Positions 1-62,015 of a stretch of DNA of 62,015 nucleotides are shown here, one piece after another. Numbering within the stretch: the first letter of the stretch is position 1; each line of letters begins with the position of its first letter. Under the pieces are notes generated by a model that was not told the DNA's origin, ran no database searches, and saw nothing but the letters and a program-made list of their open reading frames with translations. The DNA is from a virus (taxonomy: Duplodnaviria; Caudoviricetes), in the IMG/VR virus record IMGVR_UViG_3300033076_000935, positions 1-62,015 of that record; one strand, given 5' to 3'. A program made the translations under genes and the position numbers.

Positions 1-284
1 TTCTTACATACGATTCTATCTCTAAACTCTTTGATTGATTCAAAACCACCAAATGACCAATCACCTAAGTGAATTAAAATATCATCTTGACCTACTACTT
101 CGTTAATATTATTTACAATAGTAGCATTCATTTTATCTAAGTTCGGGAAGTCTCTCGTCTGACTGATTGGTATCTCTCCATCAGCAGTTCTCCAGTTGGT
201 AACTCCTCTACAAATATTCTTATGATTGTAATGCGTGTCAGAAGTAAAGAAAAGCTTCTGATCTTTTTCTAATGTAATTCTCAT
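1..284 (-). CDS. Calcineurin-like metallophosphoesterase (3' end truncated by window edge)
   Basis: Manual translation from ATG at 284: MRITLEKDQKLFFTSDTHYNH...DDILIHLGDWSFG, with DxH and GD motifs; absent from the ORF track. Confidence 0.8.
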   Translation of the reverse strand, partial: MRITLEKDQKLFFTSDTHYNHKNICRGVTNWRTADGEIPISQTRDFPNLDKMNATIVNNINEVVGQDDILIHLGDWSFGGFESIKEFRDRIVCK

Positions 285-300
285 AACCTTTTTATTTTTG

Positions 301-405
301 TGCTCCAGGACAGGAGTCGAACCTGTGTCACCTTTATCATACAGAGTGCCATTAGCTGTTATCTCAACCTGGGAGGGTGGTATGTTGCCGTTACACTACC
401 TGGGC
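301..405 (-). tRNA. Atypical/degenerate tRNA-like gene (possible Gly CCC) with ~35 nt insertion
   Basis: Minus strand: GCCCAGG TA GTGT..ACAT D arm, CT-CCC-AG loop, perfect T arm ACAGG-TTCGACT-CCTGT, 3' CCTGGAGC; anticodon stem weak and acceptor stem has a bulge. Confidence 0.5.
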
Positions 406-411
406 GTATTT

Positions 412-588
412 CTACTTTCTATTGCGGAATGCTGCTCCTAAAATTGAAACTAAGACTGAGATTCCAAATGCTTGAGTCCAAGTGATTGGGTAGAATAAAC
501 TAACTGCCCAATGTATAAGTAATAACTCTAAAGAGAATACTGCTGCTACAAGTGCTACAATAATTCCTATTGCAAGTAACTTTTCCAT
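412..588 (-). CDS. Small membrane protein (58 aa)
   Basis: Manual translation MEKLLAIGIIVALVAAVFSLELLLIHWAV...; two hydrophobic segments. Confidence 0.55.
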   Translation of the reverse strand: MEKLLAIGIIVALVAAVFSLELLLIHWAVSLFYPITWTQAFGISVLVSILGAAFRNRK

Positions 589-589
589 A

Positions 590-769
590 CTATTGATCTT
601 TTTTGATATTCATTAAAAACATAAAACCCATAGCCCAGCTCATTGCAAAGCCTACCATTTCATTTAACGGTTGTAGACCTTTTATACCGGTGTTACCTGT
701 AAGTATTAAGAAAGCTACTCCCCAGAAGCCAATTACTCCTGCTAACATTTTAAAATCTATCTTTTTCAT
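590..769 (-). CDS. Small membrane protein (59 aa)
   Basis: Manual translation MKKIDFKMLAGVIGFWGVAFLILTG...; abuts the neighbouring gene. Confidence 0.55.
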   Translation of the reverse strand: MKKIDFKMLAGVIGFWGVAFLILTGNTGIKGLQPLNEMVGFAMSWAMGFMFLMNIKKDQ

Positions 770-793
770 ATATCTATTTTTAAAGTTGGTGAA

Positions 794-1207
794 TTAAGCT
801 AATACTATCTCTTTTGGTTCGTTCATTACAAAAGCCTTACTTGCCCAAGTCGTTGCTTTAACAGCTGCATACTGTGTCTGGCTGTATAAGTTAGTGTTTA
901 AGAAATAACAGTTAATAGTTCCTACTTCCAAATCAGCTAAGATCTCGTTATCAATTAAGACTACTTTCTTACCTTTTAAAGCAAATACTGTAACCCAGTA
1001 CTTAGATCCTTCTGCTTGAAACTCTACAGTTTGTAAAGCTCCTTTTTTAAAGCTGTTTAATACTTGAGCACCAGTCTCGTGACGACCTTCTAAATCTACT
1101 ACTGTAAAGAAACCAGCCTTACATTTAACTACTGCTCTAAAAGTACCTTTACGGCCTTGAATAAAATCTACTGTGTTAACTCCTACTACATTGATGATGT
1201 TTTTCAT
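794..1207 (-). CDS. Hypothetical protein
   Basis: 137-aa ORF preceded by the recurrent AAAGGTTATG start context and promoter motif. Confidence 0.7.
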   Translation of the reverse strand: MKNIINVVGVNTVDFIQGRKGTFRAVVKCKAGFFTVVDLEGRHETGAQVLNSFKKGALQTVEFQAEGSKYWVTVFALKGKKVVLIDNEILADLEVGTINCYFLNTNLYSQTQYAAVKATTWASKAFVMNEPKEIVLA

Positions 1208-1258
1208 AACCTTTATTTTTATTGTTTAAGTATCGTTAAAGTATCTATCTCTCTAACA

Positions 1259-1317
1259 TACCTTAAATTACGAAGAATAAAGCAGACTAGCAACTTTTTC
1301 ACCAACTATTTTCCGGA
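1259..1317 (-). promoter_or_regulatory. Class A (Bacteroidota sigma-like) promoter with upstream TCCGGA box
   Basis: Minus strand TCCGGA...GTTG-N~17-TTCGTAATTTAAGGTA; the core motif recurs in at least 15 intergenic sites. Confidence 0.7.
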
Positions 1318-1347
1318 TTTTTTCAACTTTTATTGAAAATCAATGAG

Positions 1348-1560
1348 TTATGCAGTAAATTCTGCCTGTTTTACAGTAAGAAATCCATGTAAAAGTGCTT
1401 GTTTTTGAAGAGCTTCTGTAGGAGGAGTGCCTAATCCTATTTCTAATCTTGTGTAGACTTCTATCATCTTTTCACAAGCATCAAATTGAATTAGATTATT
1501 TACTGATTGAATAGTCTTATAGACTTTCATAAAATTTGTAACTTTCTGTTGATTTACCAT
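1348..1560 (-). CDS. Hypothetical protein
   Basis: 70-aa ORF, AGGTTATG start context. Confidence 0.6.
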   Translation of the reverse strand: MVNQQKVTNFMKVYKTIQSVNNLIQFDACEKMIEVYTRLEIGLGTPPTEALQKQALLHGFLTVKQAEFTA

Positions 1561-1564
1561 AACC

Positions 1565-1981
1565 TTATTTTTTAACTGTTAGTAATACTTTATCTTCTAC
1601 AAACTTAATAGCTGTCACTATACCTTCTAATCCAAAGTGAGACATATCCATTCCTACTTTCATATAAGGACCTCCTGAAGGGTCAAACATATCGATTGTT
1701 TCTTTATCGGATGTAATTAATGGTCCAAATAGCTTCATAATCCAATTCGTACTACCCTCTCTCCATTCGTGTACTACTTCTTTGAATCTTTCTAAAGACA
1801 TCGGTTTACCGTCTGGTTGTTCATAAACTACATCACAGTAAGCTTGATAAGCTTCTGTATATACATTCGGCCATCCAAATCGACAATACTCTGGAGAGTA
1901 TCCAGACATTAAAATTGTATCTTCATTCTGTTCGAAAAGAATCCTATCGCCGTAGCGATTAACATACGTTTTTGATATCAT
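1565..1981 (-). CDS. Hypothetical phage protein
   Basis: 138-aa ORF with AAAGGTTATG start, downstream of a class A promoter. Confidence 0.7.
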   Translation of the reverse strand: MISKTYVNRYGDRILFEQNEDTILMSGYSPEYCRFGWPNVYTEAYQAYCDVVYEQPDGKPMSLERFKEVVHEWREGSTNWIMKLFGPLITSDKETIDMFDPSGGPYMKVGMDMSHFGLEGIVTAIKFVEDKVLLTVKK

Positions 1982-1999
1982 AACCTTTATCTTTTAATT

Positions 2000-2060
2000 A
2001 TACCTTAAGATACGAATAATATACTTACAAAACAACTACTTTGTTAGTTATTTTTCCGGA
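2000..2060 (-). promoter_or_regulatory. Class A promoter with TCCGGA box
   Basis: TCCGGAAAAATAACTAACAAAGTAGTTG...TTCGTATCTTAAGGTA, near-identical to 21600-21659. Confidence 0.7.
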
Positions 2061-2213
2061 AAGAATAGGTAGATTAGAAAGACCGTAAAAGCTATCGGCC
2101 ATATTAAAATTTGAATAATTCTCTGACGATTATCCCACTCTGGCTGCAAAGCCTTACTAGTTGTAAACCATTCTAACCAACCTGCCCACAGAAAGCCTAG
2201 TACAAAATAAGCG

Positions 2214-2474
2214 CTAAGTAATGCCATTAATCTTTTGTTTTTGTTGTTTCATAAACTTAATGTAGTCTACAGTTTCTAACTCATCTGTCCCATTATCAAA
2301 TAATAAGGCTTTTGATCCACTTGTAGTTCTTAACAAACCCATAAAGCCAAAACCTTCACAGATCATTGGTTTATAGTACCCATGAGGTATGCTTTCAAAT
2401 TCTTCTTCTATATCGAAGTCCCAAGGAAATTCTGGGTCATTAATCTCAGCCCATTGTTTACTAAATTCTGCCAT
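2214..2474 (-). CDS. Hypothetical protein
   Basis: 86-aa ORF in a tightly packed operon. Confidence 0.6.
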   Translation of the reverse strand: MAEFSKQWAEINDPEFPWDFDIEEEFESIPHGYYKPMICEGFGFMGLLRTTSGSKALLFDNGTDELETVDYIKFMKQQKQKINGIT

Positions 2475-2484
2475 AGTTTGCTAT

Positions 2485-2718
2485 TTAGACTGGCCATTTA
2501 CCTTTTGGACAATTACCGTCTTCTACTGTTGCTGGTGTAAATATTTTACCTTTTAAAGGACAGCCACAAGCGGTACAGACTTCCATACCTACTGAGTTTG
2601 TTCCTCTGAATTCACAAGAATTGCAGACGTTGTATCTGATTTCAGCTAATCTCTTCTGTATTGGGGAAGGGTTAATTGCTGTTGCCCAGGCTGATACTAT
2701 TTCTACAAGTTTGTTCAT
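2485..2718 (-). CDS. Small Cys-rich metal-binding protein (DUF6171-like), paralog of 18099..18386
   Basis: CxxC...CxxCGC...CPxxKW pattern. Confidence 0.65.
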   Translation of the reverse strand: MNKLVEIVSAWATAINPSPIQKRLAEIRYNVCNSCEFRGTNSVGMEVCTACGCPLKGKIFTPATVEDGNCPKGKWPV

Positions 2719-2925
2719 TAGTTAAATATTACAATTTGTTCTTCTGTTGCTGGATTTTGTAATCGGCGCTTAATTGATCGACCTCTAGGGGCTGATTTTA
2801 ACTTCTCATAAGTATACCCTTCTAGTATAATATGGTATCCGTATTCAACTAAATCTGCGATTTTAGGTGAAATTCTAGTTGACGCGACGTAATAACTTTT
2901 TGTCATAACATTTGTTGGTTTTGGT

Positions 2926-3528
2926 TTATATATTCTGTTCTTGATAAAGCTTCTGATACTTTTTAGCCATTTGTTTATAATTCATTCTAAACGTATCTGG
3001 CATAGCATCGTAAATTACTTGATTTCTATAAGGAGAGTTTCCTGGCTTGCTCCATCTTCTGGAATAATACATCCAGTTATAGAACTGAACATATGCATTT
3101 GCTCTCTTTATATAATCTTTAACATCTATAGGTAGCTTCCACTTCTTAATTAGTTTAACAGAGCGTTTCTCATTGTCTAATTCAAGGTCTCTGCTTCTAT
3201 CTATATGTTGTTTAATATTCTTCTTTTTCTTACCGGCTAACCAATCTTCTAGGTGTCCGATTCCTTCACATCCTTCTACCCATTCTTTACATCCTTCTGC
3301 CCATTGTGTTAAGTGCCCATATTCGTGAACTAGTAAACCTAACCAGGCATCTTCGTTCTTGGTTGCTACAACTAACTTTCTCTCTTCTGAATCGAAGTAT
3401 CCGCCGCATTTGATATTACCTGTAAGTAAAAGAAATTTGACCGGCCTTAGTTGTAACTTTATTTTATGTTTTTTGCACTCTTTTTTGACATGTTCTATAA
3501 ATGCCTGAACGTTTGGATTGTTTAACAT
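2926..3528 (-). CDS. Putative zincin-like metallopeptidase
   Basis: LVHEYGH (HExxH) with downstream Glu (ELDNE). Confidence 0.6.
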   Translation of the reverse strand: MLNNPNVQAFIEHVKKECKKHKIKLQLRPVKFLLLTGNIKCGGYFDSEERKLVVATKNEDAWLGLLVHEYGHLTQWAEGCKEWVEGCEGIGHLEDWLAGKKKKNIKQHIDRSRDLELDNEKRSVKLIKKWKLPIDVKDYIKRANAYVQFYNWMYYSRRWSKPGNSPYRNQVIYDAMPDTFRMNYKQMAKKYQKLYQEQNI

Positions 3529-3577
3529 AAACTAAGATTGTATCTATAAATATAACGAATCTCAGCTTATCTGCAAA

Positions 3578-3904
3578 CTAATTGATACGAATGTATTCCA
3601 CTCTCTTAAGTTTCCTTTCCTCGGCTTCTTCTTCTTTCCACTGATCAATCACTTCCATTGCCTGTGATTTACTGCGGAAAGCTTCCTGATAAGAAATCCA
3701 CTCACGTAATACTTTTCCGTTAAAGACTTTCCTCATTGGTATATAGATAACGCCTCCTGAGTGTACATGCTTTACAGCAATCTTATACTTATCTCGACCT
3801 ACAATAATCTCTTTAATCTGATCTCCAAAGCTCATAGATTGTGATCTAGAATCAGCTGATATTAAAGATAAAATTAATATTAAAACTAGACTAATTTTTT
3901 TCAT
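3578..3904 (-). CDS. Secreted hypothetical protein
   Basis: MKKISLVLILILSLISADSRSQ signal peptide; start trimmed to this Met. Confidence 0.5.
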   Translation of the reverse strand: MKKISLVLILILSLISADSRSQSMSFGDQIKEIIVGRDKYKIAVKHVHSGGVIYIPMRKVFNGKVLREWISYQEAFRSKSQAMEVIDQWKEEEAEERKLKRVEYIRIN

Positions 3905-4116
3905 TTTCTGGTTCTTTACTGCCAACAAGTTGATAAGCATCTGCTAACTTTGTCATAGCTTCTTCTACTAGGATTGCTATGTCTACTTCTTTTACTGTTA
4001 GTGGGTGGTAGAATATATGATCATTTATTGTAGAAAGTACTACATGCAACCTATCCATCAACTCCAGGTAATGACCTGGGTTGATTTCTGGTTCTAAAAA
4101 ATCTATTGCATCCATT

Positions 4117-5028
4117 TTACTGAATATTTTTAAACATTTGAGGAACTGTTCCGTATACTGGTAACTTACCGTCCCACTTCTGTACATACTCTAACTGAAT
4201 TAACAACGGTGTTAAGGTTTGTTGCTTCATTCTATTAGCTTCAGCTTCTGCTTTAGCAGATGTTAACATAGCCTGAGCATTACCTTCAGCTGTAGCAATT
4301 TTGATCTTAGCTTGAGCTTCAGCAGTCTTAACTTCATTCTCAGCTCTTAATGCAGCTTGTACAGCATTATTCTTTGCTTCAATTGCATGTTTAAAAGTCT
4401 CTGGGTATACTAAATTAGAAGTAAATTGATTAACTACGAAACCTTCCTTCAGTAATTGTCCTTCTAAAATCTTACGTACTTCGATTTCATAGTTCTGTCT
4501 ATTACCGATCAATTCGTCTGCGGTATACTTATTAGTTGCTAAACGGAATGCATCAAATACGGCTGTCTTTAGAAAACCTTCTTCAATCTGCTCTAAGGAA
4601 CGTCTATACTTAGCAAAAATTGCAGGTACTTTTTCACGCTGTACTGAGTAGTTAATGATAGGGCTTACATGGAATTCAGATCCATCCTTACTGTTAACTA
4701 CAAATGAATTATCACCTGTATATTCTTTATGTTGAATAAAGGTTGGGAACTCGTAAATGTTATGAGTGATTGGGTTAAAGAAAACCATACCGGTTACTTC
4801 TGTAACATCACTTACTCCTTTGTTGTCACCATAAAGGTTAACTTTAACACCTACGTGTCCTGCGTCAATACGCTCACATGATTGAAATAATACAATCAAT
4901 AAAATAAAACCGAGGATTGATCCTCCTACTACTTTCACCATTTTTTTAAATTTTAATTGTTGCTGTAACTTGAACTCTTCTTGTTCTTTTTGTCTCTGTG
5001 CTTGATAATCTGAATCGTAAAACGCCAT
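4117..5028 (-). CDS. SPFH/Band 7/prohibitin family membrane protein
   Basis: N-terminal TM helix, IDAGHVGV, SKDG, AIEAK and Ala/Glu-rich coiled-coil tail. Confidence 0.9.
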   Translation of the reverse strand: MAFYDSDYQAQRQKEQEEFKLQQQLKFKKMVKVVGGSILGFILLIVLFQSCERIDAGHVGVKVNLYGDNKGVSDVTEVTGMVFFNPITHNIYEFPTFIQHKEYTGDNSFVVNSKDGSEFHVSPIINYSVQREKVPAIFAKYRRSLEQIEEGFLKTAVFDAFRLATNKYTADELIGNRQNYEIEVRKILEGQLLKEGFVVNQFTSNLVYPETFKHAIEAKNNAVQAALRAENEVKTAEAQAKIKIATAEGNAQAMLTSAKAEAEANRMKQQTLTPLLIQLEYVQKWDGKLPVYGTVPQMFKNIQ

Positions 5029-5218
5029 AACTGTTTATTTTAATTTATGTTTAATATATGTGTAAATGAATAAAATTAAGGATACTGTTAGAAAACTACC
5101 TGCGTAGTTCAAAAAAGTATCTGCAGCTGTTAAAGCTGGGAAGATTAATTCACTGACTGTGGTTAATGTAGCAAAAGCTACTAATACCGGTTCTACCGAT
5201 TTAAAGATAGTTTTCATT

Positions 5219-5476
5219 TTAAAACCTTTTTGATAATTTGATAATAAGTTCTTCTTCTTCTCGAGTAAGCATATGGTACTTGTCTGCTAACTTTTCAATA
5301 GCTTCTACGTAAAAAGTCTCCCCTACACTCATTCCTCTTTCTTGAACAAGCCTACTTGGATTGATATGACCCTCTTCTACTAGGCAATCAATTAATTCTT
5401 TAATTTCGCTGCTGCTACAGCTGCTAATAAATTCATCAACATCAATGTCGATATCATCTGCGTAAAATGTTGGCAT
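5219..5476 (-). CDS. Hypothetical protein
   Basis: 85-aa ORF in operon. Confidence 0.55.
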   Translation of the reverse strand: MPTFYADDIDIDVDEFISSCSSSEIKELIDCLVEEGHINPSRLVQERGMSVGETFYVEAIEKLADKYHMLTREEEELIIKLSKRF

Positions 5477-5482
5477 AGTTTT

Positions 5483-5728
5483 TTATTTTAATAATTCGTC
5501 TAAATCAATATTATATGAGTCCATTATCTCATGTAACTTATCTCTTGTTTCTTGTAATGCATCGTACACTTCACCTGGGATTGAATCTGGGGCATACTTA
5601 GTCTGTGCTCTTAAATGTTGATCCATATCCCATAATGCTAAAGCCATGTCCTTTGCTTTAACACATCTCATATGAGCCGACTCATCTTCGAGTTCATCTA
5701 AGTTAAATTCTAATATTGCTTTAGCCAT
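5483..5728 (-). CDS. Conserved-type phage hypothetical protein
   Basis: MAKAILEFNL...ALWDMDQHLR, 81 aa. Confidence 0.6.
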   Translation of the reverse strand: MAKAILEFNLDELEDESAHMRCVKAKDMALALWDMDQHLRAQTKYAPDSIPGEVYDALQETRDKLHEIMDSYNIDLDELLK

Positions 5729-6107
5729 TTATAATAAGTTTATATGTGCTGTTAGTTGTACTGAATGTAATGACTCCTTCTTCTTCTGTGAAAGACTCTA
5801 GTACAGTCGTTAACCAGGTATAAGTTCCGTAATGTGGATCTACGACTAAGCTAGTTCCTACCTTTGGACTCTCATGTTGTTCTTTAAACGTTCCATTTTC
5901 ATTCCACTCTAACCATACTACCTTATCTCCTGATACAGTCATGTTATCCCTAGAACGAACAAGCGTATACTTTGGCTTTCTACCTCCATGCTCTTCACAA
6001 TATAAATCATCAGTCATTCCTAATGAAATGATCTTACGACATTTATGACATAGAGTTGCTCCTCTGCCGCCGTTAAATTTATGGATTGGTTTAATATTCT
6101 TTGACAT
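5721..6107 (-). CDS. Hypothetical protein with N-terminal Cys/His zinc-binding motif
   Basis: HKFNGG..LCHKC...YCEEH. Confidence 0.6.
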   Translation of the reverse strand: MSKNIKPIHKFNGGRGATLCHKCRKIISLGMTDDLYCEEHGGRKPKYTLVRSRDNMTVSGDKVVWLEWNENGTFKEQHESPKVGTSLVVDPHYGTYTWLTTVLESFTEEEGVITFSTTNSTYKLIING

Positions 6108-6462
6108 GTAACCTTTTTTTATTTTCTCTCATAGACTTTCTTTTGTAAGTCTCTTCAAATGAAATTATTCTATGAAAATCTCTAAAAGCGTCTGGGTGAT
6201 GTGCTTCTATGTAACTTATCCCAAACTCATACTCACCAAGCACATCTTTGTATCTAGTCTCTCGACTATCAAAATCAGCATCCATTACTTCAATTTCTCT
6301 CTGTAAAGAGTCAATTACATTTTGTAAAGAATCTGCTTTAGTATTAGCAGTAGCTGCTATAGGAGCAACAATCGTCTCTCTCGTACATTTATCTACTACG
6401 AATATACAGAATGTTATAACACATGCAAGCCCTACAATGTTATAGAAATTATTCAGTTTCAT
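6091..6462 (-). CDS. Membrane-anchored coiled-coil protein
   Basis: N-terminal TM helix, DSLQNVIDSL. Confidence 0.55.
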   Translation of the reverse strand: MKLNNFYNIVGLACVITFCIFVVDKCTRETIVAPIAATANTKADSLQNVIDSLQREIEVMDADFDSRETRYKDVLGEYEFGISYIEAHHPDAFRDFHRIISFEETYKRKSMRENKKRLHVKEY

Positions 6463-6700
6463 GATTCATGTAGTTAGTGGCCTGTAAAGCTGCTTTTGGA
6501 TTAACTCCTTGTAAGTAATCTAAAGTTAGTTCATACCTACCTACCTGAGTTTTTAATATGAAGTTCTCTGCTGTTAAACTATCTTTAGTTTGAGTTAAAG
6601 CTTCTACTTGCTTCTTATACTCTATAGACTTATTCCTAGTAGATATAGCCCAAAAACATAAGATAACAACTCCAATAATTACTACTATAGTATTTCTCAT
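6449..6700 (-). CDS. Membrane-anchored coiled-coil protein
   Basis: N-terminal TM helix followed by heptad region. Confidence 0.55.
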   Translation of the reverse strand: MRNTIVVIIGVVILCFWAISTRNKSIEYKKQVEALTQTKDSLTAENFILKTQVGRYELTLDYLQGVNPKAALQATNYMNHETE

Positions 6701-6877
6701 TTTTTACGTTTTAAAATGTCTTTTAACTTTTTACCTTCTTTGATTACTTTTCCAGTTTGATCTAATGTGGGTGCAGTATGGTACTCAACTGCTAACCATA
6801 TTAATGAAACTAAACCACCGATTGCTAATCCTGTCATACTTTTTAATTTAATTAAAGATACGAAATATTTTTGAGAC

Positions 6878-7540
6878 CTACAACAAATTCTGTGTTATAT
6901 TTTCTGGAAGAACTCCAATAGTCTTTATCATGTAATCTGCAAATTTACGATGACTATCCCAAGTCCAATGTCGATCTGATATCTTACCTTTTGTGTACTC
7001 TACTATAGTTTCGTAATTTCCCCATAGTATTTTCGACCACATAAATGCATTCACCTTTTTAAGACGGCAAGCAGTTACTAGAAAGTTCATATGTCTTTCA
7101 TAGTACCTTTGCCATTCATCGGCATAAGGCAACCTTACTTCTACTCCGTAGTCTACCATTGCTTGTTGAGCTCTACGGCTATAAGAATCTTTTATACCTT
7201 TCTTTACTCCTCCATGATCTAAAGTATACGCATGAAAAGATCCAACGGTACCTGTATATGGATTTATTACTGGGAATCTTGTAGAATCACTTGAACCTAT
7301 AATGACTAGATCACCGGGGTGAAAATAATCAAAACAGTCTACAAACTTGTCTATAATCTCTGCGTTACCTATTCCCCCATAGCCGTAGTTGTTTAGAGAC
7401 ATATCGTAATAATCTGCTACATGAGCAGGCCATATTTTATCTCCTTCCTGAGGAGGGTATGCAATAGTGTATTCGTTGCCATGTAGACAACCATCTCCTT
7501 TAGTAAAACTATCCCCAAAAAACCAGGCTGTTCTAGACAT
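6878..7540 (-). CDS. SGNH/GDSL hydrolase-like protein
   Basis: FFGDSFT block I, GxGN block II, C-terminal DxH..SH. Confidence 0.7.
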   Translation of the reverse strand: MSRTAWFFGDSFTKGDGCLHGNEYTIAYPPQEGDKIWPAHVADYYDMSLNNYGYGGIGNAEIIDKFVDCFDYFHPGDLVIIGSSDSTRFPVINPYTGTVGSFHAYTLDHGGVKKGIKDSYSRRAQQAMVDYGVEVRLPYADEWQRYYERHMNFLVTACRLKKVNAFMWSKILWGNYETIVEYTKGKISDRHWTWDSHRKFADYMIKTIGVLPENITQNLL

Positions 7541-8762
7541 TGTCGATTCCTGTTTTTATATCTTTGTAACTAGTTCCTCTTAATTCATCTAACTTCTTAT
7601 TAAAAGCCTTTAACTCTACTTCATCGATACCTCTTGGTGCTTTTATAAATTGAATAAGTTGATCAATCTCTTTTAAGGTCTTAGGAGAGTCTAATTGCTT
7701 AGCGCCTTCTTCTAAGAATTTAATAGCTGCTTCCTTATCTTGAATATTGTTTATAGAAGTGGGTTGAGGGCTCCAGGCATAGTAGAGATCTATACTGTCG
7801 GAAGACTCTACATACTTATTCTCAATCATGAAATTGATAAAATCAAAGATATGATAGATATTATAAATTGTTGTAGTATACTGGAAGTTATATTGAATAC
7901 CTGTTACTCTTTTACCAGGACCTCCTGAAGTATAAGATGGATTAGCTACTGTTTTGATTCTATCTAAATTCTCTAGAAACTTTTTAGTATCGAAATTAGT
8001 TCGTTGATACTCTCCTACAGGTCCTATCCCGTCACAAGAGATAGATACAAATACTTTTGCAAAGTCTTTCCACAGGTTAACTAAATCAACTTCATTATAC
8101 TTGATAGTCATTAAATTAGTATTGTAATGAAGGTGTAGATTCTTTTTAGTTTCTTGTAACTCTTCATCAAAATACTCTCCTACATTCTCGTGTAACCATT
8201 TTAACATTTTAAAATGCTCAGGCATAATTAATGGCTCACCCCCAGCAAAGTAAACACTTCTAATATCTGATAAGTACGGTATAAGGTCTTCTACAATAGT
8301 TTCAGATACTTTTATAACTTTACTATCTTCTACCACTCCTCCATACATCTTCTTAGCATCTTCAAACCAGCTAGAAGAGAAAGTATGGTTACACATTCTA
8401 CACTTTAAATTACAAAGATTAGAGAACCTAATATCTAAATGTTGTATGACTGGCGGTACTTCAAAGTTCTCATCTACTTTAGGCATCGTCCAGTTATTAC
8501 TCCTGTTATACTTAATTCTAGGACTATCCTCTCCTCTCTCTTCTTTCTTATAACAAACATCACATGCTTTGTTCTTAACTCCGCATAGCATATCTTTTCG
8601 AAGATCTTTCATCTGTTCTGAATTCCAGATACCTTCGATAGTATTTCCTTTATACTTCAAGGGCTTGTCATAACTTCCTGCTATACAACAAGGCTTTATT
8701 TCACCATCCGGTTGAGCATACAGATGCACAAAAGGAAGTATACAGAAACTTTCGCTACTCAT
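7533..8762 (-). CDS. Radical SAM protein with N-terminal twitch/SPASM-like Fe-S domain
   Basis: CNLKCRMC (CxxxCxxC), GGEP, N-terminal CILPF...PCC...CDVC; start placed at MSSESFC because the upstream region encodes a separate small ORF. Confidence 0.9.
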   Translation of the reverse strand: MSSESFCILPFVHLYAQPDGEIKPCCIAGSYDKPLKYKGNTIEGIWNSEQMKDLRKDMLCGVKNKACDVCYKKEERGEDSPRIKYNRSNNWTMPKVDENFEVPPVIQHLDIRFSNLCNLKCRMCNHTFSSSWFEDAKKMYGGVVEDSKVIKVSETIVEDLIPYLSDIRSVYFAGGEPLIMPEHFKMLKWLHENVGEYFDEELQETKKNLHLHYNTNLMTIKYNEVDLVNLWKDFAKVFVSISCDGIGPVGEYQRTNFDTKKFLENLDRIKTVANPSYTSGGPGKRVTGIQYNFQYTTTIYNIYHIFDFINFMIENKYVESSDSIDLYYAWSPQPTSINNIQDKEAAIKFLEEGAKQLDSPKTLKEIDQLIQFIKAPRGIDEVELKAFNKKLDELRGTSYKDIKTGIDNV

Positions 8763-8944
8763 ATTATAAGATTTGATGTTTATCGTTTTCGTTTTCTTCT
8801 TTATCATCACCCCAGTTTAGGAAATCATTTCCTTTATAATCTGGATGGTTCTTTTGCATGTAGTCTATACCTTCTACCCATCTCCAAGATATGATAGCAA
8901 CTACTGTAAACATAATTCCAAATACCAATACGTATCCCATTTTG

Positions 8945-9412
8945 TTAATCTTTTAAACGTCCAAATCCTCTTATAGCTTTTCTATATCGAGGTTCATATA
9001 AACTACTTATCTTTACTCCTTCATACCTATTTGCTGCATGTATAAAGTAATCGTTACCTATATAAGCTCCGCAATGCCAGCCGCTTGGGGATTGTCTGCT
9101 TCGGAAGAAGATTAAATCTCCAACCTGTAAGCTATCTCTTTTAATACGGATTGTCTGGTTCCATTGTTTATAAGCTACATTTGCTAATTGTTTACTGTAA
9201 ACATCTTTATAAAGTCTTTTTGTAAACTGAGAGCAGTCAATTCCTCTTTCAGTACTACCCCCTAACTTATAAGGTTTTCTCAACCAATGTACAATAAACT
9301 TATTTAGTAAGGTGTCTGAGGTCATTATGTCATCTTCAAAGGGAATTGAAGGTGTTTGTGCCTGTACTACAGCTGCTGTTAATATCAGAGCAGCTATTAA
9401 TATCTTTCTCAT
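8945..9412 (-). CDS. NlpC/P60 (C40) cell-wall peptidase with signal peptide
   Basis: YKLGG..GIDCS, GDLIFF, HCGAY...FIHA. Confidence 0.9.
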   Translation of the reverse strand: MRKILIAALILTAAVVQAQTPSIPFEDDIMTSDTLLNKFIVHWLRKPYKLGGSTERGIDCSQFTKRLYKDVYSKQLANVAYKQWNQTIRIKRDSLQVGDLIFFRSRQSPSGWHCGAYIGNDYFIHAANRYEGVKISSLYEPRYRKAIRGFGRLKD

Positions 9413-10029
9413 AAGTTAAATGCTTTAATTGTATACTCAAAAGGATTTCCTTCGATTCCTTTTACCTGATCTAGCATCATTTGTGCTAACTCTCTAACTT
9501 CTTTCTGTGCATGTTCACTATTTCTTAATCTTTGAAAATGTACAAAGGATCTGAAATTGAACATAACATCCATATCGATTTGAGAATTAAATGTTTTAAA
9601 GAAACGAGCACTTTCTTTTGCTCTCTTTCTACCTAGAATTGGTGTCATATCTTCCAAGCACTCATGGTATAGCTGGTTTGCTCTATCAGTAAAGTTTTGT
9701 AATGCAATTGCCCATCTATTTTGCCAATCATTAGGTATGTAACTTTTATCTTCTTTTAATTCTTTATACCTAGCACTCTCTCCATTAATAGAAACTCCTA
9801 TACGGTGTTTTAGTAAATGTATATGAGTTGCTTGATCTACTGTTACTAAGAAGTGAAACGAGCTTTTTTCAAAAGGAGTTTCATGCCCTTCACTTGCTAA
9901 CATATCTAATAGCTTTGGAATACGAGCTCTCTTCTCCTCTGTAATATCTCTACTTGTTGATGTCCATGCTGATTGTGCATGTGTTAAATCACTTCCGTAG
10001 TACCCTAATAACTCTACTTTATTGTTCAT
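9409..10029 (-). CDS. thyX: Flavin-dependent thymidylate synthase
   Basis: GHETPFE, KHR..S.NGESARY motif, HAQKEVR. Confidence 0.9.
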   Translation of the reverse strand: MNNKVELLGYYGSDLTHAQSAWTSTSRDITEEKRARIPKLLDMLASEGHETPFEKSSFHFLVTVDQATHIHLLKHRIGVSINGESARYKELKEDKSYIPNDWQNRWAIALQNFTDRANQLYHECLEDMTPILGRKRAKESARFFKTFNSQIDMDVMFNFRSFVHFQRLRNSEHAQKEVRELAQMMLDQVKGIEGNPFEYTIKAFNL

Positions 10030-10040
10030 ATATTTAGTTT

Positions 10041-10592
10041 TTAATCCCACCAACCTCTCATATCACTTCCGTCGTATTTCTTTCCAGCTACTTTTGAATA
10101 CTTGGTTCCTTCTAAAATAGTCCAAAGCTCTTTCCATTCTGCTTCCTCTATTTCTCTAGCTCTTACAAATACCTTTCTATTGTGAGCTGCTTGTTCAGGA
10201 GTATCTTCTACATCTTCAAAGAAACCTCCTAAGTTTTCTAACTGCCCTAGTTCTTCTTCTGCTCTATCAATGTAATTATCTTCTCTATTATTCTTAAGAA
10301 GCTCCAATACTCTTCGCATTGACTTCACTTTTGGATCTCTACTCTCTGGCACTTCATACCCTTGTGTGCTCATTCCTTTTTCTAAAACAGTTAAAGAACG
10401 CTCAAATATATTCAAAGTAAATCTATAATCCCACCATCTATGTTCCCAAAGTTCTTTTCGAAAAGTCCATATATTCTTTATAAAGTTTTTTATATCCCAT
10501 CGTAGAAATTTATAGATCTTATACCACCAGGTGTTTTGTCTGTTTAATGTTTTTAAACTATCGTAAAAACTATCTGCAAATGTTATCTTCAT
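10041..10592 (-). CDS. Hypothetical phage protein
   Basis: 183 aa, Trp-rich, ends GWWD. Confidence 0.65.
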   Translation of the reverse strand: MKITFADSFYDSLKTLNRQNTWWYKIYKFLRWDIKNFIKNIWTFRKELWEHRWWDYRFTLNIFERSLTVLEKGMSTQGYEVPESRDPKVKSMRRVLELLKNNREDNYIDRAEEELGQLENLGGFFEDVEDTPEQAAHNRKVFVRAREIEEAEWKELWTILEGTKYSKVAGKKYDGSDMRGWWD

Positions 10593-10777
10593 ACTAAAAT
10601 ACTATTGTGTACAAGAGTACAGTTATCAATGCTACAAGTGTCCAGAATGTAACGTCTTCTGAGAATTTAATTTGATCGGGTCTTTTTCCTTGATGCTCCA
10701 TAGTGTATACTTTATTTACTAAATATACGAAATAAGTTGTTACGAAGCAAGTAATTTGTGAGTAGAATCTCCGGAAA

Positions 10778-11329
10778 TTAGATTAGAGATTTGTTAGCAT
10801 CTCCTTGTCTATACTTACGTTTTATATCTACATCTTCTAGAGAAGGATTGGTAATGCCAAGGTATTCGTTTAATCCTTTAAGTTGATCTCTTCTTAAATA
10901 AATACCTTCATAGGTAACTTGATAACCATTCAGATTTAATAATTTAGTTCTAGTCTTTGAATACTGTTCTGTCATTTGATCGCAGTAATTCTGATTTACT
11001 TTAGAAGGGTTATATACATAGTGGCTATGCCATTTTTTACTCTGTACTGCGTGTACTAGACTCTGTGCTTGTTCCTGTGTATTCTCTCTAGTAAGAATTA
11101 TATGTTTATCAAACTTATAGTAGAAATCTAAGAAATGCTTACCTCCTTGTTCATCCATAACCTTAACTACTACATTATCAGATTCCCATATTAAACTCTC
11201 CGGGTATTTGTCGTGAGTTGGATCGATATTGTAAGGTTCAAAGATACCTTCATACTTAAGTGAATTAGCAATATAATATGTTAAAGATGTTGAGCCTGTT
11301 CTAGCTAGAGTGTATATAAGTATTCTCAT
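10778..11329 (-). CDS. Sulfotransferase-like P-loop protein
   Basis: LARTGST PAPS-binding loop, EPY, LTR..QAQS. Confidence 0.65.
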   Translation of the reverse strand: MRILIYTLARTGSTSLTYYIANSLKYEGIFEPYNIDPTHDKYPESLIWESDNVVVKVMDEQGGKHFLDFYYKFDKHIILTRENTQEQAQSLVHAVQSKKWHSHYVYNPSKVNQNYCDQMTEQYSKTRTKLLNLNGYQVTYEGIYLRRDQLKGLNEYLGITNPSLEDVDIKRKYRQGDANKSLI

Positions 11330-11700
11330 AAAGACCTGCCATAATTTTTATAATCTTCAGAGATAAAAGAAGTCTTGTAGTAACTTCCTCTAGGTTGGTT
11401 TAGTTTATGTTCAACAACGTGGTAACTAACTGTTATTTCATCCCCTCTATCAATAGGTCTATTAGCATATAAAAGGTAACCTGTCTCTACTTTAACTAAA
11501 GATGTATTAGGTGTTTCACTGTGGTTACAATATCTACCTAAAAGATCTGTTTCCCATAAGGTACCTGTTAGACGGCTACCATTTCTGCTAGGTGTATTTT
11601 GGATATAAGTTCCTACTAAGTCTTCTGTTTCAAAATAAATGTTTGAAAAGACTCCAGTTCCTTTTACCGGTAATACTATTAATGTAAAGTTAATCTCCAT
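11326..11700 (-). CDS. SET domain methyltransferase
   Basis: GxGVF, RYCNHSETPN, GDEITVSY. Confidence 0.85.
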   Translation of the reverse strand: MEINFTLIVLPVKGTGVFSNIYFETEDLVGTYIQNTPSRNGSRLTGTLWETDLLGRYCNHSETPNTSLVKVETGYLLYANRPIDRGDEITVSYHVVEHKLNQPRGSYYKTSFISEDYKNYGRSL

Positions 11701-13222
11701 GAAGCATCTGTACGTTATCTATCGAGTTGTTTATAACTTCCTGTAAATGAGATCTTAGCTTATCTCTAAATGGTTTTAGCTTATGATCTAAATTTAGGAG
11801 TTTATTTTCTTTTTCTATATTTTCTAAACTAAGTGTCCCGTTACCAACTCCTACAATATACCAGCTGTATATATCAAAGACTTCTCCTCCTGTAAGTTCA
11901 TGTAGGTCTAAATTTTTAGGAGTTCTTCTTTCCCACAATTTTAACAGCTTATCTAAACCTGGTGGAACATTTACTTTATCGCTATAATTTTTCCAAAATG
12001 GAGTATCTTTTCTTGTAGTGTAAAAATGGTAATATAAGAAGCACATTACCTCGTGGTTAAGACCGGCTATTGCTTTGTTATATTGATCCAGATCTTCTTG
12101 ATTATTTTCAGACATTAGAGAAGGATCTAAATTAACAAGTTGCATTAGAGCTATCATTAGTGAAGTAGCTTCTAACGGTTCGACAAATCCTGAGCTTAAT
12201 CCTATAGCCATGCAATTCTTTACCCAAACGTCTTTATATCTACCTGCGTTAAATTGGAACACTTTACCTAATCTTTCAATCGGGTATCCTAGAACTTCTT
12301 CAATTTCGTCATAAGCTTGTTCTGGTGTTATATAATTACTATCAAAAGAGTAGCCCATACCCCAACGGTGTTTAACCGGTATTTGCCACATCCATCCGTA
12401 CTTCATAGCTACACAATTTGTCTCCGGTCTTAAAACTTTTTCCTTATGTGGAACAAAAAACGGGACAGCTGCGTCTGTAGTCAGGTATTTTTTATAAGAA
12501 ATCCATTCTGTTTTATAAAAGTTACCTACAATAAGTCTATTAAAACCACTACAGTCGAAAATAAAATCTAAAGGAAGAGTCTGTCCATTCTTTAAGCTAA
12601 TAGCTGTAATTGTTCCATCTTCTTTAGAGTGTATCTCTTTTAGTTTAGAATCAATTCGTTTAATACCTCTACCTTCTCCTATTTTTGCTAAATATACAGC
12701 TGCTTTTCTAGCATTAAAATGGAACGAATATCCAGATGAACTCTGTACTTTGTTATCGATAGAGTAGAATGGGCTTTTCTGTTCGTTAACCAAAGCGTTA
12801 ACAGGTATTACCTCTTCTAAGTTCTCTTTATTAGCAACAGCATTTAGTATATAATAGGCTGAGTTTGTGTTAGGAATTTTACTTGCATGATTAAATCCTA
12901 ATGAGTGTATAGCTTTAAAATCTAAAGTAGTCCCAGGAGGAGCTAAAAAAGGGTGTAGGTAACTTGTACCGTCTCCTTTCCAGTTTGTAAACCTGATACC
13001 TGTCTTAAAAGTAGCATGTGCTTCTCTTTTAAATTCTCCTAAAGGTATCTGCAAAGTCTGTAAGAATAAAGGTAACATAGGTACCGATCCTTCTCCAGCT
13101 CCTAATATTCCAATCTCTGAGCTTTCTACTAACGTAACTTCAGCATCATCAAAAAGATGTTTTGCATATAATGCTGTTAACCATCCAGCAGTTCCTCCTC
13201 CTAGTATAACTATATTTTTCAT
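11690..13222 (-). CDS. Tryptophan halogenase-like flavin-dependent enzyme
   Basis: GGGTAGW, GAGEGS, FK, DCSGF, WMWQIP (WxWxIP), GFVEPLEAT. Confidence 0.88.
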   Translation of the reverse strand: MKNIVILGGGTAGWLTALYAKHLFDDAEVTLVESSEIGILGAGEGSVPMLPLFLQTLQIPLGEFKREAHATFKTGIRFTNWKGDGTSYLHPFLAPPGTTLDFKAIHSLGFNHASKIPNTNSAYYILNAVANKENLEEVIPVNALVNEQKSPFYSIDNKVQSSSGYSFHFNARKAAVYLAKIGEGRGIKRIDSKLKEIHSKEDGTITAISLKNGQTLPLDFIFDCSGFNRLIVGNFYKTEWISYKKYLTTDAAVPFFVPHKEKVLRPETNCVAMKYGWMWQIPVKHRWGMGYSFDSNYITPEQAYDEIEEVLGYPIERLGKVFQFNAGRYKDVWVKNCMAIGLSSGFVEPLEATSLMIALMQLVNLDPSLMSENNQEDLDQYNKAIAGLNHEVMCFLYYHFYTTRKDTPFWKNYSDKVNVPPGLDKLLKLWERRTPKNLDLHELTGGEVFDIYSWYIVGVGNGTLSLENIEKENKLLNLDHKLKPFRDKLRSHLQEVINNSIDNVQMLHGD

Positions 13223-13698
13223 ATCAATGTCTCTTGTTTTTTAAGATACGAACTTTCTTCTAAGAATGCAACTAAAGTATACCTTATACCGTCTTCTACT
13301 AGATTAACTCTATGTGGAATATCTGGTGGAAATATTAAAGCCGTATTTGGAATAGGCTTTATCATCTTTATGTTGTAGTCTATATATTCAAACTCTCCTC
13401 CTTTAAATTCATCGTTAAGAAAGCAGACTACGTTTTCAATAAGAAACTGATCATGAGTATGAAAATTAGTAGCTACTTTAAAGTTTGCATCAATACGTTG
13501 AATTCTTAGTACATCTAATTTTCCTGTAAGTCCATGTTTTAAAAAAGCATCTTGTACTCTACTACGAAGAAGTCCCTCTACATTAACTCCTCTAAAATTG
13601 TATATACCATCTTGTACCTTTTTGTACTTACTTCTATACGCATACTTACAGAGGTCATTATATAACTCTTCGTTGAAAAACTGTTTACAAATCTTCAT
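13219..13698 (-). CDS. 2OG-Fe(II) oxygenase
   Basis: HxD (HTHD), LNDEFKGGE, HRV...GIRY. Confidence 0.8.
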   Translation of the reverse strand: MKICKQFFNEELYNDLCKYAYRSKYKKVQDGIYNFRGVNVEGLLRSRVQDAFLKHGLTGKLDVLRIQRIDANFKVATNFHTHDQFLIENVVCFLNDEFKGGEFEYIDYNIKMIKPIPNTALIFPPDIPHRVNLVEDGIRYTLVAFLEESSYLKKQETLI

Positions 13699-14402
13699 TA
13701 GATTAACGTATTTGCGATCTTAAAAGGAGGTTCAATTAACTTGTAATAAAAATTTTCTAAATGACTGTCGATTACTAATGCTGTATCGATAGTTTTAGTA
13801 TGATTTGTCATGATAAACTCGAATGGTTTTCCTGTTACTTTTCTTACGTAGTCCTCTAACACCGATAGCTCTTTCATATTAAAATACAGAATGCTTGTAT
13901 CATTTTCATGCCACCTAGAAGGACCAGTCATCACTGAAGTGAATATCATATAGGTGTTCTTATTGTAAGGAACTCCTCCTGGTATTAATTTTTTAAAGAA
14001 GTTAGCACAGTTATTAATATCTTGAAGATTCGAACTAAATCCAATCTCACTTTGCCAAGCGTTTATAAAAGCATTTCTATCTACTTTTGCTAGAGCTTCT
14101 GAAGTTTTAGGACTATATTCTGAAATGTATTTGATAACATACTTCCAGGCAGATAAAAATCTTTCAAGAGGATCTCTTTCTATAGCAATAACCGGGTAGT
14201 CATACCCAAAGTACTCTCTTAGTTTTGAGATTCTTTCATGAGCATGACGACGAGGTTCTAAGCCAAGGTCGGCTTGTCTTTGAGCTAATATATTGTCACT
14301 AGGATACTTAATAGAAAGTCCTGCTAAAAAGCAGGAACGTTCAAATGCTACTGTAGCTGTTCTAGGGATCTTTAGAAACAAAAACTTATTATCAACTAAC
14401 AT
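13698..14402 (-). CDS. Sulfotransferase family protein
   Basis: KIPRTAT 5'-PSB loop and RDPLERFLSAW 3'-PB motif. Confidence 0.75.
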   Translation of the reverse strand: MLVDNKFLFLKIPRTATVAFERSCFLAGLSIKYPSDNILAQRQADLGLEPRRHAHERISKLREYFGYDYPVIAIERDPLERFLSAWKYVIKYISEYSPKTSEALAKVDRNAFINAWQSEIGFSSNLQDINNCANFFKKLIPGGVPYNKNTYMIFTSVMTGPSRWHENDTSILYFNMKELSVLEDYVRKVTGKPFEFIMTNHTKTIDTALVIDSHLENFYYKLIEPPFKIANTLI

Positions 14403-14418
14403 ATAACCTTTTTACATT

Positions 14419-14532
14419 TTATGATAAGTGTTTATCTCTAATTAGACTAAATACTGATTCTATTACATTCTTTACTTTTGTGTCTGTAGCCGAAGAGGTC
14501 GGTACTGTGACAGTGTCTACTATGTTTGCCAT
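14419..14532 (-). CDS. Small Ser/Thr-rich peptide (37 aa), not in ORF track
   Basis: MANIVDTVTVPTSSATDTKVKNVIESVFSLIRDKHLS; starts immediately after the stop of the 641-aa gene and fills the gap to the next gene. Confidence 0.6.
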   Translation of the reverse strand: MANIVDTVTVPTSSATDTKVKNVIESVFSLIRDKHLS

Positions 14533-14533
14533 A

Positions 14534-16459
14534 TTACGCTAATTTTTTTGCAAAGTTGTGAACTAAGATACCTTCTGCAATATAGTTGTGGGTATCTTCT
14601 ACTGAAATATTATATACAATTCCTTTAAAATCTTCAAATTCTAAAGTTTCTACCATTACCCAATCTCCTAATAAGTTAATAAAGTATTCTCCTGTTGTTA
14701 GTTTCTCTACAACTAAGTCGCCGTGGAAGTCTTTATCTACTTCTGGATTAGCAGCAGCCCATCTAATGTTACCTTCAAAGTCCTTAATTGCAAATGGGTG
14801 ACCTACTGTTGCTTTTGTTTTGATTCCGTTAATAATTACTAACTTGTCATCGTATTCTGTCTTCCAAAGACCTTTTACAGTCTTAGTAACAACGTCATTT
14901 TTTTGTAAATCGAAAGATTGAACTACATCTCCGATTTGGATATCTTTAATCTCTTTTTGACCATCTGCTGTAGTCACCATTGCTTCTCCTATAAAGCAAG
15001 CTGATTGACAAGTCCAGCAAGAGTTGTAACAACTATACCATCCGCAATTATATCCATTACACCAACATGGGTTGTGCTGTACTAATGTAATGTTTGTTGC
15101 TTCATCTAATACAGATAAGAAAATATCTTGCTCTTCTACATCCACTTCGTAAATTACCTTAGTATCGTAAACTGGTTCTAAAGAGGTAATTTCCTTCTTA
15201 ACTAAACTATTTGTAGCAACATCTAATAATACTACTTTATCTCCTAATTCAACCTGTCCTAGAGATTTGAATCGAGTTAAGTTACTACCGCTTACTTCTG
15301 TGTAGAAAGTTGATCTTGTAGAATCATCCCAAGTTGTTCCGTCTTCTAATGTAATATTTAAGTAAACTGTTTCTAAACTAGAGCTTTGGAATCCTACAAC
15401 TGTTGCAGTATTCACTACTAAAGAGCTTTGCATGTCTGCAAAAGAAGAAGAGAAGCCAAATACATCTACATAAGAACCTGTAGGGAAGTTACTAAATTGT
15501 GCTGATTTAACAACTGTTCCTTGTTCTACTTGGTCAATTGTAATATACTCACCTGTAGCAGTAACTAACTTTGTATCTTGATCAACGTGGTATATGTTCT
15601 TTTGTTCGTCTGTAGAAAGTTTAGAAATCCACTTAACTCTAGATTTATTAGTTAACGCTGTGGTTCCTTCTTGTAACTCATCTGGCCAAATATCTAATGC
15701 ATAAGGAGAAGTCTGATGGTAAGAACCTAAGTGTAATGTGTCTAGATTACCTCCGTAAACTAAATCAATACTTCTAATAATAGAGTACCTTCCTTCTTTA
15801 ATATTATTTTCAGAATTAATAAACTCTTGAATAAAGTTAGCACCCGTCGTAGATCCTTTTAATGCATCTAGTTGAGATTGTGTTGTAATTTTATGTGCTT
15901 GTGGATATACCTTGGCATCGTATTGCGGGTATCTAGACTTAACAACTAAATTTGGAGTCTTACTTGCATCAAATTCTGTTAAAGTTGTTAGATTATATTC
16001 CGGAGTATCTATAAATGTTGGGATAGCGTAAGACTGGCTTTGAATTAAATCCTGAAGGTTTAATTTATCTGCGCAATAAGTCTCATCTACTAAAGCTGTT
16101 CCATCGTAGGCTTGTCTTAAGATAAACTTAGTAGGAGTATCTTCGATGTAAGGTACTGTAGCTGCGTAAGTGTTTACTTGGTATGGGGTATATGTAATAC
16201 CCATTGCTTCACAGATAGTCTGTAATTTAGTACCTAAAGAGATGTTTACTCTAAATTTAGGATCTGCTACTACTTGTTGATCGTTGAAAATATAGACTAC
16301 TTCCTCTATTGAATTAGCTTGGAAAAGACTTTCTAATCCAGTAAAATCTAAGTGAGGTATCATACTCTGGTAAATACCAGTGCTTGTGTTTAGCTCTACT
16401 AACCTTGCATTACCGTTATCATCAAGTAAAAAATCACTTCCTATTAAAACAGCTTTCAT
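14534..16459 (-). CDS. Polyprotein: circularly permuted ATP-grasp-like domain + Hint domain + Cys/Trp/Tyr-rich peptide + Hint domain
   Basis: GSDFLLD..G..RLVELNT, VVKSR, FIQEFI; Hint1 aa~291-463 ending YEVDV..QHN; peptide aa464-487; Hint2 aa488-635 CFIGEA..VYNISVEDTHNY..VHN. Confidence 0.8.
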   Translation of the reverse strand: MKAVLIGSDFLLDDNGNARLVELNTSTGIYQSMIPHLDFTGLESLFQANSIEEVVYIFNDQQVVADPKFRVNISLGTKLQTICEAMGITYTPYQVNTYAATVPYIEDTPTKFILRQAYDGTALVDETYCADKLNLQDLIQSQSYAIPTFIDTPEYNLTTLTEFDASKTPNLVVKSRYPQYDAKVYPQAHKITTQSQLDALKGSTTGANFIQEFINSENNIKEGRYSIIRSIDLVYGGNLDTLHLGSYHQTSPYALDIWPDELQEGTTALTNKSRVKWISKLSTDEQKNIYHVDQDTKLVTATGEYITIDQVEQGTVVKSAQFSNFPTGSYVDVFGFSSSFADMQSSLVVNTATVVGFQSSSLETVYLNITLEDGTTWDDSTRSTFYTEVSGSNLTRFKSLGQVELGDKVVLLDVATNSLVKKEITSLEPVYDTKVIYEVDVEEQDIFLSVLDEATNITLVQHNPCWCNGYNCGWYSCYNSCWTCQSACFIGEAMVTTADGQKEIKDIQIGDVVQSFDLQKNDVVTKTVKGLWKTEYDDKLVIINGIKTKATVGHPFAIKDFEGNIRWAAANPEVDKDFHGDLVVEKLTTGEYFINLLGDWVMVETLEFEDFKGIVYNISVEDTHNYIAEGILVHNFAKKLA

Positions 16460-16483
16460 ATTTTGAGTTTAAATTAATTCGTT

Positions 16484-16491
16484 TATAAATA
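16484..16491 (-). promoter_or_regulatory. Class B motif TATTTATA (putative late promoter)
   Basis: Recurs shortly upstream of several genes, including the lysis cassette. Confidence 0.5.
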
Positions 16492-16520
16492 AATATCTAG
16501 CTAGAAGACTTCCGCTAGAC

Positions 16521-16973
16521 TTATATAATGCTTTTCGTATACTTAATCAAGTTGCTTCTAAAGTAACTAATTAAAAGGTATTGAGTACCTTCTAAAATAG
16601 GTTTAAAATCTACATCTATTCCGGAATCGAAATAAATTCCTGTATTCGGAAACGGCTTCACAGTTGCTTCTTTATATTGAAGCTCTCCTCCTGTATAGTT
16701 ATCGTTTATGAAGTACACAAGAATCGAGTAGTCTGGATTGTTAAACTGTGTGTAAGTTGTTCTATCTCCTTTAGTTCTTTTACTAAAGTACATTACATCA
16801 CATTGGCTTTTTAAGCCCATTCCTATTAAAAAGTTTTCTACATCTATAGCAAACTTGTAAGGTGGGTATGTAAATCTATAATAGTTTCCGTCAGAACTTT
16901 CAACAGCATACTTCCCTTCGTAAATCATAGACTCACAAAACTCTTTTGGGAATAAGCTATCGTATATTATCAT
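16521..16973 (-). CDS. Degenerate 2OG-Fe(II) oxygenase-like protein
   Basis: INDNYTGGEL and PILEGTQY motifs, but no His ligands. Confidence 0.6.
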   Translation of the reverse strand: MIIYDSLFPKEFCESMIYEGKYAVESSDGNYYRFTYPPYKFAIDVENFLIGMGLKSQCDVMYFSKRTKGDRTTYTQFNNPDYSILVYFINDNYTGGELQYKEATVKPFPNTGIYFDSGIDVDFKPILEGTQYLLISYFRSNLIKYTKSII

Positions 16974-17569
16974 TTTTTCAACTCTGTTATATTAAAGCTA
17001 ATATTAGAACAAATAGCTATTCTGGTTCCTTCTGAATTTGGCGATAAGTTTGGTTTATGTTCTACATCTCCTTTAAAAAATATAAAATCTCCTTCTTCTG
17101 GTTTTGTTGCATAAACTTTGCCGTCTTTATCTTTAAGTAAGAGCGTACCTTCGTTTCCTTGTAAGTCATCTGGAACTTGTACATAGAAGCAGTAAGTCCA
17201 GTCTGTAAGGATAGGAGCATTTACTCTAGTGTCTGGGTAGTTAATAGCAGCAGTATGTACATGAAAAGCATTTTGAGGATCTTTAGAGTTCTTATCTTGA
17301 ATATAACTCCAGGTCTTACCCGCAAATGCCTGTCCTTTCAAGCTCTCAATCCCAGAGAGTTTCATAGCAACTGTCATACCGTAGTTGATAATATAATCAA
17401 TCTCCTCACTATGTACTTTAATTTCTGTTGTATTGAAATCTGTACTACCTAGTAACCAGTTGTTCTGATTTACTCTATAGATAATATCTTCTTGACTATA
17501 CTGCCAATCAAACTTAGTCTTATAAATTGAAAGGGTGTCGCTAATTTTATACTCTCTTACTTCTCTCAT
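16970..17569 (-). CDS. Putative 2OG-Fe(II) oxygenase
   Basis: HVH, FYVQVP..GTL, PEEGDFIFF..H.P...R. Confidence 0.7.
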   Translation of the reverse strand: MREVREYKISDTLSIYKTKFDWQYSQEDIIYRVNQNNWLLGSTDFNTTEIKVHSEEIDYIINYGMTVAMKLSGIESLKGQAFAGKTWSYIQDKNSKDPQNAFHVHTAAINYPDTRVNAPILTDWTYCFYVQVPDDLQGNEGTLLLKDKDGKVYATKPEEGDFIFFKGDVEHKPNLSPNSEGTRIAICSNISFNITELKK

Positions 17570-18102
17570 ATAAGTGTTTTAGCTTGCTTTTGTTTAAATT
17601 CGATAAAGACTGTAAATGTAAGTCTACCATCTTTTATGGAAGTACCAAACGGCTCTTGAACTGCATGGTTAATATTAGCGGGGTAACATACAAAACGGTT
17701 AAAGACATTTTCAACCTCTCCTACTTGAATGTAGTTATCATCGTAGAAAGAAGTTCCAGAATCAGGTACTTGGTGTGGAGCGAGATATATAACTCCTGCG
17801 TAATCTTTTTTACGGTCTTTATGTATGCGGTTTTTATTATAACCTTTTTCTTTTGTAGTATCTTCTAACGTGTAATGAAAGTAGCAATCATAGTTTGCTG
17901 TAGCAAATTTAGGATCTCTTTTGCTTAATTCAGATTTTACAAGTTCAGTTACCTTTAAGGTAAGTTCGTTTCGTTCTAAACATCTATGCCCTTTCCAACC
18001 TTGTTCTTCAAAGGAAGGTGTATAATTCAACTCTAAAGCTTGATCTCTTATAGCCCATACATCTTCTAAAAAATTATCTATCTGAATTAAACCTTGTATC
18101 AT
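17566..18102 (-). CDS. Putative 2OG-Fe(II) oxygenase (DUF6445-like)
   Basis: IDNF, IHKD, AGVIYL, SGTSFY, NRF..Y...H...RL. Confidence 0.75.
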   Translation of the reverse strand: MIQGLIQIDNFLEDVWAIRDQALELNYTPSFEEQGWKGHRCLERNELTLKVTELVKSELSKRDPKFATANYDCYFHYTLEDTTKEKGYNKNRIHKDRKKDYAGVIYLAPHQVPDSGTSFYDDNYIQVGEVENVFNRFVCYPANINHAVQEPFGTSIKDGRLTFTVFIEFKQKQAKTLI

Positions 18103-18386
18103 ATTAAAGTTTTATCTTGCTTAATCTTTGAGCTTTCACTTAGGTACTTATCTTCTACCGGTTTCCATTTATGTAAAGGACATGCATCGTACAAACGACT
18201 GAAGATTTTACCTTCTAGCAAACAGCTACACTCTCCGCAATACTCAGACCATTTATGGTTATTGAATAGAGTTTCTCTTTTAGAACATTGCTCACATATC
18301 TCATAACGTTCTTTAGCCAAATTCTTTTGGCTTTCTTTTGGATTAACTTTAGTGATCCAAGCAGAGATAATCTCTTTCATATTCAT
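18099..18386 (-). CDS. Small Cys-rich protein (DUF6171-like)
   Basis: RYEICEQC...CGECSC...CPLHKW. Confidence 0.65.
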   Translation of the reverse strand: MNMKEIISAWITKVNPKESQKNLAKERYEICEQCSKRETLFNNHKWSEYCGECSCLLEGKIFSRLYDACPLHKWKPVEDKYLSESSKIKQDKTLI

Positions 18387-18387
18387 C

Positions 18388-18723
18388 TTATGCCAATAAA
18401 TGTCTCAATATAATCGTCAACGATATACAGATCCAGATTGTATTAAAGAGAATTAGAGTAGGTAAGCTTTTTCTCATACTAGCCCATATCAATAAAGAAG
18501 ACGTAGCTAATGTAAGAACGTGAAAGTACCATAACTCAATACCAAATATAAGTCCTGGTATGATAATGATAGCCTTAGCTAACCATGCAGTTAGTTCAAT
18601 TGTATTATAATCTGTCCAGTATTCTTTAGATAAGTACATTTGGTACCTATCGAAGATATTCTTCCAGCCTACTAGTGTATATAGAAATGCGATTGCTACT
18701 ATAAAGGATATTAGGTATATCAT
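18388..18723 (-). CDS. Membrane protein
   Basis: Three to four hydrophobic helices. Confidence 0.65.
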   Translation of the reverse strand: MIYLISFIVAIAFLYTLVGWKNIFDRYQMYLSKEYWTDYNTIELTAWLAKAIIIIPGLIFGIELWYFHVLTLATSSLLIWASMRKSLPTLILFNTIWICISLTIILRHLLA

Positions 18724-18938
18724 ATATTATCTTTTTTTAAACCATACTTAATCCATCTATACCATATACGTTCGTGTATGTAGTACTGAATGGGTTTGTA
18801 AATTAATTCTGCTACGCCAAAGGCTGCTCCTACTTTTACAGAACCGCTGATAAGCCACATTAACAAGAAACCAATTACGGTACTTATTATCCTGTAGCTT
18901 ATGGTTTTAGCTATGTGACGTTTCCTTTGTACTATCAT
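18720..18938 (-). CDS. DUF2061-like small membrane protein
   Basis: KTISYR...YYIHERIW; this family is typically found next to APS kinase. Confidence 0.75.
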   Translation of the reverse strand: MIVQRKRHIAKTISYRIISTVIGFLLMWLISGSVKVGAAFGVAELIYKPIQYYIHERIWYRWIKYGLKKDNI

Positions 18939-19336
18939 AACTTACCCTCTTCTTTCATTTGATTACGGATACCAGTTGCTGATATGTCTCTAATATCGTC
19001 TGGTGGTACGTGTTCGATAACATCATATCCAACTCCTCTACCTATATTGATAGATTCAATATCTGGAATGATTATAATCTTCAACTTACCTGTATGAATT
19101 AAATCTAGCAATTCGTTTGTAAGATTTCTCAAAACCTCTTGAGGAGTCCATGGATTCCTTTCATCTGGTTCTACATCTCTAATTGCTAATAAAACTCTCT
19201 TACCTTCTTTTAACCTCTGGTCAATTAACCAACGATGTCCGGCATGCCAAGGTTGCCATCTTCCAATAAACATCGAATACTTAACGTCGTTAGAGGAAGA
19301 TTGAAATGCTGCTGTTGCTAAATATTTTGTACTCAT
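18935..19336 (-). CDS. HIGH-superfamily nucleotidyltransferase (cytidylyltransferase-like)
   Basis: GRWQPWHAGH, ISATGIR. Confidence 0.8.
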   Translation of the reverse strand: MSTKYLATAAFQSSSNDVKYSMFIGRWQPWHAGHRWLIDQRLKEGKRVLLAIRDVEPDERNPWTPQEVLRNLTNELLDLIHTGKLKIIIIPDIESINIGRGVGYDVIEHVPPDDIRDISATGIRNQMKEEGKL

Positions 19337-19352
19337 ATAGTATTATACGAAT

Positions 19353-19796
19353 TTATTTGACAACTTCCAACTCTTTTCTTATTTTCATATAGGAATCAAA
19401 AGGAGTTTCGTTTGTTGTATCAATATCGATAAAGTTCTCTACAGGAGGTTCATAGTTTGCTACATGGTACTGAGTACGTCCTCTATCTTCAAAGGCATGT
19501 ACGTAGAATTCTACTATACCGTCTCCTAGCTTCTCTTTGAAACTTTCTCTCTGGTCTCTATAGGGTGATACTAACGATACAAAAACATTAAAGCCTTTCT
19601 TATGTAGGAAGAGAGCCATATTCTGAGCTAGCTCTATATTCTTTCTTCTTCCGGCTTCTGAATAGTCTTTATTATCAAATAATTCTCTTATATCATCTCC
19701 GTCGATATTAATCGCTTTAGGAAATAAATGAACAGCTAGCATATAAGCTAATGTTGTCTTACCCGCTCCTGGTTGTCCAGTGAACCAATATACCAT
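19353..19796 (-). CDS. cysC: Adenylylsulfate (APS) kinase
   Basis: WFTGQPGAGKTT, DGDDIR, R..NI, VSPY, YEPP. Confidence 0.85.
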   Translation of the reverse strand: MVYWFTGQPGAGKTTLAYMLAVHLFPKAINIDGDDIRELFDNKDYSEAGRRKNIELAQNMALFLHKKGFNVFVSLVSPYRDQRESFKEKLGDGIVEFYVHAFEDRGRTQYHVANYEPPVENFIDIDTTNETPFDSYMKIRKELEVVK

Positions 19797-20094
19797 ATAT
19801 TACTCTTTTACTTTTACAAGAACTTCTAAATTAAAGCTCTCTAAATCTAGCTTAATACCTACCGGTTCTTCTCCGGCTTCGATTAGCTTGTTAACAAATT
19901 CTTTTAAATTATTCCTAACAAAGTAGCCACCTTGTGCAGCATAATCACCATCTTTCCAGAATAGTAGTTCATTCTCCATAACTGATTCTTTAAATAGTTC
20001 ATTACTTCAATTAATAGGCCGGGGTCTGATAGGAGAGAAATAACACTCACGTGCTTCTCTCCACACAGTCCAGCTATATGTACTAACTCATGCA

Positions 20095-20931
20095 TTAGAT
20101 TAAGGCTGTTGCTAGTTTAAACAATTCCTTATTAACTTTCAAGTCTTTCTCGAAAGATTTAATCTTACGAACTTTACGTACTTTCATAGAAGCACCTGTA
20201 GCTGCGCTAAAGCCTCCTTGAGTTACTTTCTCTTGGATTGTATTAAATACTCTCCAAAGATCGTCTCCTTTGTCAGCTTGACGTTTTGGTTCTAAGATAT
20301 CACGAAGTGTTTCGTCATCGTATCCTATCTTAGTTCCTTCTGGAAGCTTAGCAGAACGTAACAACATAGCGTCTAAAGCTAACTTCATCTTCTCTTCATC
20401 AGTTAAGATACGGTTCTTCATTTGATTAAGAACTTCTACTTTGTTAGGTAAGTCGTTAACTGCTTTAGTAACTACCCCACGTAACTCTTCAAAAGTATAA
20501 CCTGAGTGACGAATACGGAAGTCAGAGAATTGCTCATCAGCAACTACTAATCCGTTAGAGCATACTAATCGGAAAATACCGACAGCAAACTGGAATGAAT
20601 TAAAACCATCGTGAGAGTTAGTCAAGATGATTCGAGGGAAAGCATCGTCTCCGTCAGCACCCTTGATCATAATGTCAGGGTTTTGAAAAGAGATCATATG
20701 CTTAGAGAAGATCGTATTAGTGTTACCTTTACGAGCTTTTCTTTGAGAAGCTGTAACTGGGAACCAGTTCAACTTAGCTAAGTCGTCAATAATAGTCTCA
20801 GTATTGACATGTAAATACTTACCACTTACGTTCGGGTTAGTAGGAGTTGAAGCGAAAGCTAATGGACATACCTTATTAAGGTCTTCTTTCGTCATAAATG
20901 TGTCTAGGGATTTGCTAAATGTTTGCATCAT
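20095..20931 (-). CDS. DUF932/DUF945 phage-plasmid family protein
   Basis: LTNSHDG...FRLVCSNG, LWRVFNTIQE. Confidence 0.8.
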   Translation of the reverse strand: MMQTFSKSLDTFMTKEDLNKVCPLAFASTPTNPNVSGKYLHVNTETIIDDLAKLNWFPVTASQRKARKGNTNTIFSKHMISFQNPDIMIKGADGDDAFPRIILTNSHDGFNSFQFAVGIFRLVCSNGLVVADEQFSDFRIRHSGYTFEELRGVVTKAVNDLPNKVEVLNQMKNRILTDEEKMKLALDAMLLRSAKLPEGTKIGYDDETLRDILEPKRQADKGDDLWRVFNTIQEKVTQGGFSAATGASMKVRKVRKIKSFEKDLKVNKELFKLATALI

Positions 20932-21004
20932 AACCTTTATTTTTAAATTGTTTAATTGATTTCTTATTATACCTTAAGATACGAACTTAGTTACTAAAAA
21001 GCAA

Positions 21005-21346
21005 CTATTTGGCTGACTTTTTTTTCTGCTTTTTTCCGGAAGGAGGATTGTAGATTTCATGCCATTTTGTGCCTCCTACAATCATATTGATTCCTTTACT
21101 TTCAACCACATTATTAGTGTGTAGGTGAAATACTGGTCCAAAGTACTCTTCCGTAACCATTGGAATATTCGTATTAGCTCTGGAAATATATTCCGGCTGA
21201 GTAATACGTCTTTTTCCGTCAAAAGATCTAAACTCCGAAGCTGTTGTTCTGTACCAGGTATCTGAATCTGGATAGTAGCATTCTAATACTCCTGCAGTAT
21301 TGAATGGGTACTCAATCTTGACTGTAAGTCCTCTTTTTTCTGACAT
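21005..21346 (-). CDS. Hypothetical protein
   Basis: 113-aa ORF, AGGTTATG start. Confidence 0.6.
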   Translation of the reverse strand: MSEKRGLTVKIEYPFNTAGVLECYYPDSDTWYRTTASEFRSFDGKRRITQPEYISRANTNIPMVTEEYFGPVFHLHTNNVVESKGINMIVGGTKWHEIYNPPSGKKQKKKSAK

Positions 21347-21350
21347 AACC

Positions 21351-21581
21351 TTATTTTAATTTGTATGAATATAACCAACCACAATCATCATCATAGTCAT
21401 CATCTTCAACTACCGTAAAGCCACCTCCTAAGATGCTTTGAAGCTTCTCGGTATTAACTCTACCCCAGTAACCAAAGCGAAGGTAAACACTATTACTTCC
21501 GCCCATCACTTGACCGATTTCAAACTCTCCGAATTCTTCTTCGATCTCTCTTACTTTTTTACTGCTTAACTTATTCATCAT
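21351..21581 (-). CDS. Hypothetical protein
   Basis: 76-aa ORF behind a class A promoter. Confidence 0.6.
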   Translation of the reverse strand: MMNKLSSKKVREIEEEFGEFEIGQVMGGSNSVYLRFGYWGRVNTEKLQSILGGGFTVVEDDDYDDDCGWLYSYKLK

Positions 21582-21599
21582 AACCTTTATTTTTTAATG

Positions 21600-21659
21600 T
21601 ACCTTAAATTACGAAAAAGGATTCAGAAAAGCCACTACTTTGTTAGTTATTTTTCCGGA
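21600..21659 (-). promoter_or_regulatory. Class A promoter with TCCGGA box
   Basis: TCCGGAAAAATAACTAACAAAGTAGTGG...TTCGTAATTTAAGGTA. Confidence 0.7.
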
Positions 21660-21665
21660 AAGAAT

Positions 21666-21695
21666 AAAAAAAAGACCTCCTAAAAGGAGGCCTCT
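21666..21695 (-). terminator. Intrinsic terminator
   Basis: AGG-CCTCC-TTTTA-GGAGG-TCT followed by a T tract. Confidence 0.75.
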
Positions 21696-21732
21696 TTATT
21701 CAATCTAGCAGCTAATTGCTACCTAAAAACGC

Positions 21733-21966
21733 CTACTTGGCTGCAGCGATCTGCGTAGTTAATTTGCTTAACTTTGTAGCGTTGCTTTCTCTACGATACA
21801 ACAAGCGATAAGCTGCATTAACGATACGGTCGTTAAAACGAGCACCATTCAATACATTAGTAATGTGAGAAGTGCTGTAAGTATTGTCTAATACTTCGCT
21901 AATACGAGGAACGTCACCGTTACGGCGTTTGCTTGCGATCTTTGAGATCTTTTGTGTGTAATTCAT
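21733..21966 (-). CDS. Basic, possibly HTH-like DNA-binding protein
   Basis: MNYTQKISK...YSTSHITNVLNG; start trimmed to the Met at 21966. Confidence 0.45.
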   Translation of the reverse strand: MNYTQKISKIASKRRNGDVPRISEVLDNTYSTSHITNVLNGARFNDRIVNAAYRLLYRRESNATKLSKLTTQIAAAK

Positions 21967-22030
21967 AACTGTATTTGTTTTTAATTTATAATTTAATATA
22001 TGAAGAATATATTTACTAGACAACTTTAAG

Positions 22031-23026
22031 TTAAATTATTTTTCCGTATTCTTCTTGGTAAGCTAATTCCCCAGGACATCTATAAGTCTCTTTAGGGTTA
22101 ATTAGAGTCCAAACTCTTTCTACATATTCACGTCCAAATCTAGTATGTAGATAAGACAGTGTAAGGAATACAAACGGAAAAGCATTCTTATATCCATTTA
22201 AGTGAGTCCATCCGTTATAATCGTACCCTATAAGATTCTTTAAATCTGTTCTATTCTTAATAGTCATCTTCTCTTTTGGATGTGCTACTTGAAAAGTAAT
22301 TGGATAGCTTTCATCTATATGCCCTCCTTCGTTACATATTAGCGGATGATCGTAGCTTATGAAACAAGTACCGAATTCAAGGTACTCTTTAAAGCTCTTG
22401 TCAAATGTTAATATCCACTGCGTGAATAAGTATTGCTCTAATAGACATGCTCGGTTATAATGAGCATCAAAAATAGACTTATAAGCTCTATATAATGCTA
22501 GTGTTGTTTGAGCTGCTCTTTTAATTGTCGGTAAATTTCTACCTACTACAATATTCATGTTTGGTATATGTTGAGCATTGTAATGTAGAAACTCTGCCGG
22601 AATATGCTGCTGTAATTCTTGTAACCCTTCTAAGTAAGCTGTACTATATTGTAATAATTCATATAAAGAATCTGGAGTGAATGATTCTTTGTGTGAAAAG
22701 ATAATACCAGGTTTCTTAGGTAGTGTCAATCTTTCAAATAGAAACGTGTCATTGTCTATATGAATAAACTCTTCGTTTTGAGCTTGATATACTTTTAACT
22801 TTGCTACACTAAATGTGTCGTATTCGTAAGTTGCTAGTATATCTGTGTTAACTGAGTCGTACGGTATTTCAAGATCTTTAATGGTCTTGAAACTTTCCTT
22901 ATCTGTGTACAGGTGTATATTACCGTAAGTTTGTTTAGCTAAGAGAGCACTTAACGTCATGTTATAAAAATACTCTCTACCTAAACTTCTACCTTTCTGC
23001 AATATGAACGTATGTACAACTCTCAC
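22031..23026 (-). CDS. GT-A-fold/DUF6734-like protein
   Basis: LYTD, K..Y, FIHIDNDTFLF (DxD), PNMN, EQY. Confidence 0.55.
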   Translation of the reverse strand: MRVVHTFILQKGRSLGREYFYNMTLSALLAKQTYGNIHLYTDKESFKTIKDLEIPYDSVNTDILATYEYDTFSVAKLKVYQAQNEEFIHIDNDTFLFERLTLPKKPGIIFSHKESFTPDSLYELLQYSTAYLEGLQELQQHIPAEFLHYNAQHIPNMNIVVGRNLPTIKRAAQTTLALYRAYKSIFDAHYNRACLLEQYLFTQWILTFDKSFKEYLEFGTCFISYDHPLICNEGGHIDESYPITFQVAHPKEKMTIKNRTDLKNLIGYDYNGWTHLNGYKNAFPFVFLTLSYLHTRFGREYVERVWTLINPKETYRCPGELAYQEEYGKII

Positions 23027-23325
23027 TAAAGCTCTTTTTTAATCTTATCCATTAACTGCCAGACATCTATACATTCATCTGACATTTCATTTTTATGATA
23101 GTACTCTAAACATTGCTGTAAAACAGTTGGCCATTCTTTTTTTGCAATTGTAACTTCGTAACTGTAATCAGAGTCATCAAAACTAATTAAAAAAATCTCA
23201 GCATTATTCTTATTTGCTTCTGATGCCTCCCTAATTGTGTTTGACATTTGCTCTACTAACTCTCCGTTATTAGGTGTAAACAATCTTTCAAACTCTTCTC
23301 GATCCTTAAATGTCAAATTTATCAT
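23026..23325 (-). CDS. Hypothetical protein
   Basis: 99-aa ORF in operon. Confidence 0.6.
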   Translation of the reverse strand: MINLTFKDREEFERLFTPNNGELVEQMSNTIREASEANKNNAEIFLISFDDSDYSYEVTIAKKEWPTVLQQCLEYYHKNEMSDECIDVWQLMDKIKKEL

Positions 23326-23335
23326 TATGTAACTT

Positions 23336-23698
23336 TTATACGATGGATTTTTCTATATTCTTTAAAAGCTCTACTTCGTTTTGAAACGCTTTTTTATCAA
23401 ACTGTTCTCTCTCTTCTTCGATATGTTCTGTAACAAGTCTAATTAAATGTTCTGAGAATTTAGACGAAGTTACTACGTTGTAGTTAAACTTAGTATTTGT
23501 GATAGCTACTTCAAAGTCTGAGATTCTTACGTAGTAATGTAGTTTTTCATTCTCCAAATAATATCTATGTGAAAGAGGTGCTCCATGACAGATTGTGTCT
23601 TTACGCATTAATAACTTAGCAACAATACTGTACACATACTCTTCGTTCTCTGCGAAGACTGGTGTTTTTACAAATAACCGTTTTAAAAAAGAAAACAT
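23336..23698 (-). CDS. Hypothetical protein
   Basis: 120-aa ORF in operon. Confidence 0.6.
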   Translation of the reverse strand: MFSFLKRLFVKTPVFAENEEYVYSIVAKLLMRKDTICHGAPLSHRYYLENEKLHYYVRISDFEVAITNTKFNYNVVTSSKFSEHLIRLVTEHIEEEREQFDKKAFQNEVELLKNIEKSIV

Positions 23699-23699
23699 T

Positions 23700-24254
23700 T
23701 TAGTTGAATTTAGGTTTTAAATTTTGTTCATTAATAATACCTTTAATCTTATTTACGTAGGAAGTATCTTCTGCGTAATATTGAGAAAGATACTGGTAGT
23801 ATTCTCTTTCTGTGTTTATATCTTTTAAATAAGTCGCACAATATAAAGCATAATCCATTACAGATTCAGACCATGTATTGTAAACTGCATATCCATGCTC
23901 TGTACCAGTAGCTAAATTAAGTCTAACAGCTGGTTCTTTCATTCCAAACAGGTTATTATTCTGCTTAAATAAAAACGATCTGTAGTTATTAGATTCTAAC
24001 TTAGCCTGAGCTAATACTATGTGTGGGAATTTAAAATTTAAACTTGCGATCTTCTCTACAAGTTTAGCTTCAGAGAAACTATTATACTCTTTTAGTACAA
24101 TTAACTTCTGTTCTTCTGGAATTGTTACTTCTTTCTTAACTGCTAAGCTAAGTAATGAAGCTACAAAAAAAGTTAAAAAGACTGGGCGAATCATCAACTT
24201 AAATCGGTTGATCTTTTCGAACATAAGGCTGTTTTTATTAAATTTGTATAGCAT
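23700..24254 (-). CDS. Membrane-anchored glucosaminidase (GH73-like) peptidoglycan hydrolase
   Basis: LAQAKLES, NNLFGMK, YAED..Y. Confidence 0.8.
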   Translation of the reverse strand: MLYKFNKNSLMFEKINRFKLMIRPVFLTFFVASLLSLAVKKEVTIPEEQKLIVLKEYNSFSEAKLVEKIASLNFKFPHIVLAQAKLESNNYRSFLFKQNNNLFGMKEPAVRLNLATGTEHGYAVYNTWSESVMDYALYCATYLKDINTEREYYQYLSQYYAEDTSYVNKIKGIINEQNLKPKFN

Positions 24255-24457
24255 ACTCTTAATGTTTACGTTAAAAATAGAAAAATTACTGCAAAAAAGC
24301 CACTAAAATAGCTTAAAAAAGTCCGTATTGATATTCTTTTCTCGGAGCTTTTCATTACGTTCATGAAGCTTAACTAAATCGTCAGCTACTTTCCTTTCCA
24401 TGGATTTTGGACGTTTACCTTTTAGTTTCGGTTTTACTGGTTTTTTAGGTTCTTTAC

Positions 24458-25099
24458 TCATAGTCTAGTAATAAATTCATGGCCAATAGGTTTGTCATCG
24501 TCTTTATCGTACAACCCTAATTCCTTTAGATGCTGAATATGATGTTCGTCTAACTCCCAAGTGAATTCCTCTCCTTTCTTATCTAAGTAATCTTCCATCT
24601 GATCTACTTGTTGATCTGTTATAGGAGAAGCAGCATATAAGAATGAACAGTTATAGCAAAGAAATTCTAAGTTGTCTAAATGAAAGTTCTTTAAGTTTCC
24701 GTCTTTATGGTTTAGTATAAGAGGTATCTTTAAATCTAAAACTCTTCTTTCATTAAATCCACACTTATTACATTTCTCTTCTATTAAAGCTTCAAATATA
24801 ATTCTCTGCTTAATTTTCTTAGGATCAAAATGTTCAACTGGGATACGTCCTTCTATCAAGTCCATTAAAGGAGGTTCCTTTCCTGTATTACTTAAAAACT
24901 TAGGTATACCTACTCCTGCTTGATTTTTATGAACTTCTAGTAGAGGTAGTCCAGTCTCTTCGTCTTTATACATCTTAGCATACTTTTTATAGTGGTTGTA
25001 AGATACATGAAGATAACGAGCGGCTGCTCTATTAGAACGAGTCATTTTTAATGCTCGGAGTATATCCTCTTTTAGTAAAATTTTAGAAGGTCTTGCCAT
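24458..25099 (-). CDS. HTH + HNH-like zinc-binding endonuclease-like protein
   Basis: SNRAAARYL..SY HTH; CNKCG...HKDG..N..LDNL.FLCYNC. Confidence 0.7.
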   Translation of the reverse strand: MARPSKILLKEDILRALKMTRSNRAAARYLHVSYNHYKKYAKMYKDEETGLPLLEVHKNQAGVGIPKFLSNTGKEPPLMDLIEGRIPVEHFDPKKIKQRIIFEALIEEKCNKCGFNERRVLDLKIPLILNHKDGNLKNFHLDNLEFLCYNCSFLYAASPITDQQVDQMEDYLDKKGEEFTWELDEHHIQHLKELGLYDKDDDKPIGHEFITRL

Positions 25100-25101
25100 A
25101 A

Positions 25102-25521
25102 TTAATCATCTAAAATATCTTCTTCTTCTTCCTCCTCTTCTTCGATATCATCATAGTCTGCATCATATACATATTGCGACTGATCATCTAATTCTTCATT
25201 ATCGATAAGACGATTAATGATTGGAGTTGCTGAAGATGAAAGTTCAGCTTCTACTGTATCGAAATCTAATACTTCTAACGGTATAGCTTTTCTTCCAGCA
25301 GCTTGTGCTTCTAATTCTAGAATTCTATTAGCTTGTTCTTGTGTGATGATTTCTACATCTGTGTAGATCTCTTCTCCAGTACCGTAAGTAACTGTTCGAG
25401 CTAATAATGGTTTTTCTGTAGAACAGTTAACGCAATATCTATACCCGTACTTATCTAACCTAAGTTTAGGCATTGGGGAATTACACTTACTGCAAGGGAT
25501 CATTTCAAAATTTGTGTTCAT
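25102..25521 (-). CDS. DksA/TraR-like C4 zinc-finger protein with acidic tail
   Basis: CSKCNSPMPKLRL...YCVNC; long Asp/Glu tail. Confidence 0.55.
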   Translation of the reverse strand: MNTNFEMIPCSKCNSPMPKLRLDKYGYRYCVNCSTEKPLLARTVTYGTGEEIYTDVEIITQEQANRILELEAQAAGRKAIPLEVLDFDTVEAELSSSATPIINRLIDNEELDDQSQYVYDADYDDIEEEEEEEEDILDD

Positions 25522-25617
25522 AATATAACCGTTTAATTTTTAATTTGCATAAAGTTACGAACAAAATAGTTCATATGCAACTTTTATACAAAAAGATTTA
25601 ATAAATTTTTCCGGAAG

Positions 25618-25803
25618 CTAGTTTCCGAATTTTTGTTGAATGTAGATTGCTTTCAACTTTTGGTCTCTCTTCTTAACTGAAGGTTTAACAAATTCTTGAC
25701 GGTCTCTTAACTCTTTAACGATACCTAATTTGTTATGTTTTTGCTTATACACCTTTAAGGCGTGTTCTAGTGATTTATATTTTTTTAAATCTAGGGAAAT
25801 CAT
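25618..25803 (-). CDS. rpsU: Ribosomal protein bS21
   Basis: SLEHALKVYK.K....GIVKELRDRQEFVKPSVKKR. Confidence 0.88.
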   Translation of the reverse strand: MISLDLKKYKSLEHALKVYKQKHNKLGIVKELRDRQEFVKPSVKKRDQKLKAIYIQQKFGN

Positions 25804-26035
25804 TTTTATTAAAATTTACAGAACTTGTATTAAGGTCTTTAGAATCTTATATTTTTTTAATGTTTATTGGTTTTTTCTTGATAGTTATATTAAAATAATT
25901 ATAATATGTTAAACTTAATAATATCTATCTGTTTCGTCTGCTCTTCTTTCGGTTTTATTATATCTAAAACCACTTCATCTAATCTTGTTAGAAAACAAAG
26001 AGAGCATACAACTCCATTATCTCTAGATAAAGAAG

Positions 26036-26434
26036 TTATTTAACTTTCTCTACTACATCCCAAACCTCCTCTGGAGTGCTAAAATTAACTGTCGACTGTT
26101 TGCCTTCAAAGGTCAACGTAATTGTACCATCCCAATCTTTATCACCAACTAACTGATACAGATATAACTGTATTAATGCTAGCTGTTGTTTACTAAAAAT
26201 CATCTTAAAGAGATTTTCAATAACTTGAATAAACTTCTCTTCATATACAGTAGGGTCAAGCCCTATCTCTTCTTCCATGAAATCCCTTCTATCTTCTATC
26301 TCTCTCAGTATAGTCAGAGTTTCAATAAATAGTTTCTTATTCATATACCTCTTATCTGCTTCTTTTTTACCTATTCTATACTTTACTTCTAAGAAGGACT
26401 TTAAAACTGACCTTATGTAGTTTTTCTCATTCAT
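26036..26434 (-). CDS. Hypothetical protein
   Basis: 132-aa ORF. Confidence 0.6.
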   Translation of the reverse strand: MNEKNYIRSVLKSFLEVKYRIGKKEADKRYMNKKLFIETLTILREIEDRRDFMEEEIGLDPTVYEEKFIQVIENLFKMIFSKQQLALIQLYLYQLVGDKDWDGTITLTFEGKQSTVNFSTPEEVWDVVEKVK

Positions 26435-26468
26435 ACAATATCAATTTAAAGTAACTTTTTACGTGATT

Positions 26469-26858
26469 TTACGCAAGTGGCTTCTCTTCAGGAGATGCTT
26501 CAGGTTCAGCTGATGATGCACTTGGGTTTTGACCTGATAGAGCTTGTCTAACAATCTTATCGATATATTCGATATAGATAAAGAATCCTATAATGGTCTT
26601 GTCTTTTAAATTACGGTCTCTTTCAACCTTCATCCCATATTCATCTAAACCTACTTCTAGTCGCTTTTCTAATTCAATTGCAATATCATTTTGCTCTGTA
26701 GGAGTCATTGCACCGAATTGAGTAGGTAGAAACTGTACTTTGATACCCTTCTTTTGTGGGTCATCATTTACATCAACTTTAAGTAAAAAAGAGTGGTTAG
26801 CAAAATTAACTTTTGCTGCTTCGCCAATTACGGCTTTTATGTGTTTTGTTAAATCCAT
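26469..26858 (-). CDS. Hypothetical protein
   Basis: 129-aa ORF downstream of a class B-like motif. Confidence 0.6.
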   Translation of the reverse strand: MDLTKHIKAVIGEAAKVNFANHSFLLKVDVNDDPQKKGIKVQFLPTQFGAMTPTEQNDIAIELEKRLEVGLDEYGMKVERDRNLKDKTIIGFFIYIEYIDKIVRQALSGQNPSASSAEPEASPEEKPLA

Positions 26859-26893
26859 ATTAGTATTTTCTATGTAAATAAATAGCGGGTGTT

Positions 26894-28078
26894 TTAGATG
26901 TAGATTAATCCGTCCTGTACTTCTGTTAATCTATGAACTGTTATTATTAGATTACCAAGTTTAAACTTACCTGGCTGTCCTTGTTCTTTAAGAATATCTG
27001 GAAGTAGTTGTATTAGTTGAAAGTCTTCATTAGAAAAAGCTTTACCATCTACCTCAATAACAACATCTTCGTATTCATGAGGATTCTGATAGCCTAATGT
27101 CATTACTCTTTTATGTAAATCGTAAGCTGTTCGTTTGTGTTCATATTCGTAATAAGATGCAAGTAAAACTCCCATCTCATCATCTATATAAATTCTATCA
27201 CACCAAGGTTCTAAAGCATCTAATAACTGTAAATTACAATGTTTAACTGCTATTCCTATTAAGTACTTAGGACTTACAATTGGCTTCATTAGAGACGAGT
27301 GTTTAACGGTAGAACCCCATTTACGAATAAACTCTCTAGTAGAGTTATTCATTAGTGTTTGCCATTCTTCATCTTTAGCTTCTCCTACTTTACCGTGCTG
27401 GAATTGTCCTCCTCTTCCTGTCAAATGGTAAACTAAACTAGACCAAGGTTGTTTAAACGTAAAACCTGCTAACATCATTCTATTAAAGATATCAGAATCT
27501 TCTCTAGCTGATTTTAAAATAGGGTCATGTCCCCCTAACTTTTCAAAGTCTTTCTTATACATCATCCATGGAGCAAAGATACCTTCTGTTACCTTAGAAG
27601 TCTGCATCTCTCTTTCTACAAAAGCATTAAACGCTTCTTCTTTAAACTCTTCAGGCCAGATACCAAAGTCGATTAAAATCTTTTCTCCTCCATTAGGATG
27701 TAAAGGTGGTTCTATTCTAGTAGAACATACTACAGTCTTCTCAGCTAAATGCTCCCAAGCTTTTAAATCTGCGTCTTTACCTAGCATCATATCAGCGTGA
27801 AATATCATAAAGATATCTGTAGTGCTTTGTTCTATACAGTAGTCGTATGCTTTACCTATTCCAAAAAGTTCTTTACCTAACTTTGGATTAACATAGTACG
27901 TAACGTTATATTTGTCAGCATTTTCGGATAACCATTTTACTGTTCCGTCGTTATCTGAATCTACAAATACTACAATTTCATGGTCTTTTCTAAAAGCATT
28001 CTTTCTAATAGAAGGTATACATGTCTTTAAGTATCTCAAGTTACTTTTACTCGGTATACAAAATGTTATTTTCTCCAT
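26894..28078 (-). CDS. Glycosyltransferase family 2
   Basis: DSDNDGT, HADM, GGHDP..REDSD. Confidence 0.85.
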   Translation of the reverse strand: MEKITFCIPSKSNLRYLKTCIPSIRKNAFRKDHEIVVFVDSDNDGTVKWLSENADKYNVTYYVNPKLGKELFGIGKAYDYCIEQSTTDIFMIFHADMMLGKDADLKAWEHLAEKTVVCSTRIEPPLHPNGGEKILIDFGIWPEEFKEEAFNAFVEREMQTSKVTEGIFAPWMMYKKDFEKLGGHDPILKSAREDSDIFNRMMLAGFTFKQPWSSLVYHLTGRGGQFQHGKVGEAKDEEWQTLMNNSTREFIRKWGSTVKHSSLMKPIVSPKYLIGIAVKHCNLQLLDALEPWCDRIYIDDEMGVLLASYYEYEHKRTAYDLHKRVMTLGYQNPHEYEDVVIEVDGKAFSNEDFQLIQLLPDILKEQGQPGKFKLGNLIITVHRLTEVQDGLIYI

Positions 28079-28908
28079 TATTTAATTCCATTTATCATTC
28101 CGTAAGTATCAAAGGTAGGTAATCCACCCCACTTACTGTAAAATTTTCTTATATTTTCTGCTTCTGCTTTTTTCTGTCTTTCAGAAGATTGACCTCCATT
28201 CTCCTCTAACCTATGACTACCTCTAGCTCCGAAATGCCAAACAACAGATTTAGAAGGCATCACAAACTCGACACCTGCCTGTAACATTCGTAGAAATAAA
28301 TCCATATCATCCCAGCTTGTAGGTGCAAATAGAGGATCATTTCCTCCTACTTCATCCCAAACTGTTTTCTTAACTAAACCTGAAACTCCTTCTCCTTTTG
28401 GTATCTGAAAATCATTCAATAGGCTAAATTCTTTAGCATACTCTTCTAATCTTTCTTTATCAAAATCGTTTGCGTAACCACCAAAGTCTGATGGATTAAC
28501 CAGTAATGTCCCCCAGCGAGTTGGAGAGTTAAACATATTAGGTTCTATTCTAAAAGAATTAACCCATAACTTCTTACCAGGATTATTTTCATGTACCTTA
28601 AGTAACTCTAAATCCCAATTTTCTGTAACGTAGAAGTCTGAATGTAAAAAGTTAATATACTCTGTTTCGCATTTCTCAGCGATAAAATTCATTCCTTGAC
28701 CTAATCCGGAAGGGTTTAAATCTTCTATATAAACTGTTAGGTTGTATTTATCTTTATTCTCAAGTAACCATTCATTAGTCCCATCAGTACATTTTTCTGC
28801 ATGTATAATAAAAGGAGCATCTTTATAGTAACTGTTCTTTCGAACAGACTCTACTGCTAATTTCAAATAAGGTAAATTGTTGTAAGTACTAATACAGTGT
28901 GTTATCAT
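28078..28908 (-). CDS. Glycosyltransferase family 2
   Basis: STYNN, CTDGT, LHSD, VGGND...DDMDL. Confidence 0.85.
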   Translation of the reverse strand: MITHCISTYNNLPYLKLAVESVRKNSYYKDAPFIIHAEKCTDGTNEWLLENKDKYNLTVYIEDLNPSGLGQGMNFIAEKCETEYINFLHSDFYVTENWDLELLKVHENNPGKKLWVNSFRIEPNMFNSPTRWGTLLVNPSDFGGYANDFDKERLEEYAKEFSLLNDFQIPKGEGVSGLVKKTVWDEVGGNDPLFAPTSWDDMDLFLRMLQAGVEFVMPSKSVVWHFGARGSHRLEENGGQSSERQKKAEAENIRKFYSKWGGLPTFDTYGMINGIK

Positions 28909-29681
28909 AAAGTTGCTTCTTGTTCCCAGTTAATAAAATAAGGTAACCATTTTTCTTCAGCATGAGCCGAGTAGCTAGGGATTGGGCTTAGTAATTCCTT
29001 TCCTTTTGCTTTTAGTAAATTAAATGTGACGCCACCCATCGGTAAAGGCTTACCGTTATGTAATGCAAAAATTTCATCATAGTCTTCTTGAACATTCTTA
29101 GCAGTAGTAGCCCATGTCATAGTAGTACTCCCAACCGTTCTCCAGTGTGTAGACTTACTTACGTAAATTTTACTTTCTATACCTCTACCGTAAATCACTC
29201 CAGGCTTCCTTACACCGTTTTCATCAACATCAACTAAACCATGTCCCCAAGTGTATCTAGGATCTTTTGTATCCTGGTACTTGTCTGGATGATCATATAA
29301 GGTAACATAATCTGCTTTCAAGTCTTCAAATGCTTCTAGTAGAATACTACGTGCACCTGTTCTATGAATATAATCATCTTCTAAAAAGTAAAAGACTGTG
29401 TCTTCTGGACATCCGTCCTTTATAATAGTGTGAGCTAATTGCCAGCTAGCTAAAAATGATCCGGTGTTACCGTTATTCGTTAAGTATATGTTTTGAGGAT
29501 TTACATACTTCTGAACCATTTCGTATGTTTCTTTAGAGACGTTATCACAAAGTACTACAAGGTTCTTATTTGTGAATTCTCTAACATAGACTCTCAAGCA
29601 GTTCTCCTTACTTGCATAAGAAGGTTTTACTTTTTCTGCGTTACTGTAATCACTTATTCTATATATTGTTACTAGATTCAT
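28905..29681 (-). CDS. Glycosyltransferase (GT-A fold)
   Basis: YFLEDDYIH, LYDHPDKY, STTMT. Confidence 0.7.
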   Translation of the reverse strand: MNLVTIYRISDYSNAEKVKPSYASKENCLRVYVREFTNKNLVVLCDNVSKETYEMVQKYVNPQNIYLTNNGNTGSFLASWQLAHTIIKDGCPEDTVFYFLEDDYIHRTGARSILLEAFEDLKADYVTLYDHPDKYQDTKDPRYTWGHGLVDVDENGVRKPGVIYGRGIESKIYVSKSTHWRTVGSTTMTWATTAKNVQEDYDEIFALHNGKPLPMGGVTFNLLKAKGKELLSPIPSYSAHAEEKWLPYFINWEQEATL

Positions 29682-30552
29682 ATACTTGTTTTAAAAACGT
29701 CATCATTGCTTCTTCACTCTTTTTTGCGTAGATCTTAAAGAGGTCGTCATTACGGGTAGCCGAAGTATTAACTCTCTTTTTTGGATGCCAGTAGTTATGT
29801 CCCTTAAGTCTAGTTGTTACACATATCTGCGGGATTAGTTTGGCTTTAAAAAAATGCTCTGCACAAGTATCTTCTCGTACAAAATGCATATCAGCAGGTA
29901 TCCAAGGATAAGGAACTCCTTGAGAAATACATAAAAGAGATCCATCTATTTTTAACGGAACTTGCTGTAACTCTATATCACTCTGCTGGTTAAAAGCATT
30001 TAGTTGATCTTGTGTTATAACATCTTTGTATTTGAAAGGCGACTTTAATAACTCAATACAATCTTCTCTATGAGTTGTACCGCATTGACACGGTTTACTA
30101 TATCCTTGTAAGTTTTTATGAGTCACTATATCCCAACTATTATCCCACATCGGTCTAGAAGCAAATGTCACTAAATGCGGACCCTCTATAACTAATTGCT
30201 GTAGTATGTAAAAGAAATCAACTGGTAGTAATGTGTCAGACTCTCCCCAAACTACATACTTAGCATCTTGATCGTAAGTCTCTCTTCTCCAATCTGCGAT
30301 ATTATAAAAAGAGTGGCTATCGTCTTTGTAGTAAACTTCTGCTTTCTTAAGTAAAGGATGGCTTATGAATTTATCGACCATTTCGTCAACAGTACCTACT
30401 TCAGGTTTCTCTAAATAAGTCTGCTTGTTTATACAGAATTTTAATTGTACATCTGATTGAGATGCTTGATCTAAAGCAGCTTGGATTGAATCTAAGGTTT
30501 CATTAACCATTTCGGATTCATACCACATTATGTGCATCTGGAATAATATCAT
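29659..30552 (-). CDS. Putative glycosyltransferase
   Basis: WGESD, REDT; located in the GT cluster. Confidence 0.5.
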   Translation of the reverse strand: MILFQMHIMWYESEMVNETLDSIQAALDQASQSDVQLKFCINKQTYLEKPEVGTVDEMVDKFISHPLLKKAEVYYKDDSHSFYNIADWRRETYDQDAKYVVWGESDTLLPVDFFYILQQLVIEGPHLVTFASRPMWDNSWDIVTHKNLQGYSKPCQCGTTHREDCIELLKSPFKYKDVITQDQLNAFNQQSDIELQQVPLKIDGSLLCISQGVPYPWIPADMHFVREDTCAEHFFKAKLIPQICVTTRLKGHNYWHPKKRVNTSATRNDDLFKIYAKKSEEAMMTFLKQVYESSNNI

Positions 30553-31352
30553 AACTGAGCTAAAGTAATTCTTTCAAACCTTTTATCGGCTGGGTTTGAT
30601 TCTGATAAGATACGAACTTTAATTTGATTCTCCAAGAACCAATCATACATACTTTCCGTACATTCTACGGTATTTAAAAGTTCTTCGTATTCTGGTCCGC
30701 CGCCAACTACTCCTTCTTTGTATAAAGATTTAGCATGTTGGTCCAACCAATTAGGGTCTACTGCCATTAAATTCTTGGAAGGGTACTTACTTAGGTCGCC
30801 AATATCCCACCCAATTGTTACTATTTCTGTACATCCTAAATGTAATGCTAATGGAAAGCCAGATTCATACATTATACCAGGTCCCCATATTAACTTTCCT
30901 TCGTTGTATAATTTCCAGTTATCAAAATTTCTAGTATAAGCTGTTGATTGATTCTTCTGAACCCAAGGGGTTGAGTAAACCGGTATTGCTAAATCTATAC
31001 GCTGATCCCAGCTTTCTATCCTGTCTAACTCCCCTTGTATATTCATAGCAGTTAGCTGCCAGTGTCTTATAGTATCTTCAGAATAATAAGAATAAGGTTG
31101 GTAGTTGTAGACAGAAACTAGATGGAAATCAGTTACTTCTTTAACATATTCATAAGCCTGCTTACAGGCAATAACTAACTTACCTTCTAACTTAGACAAC
31201 AACTCTTCTCTATCATGAGAAGTTAATGTAGGTCCACATGTTACCAAATAAGCTGTTTCACCTTTATAAGCATCTTTAATAGCTTCGATTCTTTTGAGAG
31301 AATCTTCAAGGTTTCTAATATCTTTACGTAAGTCTGGGGTTTTTATGTGCAT
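30549..31352 (-). CDS. DUF115/Maf-like putative nonulosonate transferase
   Basis: YKGETAYLVTCGPTL...ALHLGCTEIVTIGWD. Confidence 0.6.
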   Translation of the reverse strand: MHIKTPDLRKDIRNLEDSLKRIEAIKDAYKGETAYLVTCGPTLTSHDREELLSKLEGKLVIACKQAYEYVKEVTDFHLVSVYNYQPYSYYSEDTIRHWQLTAMNIQGELDRIESWDQRIDLAIPVYSTPWVQKNQSTAYTRNFDNWKLYNEGKLIWGPGIMYESGFPLALHLGCTEIVTIGWDIGDLSKYPSKNLMAVDPNWLDQHAKSLYKEGVVGGGPEYEELLNTVECTESMYDWFLENQIKVRILSESNPADKRFERITLAQL

Positions 31353-31353
31353 A

Positions 31354-32085
31354 TTATCCTCTTTCGGTGATGATAAAGTTACGAAATTTAATTCGATACT
31401 CAGGAAGAATTACATTAAAATCTTCCAGATGTTTTTTCATAATATTCTCTGGACCTATATTAGAAAATCTTTCAACTGTAAAATATTGTTGCATGTAGTG
31501 GTATATATCACAGTAATAATCCATCGCCTTAGACGAGCCGGCTGCTAGTAAATCACAGTAACCGCCGAAGCCAAATCCCTTTGGTATTATAATATCATTA
31601 TCAGTGTATTCCGGAACTTTAAACTCATCTAAAAACTGTAAATCAAATCTACTTTTTATAACAAGGTCGTATTTGAATTCATGTAACTTTTCATACTCTT
31701 TTTTTAACTGGTTAGCAGTGTAGACTTTATACCACATTCCTTCTATATTGAATAAATTAACCCATGGTCTCTGAAAGTTTAATTCATTAATAGGTATTGT
31801 GTTTTCAATTTCTTGCTGTCTCCTGGTGAAAAGATCTTTTACAGTTCTGCTATAATCTTCCAATAAGAAAGATGCAGGGTTGTACATTTCAATAATATCC
31901 GATATTGAAGAATCATCAGGAGGGCCTTGAGTAGCTAGATTAACACTATTGATGATTGTACCGGGGTTATGCCAAGAGCTAATAAAAATATCAGGTTGGT
32001 AAACGTCTAGTATATGTTCTTTTATAGAAGGAAAGCATTCTTTAGCATTTCGATACTGTCCTTGCAACAGTAAAGCTACTCTCAT
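31354..32085 (-). CDS. Putative glycan-modifying enzyme
   Basis: MRVALLLQGQYR, YDLVIKSRFDL, D...G...M..Y, PE. Confidence 0.5.
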   Translation of the reverse strand: MRVALLLQGQYRNAKECFPSIKEHILDVYQPDIFISSWHNPGTIINSVNLATQGPPDDSSISDIIEMYNPASFLLEDYSRTVKDLFTRRQQEIENTIPINELNFQRPWVNLFNIEGMWYKVYTANQLKKEYEKLHEFKYDLVIKSRFDLQFLDEFKVPEYTDNDIIIPKGFGFGGYCDLLAAGSSKAMDYYCDIYHYMQQYFTVERFSNIGPENIMKKHLEDFNVILPEYRIKFRNFIITERG

Positions 32086-32774
32086 TTCTTAAACTGGTTG
32101 TATAGTAATTCTCCTACTGTAAATTGCCATTCGTAGTCAATATCAAAAGCTTCTAGTTCTGGCATTGTCATTAACTTAATACCACCTTCAGCTTGAAAGT
32201 CCCCCATAAATCTATCTTCTGCAATTAGATCCATTTTTGAAGCATATAAAACATGGGCAGCTTCGTAAGTAGGTTCTACTGCTTTAGTATTCATTATGGT
32301 CTGACCTTCAGGCCAAGGTGTTACAAGTGCACCTTCTTTATTCCAGTAGTACTGTTTCTTTTCAATAACTGCAAAGAGATTCTCCTCTTCTTGGGTTAAG
32401 AATTGAGTAACAAACTTATCAATAGTTTCTACTGTCAGTAAAGGGTTACATCCTGATACTATGATAACGTACTTGTATGGGATTGGTAACTTATTATGCC
32501 ATTCGTAAATGGTTTGTAGACTGTTATCGTTGTTAGCAGACTCATAACTTCTAGGAAATACGTAAATACCTTTATTAGAAGCAATCTGTGCTAGTTCTGA
32601 TTCATGTACCGAAGCTATAATATTGTTTCGAGGTATAACTGTAGATTTAAGTAACTTGTCTAAAACTAAATCAAATAAGGAAGTACCTGCAAATGGTCTA
32701 ATCATCTTTTGAGGTACTCTCTGACTATTAAGTCTTGACTGTACAATAATTGCGACGTCTTTTATATCTTTCAT
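32082..32774 (-). CDS. neuA: Acylneuraminate (CMP-nonulosonate) cytidylyltransferase
   Basis: SRLNSQRVPQKMIRPF, DIDYEWQF. Confidence 0.8.
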   Translation of the reverse strand: MKDIKDVAIIVQSRLNSQRVPQKMIRPFAGTSLFDLVLDKLLKSTVIPRNNIIASVHESELAQIASNKGIYVFPRSYESANNDNSLQTIYEWHNKLPIPYKYVIIVSGCNPLLTVETIDKFVTQFLTQEEENLFAVIEKKQYYWNKEGALVTPWPEGQTIMNTKAVEPTYEAAHVLYASKMDLIAEDRFMGDFQAEGGIKLMTMPELEAFDIDYEWQFTVGELLYNQFKK

Positions 32775-33463
32775 AACAGTTGTTTTATATTTTCCGGTAA
32801 TGGGTTTATATCTTTAGATACAAAGCTAGGGATATTATGCGATTGAGCCATTTCTCCTAGATTGTAAAAAGTTGTGTATTTAAAATCTCTATTTATTCTA
32901 GTTAAAAATCCTGTAATTCCGTCATAGTACATTTCGTACTTATTCTTAACTGCTCCTTCTCTTAATCCTGGTTCTTTTGTGAAAGCATGTCTATTTTTCA
33001 TATCAGGATCAAATCCATCAATACCTACGTAGTATATATCTGAGATCCCTATATTAGCTGCTAGTAACATTAAGCGTCCTGGAGGACCTATTAACCCCAC
33101 ATACTCCTTATCATTGCGTCCGAAGTAGTACCTTCCTTTAAATCTCTCCAAGAATGCTTGGTTCTCTGTAAGGGTCTTGTCATACAGGTACTCTAATTCA
33201 AATAAGATTTTACACTCATCATTTACAGTTAAATACTTTAATAAGTCTTCATTCTTAAAGTTAACTAAATTACCTAGCGCTACTAAATCAAACTTAGTAT
33301 TTAGAGTTCTTTCATTAAGATAAAAATCATTACAAGTCCAGATATAATCTGTCTTAATATTCTCCCACTTAACTTCATTTGTGGAAGGACCGCCGCCTAC
33401 AATTAGAAGAGAACTTCCAGAGTAGTTGTCGTAGTTAAAATTTTCATCAATTAAGTATTGCAT
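32771..33463 (-). CDS. Sialyltransferase-like protein (Cst/GT42-like fold)
   Basis: IVGGGPS, CNDFY, IYYVGIDG. Confidence 0.6.
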   Translation of the reverse strand: MQYLIDENFNYDNYSGSSLLIVGGGPSTNEVKWENIKTDYIWTCNDFYLNERTLNTKFDLVALGNLVNFKNEDLLKYLTVNDECKILFELEYLYDKTLTENQAFLERFKGRYYFGRNDKEYVGLIGPPGRLMLLAANIGISDIYYVGIDGFDPDMKNRHAFTKEPGLREGAVKNKYEMYYDGITGFLTRINRDFKYTTFYNLGEMAQSHNIPSFVSKDINPLPENIKQLL

Positions 33464-34506
33464 TAACTTAGTAGTGTATTTGCTTTATAGTTTTGTGAAG
33501 CCGGTTTACCTACAAACATATGACGGTGTTGCCATTTTAATCCGTCACCTGGGCTAATCATATGTAAATCCTCTTCTCTAATAATTTCACCTTTTAGTTT
33601 ATCTACTTTTAAAGCTAAGGATCTTTCTAACTTATTCTTAGCACTTTCTACTACAGGATCTCTTACAATATCATAAACTCCAAAAGACAAATCTAATGTT
33701 CTGATATCATGAACCATTTCAAAAAAGGTTTCTATATCTGCTGAACCAGCATGATCAGTTCCTTTCATATTACGGTCTAATGTAACGTGCTTTTCAATAA
33801 TCTTTGCTCCTAAAGCAACAGCAGCTACAGGTATATGAGTTCCTAAACTATGATCTGAATACCCAATCTCGATACTGCCGAATTTACCTTGTAAGTACGG
33901 TATTGTGTTTAGGTTAACTTTCTCATACTCTGCTGGGTACTGAGACAGACAGTGTAGAATTGAATAATTCTTTTTTCCTTCTGATTCAAATACGGTAGTA
34001 GCATGAACCAAATCCATCATATCAGCCATTCCTGTAGAAAGTATAACCGGTTCTGGTCTCTTTGCTAACGCTTTAAGTAAAGGGATGTTTGTAAGGTCTC
34101 TAGAAGCTACTTTAATCTTATCAACTTCAACCATATCTAACAGTTGTAAAGTCTTAACTGAGCATAATGTCTCTACAAGGTCAAAACCTTTGCTCTTAAT
34201 ATAGTTACCCAGTTCAACATGATCTTCATAACTAAGTTCTAAAAACTCTCTATGTTCGCCGTAGGTAGCACCAAAGGAATGTTTTCCGGTATAAGGTTTA
34301 CTCATACCTTCAGCAGATAATTCTTCAGATAAATCTCTCTTAGTAAGTTTAATTCCGTTTACTTTATTTAAACGGTTACCTGTGATTTCATCGTAAGGGT
34401 ATCTATCTAACTGATCAATAATTTTCTTAGCAATTTGGACATCCCCGTTATGGTTCTGTCCAATCTCTGCTATAATATAAGTTTCGTTTTGTGATACTTT
34501 TAACAT
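33463..34506 (-). CDS. neuB: Nonulosonic acid synthase with SAF domain
   Basis: IIAEIGQNHNGD, LSTGM, LHC.S.YP, GYSDH, IEKH.TLD. Confidence 0.9.
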   Translation of the reverse strand: MLKVSQNETYIIAEIGQNHNGDVQIAKKIIDQLDRYPYDEITGNRLNKVNGIKLTKRDLSEELSAEGMSKPYTGKHSFGATYGEHREFLELSYEDHVELGNYIKSKGFDLVETLCSVKTLQLLDMVEVDKIKVASRDLTNIPLLKALAKRPEPVILSTGMADMMDLVHATTVFESEGKKNYSILHCLSQYPAEYEKVNLNTIPYLQGKFGSIEIGYSDHSLGTHIPVAAVALGAKIIEKHVTLDRNMKGTDHAGSADIETFFEMVHDIRTLDLSFGVYDIVRDPVVESAKNKLERSLALKVDKLKGEIIREEDLHMISPGDGLKWQHRHMFVGKPASQNYKANTLLS

Positions 34507-35357
34507 TAACCTCTCAATTTAGCTCTTACAGGCTTTTCAGATTCGGTAACCTGTATAACACCGTCGCCATAAGCTTGTTCTAATTCTCTAATACCACTTA
34601 CAAGTTTAAAGAGTCCTTGTGGTTCTACCGATGCTAAATGATCAGAACCCCACATTTGTCTATCTAATGTAATATGTCGTTCGATAATAGAAGCTCCTAA
34701 GTATACAGATGCTACTGTTGTTCCTAATCTAAACTCATGACCTGAATATCCGATTTCGAAATCAGGGTACTTTTCAATCAAAGTTTTAATACCTGATAAG
34801 TTTAACTCGTTGATAGGAGCAGGGTATGTAGAGTTACAATGTAATAACCCAATTGGATGAGGATTGTTGTACTTTGCTTTAGCATTTCTTAATACTTCTA
34901 CGGCATGGTCAATTTCTTCAACCGTAGACATACCTGTTGAAAAGATAACTCGTTTACCAGATGCTACACATCCTTCTAACAATTCATCATTTGTCAACAT
35001 AGCAGACGGCACCTTAAGAAAAGGTACATTATACTCTTTTAAGAACTCTAAAGAATCCATATCCCAAGGAGATGCAGACCATTCAATACCGTGCGCTTCA
35101 CAATGAGCTGCAATAGCGTTATACTCTGGATATCCAAATTCTACTTTGTACTTATAATCTAGATATGTCATTTGACCCCATGGAGTATCTCTCATTACAT
35201 TCTTCTGATGTTCTGGTACACATACGTCTGGGTTTCTTTTCTGAAACTTAACTGCATCACAACCTGCTGCGGCTGCAATATCAATAAGTCTTAATGCGTT
35301 TTTAAGGTCACCGTTGTGGTTAATACCAATCTCGGCAATGATGTAAGTCTTTTTCAT
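34506..35357 (-). CDS. neuB: Second nonulosonic acid synthase (no SAF domain)
   Basis: IIAEIGINHNGD, VKFQKR, LHCNSTYP, GYSGHE, IERHITLD; start at MKKTY. Confidence 0.9.
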   Translation of the reverse strand: MKKTYIIAEIGINHNGDLKNALRLIDIAAAAGCDAVKFQKRNPDVCVPEHQKNVMRDTPWGQMTYLDYKYKVEFGYPEYNAIAAHCEAHGIEWSASPWDMDSLEFLKEYNVPFLKVPSAMLTNDELLEGCVASGKRVIFSTGMSTVEEIDHAVEVLRNAKAKYNNPHPIGLLHCNSTYPAPINELNLSGIKTLIEKYPDFEIGYSGHEFRLGTTVASVYLGASIIERHITLDRQMWGSDHLASVEPQGLFKLVSGIRELEQAYGDGVIQVTESEKPVRAKLRG

Positions 35358-35370
35358 ATACTTAATATAA

Positions 35371-35673
35371 CTAAATTTCTTCAATTCTCCTACTTTTATC
35401 ACAGATAATTAAATCGTAAGCAGGTTTTTCTCCTACAATTAGGTGATGGAATTTTGCACCCCATGCGTTTAATTGATAGAGGGTTAGATCTTCATACTCC
35501 GGAATCCTGTCTCTATGCACTGTCCCTCTTGCAGTCCAGTACGTAATAGTATTTCCTTCGTCGTAAAGTTTATTGATTTTTTCTATATTCTCAGGAATAC
35601 CGATTGCGTACTGATATTCTCTTTCTCCTTCGTAATAACATATCGTTTCATCGATATCTACGTATATATTCAT
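35371..35673 (-). CDS. Small HAD-family phosphatase
   Basis: DIDETI (DxDxT), WTARG, KP.YD..ICDK. Confidence 0.8.
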   Translation of the reverse strand: MNIYVDIDETICYYEGEREYQYAIGIPENIEKINKLYDEGNTITYWTARGTVHRDRIPEYEDLTLYQLNAWGAKFHHLIVGEKPAYDLIICDKSRRIEEI

Positions 35674-35675
35674 AA

Positions 35676-36302
35676 CTATAAAGTTTCGTAATAACTATTT
35701 TGTCTCTCTTGACGAACTATATCTTTAGGGTGGTAAAGACTATATTCTTCCTCTAACGGTAAACAAGCATAAGTTTTAAATCCTTCTAACCTCTCATGTA
35801 CTTTATTAACCCATCTAATAGAAGGATCTTTTCTGTAAATACGCCATTGACAATCTGGGAAGTTTACCCATCCTTTTTCATCAACTCTCCAACCCCACTT
35901 CTTAATATGAGCTTCTGTTAAACCCTCTACTGTGTTTACTCTAGGTACTAAGATTACATCTACTCCTCCTGATTGTTCTAAGATAGCAGGTAAAGTGTCA
36001 ATTAGAGATTCATTTGGCATTTCATCTGCATCAATCTGAAAGATATAATCTCCTTCGCAGTAATCTGTTAACTTATTCTTCCAATTAGCAAAATGTCCGT
36101 TAAAATCAAACCCTCTCCAGAACTGTACATTTGGTTTAATATTGAAAGGTTTTAAGAACTCCGTTACTGCTTCGTCTCCGTTATCTTGATCATATAAAAC
36201 TACAATCTCATCCTGAGGTCTTTTCTTTTTCAGTAAGAAAGGAACTAACCGTTGTATTTCGGCTAGCTCATCCTTAACTGTTATTGCATAACTGATTTTC
36301 AT
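35676..36302 (-). CDS. Glycosyltransferase family 2
   Basis: FQIDADE, PD.Q.R, W...VHE. Confidence 0.85.
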   Translation of the reverse strand: MKISYAITVKDELAEIQRLVPFLLKKKRPQDEIVVLYDQDNGDEAVTEFLKPFNIKPNVQFWRGFDFNGHFANWKNKLTDYCEGDYIFQIDADEMPNESLIDTLPAILEQSGGVDVILVPRVNTVEGLTEAHIKKWGWRVDEKGWVNFPDCQWRIYRKDPSIRWVNKVHERLEGFKTYACLPLEEEYSLYHPKDIVRQERQNSYYETL

Positions 36303-36305
36303 ATA

Positions 36306-36746
36306 CTAGACTAATTGAAAGAATCCAATATACTCTAATGCATCCATAAAATCCCTTTGTCCAAAATGCTTTACATTTTGCATATCCATCTTAAAGGTTT
36401 GTCCTTTTGGGAAGGTTTTTAGTTCTTCTTCTGTTAAAGGAATTGCTTTAACACCAGCCCAAGCCCATTCTTTAGAATTAACACCATCGATAAATGCCAT
36501 TCCTTTTTCTGGAAGAGTGATAGTGGCTGGAAGCCAAGCTCGGTTATCACTATCCACAAACTTTAAATCTTTGTAAAGTTCTGGTGCAGTAGCGATTGCG
36601 TCAATAACAGCTTTACTTTCATTCATCATTACTGTTGATGTTGTAAACCCGCAAGCCATACACAACCACGTTTTAGTGTTATCGTCGATATGCTGTTCGT
36701 AGCAAGCATTACCTTCACATCTCTTACATGTTACTAAGTTATCCAT
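36306..36746 (-). CDS. Zinc-ribbon hypothetical protein
   Basis: CKRC...CMACG. Confidence 0.6.
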   Translation of the reverse strand: MDNLVTCKRCEGNACYEQHIDDNTKTWLCMACGFTTSTVMMNESKAVIDAIATAPELYKDLKFVDSDNRAWLPATITLPEKGMAFIDGVNSKEWAWAGVKAIPLTEEELKTFPKGQTFKMDMQNVKHFGQRDFMDALEYIGFFQLV

Positions 36747-36747
36747 A

Positions 36748-38022
36748 TTAGTCTATTTTTTCTAGTTTTGGTAAATTTAATTTAGGTAGAACTAATTCTA
36801 TCTTTTTAGGAAATTCAGGTACGTATTTAGTAAGTAGGTTATCTAACTCCGCTTTCATCTTACTGTAGTTGAAATTATTCCTATTTCTATAACCTAACTT
36901 CTTAGCATCTACTCTAAATTTATCATAGTTCTTGTGAAGTTCCTTCATTGCTGCAACTGCATGATTTTCGTAAGGGAAAAACCAAGAACTTTCTTCTATT
37001 AATACGTCTTTTACTACTGAGGATCTATGTAATTGTTTTAACTCTCCTCCAATAAGTAAAGATAACTCTTTATCTAGGAAATCTGCTTGACCTGACCAAG
37101 CTGAGGCTATGATAGGTTTATTTACTAAGCTGAATTCTAATAAAGGTCTTCCAAAACCTTCACCTTTTGTTAAGCTAATCATAGCTTTAACTTTAGCATT
37201 ATTGTACAACTCATTCATCTCTTCATCTGATAATTCTCCGTGTATTACGTATACGTTAGGTAAATTACCTTTTACGTCATTTCGGATTTTATCGATATTA
37301 TTTAAAATAACATCTCTATCTAGAATAGAAGTTGTTGCTGAGTTTGTTTTTAAAATTAATGCAGGTGGGTTTGGTTTATTTTTAAAAGCTTCAAAGAATA
37401 ACTTAACTGTTAATCCTATATTCTTTCTATCATGACCTAAAGCGCCATGCATCCAATGCCCTACTACTAAGAAGCAGAAGTTTTCTGGTATATCTTTTAG
37501 GTTAAATTTAGCAGGTAACTCTAACGGACGGTACTTATCTGTATCTGCTCCTTCAAATAGAATCTCACAAGGTTTCTCTAAGGAAATCTTCTGCTTCATT
37601 CCTGTATTACTATCTATCATCTCATATAGAGATTCATCAAATACAGTCTTAGAATGTTTAGAAGATGTAAGAACTAAATCCATTACATTACATCCCATTA
37701 TCCATTGAGGAGCTGCTAGAGTAGTTTCAATCCCAGCAGTTACTCCTATATTGTACTTACCTACTTTTTGAAACTCATTAGGTACTGTTATCTGAATCCA
37801 GATATCAGGCTGAGCTGTTAATTCTGGTATGATTAGAGTAGATAAATCATCTCGTTTATGATCATCTAAATAACCTGCTCTTGTGTTACCCCAACGTTGT
37901 GATAATATACGTACATCGTATTTATTCAACTCAATTAAAGCTTGTACAAAATCTCTTGATCTTGCTCCGTAACCGCTGTAGGTATCAACCGGGCAGCTTA
38001 CTACAACCGATGGCTTACTCAT
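36748..38022 (-). CDS. Glycosyltransferase (GT-B, GT4-like)
   Basis: SGYG, RKN, GEGFGRPLLE. Confidence 0.85.
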   Translation of the reverse strand: MSKPSVVVSCPVDTYSGYGARSRDFVQALIELNKYDVRILSQRWGNTRAGYLDDHKRDDLSTLIIPELTAQPDIWIQITVPNEFQKVGKYNIGVTAGIETTLAAPQWIMGCNVMDLVLTSSKHSKTVFDESLYEMIDSNTGMKQKISLEKPCEILFEGADTDKYRPLELPAKFNLKDIPENFCFLVVGHWMHGALGHDRKNIGLTVKLFFEAFKNKPNPPALILKTNSATTSILDRDVILNNIDKIRNDVKGNLPNVYVIHGELSDEEMNELYNNAKVKAMISLTKGEGFGRPLLEFSLVNKPIIASAWSGQADFLDKELSLLIGGELKQLHRSSVVKDVLIEESSWFFPYENHAVAAMKELHKNYDKFRVDAKKLGYRNRNNFNYSKMKAELDNLLTKYVPEFPKKIELVLPKLNLPKLEKID

Positions 38023-39469
38023 ATGTGTAATCTCTTAATTTGTGTTTAATATATTTTGTAGGAATTTTTTCTGATTTAATCAAATCATACTTAGATCTAG
38101 GTACAAACTTTTCAAAAGCTTCTTCCATTGCAGCTGATATGTTTTTCCCCATATTTTCTGCTGACATCATTGCTTCATCTGATAATACCCATTCACGTCC
38201 TTTTAATCCTTTTGCTTTTCTTTCTTCTGGTGTCAAGTTGTACACCTGTTCAATAGCTTTTGCTATATCTTCAGCACTACATCTATCGTCAAAGATATAA
38301 GGTGTTGCTGGTGATCCTACTACTGATAATGTAGAAGGGAATACAGGTACTGCCCATTCACCATGCTCTTTGATAGTTCCTCTATGATTAGAAGGAAAAT
38401 CAGGAGTAAAATCTACCCACTTACCGTCTTTAGAGAATCTCATTTGATCTTGCATACCTCCTGTGGTATTAGCAATAATCATCGTACCAGCCATCATAGA
38501 CTCTGTTAAAGATAATCCCCATCCTTCGTTAGAAGAAGGAAGTACTGTAACGTCTGCTAAATTGTAAAGTAGGTTTAGTTGTGCAGTATGTAATCTATCT
38601 GCTGAAAAGAATACGTTTACATATTCAGGATCGCATAGAGCTTCTTTTACTGCTGCTAGGTCTGTTCCGTTATCATCAACTACTTGAGTATGCATAACTA
38701 AGGCACATTTTTTAGCAGCTTCTTTACCAATACTGTCACAGAAGAATCTATAAGCTAGTACTAAATCTTCTACTTTCTTTCTATGAATATTTCTAGAGTT
38801 GAAGAAAACTACGTACTGTATATCTTTTCCTTTAAATACTTCTTTCTTAAACTCTTGGAATTGTTTAAACTCTTCGAAATTTTCATCAATAGGGAAGAAA
38901 TACTTTTCATTAACTCCATGAGGAGTATACTTAATAACTTTATCTGCAGCTTTATCTTCTAATACTAACTCGTTGATAAGTTTAGTCTGCTTTGAAATAG
39001 CCATCAACAAATCTACAGATTCGTAATAAGGTCTATTGTATAGAGGTGCTGGATAATCGTCCCAGATGTTTAAGTAGAAAATAGGTATTTTGGATCTAAT
39101 CTCTCTCTCCATATCAAAAAGCCATACCCAGTATCTAGGGTCTGTAAAGATAAAGATTGCATCCGGTTTTTCTGTTTTCAATAAACTTCTAATTTTATCC
39201 GGATTTCCGTAACCTGTACTTGGTATAACTCGGACAGAGCTATCTGTTAAACCTGTCTCTTTATTAGTATCTTCTGAAAGATCAATTATAACTCCTTCTT
39301 CTTGATGCCTAACAGCGGCTCCTAAATTTACCCAATTGTACTTATGGGCTGTTGCCAATACAATTTCTTTTGCCATAGTACCGACACCTGAATGTACCCT
39401 GATGTCATCACAAAGAAGTAAAATCTTTTTACGTTCTTCTTGTTTTAAATAACCGATTTTTTCTTGCAT
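38015..39469 (-). CDS. Glycosyltransferase (GT-B, GT4-like)
   Basis: HSGVG, PHGV, RN..RK, NEGWGLSLTES. Confidence 0.85.
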   Translation of the reverse strand: MQEKIGYLKQEERKKILLLCDDIRVHSGVGTMAKEIVLATAHKYNWVNLGAAVRHQEEGVIIDLSEDTNKETGLTDSSVRVIPSTGYGNPDKIRSLLKTEKPDAIFIFTDPRYWVWLFDMEREIRSKIPIFYLNIWDDYPAPLYNRPYYESVDLLMAISKQTKLINELVLEDKAADKVIKYTPHGVNEKYFFPIDENFEEFKQFQEFKKEVFKGKDIQYVVFFNSRNIHRKKVEDLVLAYRFFCDSIGKEAAKKCALVMHTQVVDDNGTDLAAVKEALCDPEYVNVFFSADRLHTAQLNLLYNLADVTVLPSSNEGWGLSLTESMMAGTMIIANTTGGMQDQMRFSKDGKWVDFTPDFPSNHRGTIKEHGEWAVPVFPSTLSVVGSPATPYIFDDRCSAEDIAKAIEQVYNLTPEERKAKGLKGREWVLSDEAMMSAENMGKNISAAMEEAFEKFVPRSKYDLIKSEKIPTKYIKHKLRDYTYE

Positions 39470-39663
39470 TATTGTTCTTTTACTTTTGTGTCTGTTTGCT
39501 GATGTATTAAATCTCTAAACTCCTTATTATTAATATAAAGAAAAATTGCACGTGAAGCAAGTTTTTGAAAAGAAAATTTATACTTTACGCAAGTAAATTT
39601 AAACTCTTGAAGAAGATTTTCTTCTAACTGAACTGTTGTTAGTTTTTTTGAACCATTACTCAT
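39469..39663 (-). CDS. Small ribbon-helix-helix-like DNA-binding protein
   Basis: KLTTVQL beta strand followed by two helices. Confidence 0.5.
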   Translation of the reverse strand: MSNGSKKLTTVQLEENLLQEFKFTCVKYKFSFQKLASRAIFLYINNKEFRDLIHQQTDTKVKEQ

Positions 39664-39705
39664 AACTTATATTATTATATACATATATAAATATATACTA
39701 ACTAC

Positions 39706-40638
39706 CTAAACCCCTTGTGGGCAGATAGGATTATTTCTAAATACACAGAATCTACAACTATCTTCTGAAGGAGTAGCTATATACTCTTTATCGTAAAAGT
39801 TACCATCTTTATCTAAAGTATCTTCTACAAACTTTTCCATCATACTAATTGCTTCAGCTCTTTTTACCTTTCCGGATGCTGGTTTAAACTCCTGTACCCT
39901 TCTTTGCATAGAAGCAAAATCAGCTTCCATTGGAATCTTTCTTTTTAAGATGTAGTACACAACTTCTATCTTATCGATATCTATATCAAATTGTTTTGAA
40001 AAGAATTCTTTGTATAGAAGTACTTGAGCTATCTTCTTATTATCTTTCTTCACATAATCAGACCATCCTGATGTAGATGTTTTTAAATCAATAATAAACC
40101 ACTTATCTAAAACTTCATCGTAAAGAACAATATCTATTAATCCTTTAAAACATACCCCCGGTCTTAACTCTTGGTATAATAAAGTTTCAATTCCAGCCAA
40201 GTATGTATTCTTAGTTGTAAAATAAACAACTCGTCTTTTCTTAATAAACTCTAAAATAGCAACTCCGTCTTTATGAAAAGAGTCCATCTCTTTCGCATCT
40301 GAGAAGTGTTCATGGCTATACATTGCTTTTTGAGCTTTATATGCTTTTTGCATATTCTCTGTGAGCAATGCTGCTAGATCTAATTCATTAGATTTTTTTA
40401 CAGTATCGTTATAGAGTAACTCTAACCAAGTCTGAATAGTCTCATGCATGGCTGTACCAAATACTGCATGAATTGAAGGTTTATACGGTGCAAGGTTTTT
40501 AACATAAGTTAAATACCATTGCTTAGGGCAAGTTACATAAGAGGTAAGCTGACTATAAGAGATATGTTTATTACTCTTAGACTGCTTTATTTTACTTTCT
40601 CTTACTAAACTTACTCCTTTAGGGAGTTTTTTAGCCAT
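39706..40638 (-). CDS. PD-(D/E)XK exonuclease (Cas4/AddB-like, Fe-S Cys)
   Basis: SYSQL...CP, FGTAMH, GLID, IDLKT, CRFC...C. Confidence 0.85.
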   Translation of the reverse strand: MAKKLPKGVSLVRESKIKQSKSNKHISYSQLTSYVTCPKQWYLTYVKNLAPYKPSIHAVFGTAMHETIQTWLELLYNDTVKKSNELDLAALLTENMQKAYKAQKAMYSHEHFSDAKEMDSFHKDGVAILEFIKKRRVVYFTTKNTYLAGIETLLYQELRPGVCFKGLIDIVLYDEVLDKWFIIDLKTSTSGWSDYVKKDNKKIAQVLLYKEFFSKQFDIDIDKIEVVYYILKRKIPMEADFASMQRRVQEFKPASGKVKRAEAISMMEKFVEDTLDKDGNFYDKEYIATPSEDSCRFCVFRNNPICPQGV

Positions 40639-40641
40639 AAC

Positions 40642-40992
40642 TTATTTTTTCCACATATCTCTTTCTACAAGTTGACAGATAATTGCGTAGTTACAAAGAT
40701 CTTGAAATGTATCAGAGATAGATTCGTTTTGAATTGATCGGTTGTTGATGATTAGATTCTTCCAGCGATTAATCTTATCACTCATTCTATACCATAAACC
40801 TGTAAGTGCAAATGTTCGCTCTTCGGTATTTTGTAATTGAGTTCCTGCAGAGATATTCTGCATCCCGTAGTCTAGGTGTTTTTTGCTGAAGAGTTCAAAT
40901 TGCTCTTCTACAATAGCCATATAACCTTGGTAAATTGTAGGATATTCTTCTTTAAGAATTTCACTTGCTTTTCGGTTGTCGTTCTTGCTCAT
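40642..40992 (-). CDS. Nucleotide-modification-associated domain (DUF1599-like)
   Basis: KKHLDYG, R..DK..R, ES..DT..DL.NYAII. Confidence 0.75.
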   Translation of the reverse strand: MSKNDNRKASEILKEEYPTIYQGYMAIVEEQFELFSKKHLDYGMQNISAGTQLQNTEERTFALTGLWYRMSDKINRWKNLIINNRSIQNESISDTFQDLCNYAIICQLVERDMWKK

Positions 40993-41021
40993 AACTTAAT
41001 TATACGAATTTTTTTTTAGAA

Positions 41022-42155
41022 TTACAAATATCTTATTCCATTTTCATCTTCTGAGTTATGTTTATGAACCCAGGCTTCTCTACCATTACTTAGTAGTACT
41101 CTATTTCTGGAAGGTGTTTTCTGTAATATCTTTACAATACGTACTTGTTGTTCTTCAGTAATTTCTTTACCCTGTTCATCTACAATCTTCCAATCCTCTT
41201 CTTTAACTTCTTCTTTAAGTAAGACAGGTTCTTCTTTTGGTTGCTCTACTGGTTTTTCTTGTGGCTCCTCTTCGTCTAATCCATCTGTTAACGTCACATC
41301 CCAAACCTTAATATCATCGTCATATACCTTTTCTCCGTATAAGTTTTCTTTAGGTTTAATTTGTGCAAATGCAAAGTTAGCTGCAATTACTAGAGAGATT
41401 GCTAGAGGGTCAAATACAAAAATTATAACTAAAAGCAGATAGTTAACAACTCTATCCATCGGTACTCCTGTTAATCCGGAAATATACTTTAGAGGGCCTA
41501 ATTCAGTAGCTACCCCACTTCCTGTCTTAGCTTCAACAATTTGATTATCGAGATCAAAAATCTGATCATTAACTTCATCTAATTTAGTGTTCAATGCATC
41601 CTGTCTTGCACTTGAATTACTTAACTGTTTATCTAATACCTTTCTATCTGCTGCTGAAGAAGATTGTATTACGTTACCTTTCTTATCTACGTAACTAGTT
41701 TTATTATTAGCTAATCCGCTTTGGAGGCTTGTAATACCCTGTACAAGTGATTCTTTTTCTTTAGTAAGTAAATCTCTTTGCTGGATATAGTTAGCTTTTT
41801 TTGTCTCTAGTAGAGCAATTTGAGCATCTACTGTGTTAGATCTGTTAGCTGTTGCTTGATATGCTCCGGATAAGAATCCGTAAATACCCATAGAGGTAAT
41901 TAGAATAAGAACTACTGTTGCAATTGCTAAATAGGTTCTTAATACCTTATTGAGACTATCCCAATATTGGTACAAAAGAGAGGCTATGACTAGCTTAGAT
42001 ACTTCTAAGGATGCTGCCATAACCATAACCTCTGTTGAAGCACCAGCAAAAAGCTTACCGAGACCTGATACTGAATAAAAGGCCGCCGATAAGCTAACTG
42101 ATAATGCTGATAATGCTATAATAAAAGGGAAAATACCTTTACGTAAACGTTCCAT
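41022..42155 (-). CDS. Multi-TM coiled-coil membrane protein
   Basis: SAAFYS..GL..LF, LE..K, TSMGIYGFLS, ELGPLKY, IIFVFDPLA. Confidence 0.75.
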   Translation of the reverse strand: MERLRKGIFPFIIALSALSVSLSAAFYSVSGLGKLFAGASTEVMVMAASLEVSKLVIASLLYQYWDSLNKVLRTYLAIATVVLILITSMGIYGFLSGAYQATANRSNTVDAQIALLETKKANYIQQRDLLTKEKESLVQGITSLQSGLANNKTSYVDKKGNVIQSSSAADRKVLDKQLSNSSARQDALNTKLDEVNDQIFDLDNQIVEAKTGSGVATELGPLKYISGLTGVPMDRVVNYLLLVIIFVFDPLAISLVIAANFAFAQIKPKENLYGEKVYDDDIKVWDVTLTDGLDEEEPQEKPVEQPKEEPVLLKEEVKEEDWKIVDEQGKEITEEQQVRIVKILQKTPSRNRVLLSNGREAWVHKHNSEDENGIRYL

Positions 42156-42168
42156 AACTTTTTCTATA

Positions 42169-42579
42169 TTATTTTACTAATAGTAACAATCCTGCAACAA
42201 GTCCACCGTATGTACCGAACTTGTAGAAGAATACTCGTCTGTTAGATGCTTTTAATGCTTTCTCTAATTCTTTAGATAAGTTCTTTTGTAAAGTAAATTG
42301 CTCATCTTTTCTTAAGATGATTTCATTCAAATTATCAATCTTCTTATCTTTAACGACAATTATACTATCCTTTAGAGATACTTTTTGTTCTGTTGCTGAT
42401 AGAACTTCCTGTAAATGAGCGATCTCCTGATGAGCACCATCTCCTTTAATCAAATCCTTAATTACGAGACGTGCTATCGGCTTTCGCAGTTGAATCGCTG
42501 ATGTGTCCTTTGTAACGTTCTGTGAAAAAACGCTCAAGCTCGTCATCAGTGTAAGAATCAACATACTTAACTTTTTCAT
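42169..42579 (-). CDS. Secreted coiled-coil protein with C-terminal hydrophobic anchor (spanin-like)
   Basis: Signal peptide ending FSQ; overlaps the upstream gene by 122 nt; follows the endolysin. Confidence 0.45.
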   Translation of the reverse strand: MKKLSMLILTLMTSLSVFSQNVTKDTSAIQLRKPIARLVIKDLIKGDGAHQEIAHLQEVLSATEQKVSLKDSIIVVKDKKIDNLNEIILRKDEQFTLQKNLSKELEKALKASNRRVFFYKFGTYGGLVAGLLLLVK

Positions 42580-42841
42580 GTGTTTCTTGTTTAATTGATA
42601 CTATTTTGTCTTTTAAGCTCAAGATCTTATCTTCTTGTGCTATCAATTCTTCTTCATACCCGGCTACTTGTACGTCTAAGTGTTCGTTCTCTACATATAT
42701 AGAATCTACTTCATGTTGTAAAGAATCAATCTTAACTTCGTACGCCTTAACATCCACCTTATGAGATGTCGATGTGAAGAAAAGGATATAAGCGGCAAGT
42801 GCCGCTATGATCCCGATTAAGGTAATGGTTAGTTTATTCAT
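42458..42841 (-). CDS. i-spanin-like N-anchored coiled-coil protein
   Basis: N-terminal TM helix plus coiled coil, directly after the endolysin. Confidence 0.45.
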   Translation of the reverse strand: MNKLTITLIGIIAALAAYILFFTSTSHKVDVKAYEVKIDSLQHEVDSIYVENEHLDVQVAGYEEELIAQEDKILSLKDKIVSIKQETHEKVKYVDSYTDDELERFFTERYKGHISDSTAKADSTSRN

Positions 42842-42893
42842 TATTTAACCTTTTATTAATGTACGAAAAATTACTCTAACGAGCAACTTTTTC

Positions 42894-43508
42894 TTATGCT
42901 TTTACGTATTCGTAGAATTTTAACGTTTTAGCTTTTCTATCGTCTAATCCATGGGTACCACCATTAACTCTTTTTGTAAGAGCTAAGATAGCAGCTTCGT
43001 TCACACCTTGGTCACAGATTGACCATAATTTATTCTTTTCGAAGAAGAATAATGCTGAATCAAATGAATAATCAGTTGCTACTAAATCCGGGTTAGTCAT
43101 GATTTCTGGCTTACCGATATGTTTAGCAAATTCTGCGTAATTACTCTTACCTGTCAATTGGATAGCTCCACGACCACGGTATTTCCAACCATCACCACTT
43201 GCTTCATTACCGTTACCCATTCTATCAGCGTAAACGCGGTTAGCAATTTTTTCTGGATTACGTGCATAAGATTCTTCTAAGTTACCTGGGAAGTATTTTC
43301 CAAAGATACCCTGTAAACCTTGTGCTGAGTAGTTTAAGTTCTCGTTATAAACTTTGAAATCACCTGTCTCATGTCCTGTTTGAGCAAAGAAGTGTGCCGC
43401 TCTAACTGGAGTAAGATTAAAATGTTTCATAGCAGCTTTCATAGTACCTGGACCAAAAGCGCCGTCGGCTGCAATGCCTAACTTTGTCTGTAATGCTTTT
43501 AAACTCAT
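42894..43508 (-). CDS. GH19 endolysin with peptidoglycan-binding N-terminus
   Basis: ADGAFGPGT; FFAQTGHET, ENLNYS, YRGRGAIQLTG..NY, NGG.HGL. Confidence 0.92.
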   Translation of the reverse strand: MSLKALQTKLGIAADGAFGPGTMKAAMKHFNLTPVRAAHFFAQTGHETGDFKVYNENLNYSAQGLQGIFGKYFPGNLEESYARNPEKIANRVYADRMGNGNEASGDGWKYRGRGAIQLTGKSNYAEFAKHIGKPEIMTNPDLVATDYSFDSALFFFEKNKLWSICDQGVNEAAILALTKRVNGGTHGLDDRKAKTLKFYEYVKA

Positions 43509-43525
43509 TGTTTTTTAAAATTTAA

Positions 43526-43768
43526 TTATTCTTGTTCTTGATTTTCTTTTTTACCGAAGATTTTACCAACCTCTGCGATACCGAATGCACCCAATGTAAT
43601 GTATACAAATGAGTTGAAAATGATTGGTTCAATTACTAATGGGTTTCCTAAGAAGCCTGTGATAATATCTGCTGCTGCAAACACTACCATTACTGCAAAT
43701 GATGCAAAACCAACGATTGATTTTTCGTTGTAATCGTTACTGTCTTTAAAAATGTCTTTAAATGCCAT
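43526..43768 (-). CDS. Putative holin (2 TM)
   Basis: Two TM helices, charged C-terminus, immediately upstream of the endolysin. Confidence 0.55.
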   Translation of the reverse strand: MAFKDIFKDSNDYNEKSIVGFASFAVMVVFAAADIITGFLGNPLVIEPIIFNSFVYITLGAFGIAEVGKIFGKKENQEQE

Positions 43769-43849
43769 AGCTTTAAATTTTGTTAAGTGATTAAGCTACA
43801 ACCACACGAAATGTGCTTACTAGGAAACCTTCTTTGATATAAATAGGCC

Positions 43850-43925
43850 AAAAACAAAAGGGGCACGAATTTAATCGTAACCCCTCTGTAAAAAGCCAGA
43901 GTCAGCTCCTACCCCTCCTCTGGCA
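43850..43925 (-). terminator. Tandem intrinsic terminators
   Basis: GCCAGAG...CTCTGGC-TTTTT, then GGGG..ACGA-TTAAAT-TCGT..CCCC-TTTTGTTTTT. Confidence 0.6.
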
Positions 43926-43936
43926 ATATTTTAAAT

Positions 43937-44161
43937 TTAAGCGTTCAGATCTTTGATCTCTTTTGGTAGGAATTCAGTGTTTACATGGCCGCAGGCCTTG
44001 CAAGCGAAAACTGGAATTGGTACATATGTTGGTACTCCTGTTCCTGTTAATAATCCTGATGCCATTCTAAGATGTAGGATTTGTTCAAAAAACACTCCCT
44101 CGCATTTTTCGCAAGTTACCGGAGATGTTTGATCTAAACCAATGTTTAGTTGTTGTTGCAT
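43937..44161 (-). CDS. Zinc-ribbon protein
   Basis: CEKC...CKACGH. Confidence 0.7.
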   Translation of the reverse strand: MQQQLNIGLDQTSPVTCEKCEGVFFEQILHLRMASGLLTGTGVPTYVPIPVFACKACGHVNTEFLPKEIKDLNA

Positions 44162-44162
44162 A

Positions 44163-44441
44163 TTACTTTACTGCTTTTTTAGAAGACTTAGTACGTACCG
44201 GGCCTTCGTTAGATGATTCTTTCTTTTTTCTTGGCGCGGATTTTTTCTTAGGAGTCTCTGCTTTCTCTACTTCGGCTTGCGCAGCTTTTTGAATTTGAGA
44301 AGCTTCGTCTAATGCTTGTTTTGCTTTTTCAAGCTTTTCGGTGAAAGTTAATTCGTTTTCTACCGGCTTTTCTGCTGTTTTCTTGAGATAGATGAATCCA
44401 CCGATGAAGAGGATTGCTGCTAAAATTACAATAATTGTCAT
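44163..44441 (-). CDS. Membrane-anchored protein with Lys-rich tail
   Basis: N-terminal TM helix, basic low-complexity C-terminus. Confidence 0.6.
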   Translation of the reverse strand: MTIIVILAAILFIGGFIYLKKTAEKPVENELTFTEKLEKAKQALDEASQIQKAAQAEVEKAETPKKKSAPRKKKESSNEGPVRTKSSKKAVK

Positions 44442-44483
44442 GGTTTTTTAAATTGATTGTTTATATAAATAGTTAACTTGGTT

Positions 44484-44981
44484 TTAAAACTTTGGTACCG
44501 GGGTTGGCATGATTTTAAATCTACCGTCCATATACTCATAAAATGAATATAAATCCCCCTCCCATTCCATCATCAAATCCTCCACCTCTTCTCTTGTCAC
44601 TCTATAATATCTTGTGAACTCTCTTATCAATTCGGCCAATTTATTCTTCTCTTCTTTCTCATGATCCTCCATCAACCTCTTTCTACGAGCACGCATTAAA
44701 GACGATTCCTCCACCCACTTCCCGTAATCCGGATTCATTTTATCCCACATATCGTTCAAGTCATGTTCACATAACTCGGCTTGATACTTCCAATGAGGGT
44801 AGTCATAATCTCCGTTCTTAATCTTATCCGAAATATGTGCTCTCGGAGATAAGGCTTTACTGGTCGATTCATACATCCTCCACCAAGTAAACGGGTTATA
44901 ATTCAATTTTCGTAGTCCTTTAAGCTTTGTACCAAGGAGCTGCTCACGGGTGTGAGTTGGGTTGTACATCTTCTTATTCAT
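44484..44981 (-). CDS. Hypothetical protein
   Basis: 165-aa ORF with its own class A promoter. Confidence 0.65.
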   Translation of the reverse strand: MNKKMYNPTHTREQLLGTKLKGLRKLNYNPFTWWRMYESTSKALSPRAHISDKIKNGDYDYPHWKYQAELCEHDLNDMWDKMNPDYGKWVEESSLMRARRKRLMEDHEKEEKNKLAELIREFTRYYRVTREEVEDLMMEWEGDLYSFYEYMDGRFKIMPTPVPKF

Positions 44982-45105
44982 AGTATAAAGATACGAAAAA
45001 TAATGTTAAGATCCTACTAAAAAATGTCCGGAAATACTTCCATATTCGCGCGGGTCACCTTCGGTGAAGAGAGGGACAGACGCCCCCCTGCTTCCCCTTC
45101 CGGTC

Positions 45106-46728
45106 TTACATCATTCCGCCAAAGTCGTTCTTCTCTTCTTTATCTTTCTTGATATTCGAGATAACTGCTTCGGTTAGTAAGATTGTACCTGCTACTGATG
45201 CGGCATTCTCTAATGCTAAACGAGTTACTTTAGCAGGATCGATAATACCTTCTTGGAACATATTTACAATCTTACCTGTACGTGGATTATATCCCATCCA
45301 ACCGTCATTAGCTTTCTCTAAATTATTAAGTACCTCTGCAATTTCTTCGTTAGCATATCCTGCATTTTGTAAGATCTTGATAAACGGCTTACGACAAGCT
45401 AATTTAACAAACTGGATACCTAATGCTTGTGATGGATGTGTTACTTCGATCTCTGCAGAATCTAACATCTTAGATGCGTTTAATAATGCAATACCACCTC
45501 CAGGTAAAATACCTTCTTCTAAAGCAGCTCTAGTAGCGTGTAAAGCATCGTCTACACGATCTTTTTTCTCTTTCATCTCTACTTCAGTATGTCCACCTAC
45601 GTGTACAATTGCTACACCTCCGATAAACTTACCTAAACGGTCTTGTAAATTCTCTTTTTCAAAAGGTGATTTAGATTCTTCAATTTGAGTTTTTAACTCT
45701 TCTACACGTTGCTTAATCTTTTCTTCATCTCCGGAAGCATCAATAATAGTAGTTGTTTCTTTACCTACTGTTACTTTCTTAGCTTTACCTAACCAATCAG
45801 GATTAAACTTCTCTAACTTCATTCCTTTCTCTGTAGAGATTACCTGTCCACCAGTTAATACTGCAATATCTTCTAAGATAGCTTTTTTACGATCTCCAAA
45901 TTCAGGAGCTTTAACAGCTACACATGATAGGATACCTCTCATTTTATTAACTACTAAGGTAGATAACGCCTCTCCGTCAATATCATCTGCAATGATTAAT
46001 AGAGACTTATTCTGTGAAGAACATGCTTCTAATACAGGGAGTAACTCTTTAACAGAATTTAATCGCTTGTCTGTGATTAAGATCAACGGACTTTGAAGAA
46101 CGGCTTGCATAGTGCTATTGTCTGTTACAAAGTACGGGGACTTATAACCTCTGCCGAATTGCATACCTTCTACTGTTTCCAGATAGGTTTCTCCGGTACG
46201 TGATTCCTCGATTGTAACAACTCCATCTCGACCAACCTTGTCCATGGCAGTGGAAATTAACTCACCTACTTCGGTGTCGTTGTTGGCTGAGATAGTAGCA
46301 ACCTGTTTAAGCTGCTCTTCGTCCGTGATTTCTTCAGAGCGTTCAGCTAAGTAATCCACAACAGCGGATACTGCTTTATCTACTCCTCTTTTAATCTCTA
46401 CTACATTATCTGTATCGTCAATTGGTGAATTAGCGATTGAATAAGCTAATAAGGTAGATGTTGTCGTACCATCACCTGCTTCTTCTGCTGTTTTAATTGA
46501 CGCTTGTTTTACTAACTGTGCTCCAATGTTTGGAACTCTTTCTTCTAATTCAATAGCTTTTGCTACTGTAACACCATCTTTAGTTGAAACAGGATTACCC
46601 ATTTCTTGTTCGATGATAACGTTACGTCCTGATGGACCTAATGTCGCTACAACTGCATCAGCTAATTGTTTAACTCCTGATAATAATTCTTCACGAGCTT
46701 CTTTTGAATATGATACTTTCTTTTCCAT
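45106..46728 (-). CDS. groEL: Chaperonin GroEL
   Basis: TLGP.GRNV, TKDGVTVAK, AGDGTTT, GMQF..GY.SPYF, GIIDP.KV.R.AL. Confidence 0.97.
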   Translation of the reverse strand: MEKKVSYSKEAREELLSGVKQLADAVVATLGPSGRNVIIEQEMGNPVSTKDGVTVAKAIELEERVPNIGAQLVKQASIKTAEEAGDGTTTSTLLAYSIANSPIDDTDNVVEIKRGVDKAVSAVVDYLAERSEEITDEEQLKQVATISANNDTEVGELISTAMDKVGRDGVVTIEESRTGETYLETVEGMQFGRGYKSPYFVTDNSTMQAVLQSPLILITDKRLNSVKELLPVLEACSSQNKSLLIIADDIDGEALSTLVVNKMRGILSCVAVKAPEFGDRKKAILEDIAVLTGGQVISTEKGMKLEKFNPDWLGKAKKVTVGKETTTIIDASGDEEKIKQRVEELKTQIEESKSPFEKENLQDRLGKFIGGVAIVHVGGHTEVEMKEKKDRVDDALHATRAALEEGILPGGGIALLNASKMLDSAEIEVTHPSQALGIQFVKLACRKPFIKILQNAGYANEEIAEVLNNLEKANDGWMGYNPRTGKIVNMFQEGIIDPAKVTRLALENAASVAGTILLTEAVISNIKKDKEEKNDFGGMM

Positions 46729-47024
46729 TATGATTCTTTTACGGTTGCTAAAATTTCTCTGTCTTGTGTGATGTAATACTCATCTCCTTCAAATTCAATA
46801 CGAATTGTTCCGATTTTCGGTACCAATACGATGTCGCCTACTTTAGCGTTTACTCGAATATACTGTCCAAATTCAGACTGACGTCCAGGTCCTACAGCAA
46901 TTACTTTACCCATTTCAGGACGTTCTTTACCCATATCCGGGATTACAATATTACCGTACATTTGCTCATCTTCTTCGATAGGTTGAATAAGCACACGGTC
47001 ATTTTGAGGTTCTAATACTTTCAT
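46728..47024 (-). CDS. groES: Co-chaperonin GroES
   Basis: P.NDRVL, G.IVIPD..KE.P, VIAVGPG. Confidence 0.95.
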   Translation of the reverse strand: MKVLEPQNDRVLIQPIEEDEQMYGNIVIPDMGKERPEMGKVIAVGPGRQSEFGQYIRVNAKVGDIVLVPKIGTIRIEFEGDEYYITQDREILATVKES

Positions 47025-47097
47025 GATGTTTATAACTTGTTTAATAAATTTAATATACGAAATAAAACTTTAAAATCAAACTCTAGGGCTGAGTTTT

Positions 47098-47505
47098 TTA
47101 CTTAATTTTTAAAGTTTTTGGTTTAGCTTTTTCCGAAACAGGAATAGCGATTTCTAGCAAACCATTTTCAAGTTTAGCTTCTGCTTTACTTAAGTCATAC
47201 TTTGCTGAAATCTTATACCCTAAATCGAATGAACGTCTTGCTAGACCTCTATGGATTGTACCAGGATGTAATGTGTCGTCTTCTTCTGGTTTTTTATAAC
47301 TAATTTTAAGAATATCTTCTTCGATATTCACTTTTACATCTTCCTTTGTAAGACCGGTACATGCGACTTCGAAGTGAAGTTTGTCGTCGGTGTAGAAAAT
47401 GTTTAAGGGGTGTGGTTGTTTTGCCGTTGCGGCCGAAAGGAATCCACTTGTTGGGTGGAAAAAATTGTGGAATAAAATGTCGAATTCATTGAAATTTGTA
47501 CTCAT
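47098..47505 (-). CDS. Small heat-shock protein Hsp20
   Basis: HRGLARRSF, A.LENGLLEI. Confidence 0.9.
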   Translation of the reverse strand: MSTNFNEFDILFHNFFHPTSGFLSAATAKQPHPLNIFYTDDKLHFEVACTGLTKEDVKVNIEEDILKISYKKPEEDDTLHPGTIHRGLARRSFDLGYKISAKYDLSKAEAKLENGLLEIAIPVSEKAKPKTLKIK

Positions 47506-47596
47506 TTGATTTACAGTTTGTGAGGTCCTAAGATCCTCGGGTTTAACATTTGGTTAATATAACTACTCGCCCTAGAGTCGATTTAATATAAATATC

Positions 47597-47959
47597 TTAC
47601 TTCCAGAAAACCTGTACACCTATAATAGCACTTGCTAAAATTAAGCATACAAACGTCTTAGGTGTTACTTGTTCATTGAAGAGAAAATAACTCATTACGT
47701 AGAATACAATTATACCTATTCCAAATCCAATTAAACGACTTGGCCAGATCTCTCCATTAAAAGCTGCTACAAACTTCTCTACCGATTTAATGAATAGTAT
47801 AGAAATTGGTACAGCTGCAGCTAAGACTAAAAACGGGTACTTAGCATACCAGTTCCATTTTATGTTTCCTTGGAGTTGTAGGAACGTTATAATCTGTGCT
47901 AACGTTCCGTACAATGCTCCTTCTAGTAATAATTTATACATATTAATTTTAGTGCCCAT
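47597..47959 (-). CDS. Small 4-TM membrane protein
   Basis: Hydrophobic helices, DMT-like size. Confidence 0.6.
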   Translation of the reverse strand: MGTKINMYKLLLEGALYGTLAQIITFLQLQGNIKWNWYAKYPFLVLAAAVPISILFIKSVEKFVAAFNGEIWPSRLIGFGIGIIVFYVMSYFLFNEQVTPKTFVCLILASAIIGVQVFWK

Positions 47960-50288
47960 CTCTCCAGTTATTTGAAATCTCTGGTGGTGCTTTTAAAGTT
48001 ACGCCAGGTAGTACAGTTGTAGTCTCCATAATCTCTCTAACAATAGGAGCAAACATCTCTGCATCTTCTTCTGCAACATTTATAATTAACTGGTCATGTA
48101 CCTGTGCTTGTACTTTAGCATCAATACCCAGCTCTTTTGCTTTTCTATTAATCATTACAGCTGCTCGGTTTACTACCGCGGCTGCTAATGACTGTAATTG
48201 GAAGTTTAAACAGTTATTAAGTCCGTTACGGTAGTCTCTATAGAGAGCCATAACATCATCTTTACCGTATTGAGCAGCTAACTCATTTCTAAACTTCCAA
48301 TCCATAATACGTTCTCCGTATCTATCGTAAATTCGTTTTACTTTATTTAAGTGTCGAATACGTCCTACATAGTTTGTAATAAAGCCTTTTTCTTTAATCT
48401 GCTTACGTGAGTTTTCTCTCCACTCCTTTAACTGTGGAAATCCATCTAAATAACCTTGAACAAGCTTCTCTGCTTCTTTCTGAGGAATTCCTAGAGTCAT
48501 ACCTAACGCATAAGCCTCCATTCCGTAGGCAATACCTAACGAGTAAGCTTTTGCTTGATTACGTTTAACCGGGTCTAACTTTTTTAAGTAGTTAGGAGCT
48601 TTTTTATCAGGTGAAACTCCGTCTGGGTATTTTACTTTATCTTCGTCGAGCTTTTCAGTTCGAATAGCTACAGTAGAGTAGAAGTCCCATCCGTTATTAA
48701 AGATCTCTTGAAGCTTTACATCTCCTGCTACAGAAGCAAAACAGTGAGGCTCTAGAGACTCGTAATCGGCATCAATTACCTTACGTCCTTTACCCGCAAT
48801 TAAGAATGCACGTACAATGTTAGTATACTTAACAATAATAGGAGCATCTTCTCCTTCTTCTTTAGGTTTAGGTAACTGTTGAGCATCAGAACCGTAACGT
48901 CCAGATACTGTACCATTTTGCTTGAAGTAAAAATAGTAACGGCCGTCTTCTGAACCGTCAATAAAGCGGTCGATATAGGTAGATTTAATCTTAAGAAGTT
49001 TATTGTAGATTCGTAAGTTTTCTGCCCAGGTATATTCTTTAGACAAGTCTTCTAACATCTCCATATCGAATTGATCAGTACCTTTAGTAGTCTTAGACTT
49101 AGCTTTAATACCCATGTACTTAAACACGATTTCACCTAAGTGCTTTTTAGACTGGATGTTAATATACTCTCCATCGTTAGTCTCTTTCCACATTGACATA
49201 GATATACGAGCTACTTCCATAGGATCTAATAAGTCTACTTTACCTGTAAGTAAAAATTCTTTGATAGGAGAATCTTCTAGTTCGTTAACAGTTTTAGCGG
49301 TAATAGAATACTTACCTGTTTTTTCAGATTTAGGTAGATCTAAAGAATAACGTCTACATAGCTCTTGAGCCCAGTTACCTTTATTTGTAGGAGGGTAGTT
49401 ACTAAAAGCTGTATCCATTACCCAGTTCTTACCTGCGTCAGTATCTAAAAGGCTCTTCATTACGATCTTCTTATTTTCAGTAAGATCGGCCATAATCTCT
49501 TCATGAGTCTTCTTAAGTAAATCCATATCTAAATCTACTCCGTATTCTTCCATTGGAATAGTAACTTCTCGGTAGATAGGCATTACCTCTTCTTCAAAAA
49601 AGAATTTTTCTAGATTCTCTTCTTTTAATTTAGGTAAGTATAGGTTGCAAATACGTAAAGTTAAATCGGTATCGGCAGCAGCGTACTTAGAAAGTACTTC
49701 CATATCTGCTTTGTAGATTTCATAGTTATCTTTTGTAACTGAACCTCCATTAGCTTTAATAGATTCCTTAAGTTCTAACTGCTCTTTGTTAGCTGCTTCT
49801 TCTACGTCTAATCCTAATGCTTTTTGATTCATAATAGCAATAGATTTCAAACCAAAAGGATTACCAAAGCCAAATGCTCCATCTTCTTGAACTGTATGAA
49901 CAAGTAAAGCAGTATCTACCCAAAGATCTTCTAATAGACTAATACCGTAGTAGTTTTTAACGAAACGGGTATCGAAAGATGCGTTATGCATTACAAGTTT
50001 TTTACCTTTTAATAACGGTAATAACTTCTTTGTAATCGCATGAGCCCCTCTACCACCAATCAAGCATTCTTCTAACTGTTGGGTGTCGTTATTCCACTTC
50101 TGTGTAGGTAGATAAAAACCTATACCTTCATCTCCTGAAACTGACCATCCTACAATGCTACCTTTTCGCATATTAAGTGAATCAGTCTCGGTATCGAATG
50201 CTATCGTATCAGATGCGTTGATATGTTCGATTAGTAAATCTACTAATTCTATAGAATCTACGGTGTAATATTTTTTTTCTATATTCAT
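47949..50288 (-). CDS. polA: Family A DNA polymerase with 3'-5' exonuclease domain
   Basis: Exo motifs DTET, HNASFD, YAAAD; polymerase motifs DADYESLE, R..AK...LG..YG, VHDQ; start at MNIEK. Confidence 0.93.
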   Translation of the reverse strand: MNIEKKYYTVDSIELVDLLIEHINASDTIAFDTETDSLNMRKGSIVGWSVSGDEGIGFYLPTQKWNNDTQQLEECLIGGRGAHAITKKLLPLLKGKKLVMHNASFDTRFVKNYYGISLLEDLWVDTALLVHTVQEDGAFGFGNPFGLKSIAIMNQKALGLDVEEAANKEQLELKESIKANGGSVTKDNYEIYKADMEVLSKYAAADTDLTLRICNLYLPKLKEENLEKFFFEEEVMPIYREVTIPMEEYGVDLDMDLLKKTHEEIMADLTENKKIVMKSLLDTDAGKNWVMDTAFSNYPPTNKGNWAQELCRRYSLDLPKSEKTGKYSITAKTVNELEDSPIKEFLLTGKVDLLDPMEVARISMSMWKETNDGEYINIQSKKHLGEIVFKYMGIKAKSKTTKGTDQFDMEMLEDLSKEYTWAENLRIYNKLLKIKSTYIDRFIDGSEDGRYYFYFKQNGTVSGRYGSDAQQLPKPKEEGEDAPIIVKYTNIVRAFLIAGKGRKVIDADYESLEPHCFASVAGDVKLQEIFNNGWDFYSTVAIRTEKLDEDKVKYPDGVSPDKKAPNYLKKLDPVKRNQAKAYSLGIAYGMEAYALGMTLGIPQKEAEKLVQGYLDGFPQLKEWRENSRKQIKEKGFITNYVGRIRHLNKVKRIYDRYGERIMDWKFRNELAAQYGKDDVMALYRDYRNGLNNCLNFQLQSLAAAVVNRAAVMINRKAKELGIDAKVQAQVHDQLIINVAEEDAEMFAPIVREIMETTTVLPGVTLKAPPEISNNWRDGH

Positions 50289-50289
50289 G

Positions 50290-50754
50290 TTATGCAAACT
50301 TTTCAATTAATGGATTTTTATCTACTGGAAGCCATACTCCGATGCTGCCGTCTTTTAAGTGAGATGTCTTAATACTGCGATCTTTTAATCGTTTATCAAT
50401 GTAACCTCTCATCTCATTAACACTATAGAAGTATATACCCTTAGTATATACACTGTAGCAAAATATCCAGTCAGATTTAGTAGTATTAAACCATCCTAAC
50501 TTACCGGTACCTTTATAAAGTTCCATAAATGTAAGCCCAGATTCGCCGATATTAGCTTTTGCATCACCTCTATCCCAGGTATTAGTCTTTCGATTAAAGA
50601 ATTCGAAATCTAATCCTTTTTGTTGATAGCCTTTGAAAGCTGAATAGTCGGTTAAGTCTTTTACTTCTGTGATCTGACTTAGAGCTTGAATAACCGCGTA
50701 TTCTCCTACTCTACCTTTTTCTAATTTTAATTGAAATTCTTCTTTTGTAGCCAT
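50290..50754 (-). CDS. Putative PD-(D/E)XK-fold nuclease
   Basis: G..GE...GLDF...DAK. Confidence 0.45.
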   Translation of the reverse strand: MATKEEFQLKLEKGRVGEYAVIQALSQITEVKDLTDYSAFKGYQQKGLDFEFFNRKTNTWDRGDAKANIGESGLTFMELYKGTGKLGWFNTTKSDWIFCYSVYTKGIYFYSVNEMRGYIDKRLKDRSIKTSHLKDGSIGVWLPVDKNPLIEKFA

Positions 50755-50790
50755 ACTATAACCGTTTTATTTCAATAAAGATACGAATAA

Positions 50791-50819
50791 AAAAGGGAAG
50801 TTCCAACTACTTCCCCTTA
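50791..50819 (-). terminator. Intrinsic terminator overlapping a class A promoter
   Basis: GGGAAGT-AGTTGGA-ACTTCCC-TTTTT followed by TTCGTATCTT. Confidence 0.65.
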
Positions 50820-50822
50820 TTT

Positions 50823-51086
50823 TTAATACTCTCCGTAAAGATCAAATTTCTCTGGTTCCGGAGGAGTTATTGTAATTTCTTGCTCACGGATTGCGTAAAG
50901 CTTTCCGGCAAGTGGATCTAATTTATAAGCTCCTTTAAACTTTGTCTTTCTTAGATAGGCAGTTAATGTTGGAACTAAACCTTCTACGACAACACCTTGA
51001 TCTATTGTCAATTCCCAGTTATCACCAGGTGGAACTCGGGTAGCTATGAGTTCTGGGTATTCTTGTTTAATTACTTCAGCTGACAT
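50823..51086 (-). CDS. Hypothetical protein
   Basis: 87-aa ORF coupled to queF. Confidence 0.6.
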   Translation of the reverse strand: MSAEVIKQEYPELIATRVPPGDNWELTIDQGVVVEGLVPTLTAYLRKTKFKGAYKLDPLAGKLYAIREQEITITPPEPEKFDLYGEY

Positions 51087-51997
51087 TATTGACGTAAAGT
51101 TTTAGCAATTGTAAATTTAGGATCTGTAAAGAAATCTGGGATTAAGCTTTGGTGTGTAGCTCGGATAGGGTTAATATCTAAACCTCCTCTACGAGTATAC
51201 AAGCAAGCTACCATTAATTGTTCTGGCTTATATGCATCAGTTAGGTGCTTAAATACCATCTCACAAATCTCTTCGTGGAAGTGAGAAACAGTTCTATGCG
51301 ATACAATATACTTAGCTAATGATTCAGCAGAAGGTACATTTTTACCTACAATACGAATATATACATCCCCCCAATCTGGTTGGTTTGTTACTCTACAGTT
51401 TGAACGCAGTAAGTTAGACTTAACTTTAACCTCTATCGCTTCTTCTGATACTGCCATAACTTCTAACTGGCTTGCATCTGACTTAAATGAAGTAAAGTCT
51501 ACTTTATCTAAATCTGCTGCTTCTGCTAAATCAGTATAACCTACAAAAGTTAACGGATTAGCTTCGTCGCTAGATGAATAAAAACTAACAGTAGTCTCTG
51601 TGTCTAGTAATTCATCTAAATCTCTTTTTACTCTAGCTTCAATACCTGAAATACAGTCTGCTGCTGTATCTCCAATACGAGTCATGTTAAAAGAGTTCAA
51701 ATATAACTTAATAGATTTAGATTCTACGTGAAACTCTGAAGAAGCAGGACATACAATCTTTAACATACCTGCTACAGGCTGTCCTTTAGTTGTAATAGCT
51801 GAAACTTCATATGCATTCCATGTATCTACTCCTACGAACTCTTTACCGGTTAATTCGTAAGCTTCTCGGTTTAAGTAACGAGGGATTTTTACTAATAACT
51901 CCGGATCATAGGTATCTTTATAACCTTCTCCGCCGACTTTACCTAAATGTTTACCGGCAATGGCTACTACTGCTTCTTGATTTTTTTCGTTTGACAT
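51086..51997 (-). CDS. queF: NADPH-dependent preQ0 reductase (bimodular QueF)
   Basis: ESKSIKLYLNSF, SNCRVTNQPDWG, FHEEIC, YTRRGGLDINP. Confidence 0.92.
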   Translation of the reverse strand: MSNEKNQEAVVAIAGKHLGKVGGEGYKDTYDPELLVKIPRYLNREAYELTGKEFVGVDTWNAYEVSAITTKGQPVAGMLKIVCPASSEFHVESKSIKLYLNSFNMTRIGDTAADCISGIEARVKRDLDELLDTETTVSFYSSSDEANPLTFVGYTDLAEAADLDKVDFTSFKSDASQLEVMAVSEEAIEVKVKSNLLRSNCRVTNQPDWGDVYIRIVGKNVPSAESLAKYIVSHRTVSHFHEEICEMVFKHLTDAYKPEQLMVACLYTRRGGLDINPIRATHQSLIPDFFTDPKFTIAKTLRQ

Positions 51998-51998
51998 A

Positions 51999-52517
51999 TT
52001 ATTTTATAAAATTTAAAATTTGCTCTACTCTTTGCATAGGTGAACCAGTTATAGTCAAGTAAGGTTGTCTAACTGTTTCTAATTCTGATTTAAAACGTTC
52101 ATCTATCTTCTTTCTCCAGTCTTCATTAACACTTCTTACTCCATCATCTACTGATTCAAATTCAATAGGAAAATAAACATAATGTGTATACTCTCCTTTA
52201 ATTCTATTCCAAGTATCTTGAATAAAATCATGAGTACCTCTATCGATGTTATCCATAAAACATGAATATACTAATACATCCATATAGCATCTATCTAATA
52301 CTAAGTTATAAGGTTTAAGTAAAGCTTCTAAGTGGAAAGAACTAATAGCTAACTGAGTAGCATCTGTTCCATTCTCGTTAATAGGAAAACCATAACTTGC
52401 TACAGTCCTAGTAGATTCATTTATAAACTCATACTTAGGTAATTTATTCTTAAGAAGCTCATATACCGTAGTCTTACCTGTACTACTTGCTCCTACTAAT
52501 GCTATTCTTTTTATCAT
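51999..52517 (-). CDS. P-loop nucleotide/nucleoside kinase (AAA_28/NadR-like)
   Basis: GASSTGKTT, LDRC..D, DDGVR. Confidence 0.75.
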   Translation of the reverse strand: MIKRIALVGASSTGKTTVYELLKNKLPKYEFINESTRTVASYGFPINENGTDATQLAISSFHLEALLKPYNLVLDRCYMDVLVYSCFMDNIDRGTHDFIQDTWNRIKGEYTHYVYFPIEFESVDDGVRSVNEDWRKKIDERFKSELETVRQPYLTITGSPMQRVEQILNFIK

Positions 52518-53080
52518 GACAAAACTACTTTTAAAAACTTATACCACATATACAATGCTTTATCTCTTAATGTAAGATAAAAAGCTCGTTCATCCAACCC
52601 TTCTTGTAAAAATTCTTCATAATCTATAACCTCTCCTTCGTCAACTCCGGCAGTTACTTTATGTAAAACTGCTCCTGCTGTTTCATATCGCTTAAAAGAT
52701 CTTTCTTGAGGATCTTTACCTTTTAACTCTGGATACTTTGTAATTAAACCTGGGTGTCCGTTAAAGATTTTATATCTGTCACAAATCTCAGGAGGCATTA
52801 CTCTTAACCATCCGTGTAAGGTTACTACCAGTTTTTCAGCAGGTGCTAGATGACTAAACAACGCTTCATACTCCTCTAAGGTAGGTTTATTACTCATTAC
52901 AAATAGAAAAGGTAGTTGTGCTATCCTAGGATCTACTGTACGTAGTTCAGCCGGTCTTTGATTAGTTACAATCAAGTTAGGCCATCTACCTAATTTCTCA
53001 GATAAAGCTACTATCTCAGAACCTGTCTGAGAGAAAAAAGCTACCCACTGGTTATGCGGATTTGGTTGTTCCGTTTGCAA
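52514..53080 (-). CDS. PurN-like formyltransferase (DpdN-like preQ1 formyltransferase)
   Basis: FSQTGS, LHGWLR, NGHPG, HKVTAGVDEG; lies between the dpdA-like gene and queF. Confidence 0.8.
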   Translation of the reverse strand: MQTEQPNPHNQWVAFFSQTGSEIVALSEKLGRWPNLIVTNQRPAELRTVDPRIAQLPFLFVMSNKPTLEEYEALFSHLAPAEKLVVTLHGWLRVMPPEICDRYKIFNGHPGLITKYPELKGKDPQERSFKRYETAGAVLHKVTAGVDEGEVIDYEEFLQEGLDERAFYLTLRDKALYMWYKFLKVVLS

Positions 53081-53858
53081 ATTGTCTAAATCTTTGAATG
53101 TTAAATAAAATTGTACTTGTATCTTCTACTTCTGCGTTAATCATCTCAAATAACTTTTGAGATTCTTTATTCCAGAGTCCTTCTTCTTTATACTCAATTC
53201 CTTTAATACCGTGTACTACTGGGTTTGATGTATCTAAAGAATATATCCAGTTATACTTTGCATGCTTATAGAATGCAAACTCTTGAGGTAATCCACAACC
53301 CAAAAGGTGGTGAGGTTTATCTGTATTGATAATACCGTCTTTAAGTAAATCTCCAAGTAACTTCACACGTCCTAGCATCCAACTAACGTACTTGTTAGGA
53401 TGAGGTACTGTCTGTGTATAGTACGAATAGTCAAAAGAAATTGCTATCATATCTACTCCAGCTTTTTTATCCATATGCTGATAGCAGTCTACGATTTGCT
53501 TATAAGTTCTACCCTGTACAACTCCGATCTTTTTACTAGGTACATCAAAGTATTTACTATTCCACATATCCATAGAAGCCATAGTTTTTACACTATCTTC
53601 TAACACATCCGGAACTATATACCAGGTAGGTTGTAATTCATCTACCCAATATGCAAACTTACCTGCATCAAATGCATTACCTAATTCAAAAATAGAGTTA
53701 TCTAAGATAATCTCTCTTCCGCTTCTTTTAGCTTCTTTGAATAACTTATAATACTCAATATCTTCTTCAAATAAATGAACTAACGCATAATCGTAGTCTG
53801 TAAACTGCTGTACAGTTTTAAAAATACTCTTTGGAGATTCGTGAGCAATTTTAATCAT
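53052..53858 (-). CDS. dpdA: TGT-fold 7-deazaguanine transglycosylase (DpdA-like)
   Basis: ILDNS.FE, PDVL, GVVQG, HLLG, SLDTS; que-gene context. Confidence 0.75.
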   Translation of the reverse strand: MIKIAHESPKSIFKTVQQFTDYDYALVHLFEEDIEYYKLFKEAKRSGREIILDNSIFELGNAFDAGKFAYWVDELQPTWYIVPDVLEDSVKTMASMDMWNSKYFDVPSKKIGVVQGRTYKQIVDCYQHMDKKAGVDMIAISFDYSYYTQTVPHPNKYVSWMLGRVKLLGDLLKDGIINTDKPHHLLGCGLPQEFAFYKHAKYNWIYSLDTSNPVVHGIKGIEYKEEGLWNKESQKLFEMINAEVEDTSTILFNIQRFRQFANGTTKSA

Positions 53859-54048
53859 TGGATGTTAATGTATTTAATGTTTTTCTTACGTCTTCTAATT
53901 GTGAATCTAACCTGTCAATAAGGTCATTTGTCTGGTTTACTAAATCTACATCATTAATAAGAGAAAGTACCACAGAAAGCGGTACCATCTCCATTTGATG
54001 TGTTTCTACGTAAACAGCGTGTTGTTTAATTTGTTCCGCTATTGTCAT
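53851..54048 (-). CDS. Hypothetical protein
   Basis: 65-aa ORF in operon. Confidence 0.5.
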   Translation of the reverse strand: MTIAEQIKQHAVYVETHQMEMVPLSVVLSLINDVDLVNQTNDLIDRLDSQLEDVRKTLNTLTSND

Positions 54049-54520
54049 CGAAGAATTGTTTTAGGTTAGGTTTAAAATAATTAATTGATTTCATAACCTT
54101 TCTATCTCGTGTTCTATACACGATGTAATATTCACCTACTTTCTCATAATGACAAGGCTCACCTTGCTGTTCTGATCGAACTTCAACTGTCTTCATTGCT
54201 TCTTCTTCAGTCTTACAAGCTTTAGACATATTTGAGGCTTGTACCTCTGCGTAAGCAGGGTTAAACTTGTCTTTCAAGCCATGAAGCATTACTCCATTAC
54301 CTAAAGATACGTAAGTGATATCACATAGAGCATCTAATACCTCTACAATATCTCCTTTTTCACAAGCTTCTTTATACTCCTCTAACTCTTCTAAGATAAA
54401 GTTGTAAACAAATTCCCATTCTTTACGCTCTGGTATTACTGGGGTATAATTATTAGGTTTACCGAAAGTAGCGTTAAACACTTCTACTTCGTCTACAAAA
54501 GGTACGTTATTATTTTTCAT
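54026..54520 (-). CDS. MazG-like all-alpha NTP pyrophosphohydrolase
   Basis: EELEEY...EVLDALCD, VQASNMSK. Confidence 0.8.
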   Translation of the reverse strand: MKNNNVPFVDEVEVFNATFGKPNNYTPVIPERKEWEFVYNFILEELEEYKEACEKGDIVEVLDALCDITYVSLGNGVMLHGLKDKFNPAYAEVQASNMSKACKTEEEAMKTVEVRSEQQGEPCHYEKVGEYYIVYRTRDRKVMKSINYFKPNLKQFFDDNSGTN

Positions 54521-54559
54521 ATACTTAATTTACGAAATTTTAGGCAGATTCGCAACTTA

Positions 54560-55270
54560 CTAGTTACGACATTTTCCAGCTAATTCTATATTCTTATAGA
54601 ACTCTGCTCTGCAAGAATCTTCTTTTAAAAAGGCTCCTGATAATTTAGCGGTTTGCATTGAAGCACCGTTGTGTTTAGTACCTCGGCAAGATACACAGTT
54701 ATGTGTTGCATCTACCATTACGGCTACTCCATCATTACCTTCACAGATCTTATCGATAGCATTATGAATTGCCACAGTCAGCTGTTCTTGAATAGCTCCA
54801 CGACGTCCAAAATACTCTACAATACGGTTCAATTTAGATAAGCCAATAACCTTACCGTCCTTACCTGGGATGTATGCTACACTAACTCGACCTTGAATAG
54901 TCTGGTGGTGGTGCGAACACATCGAAGTTAACGGAATATTACTCTCCTGTACTAAGCCGTCATATCCATCTGACGGAAATGCTGTAATTTCTGGTGGTGC
55001 ACTAAATCGACCTGCCCATAAGTCATTTACATAAGCTTTTGCTACACGACGTGGGGTGTCTGATGAGTTTGGATCATTTCTCCAATCACATCCTAATGCA
55101 TCTAGAAACTTACCGAAAGCATCTGCTGCGTTTGAAATAATTTCGTGTTTTTCTGAATCAGTTAGATGAATATCTAACATTTCACTTCTCTTTTGTTTTT
55201 CTGCTAATTGCAGAGATAACCCATTTGCGTAACCTGCTTCGGTTACTTCTAACGAATACTTTTTCTTCAT
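54560..55270 (-). CDS. folE: GTP cyclohydrolase I
   Basis: TPRRVAK, SMCSHH, GLSKLNR, QEQLT, HNCVSCRG. Confidence 0.95.
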   Translation of the reverse strand: MKKKYSLEVTEAGYANGLSLQLAEKQKRSEMLDIHLTDSEKHEIISNAADAFGKFLDALGCDWRNDPNSSDTPRRVAKAYVNDLWAGRFSAPPEITAFPSDGYDGLVQESNIPLTSMCSHHHQTIQGRVSVAYIPGKDGKVIGLSKLNRIVEYFGRRGAIQEQLTVAIHNAIDKICEGNDGVAVMVDATHNCVSCRGTKHNGASMQTAKLSGAFLKEDSCRAEFYKNIELAGKCRN

Positions 55271-55278
55271 TTTATATG

Positions 55279-55308
55279 TATGTTTTTTAAAGTGGTGCTA
55301 CGACACTA
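55279..55308 (-). ncRNA. preQ1-I riboswitch-like leader upstream of folE
   Basis: AGUG-UCGUAGCAC-CACU-UUAAAAAACAUA between the promoter and the start codon. Confidence 0.65.
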
Positions 55309-55347
55309 CTATAACTTAATTTACGAAAACTTTATTTAAGATCCAAA

Positions 55348-55770
55348 TTATTTTAAGTAATCTTGAATCGAATCACTGTCTTTATTTTCCCAAGGAAAGA
55401 CTAACCATCTTTTATCTTCAATAAGCTCACAATATTTATCCGGAACGTATGTACTATCGACTCTGTATGCTAAAGATAAAGTTAAGAACTCATAGTCATC
55501 AATTTCTGCAAAAGTAATTCCGGTATCACAAATATCGTCTACTACTAAAGTCTTACGTCTTAAACGTTCTGGTAGTAGTTTTGCATCTTCAATACTAATA
55601 TACTTTATACTGTACTTATGTGAGATTAAGACTGCTGGTATTAGTCCTCCTCTTGGTAATCCTGTAACAAATGATACAGGTTCTTGGCAATTCAACCACA
55701 TTCCTACCTTATCTACTTGCTTCTCTACCCACTCCCAGGTAAGTAACTCTTTTATAGTGACTTCCTTCAT
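55348..55770 (-). CDS. Type I phosphoribosyltransferase (purine PRT-like)
   Basis: PRGG, LVVDDICDTG, W.VFPWE. Confidence 0.85.
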   Translation of the reverse strand: MKEVTIKELLTWEWVEKQVDKVGMWLNCQEPVSFVTGLPRGGLIPAVLISHKYSIKYISIEDAKLLPERLRRKTLVVDDICDTGITFAEIDDYEFLTLSLAYRVDSTYVPDKYCELIEDKRWLVFPWENKDSDSIQDYLK

Positions 55771-56195
55771 TAGTCTTTTATCTCGTTCTTACCGTTTGTA
55801 TAATGCCATAAGCTTCCGGAAGGGTATGCGTATGTAGTCGAAGTCGTCATACCGCTAAAACCCAAAGGGCTACTTATTGTAGAAATAGATCCTACACCTG
55901 GTGTGGTTGTAATAACTCCGGTTCCTCCACCTGTACCGTTTGGCAAAAATGGGCTGTTAATACCGGGTACATCTCCTACATAGTAGGGATTAATTCTATG
56001 AGGTTCTTGCCATCTTGGGTATGGCTCATGTACCTTAAATGTATTAGGGTCTGACAATATACCTCCTAGTGGGAATGAATCATCTACCTCTTTTAATTTA
56101 TCTTTTAATGCATCCCATTGCTTTGGAGTTGGTGCATACTCGTGGCAAGCTTCTACAAAGCCTTGCATCCATGTAACGAATTCTTTTGATGTCAT
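55770..56195 (-). CDS. Hypothetical protein with Gly/Thr-rich tail
   Basis: 141-aa ORF. Confidence 0.55.
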   Translation of the reverse strand: MTSKEFVTWMQGFVEACHEYAPTPKQWDALKDKLKEVDDSFPLGGILSDPNTFKVHEPYPRWQEPHRINPYYVGDVPGINSPFLPNGTGGGTGVITTTPGVGSISTISSPLGFSGMTTSTTYAYPSGSLWHYTNGKNEIKD

Positions 56196-57040
56196 GATAA
56201 CTGGTTTATATATTCTTGTAATCTATCTTTAGGTTCCCATACTAGCTTCTTCAAGGTATCGTCGTTTTCACGTAAAGTTTTTCGGTAATTACCTTTTTGA
56301 TCTGCCATATAAACTTTTACGCAGTTAAACTTCTTAACAAACATATCAGCTACTTCGTTAATAGAGTAGTTTAAACCTGTTCCTAATTCCCAAGCATCTT
56401 CGTGTTTGTAGTAAGTCAACCCTATCTTAAATAACCCTTCTACAATATCATCTACATGTGTAAAATCACGTCTCTGTTCTCCATCTCCTACTATCGTTAT
56501 AGGGTAATTCTTTTTAACCTGTCCTCTCCATTTACCAATAACTGCAGCCCAATCTCCATCTGTGACTTCTCCAGGTCCATATACATTATAGAATCTAGCT
56601 ATCTCAATACTGGTACCGTAAGTTGTTCTGTACATCTTACAGATCTCTTCACCTAAGTGTTTGTAACATGCATATGGTGATAAAGACGGGTTATGCCAAC
56701 GTGAAGAAGAACCGGCATAGATTAACTTAGCTCCTATTTTCTTTGCAAATTCACAAACTGCTTGAGTACCTAATGTATTTACTCTAAATGTAGCTGTTGG
56801 GTTTTCGAAAGAGGGCTGTATTCTACTTAGAGCGGCTAAATGGTAGATCATTTTAAAATCTTTATCCATTAAGTCAATATTCTCTATATCCCCGCTAAAA
56901 TACGTACACCCCTCTTTCTCATTTTCTTTATATCCTGTGCTGTAGTCGTCTAAAGATACTACTGTGTGTCCTTCTCGTAATAACCTTGCTATTAAGTTTG
57001 AACCGATAAATCCGGCTCCTCCTGTAACTAATATTTTCAT
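56192..57040 (-). CDS. NAD-dependent epimerase/dehydratase
   Basis: TGGAGFIG, YxxxK (YACYK), RFYNVYGP, GDGEQRRDF. Confidence 0.92.
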   Translation of the reverse strand: MKILVTGGAGFIGSNLIARLLREGHTVVSLDDYSTGYKENEKEGCTYFSGDIENIDLMDKDFKMIYHLAALSRIQPSFENPTATFRVNTLGTQAVCEFAKKIGAKLIYAGSSSRWHNPSLSPYACYKHLGEEICKMYRTTYGTSIEIARFYNVYGPGEVTDGDWAAVIGKWRGQVKKNYPITIVGDGEQRRDFTHVDDIVEGLFKIGLTYYKHEDAWELGTGLNYSINEVADMFVKKFNCVKVYMADQKGNYRKTLRENDDTLKKLVWEPKDRLQEYINQLS

Positions 57041-57631
57041 TTATTTACACTGTATTTGATAATCCTTGTATGTTACCTTCTTTGGTGCTTCATTTGGAAA
57101 ATAGTAACAAGATTTTCCAGATGTGTAATGGATATGTTTATAAAAACCTTTTGGAATAGAAGCACCACCAGGGACTTTCTTAGGTTCTTTATCAAACTCT
57201 ACATCAATTTCAACTTCTACCTTCTCTTTCTTAGCTAACTCTCTTTCATACATTTCTAAATGTTTCCAAATACCTCTATTAAGACTTTGATGCTGTAAAG
57301 CTGAGTTTAGGTACGAGAATGTCTTATATAACATCTCTTTATCACAGTTAAAATCTGCTGCTGGTGCCATATGACCCTTATCCCACTCGTTATTAACGTA
57401 GTCATTGTTATCTGCTGTATGTATTTTCTTATCAGTGTAGAATTCCATACCTGTTCTTGAAGCAGTGCCGTTAGGGCACAATACCACGTACGTTACTTTA
57501 ACCGGGTTTTCTAATTTTTCTGAATAAGATACTTTGTAAATACCAAAATCAACTTGTTTTAAGTCTTGACCAAAAGATAGTGTTGTGTATGCTAATAGTA
57601 CTAGTAAAAGCAAATTCGATTTTCTTCCCAT
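57041..57631 (-). CDS. Secreted DNA/RNA non-specific endonuclease (NucA-like)
   Basis: Signal peptide ending FGQ; DKGHMAPAAD, LNRGIW..LE, IP..FYK. Confidence 0.88.
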   Translation of the reverse strand: MGRKSNLLLLVLLAYTTLSFGQDLKQVDFGIYKVSYSEKLENPVKVTYVVLCPNGTASRTGMEFYTDKKIHTADNNDYVNNEWDKGHMAPAADFNCDKEMLYKTFSYLNSALQHQSLNRGIWKHLEMYERELAKKEKVEVEIDVEFDKEPKKVPGGASIPKGFYKHIHYTSGKSCYYFPNEAPKKVTYKDYQIQCK

Positions 57632-57891
57632 TTATAGTTGTTTAATTGTTTATAATCTGTTTCAGATAAAATTGTGATACTGGTAGGATCTACTGGGTGT
57701 TCATCTATATAGTTGATTAATTCTAGGATAGTTATAGGTCCAAACTCTATCTCATCGTAATCTTCTGTGATTAGATGTAGATTTCCGTTTTGGATTTTAT
57801 AATCCCATACAATTAAACCATCTACAAGGACTTCAACATCTCCCATGTTCTCTAGCCCTACTTCGTATCTAATAATATCTTCTAAATTCAT
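57601..57891 (-). CDS. Acidic hypothetical protein
   Basis: 96-aa ORF after a class B motif. Confidence 0.55.
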   Translation of the reverse strand: MNLEDIIRYEVGLENMGDVEVLVDGLIVWDYKIQNGNLHLITEDYDEIEFGPITILELINYIDEHPVDPTSITILSETDYKQLNNYKWEENRICFY

Positions 57892-57911
57892 AGTAAATAT
57901 AAATAGGAGTT

Positions 57912-58694
57912 TTAAACAGCTCTTTTAGTATCAAAAGCAATAATATGCTCTCTACCTGTAAAGCGATATGCATTTTTAGTACACCATTCAATAACCAACG
58001 GATATACTCTAATCAACTCTTGACGGTTATCACCTGGAGGCATAATAATTACCTTTTCTTTAGGTATTTCTAATTCATCTAACCATGCTTTCGTCTCTGC
58101 CCATTCTTCTGGTCGTTCAACTGGATTAGCTACTATCTTAACGTGGTAGTCCTTATGGTAATCTAAAGTTGCTTTGATTGCTTCTTTGTTAAGACGGAAT
58201 CTGTTGTGTGTATCGATAAGTTTTTGGTCTGTAACAGCACCTTGAGGAGTAAGTACACCCAATACAGGAACGCTATTGGTAAACTTAGGACTAAGGCTAA
58301 TAAGGTCAATAGGGTAATCGGTAGGGAGAAAGTGACTTCCTTCGGTTTCAATTGTGATGATAATTCCTCTTTCATGAGCAAAATGTGTTAATTCGTTAAC
58401 TAAATCAGGGTGCATTGTTGGTGAACCCCCTGTTAACATCATCTCTTTTACTTCCGGGTTCTCATCATAAATCTTAACGATGTCGTTAAAACTGTAAATA
58501 CCTTTTTCTGGGTGTATACTTGTATACCAAGAGTCACACCATCCACCTTCGCCAAAATAACAACGGTGTGTACAGCCTGTAGTTCGAATTGCTACAGTTG
58601 GGTATCCAGCTCTTGAACCTTCTGATTGTACGCAGGTATACAATTCTACGATAGGTAATCTTTTACTATAATCTGCAATTCTTCCTAAGCTCAT
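57912..58694 (-). CDS. queE: 7-carboxy-7-deazaguanine synthase (radical SAM)
   Basis: QSEG..AG.P, RTTGCTHRC..WCDS, LTGG.P, IETEG, SLSPK. Confidence 0.9.
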   Translation of the reverse strand: MSLGRIADYSKRLPIVELYTCVQSEGSRAGYPTVAIRTTGCTHRCYFGEGGWCDSWYTSIHPEKGIYSFNDIVKIYDENPEVKEMMLTGGSPTMHPDLVNELTHFAHERGIIITIETEGSHFLPTDYPIDLISLSPKFTNSVPVLGVLTPQGAVTDQKLIDTHNRFRLNKEAIKATLDYHKDYHVKIVANPVERPEEWAETKAWLDELEIPKEKVIIMPPGDNRQELIRVYPLVIEWCTKNAYRFTGREHIIAFDTKRAV

Positions 58695-58695
58695 A

Positions 58696-59268
58696 TTATT
58701 TAATTTTTCGGTCATCGTATTCTAAAACTCCTTTATCTTGTGCGTATTTCATAATCTCAGGTAAACGAGCAATCATGAAATTCTGTCTTTCTTTATCTGA
58801 AATGCTTGATCGATCACAGTCAGTCCAGCAATTTGGAGTTTCGTAAATCTTAACGTTATGTATCTTCAAACCTGTAGGAGCATTACCGTATAAAGTTTCT
58901 GATAATACATCCATAGCTAAGAAGACTTCTTTAGCAATATTCTCTACTGATGGGTTACAATACTCTCCTTCACCATTTAAAGACATTAACCATAACTTAG
59001 TACCGTATTCTTTTGTAGTCTCAATCAACTTAGTATCATGTGGATTTAAAATCATACCATGGTCAATGATATCATCAATCCATTGACAGAATACACGTTT
59101 AATTTCTTTAAAATCAATTGCATATCCAATTTCTTCCATATTCTCAAATGAGAACGTTAATTCGTATAGGTAAGTATGACCATGAATGTTAAAACATTTC
59201 ATAAATTCATTCATAACTCTATGTCCAGAGTCAAAATTACCCTTTCGGCTAATATACTGTATTTTCAT
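58696..59268 (-). CDS. queD: 6-carboxytetrahydropterin synthase
   Basis: FDSGHR, C.NIHGHTY, IDF, DH, NPSVENIA, YETP. Confidence 0.9.
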   Translation of the reverse strand: MKIQYISRKGNFDSGHRVMNEFMKCFNIHGHTYLYELTFSFENMEEIGYAIDFKEIKRVFCQWIDDIIDHGMILNPHDTKLIETTKEYGTKLWLMSLNGEGEYCNPSVENIAKEVFLAMDVLSETLYGNAPTGLKIHNVKIYETPNCWTDCDRSSISDKERQNFMIARLPEIMKYAQDKGVLEYDDRKIK

Positions 59269-59288
59269 CTTTATAACTTTTTTTAAAT

Positions 59289-59546
59289 TTATACTAATTC
59301 TTCGTAAATTCCAACTAATTCGGAAACAATTAACAATATAGCTGCAACTTCTATAGAAAAGAATAGAGCTACATATCCTGCAATCCTAATTCCGGATTTA
59401 AGGAAACTTACTAATTGGTGTTTTTTTGGATCGGGGACTTTTTGACCATTTACGAAAATATCATCGTAAAATTCTACCGGGGTGAGTCGTTGTTTCTTAG
59501 AAACAGGTTTTTTTGATGCTTTAAATACATCATGAGGATTTGTCAT
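59289..59546 (-). CDS. Small membrane protein leading the queD-queE operon
   Basis: C-terminal hydrophobic hairpin; begins right after a riboswitch-like leader. Confidence 0.6.
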   Translation of the reverse strand: MTNPHDVFKASKKPVSKKQRLTPVEFYDDIFVNGQKVPDPKKHQLVSFLKSGIRIAGYVALFFSIEVAAILLIVSELVGIYEELV

Positions 59547-59549
59547 GGG

Positions 59550-59578
59550 TGTGTTTTTAGAGTGGTGCTACGACACTA
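59550..59578 (-). ncRNA. preQ1-I riboswitch-like leader upstream of the queD-queE operon
   Basis: AGUG-UCGUAGCAC-CACU-CUAAAAACACA; 18-nt core identical to 55291-55308. Confidence 0.65.
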
Positions 59579-59627
59579 TTGTCTTATAACTAATGTACGA
59601 ATAAATACTTAATATTCCAACTTTCTA

Positions 59628-59744
59628 CTAAAAGTTTTTGTAAATAAAAGGATCTTTCGCTTTTAATTTTTTGATTTTCTTTTTATACAATCTGTTCCTA
59701 TTCCACGTATCGTATAAATCTCTAAGCCAGTTAATTAATCTCAT
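59628..59744 (-). CDS. Small basic protein coupled to the carbamoyltransferase (38 aa)
   Basis: MRLINWLRD...KKLKAKDPFIYKNF; ATGA overlap with the upstream stop. Confidence 0.55.
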   Translation of the reverse strand: MRLINWLRDLYDTWNRNRLYKKKIKKLKAKDPFIYKNF

Positions 59745-61399
59745 TTTTTTAAAATTATGTAATTTTCTACTACCAGGTAATCCATTTTACTATTTAAAAA
59801 CCTATCTACTGCCTGAGAAGGAGTTAACGTAATTGTCTGGTCTTTAAAGTTGAAAGAGGTATTTAAACAAATAGGATATCCTGATATTCTCTTGAGTGCT
59901 TGTAAAAGTAACCAATATCTTCTATTTTGATGTTCGTTGACTGTCTGAACTCTAGCAGTTCCATCTACATGAGTTATAGAAGGTAATCTATGTTGTGGTT
60001 TCACTTTTACTATTTGATTCATGTATGGAATAGGTTCCTTAATATCAAAAAACATCTTAGCATCAGCTTCTATACAAGAAGGAGCAAAAGGTCTAAACCC
60101 TTCTCTCTTTTTTATCACTTTATTGATCTTATCCTTGATACCTTCCTTCAAAGGTGATGCTAATATAGAACGATTACCTAAAGCTCTTGCTCCAAATTCC
60201 ATATTACCTTGAAACCATCCTACAATATTTCCAGAATGAATTAAATTAGCTACTTTTTCTATTAGTCTATCTTCTGTTGGGTATCTAAAGTAAAAAATCT
60301 TACCATCGTACTTGTCTAAATGTGCTTTAACAGTAACATCTGTGAAAGAAGGTCCTTTGTAAGGTACGCTATTATCCTTTCTAACACCTTTATATTCAGC
60401 TAAACAAGCTCCTATAGCAGAACCTGCATCAGAAGGAGCATATGGTATATGAATAGACTTATAATACTTGTAAGCTAGTGAATTAGCTAAACCGTTATAT
60501 GCACATCCTCCTGAAAGACATAAGTTATTTGACTTAACTAAGCTTTTTGTCTTTTCTACTAGTTTAAGAAACTCTCTTTCGTATACAAACTGTACTGCTG
60601 CTGCTAAGTCTTCGTCGTCTTGTGTAATTTTCTCTTCCGGAAACCTTGGTGAGCGATCCAGTAACTTACATAATGCTGAGTTGAACATTATCTTATCAGA
60701 ATACTCCCATGTAAAGTACTTCTGATTTAATGTCAGGTCTTCAGCTTCTATATCAAAAAGGTTATCAAGAAGTGGAATATATTTTTTAGGATTACCATAT
60801 CCGGCTAAACCCATTACTTTATACTCTCCTTCATTTGGCTTAAAACCTAAAAAGGCAGTAAGAGTCGAATAATACATTCCTAACGAATTAGGAAAATTTA
60901 CTGAGTATAGTTTTTCAATTTGCTGGTCAGTTCCTTTAGATATTGTAACTGTTTCAAATTCTCCTACTCCATCAATAGTTAATATTGCAGCGTCTTTGTA
61001 CGGACTCGTATAATAGGAAAATGCGGCATGAGATAAATGATGATCTACGTACTTAATCGTTCCTGTATATTCAAGCTGTTCTTGTAAAACTTGCTCAGGA
61101 TTTTCTCTATGCTTTAAAAACTTGAATCTAGTAAATAGAGTTTTAAAAGGATGTTTATTAAACATACTAATAACTCTTTTTTTCTTAGTGTCTGGGTTTT
61201 CATACCAACAAACTTCATCAACATTCTTAATAGATACTCTAGAAGCTTTTAAAACCCACTTTATTGCATCAATTGGAAAGCTGTTATCGTGTTTTATACC
61301 TGAAAATCTTTCTTGTTCTGCCGCATATAACACTTTACCGTCTTTAACAAGACAGGCTGCTGAATCATGATAATATGCTGATATTCCTAACTGTATCAT
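59741..61399 (-). CDS. NodU/CmcH-family O-carbamoyltransferase
   Basis: HDSAA, ERFS..KH, HHLSHA, DGVGE, EYKVMGLA, EFGARALGNRS, RPFAP, LNTSFN. Confidence 0.93.
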   Translation of the reverse strand: MIQLGISAYYHDSAACLVKDGKVLYAAEQERFSGIKHDNSFPIDAIKWVLKASRVSIKNVDEVCWYENPDTKKKRVISMFNKHPFKTLFTRFKFLKHRENPEQVLQEQLEYTGTIKYVDHHLSHAAFSYYTSPYKDAAILTIDGVGEFETVTISKGTDQQIEKLYSVNFPNSLGMYYSTLTAFLGFKPNEGEYKVMGLAGYGNPKKYIPLLDNLFDIEAEDLTLNQKYFTWEYSDKIMFNSALCKLLDRSPRFPEEKITQDDEDLAAAVQFVYEREFLKLVEKTKSLVKSNNLCLSGGCAYNGLANSLAYKYYKSIHIPYAPSDAGSAIGACLAEYKGVRKDNSVPYKGPSFTDVTVKAHLDKYDGKIFYFRYPTEDRLIEKVANLIHSGNIVGWFQGNMEFGARALGNRSILASPLKEGIKDKINKVIKKREGFRPFAPSCIEADAKMFFDIKEPIPYMNQIVKVKPQHRLPSITHVDGTARVQTVNEHQNRRYWLLLQALKRISGYPICLNTSFNFKDQTITLTPSQAVDRFLNSKMDYLVVENYIILKK

Positions 61400-61437
61400 A
61401 TTGTAATAAATAGAACTAGTTTATTTTTCAGAAGATG

Positions 61438-61511
61438 TGGACCAGGCTGGGCTCGAACCAACGACCTTTGCATTATGAGTGCACTGCTCTAACCAACTGA
61501 GCTACAAGTCC
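61438..61511 (-). tRNA. tRNA with CAT anticodon (Ile2 or elongator Met)
   Basis: GGACTTG TA GCTC..GAGC A GTGCA-CTCATAA-TGCAA AGGTC GTTGG-TTCGAGC-CCAGC CTGGTCC A. Confidence 0.9.
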
Positions 61512-61514
61512 AAT

Positions 61515-61638
61515 AAAAAGAGAAGTTTCGGGTCTTTCAGGGTTACTGATGATGAGTGCAGGCTTTAAGTCGTACTACTAACCCTTTTTCAAACCTTGAC
61601 CTCGTAAGCTCATCATTACAGCTTCACTACCTCTTTTT
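61515..61638 (-). ncRNA. Structured ncRNA candidate with pseudoknot (strand assumed from context)
   Basis: Nested helices AAAAGAG/CTCTTTT, ATGATGAG/CTCATCAT, AGGTTT/AAGCCT and a crossing helix AGGGTTA/TAACCCT. Confidence 0.5.
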
Positions 61639-61639
61639 G

Positions 61640-61797
61640 CTGTAGAGGAAGGATTCGAACCTTCACAGGGCAATTAGGTAAAAGACAAATCGCTTGCAAG
61701 CCGGTGGTCAACCCCTTATCTTTACTTTATTTCGTTATCCCTACCCCCGAGACAGGAGGGAGTGTCTGCCATGGTGTACACCTTTCACCACTCTACA
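61640..61797 (-). tRNA. Giant tRNA-like RNA, Asp (GTC) anticodon, ~80-nt variable arm
   Basis: TGTAGAG/CTCTACA acceptor stem, G discriminator, CCCTC-CTGTCTC-GGGGG anticodon arm, GAAGG-TTCGAAT-CCTTC T arm. Confidence 0.7.
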
Positions 61798-61807
61798 ATT
61801 TTAAATG

Positions 61808-61893
61808 TACTCGGGGCGGGAATCGAACCCGCACGGCCCTTTCGGACCACAGGATTTTAAGTCCTGCGTGTCTACCAGTTCCACCACCCGAGC
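61808..61893 (-). tRNA. tRNA-Leu (TAA)
   Basis: GCTCGGG..GTGGAACTGGTAGACAC, CAGGA-CTTAAAA-TCCTG, long variable arm, GCGGG-TTCGATT-CCCGC. Confidence 0.95.
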
Positions 61894-61940
61894 ATCTAAT
61901 AATTAAATGTACGAACTTTTATTCAAAAAAGCAACTTCTG

Positions 61941-62015
61941 TACCCAGGGAGAGACTCGAACTCTCAAGCCTTTCGGCCACGGCTTCTAAGACCGCTGTGT
62001 CTACCAATTCCACCA
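61941..62015 (-). tRNA. tRNA-Leu (TAG), 5' end beyond window
   Basis: GTGGAATTGGTAGACAC, GCGGT-CTTAGAA-GCCGT, variable arm, GAGAG-TTCGAGT-CTCTC. Confidence 0.9.

What the first reader, a model, noticed from the sequence alone, without database searches (positions are those of the whole stretch)
10778..19796. Phage-encoded tailoring cluster matched to the excised peptide (halogenase, oxygenases, sulfotransferases, SET, PAPS supply)
Seen: contiguous co-oriented genes around the Hint precursor encode a Trp-halogenase-like enzyme, four 2OG-Fe(II) oxygenase-like proteins, two sulfotransferases, a SET methyltransferase, APS kinase, a HIGH nucleotidyltransferase and membrane proteins. Inference: the chemistries fit the core residues (Trp halogenation, Tyr O-sulfation, hydroxylation, Cys crosslinks), suggesting a viral RiPP-like biosynthetic cluster. 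The precursor gene follows the putative late motif, so the product may be virion-associated or released at lysis.
Basis: partly seen in the sequence, partly recalled or inferred. Interest (0 to 1): 0.85.

Follow-up and report, generated by a model that had tools for sequence, protein, structure and literature searches.

The report
Phage self-excising modified-peptide gene cluster
A large Flavobacterium-type phage carries a widely conserved gene set that seems to cut a small cysteine-rich peptide out of a bigger enzyme-like protein and decorate it with halogen, sulfate and hydroxyl groups; I found no published description of such a viral peptide pathway.

Summary
The genes are there as described: 14 co-oriented ORFs plus a missed 37-aa ORF. 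The "Hint precursor" (14534-16459, 641 aa) is not a simple leader plus core. It has four parts: a circularly permuted ATP-grasp ligase domain, a first Hint/intein-fold domain ending in a near-invariant His-Asn, a 23-residue Cys/Trp/Tyr-rich core, and a second BIL-type Hint.

Relatives form a superfamily found almost only in viral sequence (368 clusters at 50% identity). Only the ATP-grasp catalytic residues and the terminal His-Asn stay conserved. The tail after His-Asn is hypervariable and Cys-rich, with an even Cys count in 78 of 82.

In 24 well-flanked viral loci the halogenase, an oxygenase, a sulfotransferase and a small Cys protein accompany it in 23-24, and the PAPS-supply genes in 17-19.

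The tailoring enzymes share a C-terminal K-[T/S]-L-I tag. The precursor and the PAPS genes lack it.

Best reading (0.55): a new phage RiPP-like system with a self-excising core. Cleavage, the modifications and the product's role are inferred.

The parts
19353..19796 (-). APS (adenylyl-sulfate) kinase, 147 aa; PAPS supply
   Evidence: Pfam APS_kinase 6e-18, 65.8 bits. NCBIfam apsK 9.3e-19, below its equivalog cut-off. Present in 17 of 24 well-flanked loci.
18935..19336 (-). Small HxGH nucleotidyltransferase, 133 aa, NMN-adenylyltransferase-like. Candidate sulfate adenylyltransferase substitute (inferred).
   Evidence: Pfam CTP_transf_like 0.0026. A profile of 16 homologues hits NadM-type NMNAT at 9.2e-6. 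Always next to the APS kinase and DUF2061 genes. Present in 19 of 24 loci.
18720..18938 (-). DUF2061 small membrane protein, 72 aa
   Evidence: Pfam DUF2061 9.5e-17. Present in 18 of 24 loci.
18388..18723 (-). 111-aa hydrophobic protein, no family
   Evidence: No Pfam or NCBIfam hit. Present in 7 of 24 loci.
18099..18386 (-). 'Cys95': 95-aa protein with six invariant Cys, ending in the tag KTLI. In most loci it sits directly upstream of the precursor gene.
   Evidence: Alignment of 30 homologues. Present in 74 of 79 loci, and in 23 of 24 well-flanked ones. AF2 pLDDT 81, no significant structural match. The ESM Atlas neighbours listed are viral-only clusters for the top three, 78% viral for a fourth.
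17566..18102 (-). 2OG-Fe(II) oxygenase-like protein (DUF6445), 178 aa, ends in the tag KTLI
   Evidence: Pfam DUF6445 2.4e-9. His-x-Asp and a distal His are visible in the translation. Present in 3 of 24 loci.
16970..17569 (-). 199-aa double-stranded beta-helix oxygenase-like protein with invariant H-x-H...H...R
   Evidence: Pfam 2OG-FeII_Oxy_3/5 only 0.024-0.028. NCBIfam FlmC-type 2OG oxygenase 0.0014. Invariant H103, H105, H171, R183 in 31 sequences. Present in 24 of 24 loci. Homologues carry the tag in 49 of 52; the window copy does not (it ends ELKK).
16521..16973 (-). 150-aa degenerate paralogue of the 159-aa oxygenase, metal ligands lost, ends in the tag KSII
   Evidence: BLASTP 27% identity, 3e-11 to 13219-13698. 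The two His-bearing motifs are replaced. No Pfam hit.
15605..16459 (-). Precursor protein residues 1-285: circularly permuted ATP-grasp carboxylate-amine ligase domain
   Evidence: VIA-align: YgiC 7uka Z 9.6 (198 aligned), GspS 2io7 Z 8.9, glutathione-synthetase-like 5oeu Z 8.7, Cp1B 9cjn Z 7.5. Foldseek: 1m0w 9.3e-6. Pfam: residues 5-29 match ATPgrasp_ST positions 234-258 of 278, and residues 169-219 match RimK positions 42-87. D9, E22, N24, R115, K174 and R229 are kept in 119-121 of 122 sequences at a median 26% identity.
15071..15604 (-). Precursor residues 286-463: first Hint/intein-fold domain. No N-terminal nucleophile. Ends in near-invariant His462-Asn463.
   Evidence: VIA-align: KlbA intein 2jnq Z 14.4 (157 aligned, model 285-471); RadA intein 2lqm Z 13.6 (143 aligned, model 290-465 against chain 1-174). 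The top PDB profile hit is the bacterial intein-like domain 2lwy, E 0.087. His in 114 of 122 and Asn in 118 of 122.
15002..15070 (-). Core peptide, residues 464-486 (23 aa): 6 Cys, 4 Trp, 3 Tyr, no Lys, Asp or Glu
   Evidence: Translation. AF2 pLDDT below 50. 52 of 58 unique cores have six Cys.
14534..15001 (-). Precursor residues 487-641 plus stop: second, BIL-type Hint domain. Starts with Cys487. Its terminal His-Asn is followed by Phe, so it has no splicing nucleophile.
   Evidence: Pfam Intein_splicing 1.7e-11, PT-HINT 2.2e-8. VIA-align: BIL2 6tmm Z 19.6, BIL 2lwy Z 17.4, hedgehog 1at0 Z 17.1. NCBIfam intein_Cterm 33 bits against a cut-off of 15.6.
14419..14532 (-).
   Evidence: Translation. 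An ORF with the same ending lies directly downstream in 52 of 77 testable loci, 37 distinct sequences.
13698..14402 (-). Sulfotransferase-like protein, 234 aa (Sulfotransfer_2-like), ends in the tag NTLI
   Evidence: Pfam 0.00093, 19.8 bits, below the cut-off of 22. A profile of 31 puts heparan sulfate 2-O-sulfotransferase on top at 0.0098. Present in 23 of 24 loci. Tag in 62 of 62 homologues.
13219..13698 (-). 2OG-Fe(II) oxygenase, 159 aa, ends in the tag ETLI
   Evidence: Pfam 2OG-FeII_Oxy_3 8.1e-6, 27.2 bits against 27. Present in 15 of 24 loci.
11690..13222 (-). Flavin-dependent tryptophan-halogenase family enzyme, 510 aa
   Evidence: Pfam 1.4e-103. PDB: LooH 1e-65 and Trp 5-, 6- and 7-halogenases around 1e-60. 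The dinucleotide-binding Gly motif, the Lys of the F-K-x-x-I-R-F-x-N-W stretch, the W-x-W-x-I-P motif and the E-P-L-E motif all align. Present in 24 of 24 loci.
11326..11700 (-). SET-domain methyltransferase, 124 aa; accessory
   Evidence: Pfam SET 3.1e-8. Present in only 5 of 24 loci. The core has no Lys.
10778..11329 (-). Second sulfotransferase-like protein, 183 aa (Stf0/NodH-like), ends in the tag KSLI
   Evidence: Pfam Stf0 0.035. A profile of 30 puts NodH on top at 0.0075. Present in 18 of 24 loci.

Best explanation
This is a phage-borne, RiPP-like peptide maturation module built around a self-processing precursor protein.

Shown:
- The 641-aa protein consists of four parts in order: a circularly permuted ATP-grasp ligase domain, a Hint-fold domain ending in His-Asn, a 23-residue Cys/Trp/Tyr-rich core, and a BIL-type Hint starting with Cys.
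- The module of halogenase, oxygenases, sulfotransferases, small Cys protein and PAPS-supply genes is conserved around distant homologues of this protein in viral contigs.
- The tailoring enzymes share a C-terminal K-[T/S]-L-I tag.

Inferred:
- Asn463 of the first Hint cyclises and cuts the bond before Pro464.
- Cys487 of the second Hint makes a thioester and frees the core's C-terminus. In most relatives the core simply runs to the stop codon.
- While still tethered, or after release, the core is halogenated on Trp, hydroxylated, and sulfated using phage-made PAPS.
- The even number of Cys then pair, probably after lysis.
- The ATP-grasp domain acts on the core. In this phage's core the only carboxyl group is the C-terminal one, so the most likely reaction is an amide bond at the C-terminus (ligation or head-to-tail closure).
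- The shared enzyme tag is a docking signal that brings the tailoring enzymes to the precursor.

The product's role (toxin, signal or metal binder) is unknown.
For: Domain anatomy:
- AF2 model pLDDT 84.1.
- VIA-align gives the C-terminal Hint Z 19.6, the middle Hint Z 14.4 and 13.6 spanning residues 285-471, and the ATP-grasp domain Z 9.6 to 8.2 against YgiC, GspS and glutathione-synthetase-type ligases.
- Foldseek agrees.
- The Pfam fragments show the permutation.

Conservation:
- In 122 superfamily sequences with a median 26% identity to the window protein, the columns kept at 97% or more (beyond the start Met) are D9, E22, N24, T25, R115, D125, P169, K174, R229 and N463; H462 is kept at 93%. 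D9, E22, N24, R115, K174 and R229 are ATP-grasp metal and phosphate ligands.
- What follows His-Asn is hypervariable.

Cargo:
- Of 121 representatives, 82 have a Cys-rich tail running to the stop (median 48 aa), and 78 of those 82 have an even Cys count.
- In 79 viral loci, 58 unique cores: 52 with six Cys, 57 with Trp, 58 with Tyr.

The core's C-terminus is set in three ways (one search counts, of 121 representatives): a plain stop (82), a following Hint after a Cys-rich core (3), or an S74-like self-cleaving motif (3). One of the last, P0181, passes Pfam Peptidase_S74 at 25.3 bits against a cut-off of 22.

Linkage:
- In 24 non-redundant loci with at least 7.5 kb upstream and 7 kb downstream: halogenase 24, 199-aa oxygenase 24, Cys95 23, 234-aa sulfotransferase 23, nucleotidyltransferase 19, DUF2061 18, second sulfotransferase 18, APS kinase 17.
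- Unrelated flanking genes are shared by only 2-8 of 79 loci.

Tag (unique ORFs):
- Present in 62 of 62 234-aa sulfotransferase homologues, 49 of 53 Cys95, 49 of 52 199-aa oxygenase homologues, 23 of 35 159-aa oxygenase homologues, 18 of 42 second sulfotransferase homologues, 12 of 47 halogenases (17 more end KELI).
- Absent from 0 of 60 precursors, 0 of 31 nucleotidyltransferases and 0 of 30 DUF2061 proteins; 1 of 23 APS kinases has it.
- 109 further tagged ORFs include more oxygenases, radical-SAM-like proteins and methyltransferases; 108 of them lie on the precursor's strand.
- Codons differ between the six tagged genes of the window.
- 0 of 6 oxygenase or halogenase proteins next to the HTVC008M halogenase carry the tag.

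Natural variant: locus L006 has a 7-residue core without Cys or Trp, and no halogenase or sulfotransferase nearby.

Distribution: 1 weak relative in one genome for each of 185,579 prokaryote species.
Against: - No cleavage, modification or product has been observed. Everything after the anatomy is inference.
- The first Hint is recognised only by fold. Pfam finds nothing, the PDB profile E-value is 0.087, and hhalign against the second Hint aligns 40 columns at 66% probability.
- 5 of 121 relatives have tails under 10 residues, and 13 have a Hint directly after His-Asn. So the ATP-grasp-Hint part must also work without a Cys-rich cargo.
- The nearest solved relatives of the halogenase act on free tryptophan.
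- The nearest solved relatives of the sulfotransferases act on carbohydrates, at insignificant E-values.
- Related halogenase and dioxygenase sets occur in cyanophage and pelagiphage genomes without this precursor (PMC2938197, passages read).
- The SET enzyme has no Lys to act on in the core.
- No exporter or dedicated oxidase is evident.
- Disulfides would not form in the cytoplasm.
- The core is modelled with pLDDT below 50.
Confidence: 0.55

Rival explanations
1. The Cys-rich tail is never released. It is a metal-binding or disulfide knob on a multi-domain ATP-grasp enzyme. The neighbouring halogenase, oxygenases and sulfotransferases modify something else: a glycan, a virion protein or a host protein. 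The terminal His-Asn is structural.
For: - The sulfotransferase profiles are nearest to carbohydrate sulfotransferases.
- Glycosyltransferases and a carbamoyltransferase exist elsewhere in the window.
- Some relatives have no Cys-rich tail.
- Six conserved Cys could bind metal.
Against: - His-Asn at the end of a Hint fold has no known role except Asn cyclisation (established intein chemistry, recalled). It is kept in 114 and 118 of 122 sequences while its surroundings vary.
- Three different ways of setting the tail's C-terminus argue for a defined free peptide.
- The glycosyltransferases are over 17 kb away and not part of the conserved module.
- The tag links sulfotransferases, oxygenases and the Cys protein to one pathway that always includes this protein.
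Confidence: 0.15
2. The cluster makes a small non-ribosomal product. The ATP-grasp domain ligates modified free amino acids (halogenated Trp, hydroxylated residues) into a dipeptide-like metabolite, as proposed for cyanophage dioxygenase and halogenase arrays. The Hint domains and the tail are regulatory or selfish.
For: - The structural neighbours of the ATP-grasp domain are small-molecule and peptide amide ligases: YgiC, GspS and glutathione synthetase, and Cp1B of E-64 biosynthesis (PMC12568646, listing and abstract start only).
- Iyer et al. 2010 predicted peptide-derived metabolites for phage dioxygenase plus halogenase arrays (PMC2938197, passages).
- Iyer et al. [quoted passage not shown]
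- The halogenase is nearest to free-Trp enzymes.
Against: - It does not explain the hypervariable, even-Cys tails fused behind an invariant cleavage motif.
- It does not explain the Trp/Tyr richness of nearly all cores.
- It does not explain the loss of halogenase and sulfotransferases where the core lacks Trp and Cys (L006; n = 1).
Confidence: 0.12
3. Polymorphic-toxin logic. The conserved ATP-grasp-Hint part is a delivery and processing chassis, and the variable Cys-rich tail is a small secreted toxin or effector against competing bacteria, phages or grazers. It is released at lysis, and the tailoring only stabilises it. This is a statement about the role; it is compatible with the best explanation's chemistry.
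For: - PT-HINT is one of the Pfam families that match the second Hint (34.9 bits against 27.7).
- The tail is hypervariable behind a conserved autoprotease.
- The even Cys counts are typical of extracellular disulfide-rich peptides.
- A secreted NlpC/P60 hydrolase gene lies nearby.
Against: - There is no trafficking domain, no immunity gene and no known toxin fold.
- The tails are far smaller than known polymorphic toxin domains.
- Nothing bears on a target.
Confidence: 0.25

Closest known systems
RaxX / RaxST / RaxPQ of Xanthomonas (sulfated RiPP with its own PAPS supply; recalled, not searched)
   Same: A ribosomal peptide with Tyr, a dedicated sulfotransferase, and co-encoded PAPS synthesis.
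   Different: - RaxX is a short leader-core peptide cut by a peptidase-transporter. Here the core hangs on an ATP-grasp-Hint protein.
- The sulfotransferases here are not recognisably TPST-like. They resemble the Sulfotransfer_2 and Stf0/NodH types, weakly.
- ATP sulfurylase is replaced by a 133-aa NMNAT-like protein.
Pretoxin-HINT modules of polymorphic toxins (Pfam PF07591; concept recalled, Zhang et al. 2012 appears in the reference list seen)
   Same: A Hint domain placed directly before a hypervariable C-terminal cargo, which it is thought to release.
   Different: - The cargo here is a 20-50 residue Cys-rich peptide, not a toxin domain.
- The Hint that precedes it lacks an N-terminal nucleophile and would work by Asn cyclisation only.
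- It is fused to an ATP-grasp ligase, is found almost only in viral sequence, and is surrounded by tailoring enzymes.
BIL-Ubl-BIL arrangement of the Tetrahymena BUBL locus, and engineered SICLOPPS (PDB titles 6tmm/6y75 and 5ol6; mechanisms recalled)
   Same: A short polypeptide flanked upstream by a Hint ending in His-Asn and downstream by a Hint starting with Cys. The best structural match of the second Hint is the BUBL BIL2 domain (Z 19.6).
   Different: - The flanked element is a Cys-rich 23-mer, not a ubiquitin-like domain.
- There are two complete Hint domains, not two halves of one intein.
- The +1 residue is Pro and +2 is Cys.
- Neither cyclisation nor conjugation is shown.
Borosin-type precursors such as OphMA (enzyme fused to its own C-terminal core peptide; recalled)
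   Same: A catalytic domain and the core peptide it probably acts on are one polypeptide, with the core at the C-terminus.
   Different: - The enzyme is an ATP-grasp ligase, not a methyltransferase.
- Release here would be autocatalytic through a Hint domain.
- Many further tailoring enzymes act in trans.
Cyanophage dioxygenase / Trp-halogenase arrays (Syn9 gp49-gp54 region) and bacterial 2OG-oxygenase + sulfotransferase + PAPS-synthetase operons (Iyer et al. 2010, PMC2938197, passages read)
   Same: Multiple unrelated dioxygenases with Trp-halogenase-type enzymes in phage genomes, predicted to modify peptides. Sulfotransferase plus PAPS genes are linked to dioxygenases.
   Different: - Those arrays have no identified substrate gene.
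- None of the passages I read mentions an ATP-grasp-Hint protein, a Cys-rich tail or a shared enzyme tag.
- No homologue of the window protein's N-terminal part turned up in 50,697 deposited phage records.
Graspetides / microviridins (ATP-grasp RiPPs)
   Same: An ATP-grasp ligase in a ribosomal-peptide pathway.
   Different: - Graspetide ligases join Asp/Glu side chains to Ser/Thr/Lys. The window's core has no Asp, Glu or Lys.
- The fold neighbours are GspS and glutathione-synthetase-type ligases, not microviridin ligases.
Cone-snail conopeptides (bromotryptophan, sulfotyrosine, hydroxyproline on disulfide-rich peptides; recalled; PMC4071585 seen as a listing only)
   Same: The same predicted combination of modifications on a small peptide with six Cys.
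   Different: An animal secretory pathway with unrelated enzymes. The resemblance is chemical only and is not shown here.

Membership tests
RiPP biosynthetic cluster (generic) | Gene-encoded precursor with a distinct core region | tested here: met
   A 23-residue Cys/Trp/Tyr-rich segment lies between two Hint domains. It is hypervariable among relatives.
RiPP biosynthetic cluster (generic) | Tailoring enzymes co-encoded with the precursor | tested here: met
   23-24 of 24 well-flanked loci hold the halogenase, an oxygenase, a sulfotransferase and Cys95.
RiPP biosynthetic cluster (generic) | Core is post-translationally modified and released from the rest of the precursor | not testable with these tools
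   Needs mass spectrometry of the expressed proteins.
Hint / intein superfamily (second domain, residues 487-641) | Hint fold | tested here: met
   VIA Z 19.6 (6tmm), 17.4 (2lwy), 17.1 (1at0). Pfam Intein_splicing 44.6 bits against 35.8.
Hint / intein superfamily (second domain, residues 487-641) | N-terminal Cys/Ser nucleophile and terminal His-Asn | tested here: met
   Cys487 is the first residue and the domain ends V-H-N.
Splicing intein (second domain) | Cys/Ser/Thr at +1 after the terminal Asn, and a C-extein to ligate | tested here: not met
   +1 is Phe, and only six residues follow. Relatives have M, F, V or A at +1. So it is BIL-like and cleaves only.
Hint / intein superfamily (first domain, residues 286-463) | Hint fold | tested here: met
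   VIA Z 14.4 (2jnq, 157 aligned, rmsd 3.3) and Z 13.6 (2lqm, 143 aligned, model 290-465 against chain 1-174). Sequence support is weak.
Hint / intein superfamily (first domain, residues 286-463) | N-terminal nucleophile | tested here: not met
   The position aligned to intein residue 1 is within Y-H-[V/T]-D and is not conserved.
Hint / intein superfamily (first domain, residues 286-463) | Terminal His-Asn for Asn cyclisation | tested here: met
   His in 114 of 122 and Asn in 118 of 122. Invariant in 48 of 48 and 34 of 34 closer sequences.
ATP-grasp superfamily | Fold | tested here: met
   VIA Z 9.6 to 8.0 for YgiC, GspS and glutathione synthetases over residues 1-282. RimK, LysX and TTLL score Z about 6 over residues 50-283 only. 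This is moderate; unrelated models typically reach a best Z of 7 to 8 (note).
ATP-grasp superfamily | Mg/ATP ligands (Asp ... Glu-x-Asn triad, phosphate-binding Lys/Arg) | tested here: met
   D9-x12-E22-x-N24, R115, K174 and R229 are kept in 119-121 of 122. Assigning them to these roles rests on recalled ATP-grasp knowledge.
ATP-grasp superfamily | Pfam family above the gathering score | tested here: not met
   RimK 13.7 bits against 21; ATPgrasp_ST 11.3 bits against 31.4.
Flavin-dependent tryptophan halogenase | Family profile and catalytic motifs | tested here: met
   Pfam 347.6 bits against 21. The Lys, the W-x-W-x-I-P motif and the E-P-L-E motif align with solved halogenases. The motif roles are recalled.
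Flavin-dependent tryptophan halogenase | Acts on peptidyl rather than free Trp | not testable with these tools
   Most homologues in the viral loci are about 410 aa, against 510 aa here. No inference on substrate is possible.
PAPS-dependent sulfotransferase (both candidates) | Family profile above cut-off | tested here: inconclusive
   Pfam 19.8 and 14 bits against 22. The top PDB profile hits are sulfotransferases at 0.0098 and 0.0075. Invariant P-R...R...S and R-x-G-S...R...S columns fit the PAPS-binding motifs (recalled).
APS kinase | Family profile | tested here: met
   Pfam 65.8 bits against 21.1. The NCBIfam equivalog cut-off is not reached (67.8 against 138.7).
ATP sulfurylase (for the 133-aa nucleotidyltransferase) | Homology to known sulfate adenylyltransferases | tested here: not met
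   The best matches are NMN adenylyltransferases. The sulfurylase role is inferred from gene linkage only.
SET lysine methyltransferase acting on the core | A Lys in the substrate | tested here: not met
   The SET domain itself is supported (34.4 bits against 22.4), but the window's core has no Lys.
Graspetide | Asp/Glu and Ser/Thr/Lys side chains in the core for omega-ester or amide links | tested here: not met
   No Asp, Glu or Lys in the window's core. Asp 1.2% and Glu 1.1% over 58 cores.

The most novel reading that the evidence does not exclude
This would be a new class of ribosomal natural product found almost only in viruses. It would have three defining traits:
- The 'leader' is an active ATP-grasp ligase fused to a Hint autoprotease.
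- The disulfide-rich core is excised without any protease. In this phage it is flanked by two Hint domains, the topology used artificially for intein-driven backbone cyclisation.
- A whole set of unrelated tailoring enzymes (halogenase, oxygenases, sulfotransferases, radical-SAM, methyltransferases) is recruited to the precursor through a shared four-residue C-terminal tag.

The product would be a halogenated, sulfated, hydroxylated, possibly cyclic mini-peptide made by lytic phages of aquatic bacteria.
Probability: 0.35. Interest if true: 0.95.

Novelty: new variant of a known kind. Interest (0 to 1): 0.85.

Why it matters
If the reading holds, large phages of aquatic bacteria make their own heavily modified peptides. 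Few natural-product pathways have been assigned to lytic viruses.

It would do so with a precursor design not reported in the searched literature: an enzyme plus an autoprotease plus a core. It would also use a simple peptide tag that marks pathway enzymes.

Possible gains:
- a new source of halogenated and sulfated disulfide-rich peptides;
- a protease-free release (and possibly cyclisation) device for peptide engineering;
- a four-residue handle for finding pathway members in metagenomes;
- a concrete substrate candidate for the long-unexplained dioxygenase and halogenase arrays of marine phages.

Tried and rejected
- Megablast of the whole cluster against 50,697 phage records found no match.
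- tblastn of the 641-aa protein against the same records hit 13 records, all through the C-terminal Hint only.
- Pfam on 34 middle-domain sequences gave nothing usable.
- hhalign of the middle domain against the second Hint aligned only 40 columns at 66% probability. The Hint assignment of the middle domain therefore rests on fold.
- Complex prediction of precursor residues 1-490 with the 95-aa Cys protein gave no verdict (score 0.01, mark 0.32). It says nothing either way.
- The 95-aa Cys protein found nothing significant in a PDB profile search. Foldseek had no match at E <= 0.001. The best VIA-align Z was 4.7. Most ESM Atlas neighbours are unnamed viral clusters.
- The PDB profile search with the 199-aa oxygenase-like family returned only designed repeat proteins, which are spurious.
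- Sigma-70-like promoter sites numbered 44 against 39.2 +/- 6.2 in shuffles, so there is no signal. Terminator-like sites numbered 11 against 3.9 +/- 2.0, and none sits clearly between cluster genes.
- For the 'late motif', the 20-mer upstream of the precursor gene occurs once in the window. A heptamer, TATTTAT, is in 6 of 23 upstream regions. That is too weak to call.
- DUF2061 in the literature: six papers, all with a single passing mention.
- Nine literature searches found no description of an ATP-grasp-Hint precursor, of this cluster, or of the tag. Subscription journals are not covered and supplements were not opened.
- I considered the extra Hint to be a selfish intein and rejected that. 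It sits at the C-terminus with a six-residue remainder and Phe at +1, so it cannot splice.

Full report
OBSERVATION. Every ORF between 8945 and 22023 is on the minus strand, and the genes of the finding abut or overlap. Pfam confirms the following:
- a Trp-halogenase family enzyme (1.4e-103);
- an APS kinase (6e-18);
- a SET domain (3.1e-8);
- a DUF2061 membrane protein (9.5e-17);
- two 2OG-type oxygenases above or at threshold (DUF6445 at 2.4e-9; 2OG-FeII_Oxy_3 at 8.1e-6);
- Hint/intein families at residues 485-635 of the 641-aa protein.

Four calls are weaker.
- The 199-aa protein is oxygenase-like only at E 0.024, but it has invariant H-x-H...H...R columns.
- The 150-aa protein is a paralogue of the 159-aa oxygenase with both His-bearing motifs replaced.
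- The two sulfotransferases are below the Pfam cut-offs. Profiles of 31 and 30 homologues still put sulfotransferases on top in the PDB, at 0.0098 and 0.0075.
- The HxGH nucleotidyltransferase is NMN-adenylyltransferase-like.

The halogenase keeps the residues that align with the catalytic Lys and Glu and with the W-x-W-x-I-P motif of solved enzymes.

THE PRECURSOR PROTEIN. A search of 5.8 billion proteins found 448 relatives among 8000 scored candidates. Many are about 495 aa, lack the Hint, and end just after the Cys-rich motif.

An AF2 model built on 48 sequences has pLDDT 84.1, and the Cys-rich stretch 466-486 is below 50. Foldseek and an all-against-48,161-chains VIA-align search resolve three folded domains.
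- Residues 1-282 resemble carboxylate-amine ligases of the YgiC, glutathionylspermidine-synthetase and eukaryotic glutathione-synthetase kind (Z 9.6 to 8.0). Classical ATP-grasp enzymes (RimK, LysX, TTLL) align only from residue 50 on.
- Residues 285-471 are a second Hint/intein fold (KlbA intein Z 14.4, 157 aligned; RadA intein Z 13.6, model 290-465 against chain 1-174).
- Residues 485-636 match the BIL2 domain of the Tetrahymena BUBL locus (Z 19.6), a bacterial intein-like domain (Z 17.4) and the hedgehog autoprocessing domain (Z 17.1).

Pfam fragments show the permutation of the ATP-grasp domain. Residues 5-29 match positions 234-258 of a 278-position ATP-grasp profile, while residues 169-219 match positions 42-87 of RimK.

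The first Hint has no conserved N-terminal nucleophile but ends in His462-Asn463. The second Hint begins with Cys487, and its own His-Asn is followed by Phe and five more residues, so it cannot splice. The 23-residue core (6 Cys, 4 Trp, 3 Tyr; no Lys, Asp or Glu) therefore sits between a Hint that can only cut at its C-terminus and a Hint that can cut at its N-terminus.

THE SUPERFAMILY. A profile of the ATP-grasp plus first Hint was run against 1.84 billion representatives. It found 368 clusters at E <= 1e-3 and 143 at E <= 1e-30.

I aligned the 121 hits of at least 440 aa among the best 150, plus the window protein. Their median identity to the window protein is 26%. The columns kept at 97% or more, beyond the start Met, are D9, E22, N24, T25, R115, D125, P169, K174, R229 and N463; H462 is kept at 93% and a few others (D107, A122, Y128, L239) at 92-93%. 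D9, E22, N24, R115, K174 and R229 have the spacing and positions of ATP-grasp metal and phosphate ligands (role recalled). His is kept in 114 of 122 and Asn in 118 of 122.

What follows His-Asn in the 121 representatives:
- 82 have a Cys-rich tail running to the stop (median 48 aa), and the Cys count is even in 78 of those 82;
- 13 have another Hint after 0-9 residues;
- 3 have a Cys-rich core followed by a Hint;
- 3 have a Cys-rich tail followed by an S74-like self-cleaving motif (one passes Pfam Peptidase_S74 at 25.3 bits against 22);
- 5 have tails under 10 residues;
- 9 have no His-Asn at the aligned column;
- 6 are of other kinds.

This pattern is an invariant autoprocessing junction, a hypervariable paired-Cys cargo, and three ways of setting its C-terminus. 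It is the main reason to think the tail is a released peptide.

The family is almost confined to viral sequence. A scan of one genome for each of 185,579 prokaryote species found one weak relative, on a 5-kb contig of a metagenome bin. All source names seen are 'hypothetical protein'.

THE CLUSTER IS A CONSERVED MODULE. A scan of IMG/VR gave 180 confirmed relatives, of which 79 loci were kept. Of the 79:
- 8 have the second Hint;
- 70 end 26-34 residues after His-Asn, with a shared Cys/Trp-rich pattern;
- 1 runs off its contig.

tblastn with the window's proteins found the following numbers of loci out of 79:
- Cys95 in 74;
- the 234-aa sulfotransferase in 72;
- the 199-aa oxygenase in 68;
- the halogenase in 60;
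- the second sulfotransferase and DUF2061 in 46 each;
- the nucleotidyltransferase in 43;
- the APS kinase in 31.

Genes outside the cluster (ThyX, NlpC/P60, DUF932 and others) were found in only 2-8 of the 79. Many loci are truncated. Among 24 non-redundant loci with at least 7.5 kb upstream and 7 kb downstream the counts are:
- 24, 24, 23 and 23 for halogenase, 199-aa oxygenase, Cys95 and 234-aa sulfotransferase;
- 19, 18 and 17 for the three PAPS-linked genes;
- 18 for the second sulfotransferase;
- 15 for the 159-aa oxygenase;
- 7 for the 111-aa membrane protein;
- 5 for SET;
- 3 each for DUF6445 and the degenerate oxygenase.

All 538 hits are on the precursor's strand. The usual gene order is APS kinase, nucleotidyltransferase, DUF2061, halogenase, oxygenase, sulfotransferase, Cys95, precursor, and the second sulfotransferase further downstream.

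Contigs range up to 333 kb. The window's own phage is a relative of Flavobacterium phage vB_FspM_immuto (DNA polymerase 75% identical). The deposited immuto genomes showed no hit to the precursor's N-terminal part or to the halogenase.

One natural variant, L006, has a 7-residue core without Cys or Trp between the two Hints. It keeps only a Cys95-like gene and two oxygenases nearby, with no halogenase or sulfotransferase. That is suggestive, but n = 1.

A SHARED ENZYME TAG. Six proteins of the window's cluster end in [K/N/E]-[T/S]-[L/I]-I. They use different codons and have different downstream contexts. Only one of the roughly 90 other ORFs in the window fits a loose version of the pattern.

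Counts across the loci, unique ORFs:

| Family | With tag / total |
|---|---|
| 234-aa sulfotransferase | 62 / 62 |
| Cys95 | 49 / 53 |
| 199-aa oxygenase | 49 / 52 |
| 159-aa oxygenase | 23 / 35 |
| second sulfotransferase | 18 / 42 |
| halogenase | 12 / 47 (17 more end KELI) |
| precursor | 0 / 60 |
| nucleotidyltransferase | 0 / 31 |
| DUF2061 | 0 / 30 |
| APS kinase | 1 / 23 |

Among 736 otherwise unassigned ORFs, 109 carry the tag, and 108 of them lie on the precursor's strand. They comprise 77 further oxygenase-like proteins, a 415-aa family, eight radical-SAM-like proteins, methyltransferases and others.

The oxygenases and halogenase of Pelagibacter phage HTVC008M, which lacks the precursor, carry no tag (0 of 6).

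The tag has the form of a class I PDZ ligand (recalled), but no PDZ domain was found. I read it as a docking signal. The precursor's ATP-grasp domain belongs to a group of enzymes that bind C-terminal carboxylates, so it is my candidate receptor, but this is a guess. The single complex prediction gave no verdict.

MECHANISM PROPOSED. The anatomy, the conservation and the linkage are shown. The rest is inferred:
- Asn463 cyclises and frees the core's N-terminus.
- Cys487 forms a thioester and frees its C-terminus. In most relatives the stop codon does this.
- The halogenase acts on Trp, the oxygenases hydroxylate, and the sulfotransferases use PAPS made by the APS kinase, possibly with the small nucleotidyltransferase standing in for ATP sulfurylase.
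- The Cys pair after lysis.
- The window's core has no side-chain carboxylate or amine. If the ATP-grasp domain acts on the core, only its C-terminal carboxylate is available, so an amide at the C-terminus (including head-to-tail closure) is the simplest chemistry.

POINTS AGAINST.
- No product has been seen.
- The first Hint is recognised by fold only.
- Cargo-less relatives exist.
- The nearest solved relatives of the halogenase act on free Trp, and those of the sulfotransferases act on carbohydrates.
- SET has no Lys in the core.
- No exporter is evident.

COMPARISON WITH WHAT IS KNOWN. Iyer et al. 2010 (PMC2938197, passages read) described cyanophage arrays of dioxygenases with Trp halogenases. 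They also described bacterial dioxygenase, sulfotransferase and PAPS-synthetase operons, and predicted peptide modification, without a substrate gene. Iyer et al. 2021 (PMC7824862, passages) described a different cyanophage cluster with carbamoyltransferases, a halogenase and oxygenases. The window has a carbamoyltransferase and glycosyltransferases 17-40 kb away, outside this module.

The closest concepts are listed here; their mechanisms are recalled and not tested:
- sulfated RiPPs with their own PAPS supply (RaxX);
- enzyme-core fusion precursors (borosins);
- pretoxin-Hint release of variable C-terminal cargo;
- the BIL-Ubl-BIL and SICLOPPS topology.

It is not a graspetide, because the core has no Asp, Glu or Lys. 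The second Hint is not a splicing intein. Nine literature searches found no description of this precursor, cluster or tag. Subscription journals and supplements were not covered.

VERDICT. It is wrong or unsupported on the nature of the precursor, on SET, on one 'oxygenase', and on the late-motif and virion idea.
- Confidence in the proposed mechanism: 0.55.
- Novelty: a new variant of a known kind (ribosomal peptide pathways), with an unprecedented precursor design and enzyme tag.
- Interest: 0.85.

Noticed in passing
window 14419-14532 (-): A conserved 37-aa ORF starts inside the stop region of the precursor gene and ends K-H-L-S. An ORF with the same ending follows the precursor gene in 52 of 77 testable viral loci (37 distinct sequences). 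It has no Cys, Trp or Tyr, and its function is unknown.
   Followed up: partly
window 10778-18386 and loci L001-L079: The tailoring enzymes of the module share a C-terminal tag K/N-[T/S]-[L/I]-[I/L]. It also marks radical-SAM-like, methyltransferase and further oxygenase genes in related loci. It could serve as a search handle for pathway members.
   Followed up: yes
window 16521-16973 (-): The 150-aa 'oxygenase' is a paralogue of the 159-aa oxygenase that has lost both metal-binding His motifs but keeps the C-terminal tag. It may be a non-catalytic binder.
   Followed up: partly
proteins P0212, P0230, P0234, P0235, P0238, P0241, P0249, P0258 (superfamily representatives): Some relatives carry two extra Hint domains in tandem after the first His-Asn, separated by only 0-7 residues, and have no Cys-rich cargo. 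What these release, if anything, is unclear.
   Followed up: no
locus L006 3178-5094: A variant precursor with a 7-residue core lacking Cys and Trp between its two Hint domains. Only a Cys95-like gene and two tagged oxygenases are nearby, with no halogenase or sulfotransferase.
   Followed up: partly
window 36748-39469 and 59741-61399 (-): Two glycosyltransferase-like genes and a Nol-type carbamoyltransferase lie here. They recall the cyanophage carbamoyltransferase, halogenase and oxygenase cluster discussed in PMC7824862. They are separate from the module studied here.
   Followed up: no
window 45106-46728 (-) and 7533-8810 (-): A phage-encoded GroEL-type chaperonin (PHROG 5.1e-160) and a 425-aa radical-SAM-like protein (PHROG 8.8e-21). 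The latter lies just downstream of the cluster but has no tag.
   Followed up: no
loci L001 19916-20125, L002 19985-20194, L004 18914-19123, L010 19303-19512: A second, shorter paralogue of the 95-aa Cys protein (about 40% identity) lies roughly 8-10 kb downstream of the precursor gene in several close relatives.
   Followed up: no
window, upstream regions of minus-strand genes: The heptamer TATTTAT is in 6 of 23 intergenic upstream regions (13 copies in the whole window), including the one before the precursor gene. This is too weak to call a promoter element.
   Followed up: partly

What the first reader, a model, noticed from the sequence alone, without database searches (positions are those of the whole stretch)
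14534..16459. Self-excising peptide precursor: a 24-aa Cys/Trp/Tyr peptide between two Hint domains, fused to an ATP-grasp-like ligase
Seen: aa1-~280 carry ATP-grasp motifs in permuted order (D..G..LxExN at the N-terminus, then VVK and FIQEFI). Hint1 (nt 15071-15589) has His where Cys1 is expected but keeps a terminal His-Asn. It is followed by PCWCNGYNCGWYSCYNSCWTCQSA (nt 14999-15070; 6 Cys, 3 Trp, 3 Tyr). Hint2 (nt 14555-14998) starts CFIGEA and ends VHN, followed by Phe, so there is no +1 nucleophile. Known: Hint domains lacking Cys1 can still cleave at the C-terminal Asn, and Cys1-containing Hints without a +1 Cys/Ser/Thr form an N-terminal thioester instead of splicing. Inference: Hint1 frees the peptide N-terminus and Hint2 activates its C-terminus as a thioester, giving protease-free release, cyclisation or ligation of a RiPP-like core with its ligase supplied in cis. 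I know of no described RiPP class with this architecture.
Basis: partly seen in the sequence, partly recalled or inferred. Interest (0 to 1): 0.95.

Follow-up and report, generated by a model that had tools for sequence, protein, structure and literature searches.

The report
Phage self-cutting cysteine-peptide precursor protein
A large uncultured phage encodes one protein that joins an ATP-using ligase, a self-cutting domain, a small six-cysteine peptide and a second, optional self-cutting domain, a layout that looks built to release a small peptide without any protease and that I found described in no paper.

Summary
ORF 14534-16459 (-) encodes 641 aa in five parts:
- a ligase-like N-domain with ATP-grasp metal residues in permuted order;
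- Hint1 (aa 291-463), with no N-terminal nucleophile but an invariant His-Asn end;
- a 24-aa six-Cys core;
- a canonical Hint2 (aa 488-635);
- the tail FAKKLA.

Profile comparison and two AlphaFold models confirm both Hint folds.

Among 250 relatives held here:
- Ligase plus Hint1 plus His-Asn is the constant part.
- The cargo is polymorphic, with an even Cys number in 191 of 194.
- Hint2 is facultative, present in 115 of 233, with at least 11 gains or losses.
- Hint2 always sits just before a Lys-containing tail: 114 of 114 have Lys, and none has Cys/Ser/Thr at +1.
- Its nearest solved relative is Tetrahymena BIL2, reported to join its N-extein to a lysine.

I read Hint2 as a BIL-type module that removes itself, perhaps transferring the core onto the Lys tail. 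A dedicated cyclisation device seems less likely.

The gene lies in a conserved cluster of oxygenases, Trp halogenase and sulfotransferases. All cleavage steps are inferred.

The scan had already found the Hint2-less form on other genomes. The two-Hint form, an S74-like swap and a cargo-less tandem-Hint clade are new here.

The parts
14534..16459 (-). Whole ORF, 641 aa plus stop (P0001)
   Evidence: 250 relatives with the same N-domain among the 267 proteins held
15605..16459 (-). N-domain, aa 1-285: ATP-grasp-like ligase with permuted motif order. D9, E22-x-N24 come first, then K174, Q211-E212-F213 and R229.
   Evidence: Invariant D9/E22/N24/R115/D125 in 117 of 117. Foldseek 1m0t, 7uk6 and 3n6x at E about 1e-5. 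ESM features nearest ATP-grasp clusters at 0.93-0.94, a lead only. No Pfam hit.
15071..15589 (-). Hint1, aa 291-463: Hint fold without the N-terminal nucleophile (His291) or block-B His, ending His462-Asn463
   Evidence: hhalign against Hint2 98.9%, E 1.5e-17. Profile against 2jmz intein E 3.6e-8. Model of aa 1-467 has inteins as top PDB hits. Residue counts.
14999..15070 (-). Core peptide, aa 464-487: 24 aa, 6 Cys, 3 Trp, 3 Tyr, no Asp/Glu
   Evidence: pLDDT below 50 in the full model. Cys columns at least 90% conserved in A1.
14555..14998 (-). Hint2, aa 488-635: canonical BIL/intein-type Hint (Cys488, T551-x-x-H554, H624, His634-Asn635)
   Evidence: Pfam, NCBIfam intein_Cterm 4.7e-8. Foldseek top hit BIL2 6y75, E 4.3e-11. 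Conservation 43 of 44 for C, T, H and HN.
14537..14554 (-). C-terminal tail FAKKLA, aa 636-641: +1 Phe, Lys638-Lys639
   Evidence: Lys is in the tail of 114 of 114 Hint-bearing relatives, KK in 76 of 114.
14419..14532 (-). 37-aa ORF directly downstream, conserved in position
   Evidence: tblastn E<=0.2 in 36 of 77 loci. All hits are on the same strand within 150 nt after the precursor stop, and none lies elsewhere.
13698..14402 (-). Sulfotransferase-like protein, 234 aa
   Evidence: Pfam Sulfotransfer_2 E 9.3e-4, below cut-off. Homolog in 73 of 80 loci.
13219..13698 (-). 2OG-Fe(II) oxygenase, 159 aa
   Evidence: Pfam 2OG-FeII_Oxy_3 E 8.1e-6. This cluster, which also holds the 150-aa ORF, is in 79 of 80 loci.
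11690..13222 (-). Tryptophan halogenase, 510 aa
   Evidence: Pfam Trp_halogenase E 1.4e-103. In 62 of 80 loci with a Cys/Trp core and 1 of 19 loci without one.
16521..16973 (-). 150-aa protein, same cluster as the 159-aa oxygenase
   Evidence: clustered with 13219-13698. No Pfam or NCBIfam hit of its own.
16970..17569 (-). 199-aa protein, weak 2OG-Fe oxygenase likeness
   Evidence: NCBIfam FlmC-family E 1.4e-3, far below cut-off. Homolog in 68 of 80 loci.
18099..18386 (-). 95-aa Cys-motif protein of unknown family
   Evidence: Homolog in 75 of 80 loci. No family hit.
10778..11700 (-). 183-aa protein (weak Stf0 sulfotransferase likeness) and 124-aa SET-domain protein
   Evidence: Pfam Sulphotransf E 0.035 and SET E 3.1e-8. 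The 183-aa protein is in 63 of 80 loci.
18720..19796 (-). DUF2061, HIGH-type nucleotidyltransferase-like protein and APS kinase (possible PAPS supply)
   Evidence: Pfam DUF2061 9.5e-17, CTP_transf_like 2.6e-3, APS_kinase 6e-18. In 38, 39 and 31 of 80 loci.

Best explanation
This is a phage-encoded, self-processing polyprotein.

Constant engine of the family: a ligase of the ATP-grasp fold (glutathione/glutathionylspermidine-synthase-like, permuted motif order) fused to a Hint domain. That Hint has lost everything needed to act at its own N-terminus but keeps the apparatus for Asn cyclisation.

Step 1 (inferred). Asn463 of Hint1 cyclises and breaks the Asn463-Pro464 bond. This frees the N-terminus of whatever is encoded downstream. 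Here the cargo is a 24-residue six-Cys, Trp/Tyr-rich core, probably three disulfides or other paired links.

Step 2 (inferred). Hint2 is a facultative BIL-type insert placed between the core and a short Lys tail. It makes a thioester at Ala487-Cys488 and cuts itself off at Asn635. The thioester is then resolved in one of two ways:
- by an amine of the tail (Lys638, Lys639 or the freed Phe636 amine), giving core plus Lys tail, the kind of product that Hint2-less relatives encode directly;
- by water or thiol, giving the bare core.

Step 3 (inferred). The neighbouring Trp halogenase, 2OG-Fe(II) oxygenases, sulfotransferases with PAPS supply, and SET methyltransferase tailor the peptide. The cis ligase then acts on the released peptide's new amine or its C-terminal carboxylate.

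Shown here: the domains, their conserved catalytic residues, the family-wide pattern and the gene neighbourhood. Not shown: any cleavage, ligation or modification.
For: Domains and folds.
- Both Hint folds and the ligase fold are supported.

Hint1 catalytic pattern in 117 sequences.
- HN 117 of 117.
- Block-F Asp/His 104 of 117.
- Cys at position 1: 0 of 117.
- Block-B His: 1 of 117.

Ligase active-site residues are invariant in all architectures.

The cargo is polymorphic but patterned.
- 78 Cys-spacing patterns occur among 194 cargos.
- The Cys number is even in 191 of 194 (6 in 138, 8 in 39, 10 in 8, 12 in 4, 16 in 2).

Architectures among 250 relatives.
- 115 have a Cys tail only.
- 79 have a Cys core plus one Hint.
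- 36 have Hints without a Cys core.
- 3 have neither.
- 9 have no HN by my rule.
- 8 are cut.

Hint2 residues are conserved in 43 of 44 (C488, T551, H554, H634, N635).

Insert position and turnover.
- The insert always sits before a Lys tail. Lys is present in 114 of 114 tails, and KK in 76 of 114 against 6 of 118 Hint-less ends. None of 114 has Cys/Ser/Thr at +1.
- There are at least 11 gains or losses on the tree.
- Sister pairs P0122/P0130 and P0131/P0135 differ by the insert.

Precedents.
- The nearest solved structure is BIL2 of the Tetrahymena BUBL locus (E 4.3e-11). Its depositors describe ATP-independent formation of a Lys isopeptide with the N-extein's C-terminus (passage read).
- An S74-like autocleaving module occupies the same place in P0089 and P0104, just after a Lys.

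Neighbourhood.
- Neighbours are conserved in 80 loci.
- Trp halogenase is in 62 of 80 loci with a Trp-rich core against 1 of 19 without one, Fisher p 5e-9.

Host range. The family is essentially viral: one 5-kb MAG contig matched among one genome each of 185,579 species.
Against: No experiment. Cleavage at either junction is inferred from residue conservation only.

The ligase assignment is modest.
- It rests on Foldseek E about 1e-5 with TM about 0.3, plus motifs.
- Pfam sees nothing (RimK in 3 of 69 at best E 0.055).

The cargo-less clade weakens the peptide-centred reading.
- The tandem-Hint clade has no Cys core yet keeps the ligase, Hint1 and part of the neighbourhood: oxygenase 11 of 19, 183-aa protein 10 of 19, 199-aa protein 8 of 19.
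- So the Cys peptide cannot be the only substrate or purpose.

The Lys argument has weaknesses.
- Lys or Arg right after His-Asn is also usual in unrelated tandem Hint arrays without the ligase. The tail Lys may therefore travel with the Hint rather than be the ancestral tail.
- 28 of 118 Hint-less relatives have no Lys in their last four residues.
- Here +1 is Phe, and the lysines are at +3 and +4.

Limits of the counts.
- The halogenase comparison used different detection settings in the two sets, and the loci are related, so the p-value overstates the case.
- The protein sets are the best-scoring lists of two searches and are not an unbiased sample.
Confidence: 0.55

Rival explanations
1. 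Hint1 frees the N-terminus, and the Hint2 thioester is the productive chemical handle. It drives head-to-tail cyclisation of the core, or ligation of the core to another molecule or protein. The tail and Hint2 are discarded.
For: - All residues for thioester formation are kept, and none of 114 relatives has a +1 nucleophile.
- A freed alpha-amine two residues from a Cys would be available after Hint1 cleavage (Cys at +2 in 89 of 117).
- BIL2 of BUBL loci uses just such a thioester to conjugate its N-extein to other proteins.
Against: - Hint2 is absent from 118 of 233 relatives and is gained or lost at least 11 times. The family's product chemistry therefore cannot depend on it, unless the ligase does the same job by ATP in the others.
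- The conserved Lys or KK tail after Hint2 would have no role.
Confidence: 0.15
2. Hint2 is a selfish or neutral mini-intein-like insert with no role in the product. It merely removes itself, by cleavage at both ends or by non-canonical splicing, and persists because removal is harmless.
For: - Recurrent gain and loss, and nearly identical sisters with and without it.
- One to three tandem copies in one clade.
- Similar tandem arrays in unrelated proteins.
- BIL domains are described as lying in hypervariable regions of non-conserved proteins (review passage).
Against: - It has no homing endonuclease.
- It always inserts at one place, before the Lys tail, in distant clades.
- Catalytic residues are kept in 43 of 44.
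- KK is enriched only in Hint-bearing forms (76 of 114 against 6 of 118), which suggests co-adaptation.

This rival overlaps the best explanation and differs only in denying any benefit.
Confidence: 0.2
3. The protein is not a peptide precursor. It is an ATP-grasp enzyme whose Hint1 is a dead scaffold domain, and whose Cys-rich C-terminus is a metal-binding or regulatory tail that stays attached. Only Hint2 is active, as an ordinary parasite.
For: - Hint1 lacks Cys1 and the block-B His.
- The ligase residues are the most conserved part of the protein.
- The cargo-less clade shows that the enzyme can do without the Cys core.
Against: - His-Asn at the Hint1 end is invariant in 117 of 117, although the flanking residues vary. 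That is hard to explain without Asn cyclisation.
- The cargo varies in length from 21 to 175 residues with 78 Cys patterns, unlike a fixed regulatory tail.
- Self-cleaving modules of two unrelated folds, Hint and S74-like, are recruited right after the core.
Confidence: 0.1
4. A polymorphic-toxin-like conflict system. The constant ligase-Hint1 module delivers or releases fast-changing disulfide-rich toxins or blockers, aimed at competing phages, the host or grazers. The tailoring enzymes diversify them.
For: - A constant N-part, then a Hint, then a variable C-terminal cargo is the PT-HINT logic (passages read).
- The cargo is very diverse, with even Cys counts.
- The family is restricted to viruses.
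Against: - There is no secretion or trafficking domain and no candidate immunity gene identified, although the conserved 37-aa ORF downstream is untested.
- An enzyme as the constant part is not the toxin pattern.
- Within clades the core is conserved rather than hypervariable.

This is a reading of the purpose and is compatible with the mechanism in the best explanation.
Confidence: 0.2

Closest known systems
BUBL loci of ciliates (BIL-ubiquitin-like-BIL polyproteins; BIL2 structure 6y75/6tmm)
   Same: - The cargo is flanked by Hint-type domains.
- The downstream BIL has Cys1 and a terminal His-Asn and no canonical +1 nucleophile.
- Its thioester is resolved by a lysine amine without ATP (passage in PMC8616854).
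- BIL2 is the best PDB match of the window's Hint2 (E 4.3e-11, 26-27% identity).
   Different: - The cargo here is a 24-aa six-Cys peptide, not a ubiquitin-like domain.
- The upstream Hint lacks its nucleophile.
- An ATP-grasp-like ligase is fused in cis.
- The setting is a phage with tailoring enzymes next door.
- The second Hint is optional in the family.
Pretoxin-HINT (PT-HINT, PF07591) releasing domains of bacterial polymorphic toxins
   Same: - A Hint domain is placed just before a variable C-terminal cargo and is predicted to release it by autoproteolysis (passages in PMC3482391).
- The window's Hint2 passes the PT-HINT cut-off (34.9 against 27.7 bits).
   Different: - The cargo is a tiny Cys-rich peptide, not an enzyme toxin.
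- There is no secretion domain or RHS/filament part.
- The constant part is an enzyme.
- Hint1, the domain in the PT-HINT position, is not recognised by the Pfam model (1 of 69 relatives at E 4.6e-4).
Type-A bacterial intein-like (BIL) domains
   Same: - Cys1, C-terminal His-Asn and no C'-flanking nucleophile.
- They lie in variable regions and occur as tandem copies.
- They cleave at the N- or C-end (review passage in PMC7765530).
- The C. thermocellum BIL 2lwy is among the top fold matches.
   Different: Found here in phages, at one fixed site in front of a Lys tail, and downstream of a second Hint that has no nucleophile.
ATP-grasp ligases of the glutathione synthetase / glutathionylspermidine synthetase / YjfC-YgiC type
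   Same: - Fold matches to 1m0t, 7uk6 and 3n6x at E about 1e-5.
- A D-x12-E-x-N metal triad, a Lys and a Q-E-[FY] stretch are present.
- The permuted order recalls eukaryotic glutathione synthetase. That point is recalled, not tested here.
   Different: - No sequence-level family hit.
- Fused to a Hint domain and a peptide.
- Substrates are unknown.
Phage clusters of tandem 2OG-Fe(II) dioxygenases and tryptophan halogenases (cyanophage Syn9; Iyer et al. 2010, PMC2938197)
   Same: Phage gene arrays combine several unrelated dioxygenases with Trp halogenases, and elsewhere with sulfotransferases. They were predicted to modify peptides or amino-acid-derived metabolites (passages read).
   Different: - That paper's main text names no substrate for the phage clusters and does not contain 'Hint' or 'intein' (0 occurrences).
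- Here a candidate ribosomal substrate with its own release device sits inside the cluster.
RiPP pathways with ATP-grasp ligases (graspetides)
   Same: A ribosomal peptide, an ATP-grasp enzyme, and tailoring genes side by side.
   Different: - The core has no Asp or Glu to cross-link.
- The enzyme is fused to the precursor.
- A Hint domain stands where a leader peptide and protease would be.

Membership tests
Canonical intein (for Hint2) | Cys/Ser/Thr at position 1, block-B TxxH, terminal His-Asn | tested here: met
   C488, T551-V-G-H554 and H634-N635 are present. Each is conserved in 43 of 44 aligned first canonical Hints.
Canonical intein (for Hint2) | Cys/Ser/Thr at +1 of the C-extein | tested here: not met
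   +1 is Phe636. None of 114 Hint-bearing relatives has Cys, Ser or Thr at +1 (K 34, V 29, M 17, F 16).
Canonical intein (for Hint2) | Inserted in a conserved site of a conserved host protein and absent from some alleles | tested here: inconclusive
   Presence and absence among close relatives is seen. The site, however, is the variable C-terminal tail and not a conserved motif.
Type-A BIL domain (for Hint2) | Hint fold with Cys1 and C-terminal His-Asn, no C'-flanking nucleophile, located in a variable region, often in tandem | tested here: met
   The definition is taken from a review passage. The original family alignments were not compared.
Hint superfamily (for Hint1) | Hint fold | tested here: met
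   hhalign 98.9%, E 1.5e-17. 2jmz at E 3.6e-8. Foldseek TM 0.77-0.81 to mini-inteins for a model that lacks Hint2.
Hint superfamily (for Hint1) | N-terminal nucleophile and block-B His (needed for the acyl shift) | tested here: not met
   0 Cys, 5 Ser and 4 Thr of 117 at position 291. His in 1 of 117 at the block-B position.
Hint superfamily (for Hint1) | C-terminal His-Asn and block-F Asp/His (Asn cyclisation) | tested here: met
   117 of 117 His-Asn. D445 is Asp in 89 and His in 15 of 117. Activity itself is not testable here.
PT-HINT releasing domain of polymorphic toxins | Hint immediately upstream of a polymorphic C-terminal cargo, with a trafficking domain at the N-terminus | tested here: inconclusive
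   Position before a polymorphic cargo is met. No trafficking domain is present, and the N-part is an enzyme.
ATP-grasp superfamily (N-domain) | ATP-grasp fold | tested here: inconclusive
   Foldseek 1m0t, 7uk6 and 3n6x at E about 1e-5 but TM about 0.3 over 316-372 columns. No Pfam or NCBIfam hit.
ATP-grasp superfamily (N-domain) | Mg-binding Asp/Glu/Asn triad and ATP-binding Lys | tested here: met
   D9, E22 and N24 in 117 of 117, K174 in 115 of 117. That these are the metal and ATP residues is inferred from motif likeness and not from a superposition.
Graspetide (ATP-grasp RiPP) | Core with Asp/Glu and Thr/Ser/Lys side chains for omega-ester or omega-amide links | tested here: not met
   The 24-aa core has no Asp or Glu.
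RiPP in general | Ribosomal precursor whose core is modified by neighbouring enzymes and released from a leader | not testable with these tools
   Conserved tailoring-type neighbours and a built-in release device are suggestive only.
Peptidase S74 intramolecular chaperone (variant relatives P0089, P0104) | C-terminal domain with a Ser...Lys dyad motif, found at the ends of phage fibre proteins | tested here: inconclusive
   - Pfam Peptidase_S74 at E 7.2e-3 and 17 bits, below the cut-off of 22.
- The 78-aa segment matches the extreme C-termini of PHROG virion and tail-fibre families, best E 4.7e-9.
- No PDB sequence hit.
- The S-D-x-x-x-K spacing is read; its meaning is recalled.

The most novel reading that the evidence does not exclude
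Phages carry a protease-free, Hint-driven route to small ribosomal peptides.
- A nucleophile-less Hint cuts the product's N-terminus free.
- BIL-type Hints with no +1 nucleophile stitch the product's C-terminus onto a lysine. This would be isopeptide or peptide 'lysine splicing', so far reported only for a ciliate BIL.
- A permuted ATP-grasp fused in cis then couples or cyclises the product. Halogenase, oxygenases and sulfotransferases decorate it.

In the tandem-Hint clade the same machine would assemble very short peptides from exteins of one to nine residues. Examples are A-P / R-x / K, or W / K in the one locus of that clade that also has a Trp halogenase.

That would be a new RiPP-like class and a new natural use of protein splicing.
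Probability: 0.2. Interest if true: 0.92.

Novelty: new variant of a known kind. Interest (0 to 1): 0.75.

Why it matters
If the inferred steps are real, three things follow.
- A large, purely viral protein family makes small disulfide-type peptides with no leader peptidase, using Hint chemistry for release and perhaps for joining.
- The tandem dioxygenase/halogenase clusters of marine and freshwater phages would get a concrete candidate substrate. Their role has been open since at least 2010 (PMC2938197).
- A natural system would be available in which a Hint without a +1 nucleophile is always paired with a lysine tail. That makes 'lysine-resolved splicing' directly testable in a simple recombinant protein.

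Self-releasing, ligase-linked peptide cassettes would also be useful tools for peptide production.

Tried and rejected
Readings rejected
- Canonical intein for Hint2. The +1 nucleophile is absent here and in all 114 relatives.
- Graspetide. There is no acidic residue in the core.
- Cellular origin. One scan of genome contigs (one genome each of 185,579 species) gave a single 5-kb MAG contig, L080.

Searches that gave little or nothing
- Sequence-level proof of the ATP-grasp. Pfam on the protein, NCBIfam and Pfam on 69 relatives gave nothing significant. The claim rests on fold and motifs.
- S74 identity of the module in P0089 and P0104. Pfam is below cut-off, there is no PDB sequence hit, and PHROG hits fall on fibre C-termini only. 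It stays as 'S74-like'.
- Isolated phages. There was no DNA match. tblastn found only Hint2-type matches, in 13 records. The window's PolA is 75% identical to that of Flavobacterium phage vB_FspM_immuto.
- BFVD fold search gave only Hint-containing viral proteins and no full-length look-alike.
- A single-protein locus search with P0186 found nothing useful. An alignment of the clade (A4) worked.

Literature
- Searches found no paper describing an ATP-grasp-Hint-peptide fusion or a Hint-released RiPP.
- One search was badly phrased and useless. One search gave the BIL papers.
- Papers, and what I saw of each:
  - PMC2938197, passages.
  - PMC7765530, passages.
  - PMC8616854, passages.
  - PMC3482391, passages.
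  - Amitai 2003, Dassa 2004 (JBC and Trends Genet) and Chiarini 2021: seen only as reference-list entries.
  - The permutation of eukaryotic glutathione synthetase and the easy cleavage of Asn-Pro bonds: recalled, not read.
- Supplements are closed. The supplementary neighbourhood lists of PMC2938197 and PMC3482391 might mention this family, and I could not check.

Not run
- Complex prediction (no binding claim is made).
- The look-up of sequencing runs and read laying.

Rows dropped
- The tree used 231 of the 233 proteins with a recognised Hint1 His-Asn. Two were left out because their His-Asn lay before residue 400 (cut N-termini).
- 17 of the 250 relatives were not classifiable: 9 had no HN by my rule and 8 were cut.
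- 17 of the 267 held proteins have no N-domain and were looked at separately.

Full report
**1. What is in the sequence**

- The minus-strand ORF 14534-16459 encodes 641 residues.
  - aa 464-487 is a 24-residue segment with six Cys, three Trp and three Tyr.
  - aa 488-635 starts with Cys-Phe and ends in His-Asn, followed by Phe and then the tail A-K-K-L-A.
- Pfam recognises only the second Hint: Intein_splicing 1.7e-11, PT-HINT 2.2e-8, Hint 2.7e-7. NCBIfam adds intein_Cterm at 4.7e-8.
- The window is a 62-kb IMG/VR virus record, estimated 38% complete. Its family-A polymerase is 75% identical to that of Flavobacterium phage vB_FspM_immuto.

**2.

Models.
- An AlphaFold model built on a 117-sequence alignment is confident (pLDDT 90.4). 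The exceptions are the Cys segment 467-486 and the last three residues.
- Its best PDB matches are BIL2 of the Tetrahymena BUBL1 locus (E 4.3e-11), the C. thermocellum BIL and many inteins. The N-part matches a putative glutathionylspermidine synthase and yeast glutathione synthase at about 1e-5.
- To separate Hint1 from Hint2, I modelled aa 1-467 alone on 68 relatives that lack a second Hint (pLDDT 92.2, pTM 0.87).
- Inteins, hedgehog and BIL domains are again the top hits, with TM to target 0.77-0.81. They are followed by 1m0t and E. coli YjfC.

Independent checks on Hint1.
- hhalign of the Hint1 columns against the Hint2 columns gives 98.9%, E 1.5e-17, with His291 opposite Cys488.
- The Hint2-free profile finds the KlbA intein 2jmz at E 3.6e-8.
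- So segment 291-463 has a Hint fold.

The N-domain.
- It shows no sequence-level family hit.
- In 117 diverse relatives D9, E22, N24, R115 and D125 are invariant, and K174 and R229 nearly so.
- ESM features point to ATP-grasp clusters, as a lead only.
- I accept 'ATP-grasp-like, permuted order' as probable, not proven.

**3. Catalytic residues**

Hint1, in 117 sequences.
- Position 1 is never Cys (His 44, Gly 30, Lys 16, Ser 5, Thr 4).
- The block-B His is present once.
- His-Asn at the end is present in all 117.
- The block-F position is Asp in 89 and His in 15.
- This is the pattern of a Hint that can only cyclise its terminal Asn.

Hint2.
- It keeps Cys1, T-x-x-H and His-Asn in 43 of 44 aligned copies, and the block-F His in 30 of 44.
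- It should therefore be able both to form the N-terminal thioester and to cut at its C-terminus.

**4. The family**

Size and architectures.
- One search gave 448 proteins at E<=1e-3 among the 8000 candidates scored.
- The exhaustive HMMER search gave 2133 representatives at E<=1e-3, including Hint-only hits, and 82 at E<=1e-30.
- Of the 267 proteins held from these two lists, 250 have the N-domain:

| Architecture | Number |
|---|---|
| N-domain, Hint1, Cys-rich tail | 115 |
| Same, plus one canonical Hint after the Cys core (the window's layout) | 79 |
| No Cys core, one canonical Hint | 11 |
| No Cys core, two canonical Hints | 23 |
| No Cys core, three canonical Hints | 2 |
| Neither Cys core nor extra Hint | 3 |
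| No His-Asn found by my rule | 9 |
| Cut | 8 |

- The lists are best-hit lists and not an unbiased sample.

The cargo.
- Its length runs from 21 to 175 residues.
- 78 different Cys spacings occur among 194 cargos.
- The Cys number is even in 191 of 194.
- Together these argue for paired links such as disulfides.
- Within clades the core is well conserved.

**5. Hint2 is facultative and sits at one place**

- On a FastTree of the N-domain plus Hint1 (231 rows), presence of extra Hints needs at least 11 changes. Supported sister pairs differ by the insert: P0122/P0130 at support 100 and P0131/P0135 at support 98.
- In every case the insert lies after the Gly/Pro-rich end of the core and before a short tail.

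Tails.

| Feature | Hint-bearing (114) | Hint-less (118) |
|---|---|---|
| Lys present | 114 of 114, in the tail after the last His-Asn | 90 of 118, in the last four residues |
| Lys-Lys | 76 of 114 | 6 of 118, in the last six residues |
| Cys/Ser/Thr at +1 | 0 of 114 | not applicable |

- Two relatives carry a 70-residue module instead of a Hint, right after a Lys. Its best matches are the extreme C-termini of phage fibre and virion proteins (PHROG E 4.7e-9), and it hits Peptidase_S74 below the cut-off. If it is the autocleaving chaperone it resembles, the mature end would again be a Lys.
- The depositors of BIL2, the best structural match, describe ATP-independent formation of a Lys isopeptide with the C-terminus of the N-extein.
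- Together these observations make 'thioester resolved by a tail amine' a concrete hypothesis.
- Caveat: Lys or Arg right after His-Asn is also common in unrelated tandem Hint arrays without the ligase. The Lys may therefore belong to the Hint unit.

**6. The cargo-less clade**

- In 19 viral loci of the tandem-Hint clade, 17 proteins have Hint1 followed by zero to eight residues, one to three canonical Hints separated by one to eleven residues, and an end that is mostly His-Asn-Lys.
- The exteins add up to short basic peptides.
- This clade keeps the ligase residues and part of the neighbourhood. It almost never has the halogenase: 1 of 19, and that one locus has a lone Trp as extein.
- So the Cys core is not indispensable to the family. 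This weakens any reading that centres only on the Cys peptide.

**7. Neighbourhood**

Homologs of the window's neighbours in 80 loci, the window plus 79 viral contigs of up to 333 kb:

| Neighbour | Loci of 80 |
|---|---|
| Oxygenase pair | 79 |
| 95-aa Cys-motif protein | 75 |
| Sulfotransferase-like protein | 73 |
| 199-aa protein | 68 |
| 183-aa protein | 63 |
| Trp halogenase | 62 |
| Nucleotidyltransferase | 39 |
| DUF2061 | 38 |
| APS kinase | 31 |

- Many loci are short, so these are lower bounds.
- A 37-aa ORF directly downstream is conserved in position in 36 of 77 loci.
- Halogenase presence tracks the Trp-rich core (62 of 80 against 1 of 19, Fisher p 5e-9). The two sets were screened with different thresholds and the loci are related, so I treat this as suggestive.
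- Iyer et al. 2010 described phage arrays of dioxygenases with Trp halogenases and predicted peptide or metabolite modification. The passages I read name no substrate for those phage clusters, and the words Hint and intein do not occur in the main text.

**8. Mechanism, with odds**

| Inferred step | My odds |
|---|---|
| Asn463 cyclisation frees the core's N-terminus | about 0.75 |
| Hint2 removes itself at both junctions | about 0.7 |
| Thioester outcome: transfer to a tail amine, giving core plus Lys tail | about 0.35 |
| Thioester outcome: hydrolysis or thiolysis to a bare core | about 0.3 |
| The cis ligase acts on the released peptide | about 0.5 |

None of these steps was or could be tested with the tools.

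**9. Known relatives and novelty**

- The parts are known: Hint release of C-terminal cargo (PT-HINT), cargo between BILs (BUBL), BILs without a +1 nucleophile, and phage oxygenase/halogenase clusters.
- The combination is new: a permuted ATP-grasp-like ligase, a nucleophile-less Hint, a polymorphic even-Cys cargo, an optional BIL before a Lys tail, and a conserved tailoring cluster, all restricted to viruses.
- I found it in no paper and in no Pfam, NCBIfam or PHROG family with a function.
- The scan had already met the Hint2-less form on at least eight notes from other genomes, and the follow-ups reached the same core reading.
- New in this window: the two-Hint form, its recurrent gain and loss, the Lys-tail rule, the S74-like swap, the cargo-less tandem-Hint clade, the even-Cys rule and the halogenase correlation.
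- I rate it a new variant of known kinds, with interest 0.75.

Noticed in passing
window 14419-14532 (-): A 37-aa ORF lies directly after the precursor and is conserved in position. tblastn at E<=0.2 finds it in 36 of 77 related loci, always on the same strand within 150 nt of the precursor stop and never elsewhere. Its function is unknown. It could be a partner, an immunity factor or a second substrate.
   Followed up: partly
window 13219-18386 (-), ends of several ORFs: Several unrelated neighbours end in similar C-terminal residues...ETLI...NTLI...KSII...KTLI...KTLI (translations). Four of the gene junctions in this stretch overlap by 4 nt and one by 1 nt, so part of the pattern may come from start/stop overlap rather than from a tag.
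   Followed up: no
proteins P0089 and P0104 (relatives, not in the window): In these two relatives a roughly 70-aa module follows the Cys core right after a Lys, in place of a Hint. It resembles the C-terminal autocleaving chaperone of phage fibres: Pfam S74 at E 7.2e-3, and PHROG C-termini at E 4.7e-9.
   Followed up: partly
L089:8001-9827 and its flanks: This is the only tandem-Hint, cargo-less locus with a Trp halogenase homolog. A single Trp lies between Hint1's His-Asn and the next Hint, and a single Lys follows the last His-Asn. It may be coincidence, or it may point to a tiny Trp-Lys product.
   Followed up: no
L083:12724-13224: A separate 166-aa ORF consists of a canonical Hint alone and ends His-Asn-Lys-Asn-Leu. 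It lies 2.4 kb downstream of the family gene in the same locus.
   Followed up: no
proteins P0155-P0256 without the N-domain: Unrelated large proteins carry 2-7 tandem Hints joined by His-Asn-Lys/Arg-(0-3 residues)-Cys. Some have Cys-rich segments before, between or after the Hints (P0169, P0237, P0207, P0236). Cys-rich stretches next to Hint arrays therefore also occur outside this family.
   Followed up: partly
L080 (5-kb contig of a MAG labelled Methanobacteriota): This is the only hit in the one-genome-per-species collection, with 30% identity over aa 1-244 at the contig edge. It is probably a viral contig binned with the MAG.
   Followed up: no
window 26894-39469 and 47949-59268: Earlier notes on this window list a nonulosonic-acid/glycosyltransferase cluster and a 7-deazaguanine cluster. 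I checked only that ORF 47949-50306 is a family-A polymerase, 75% identical to that of Flavobacterium phage immuto.
   Followed up: no
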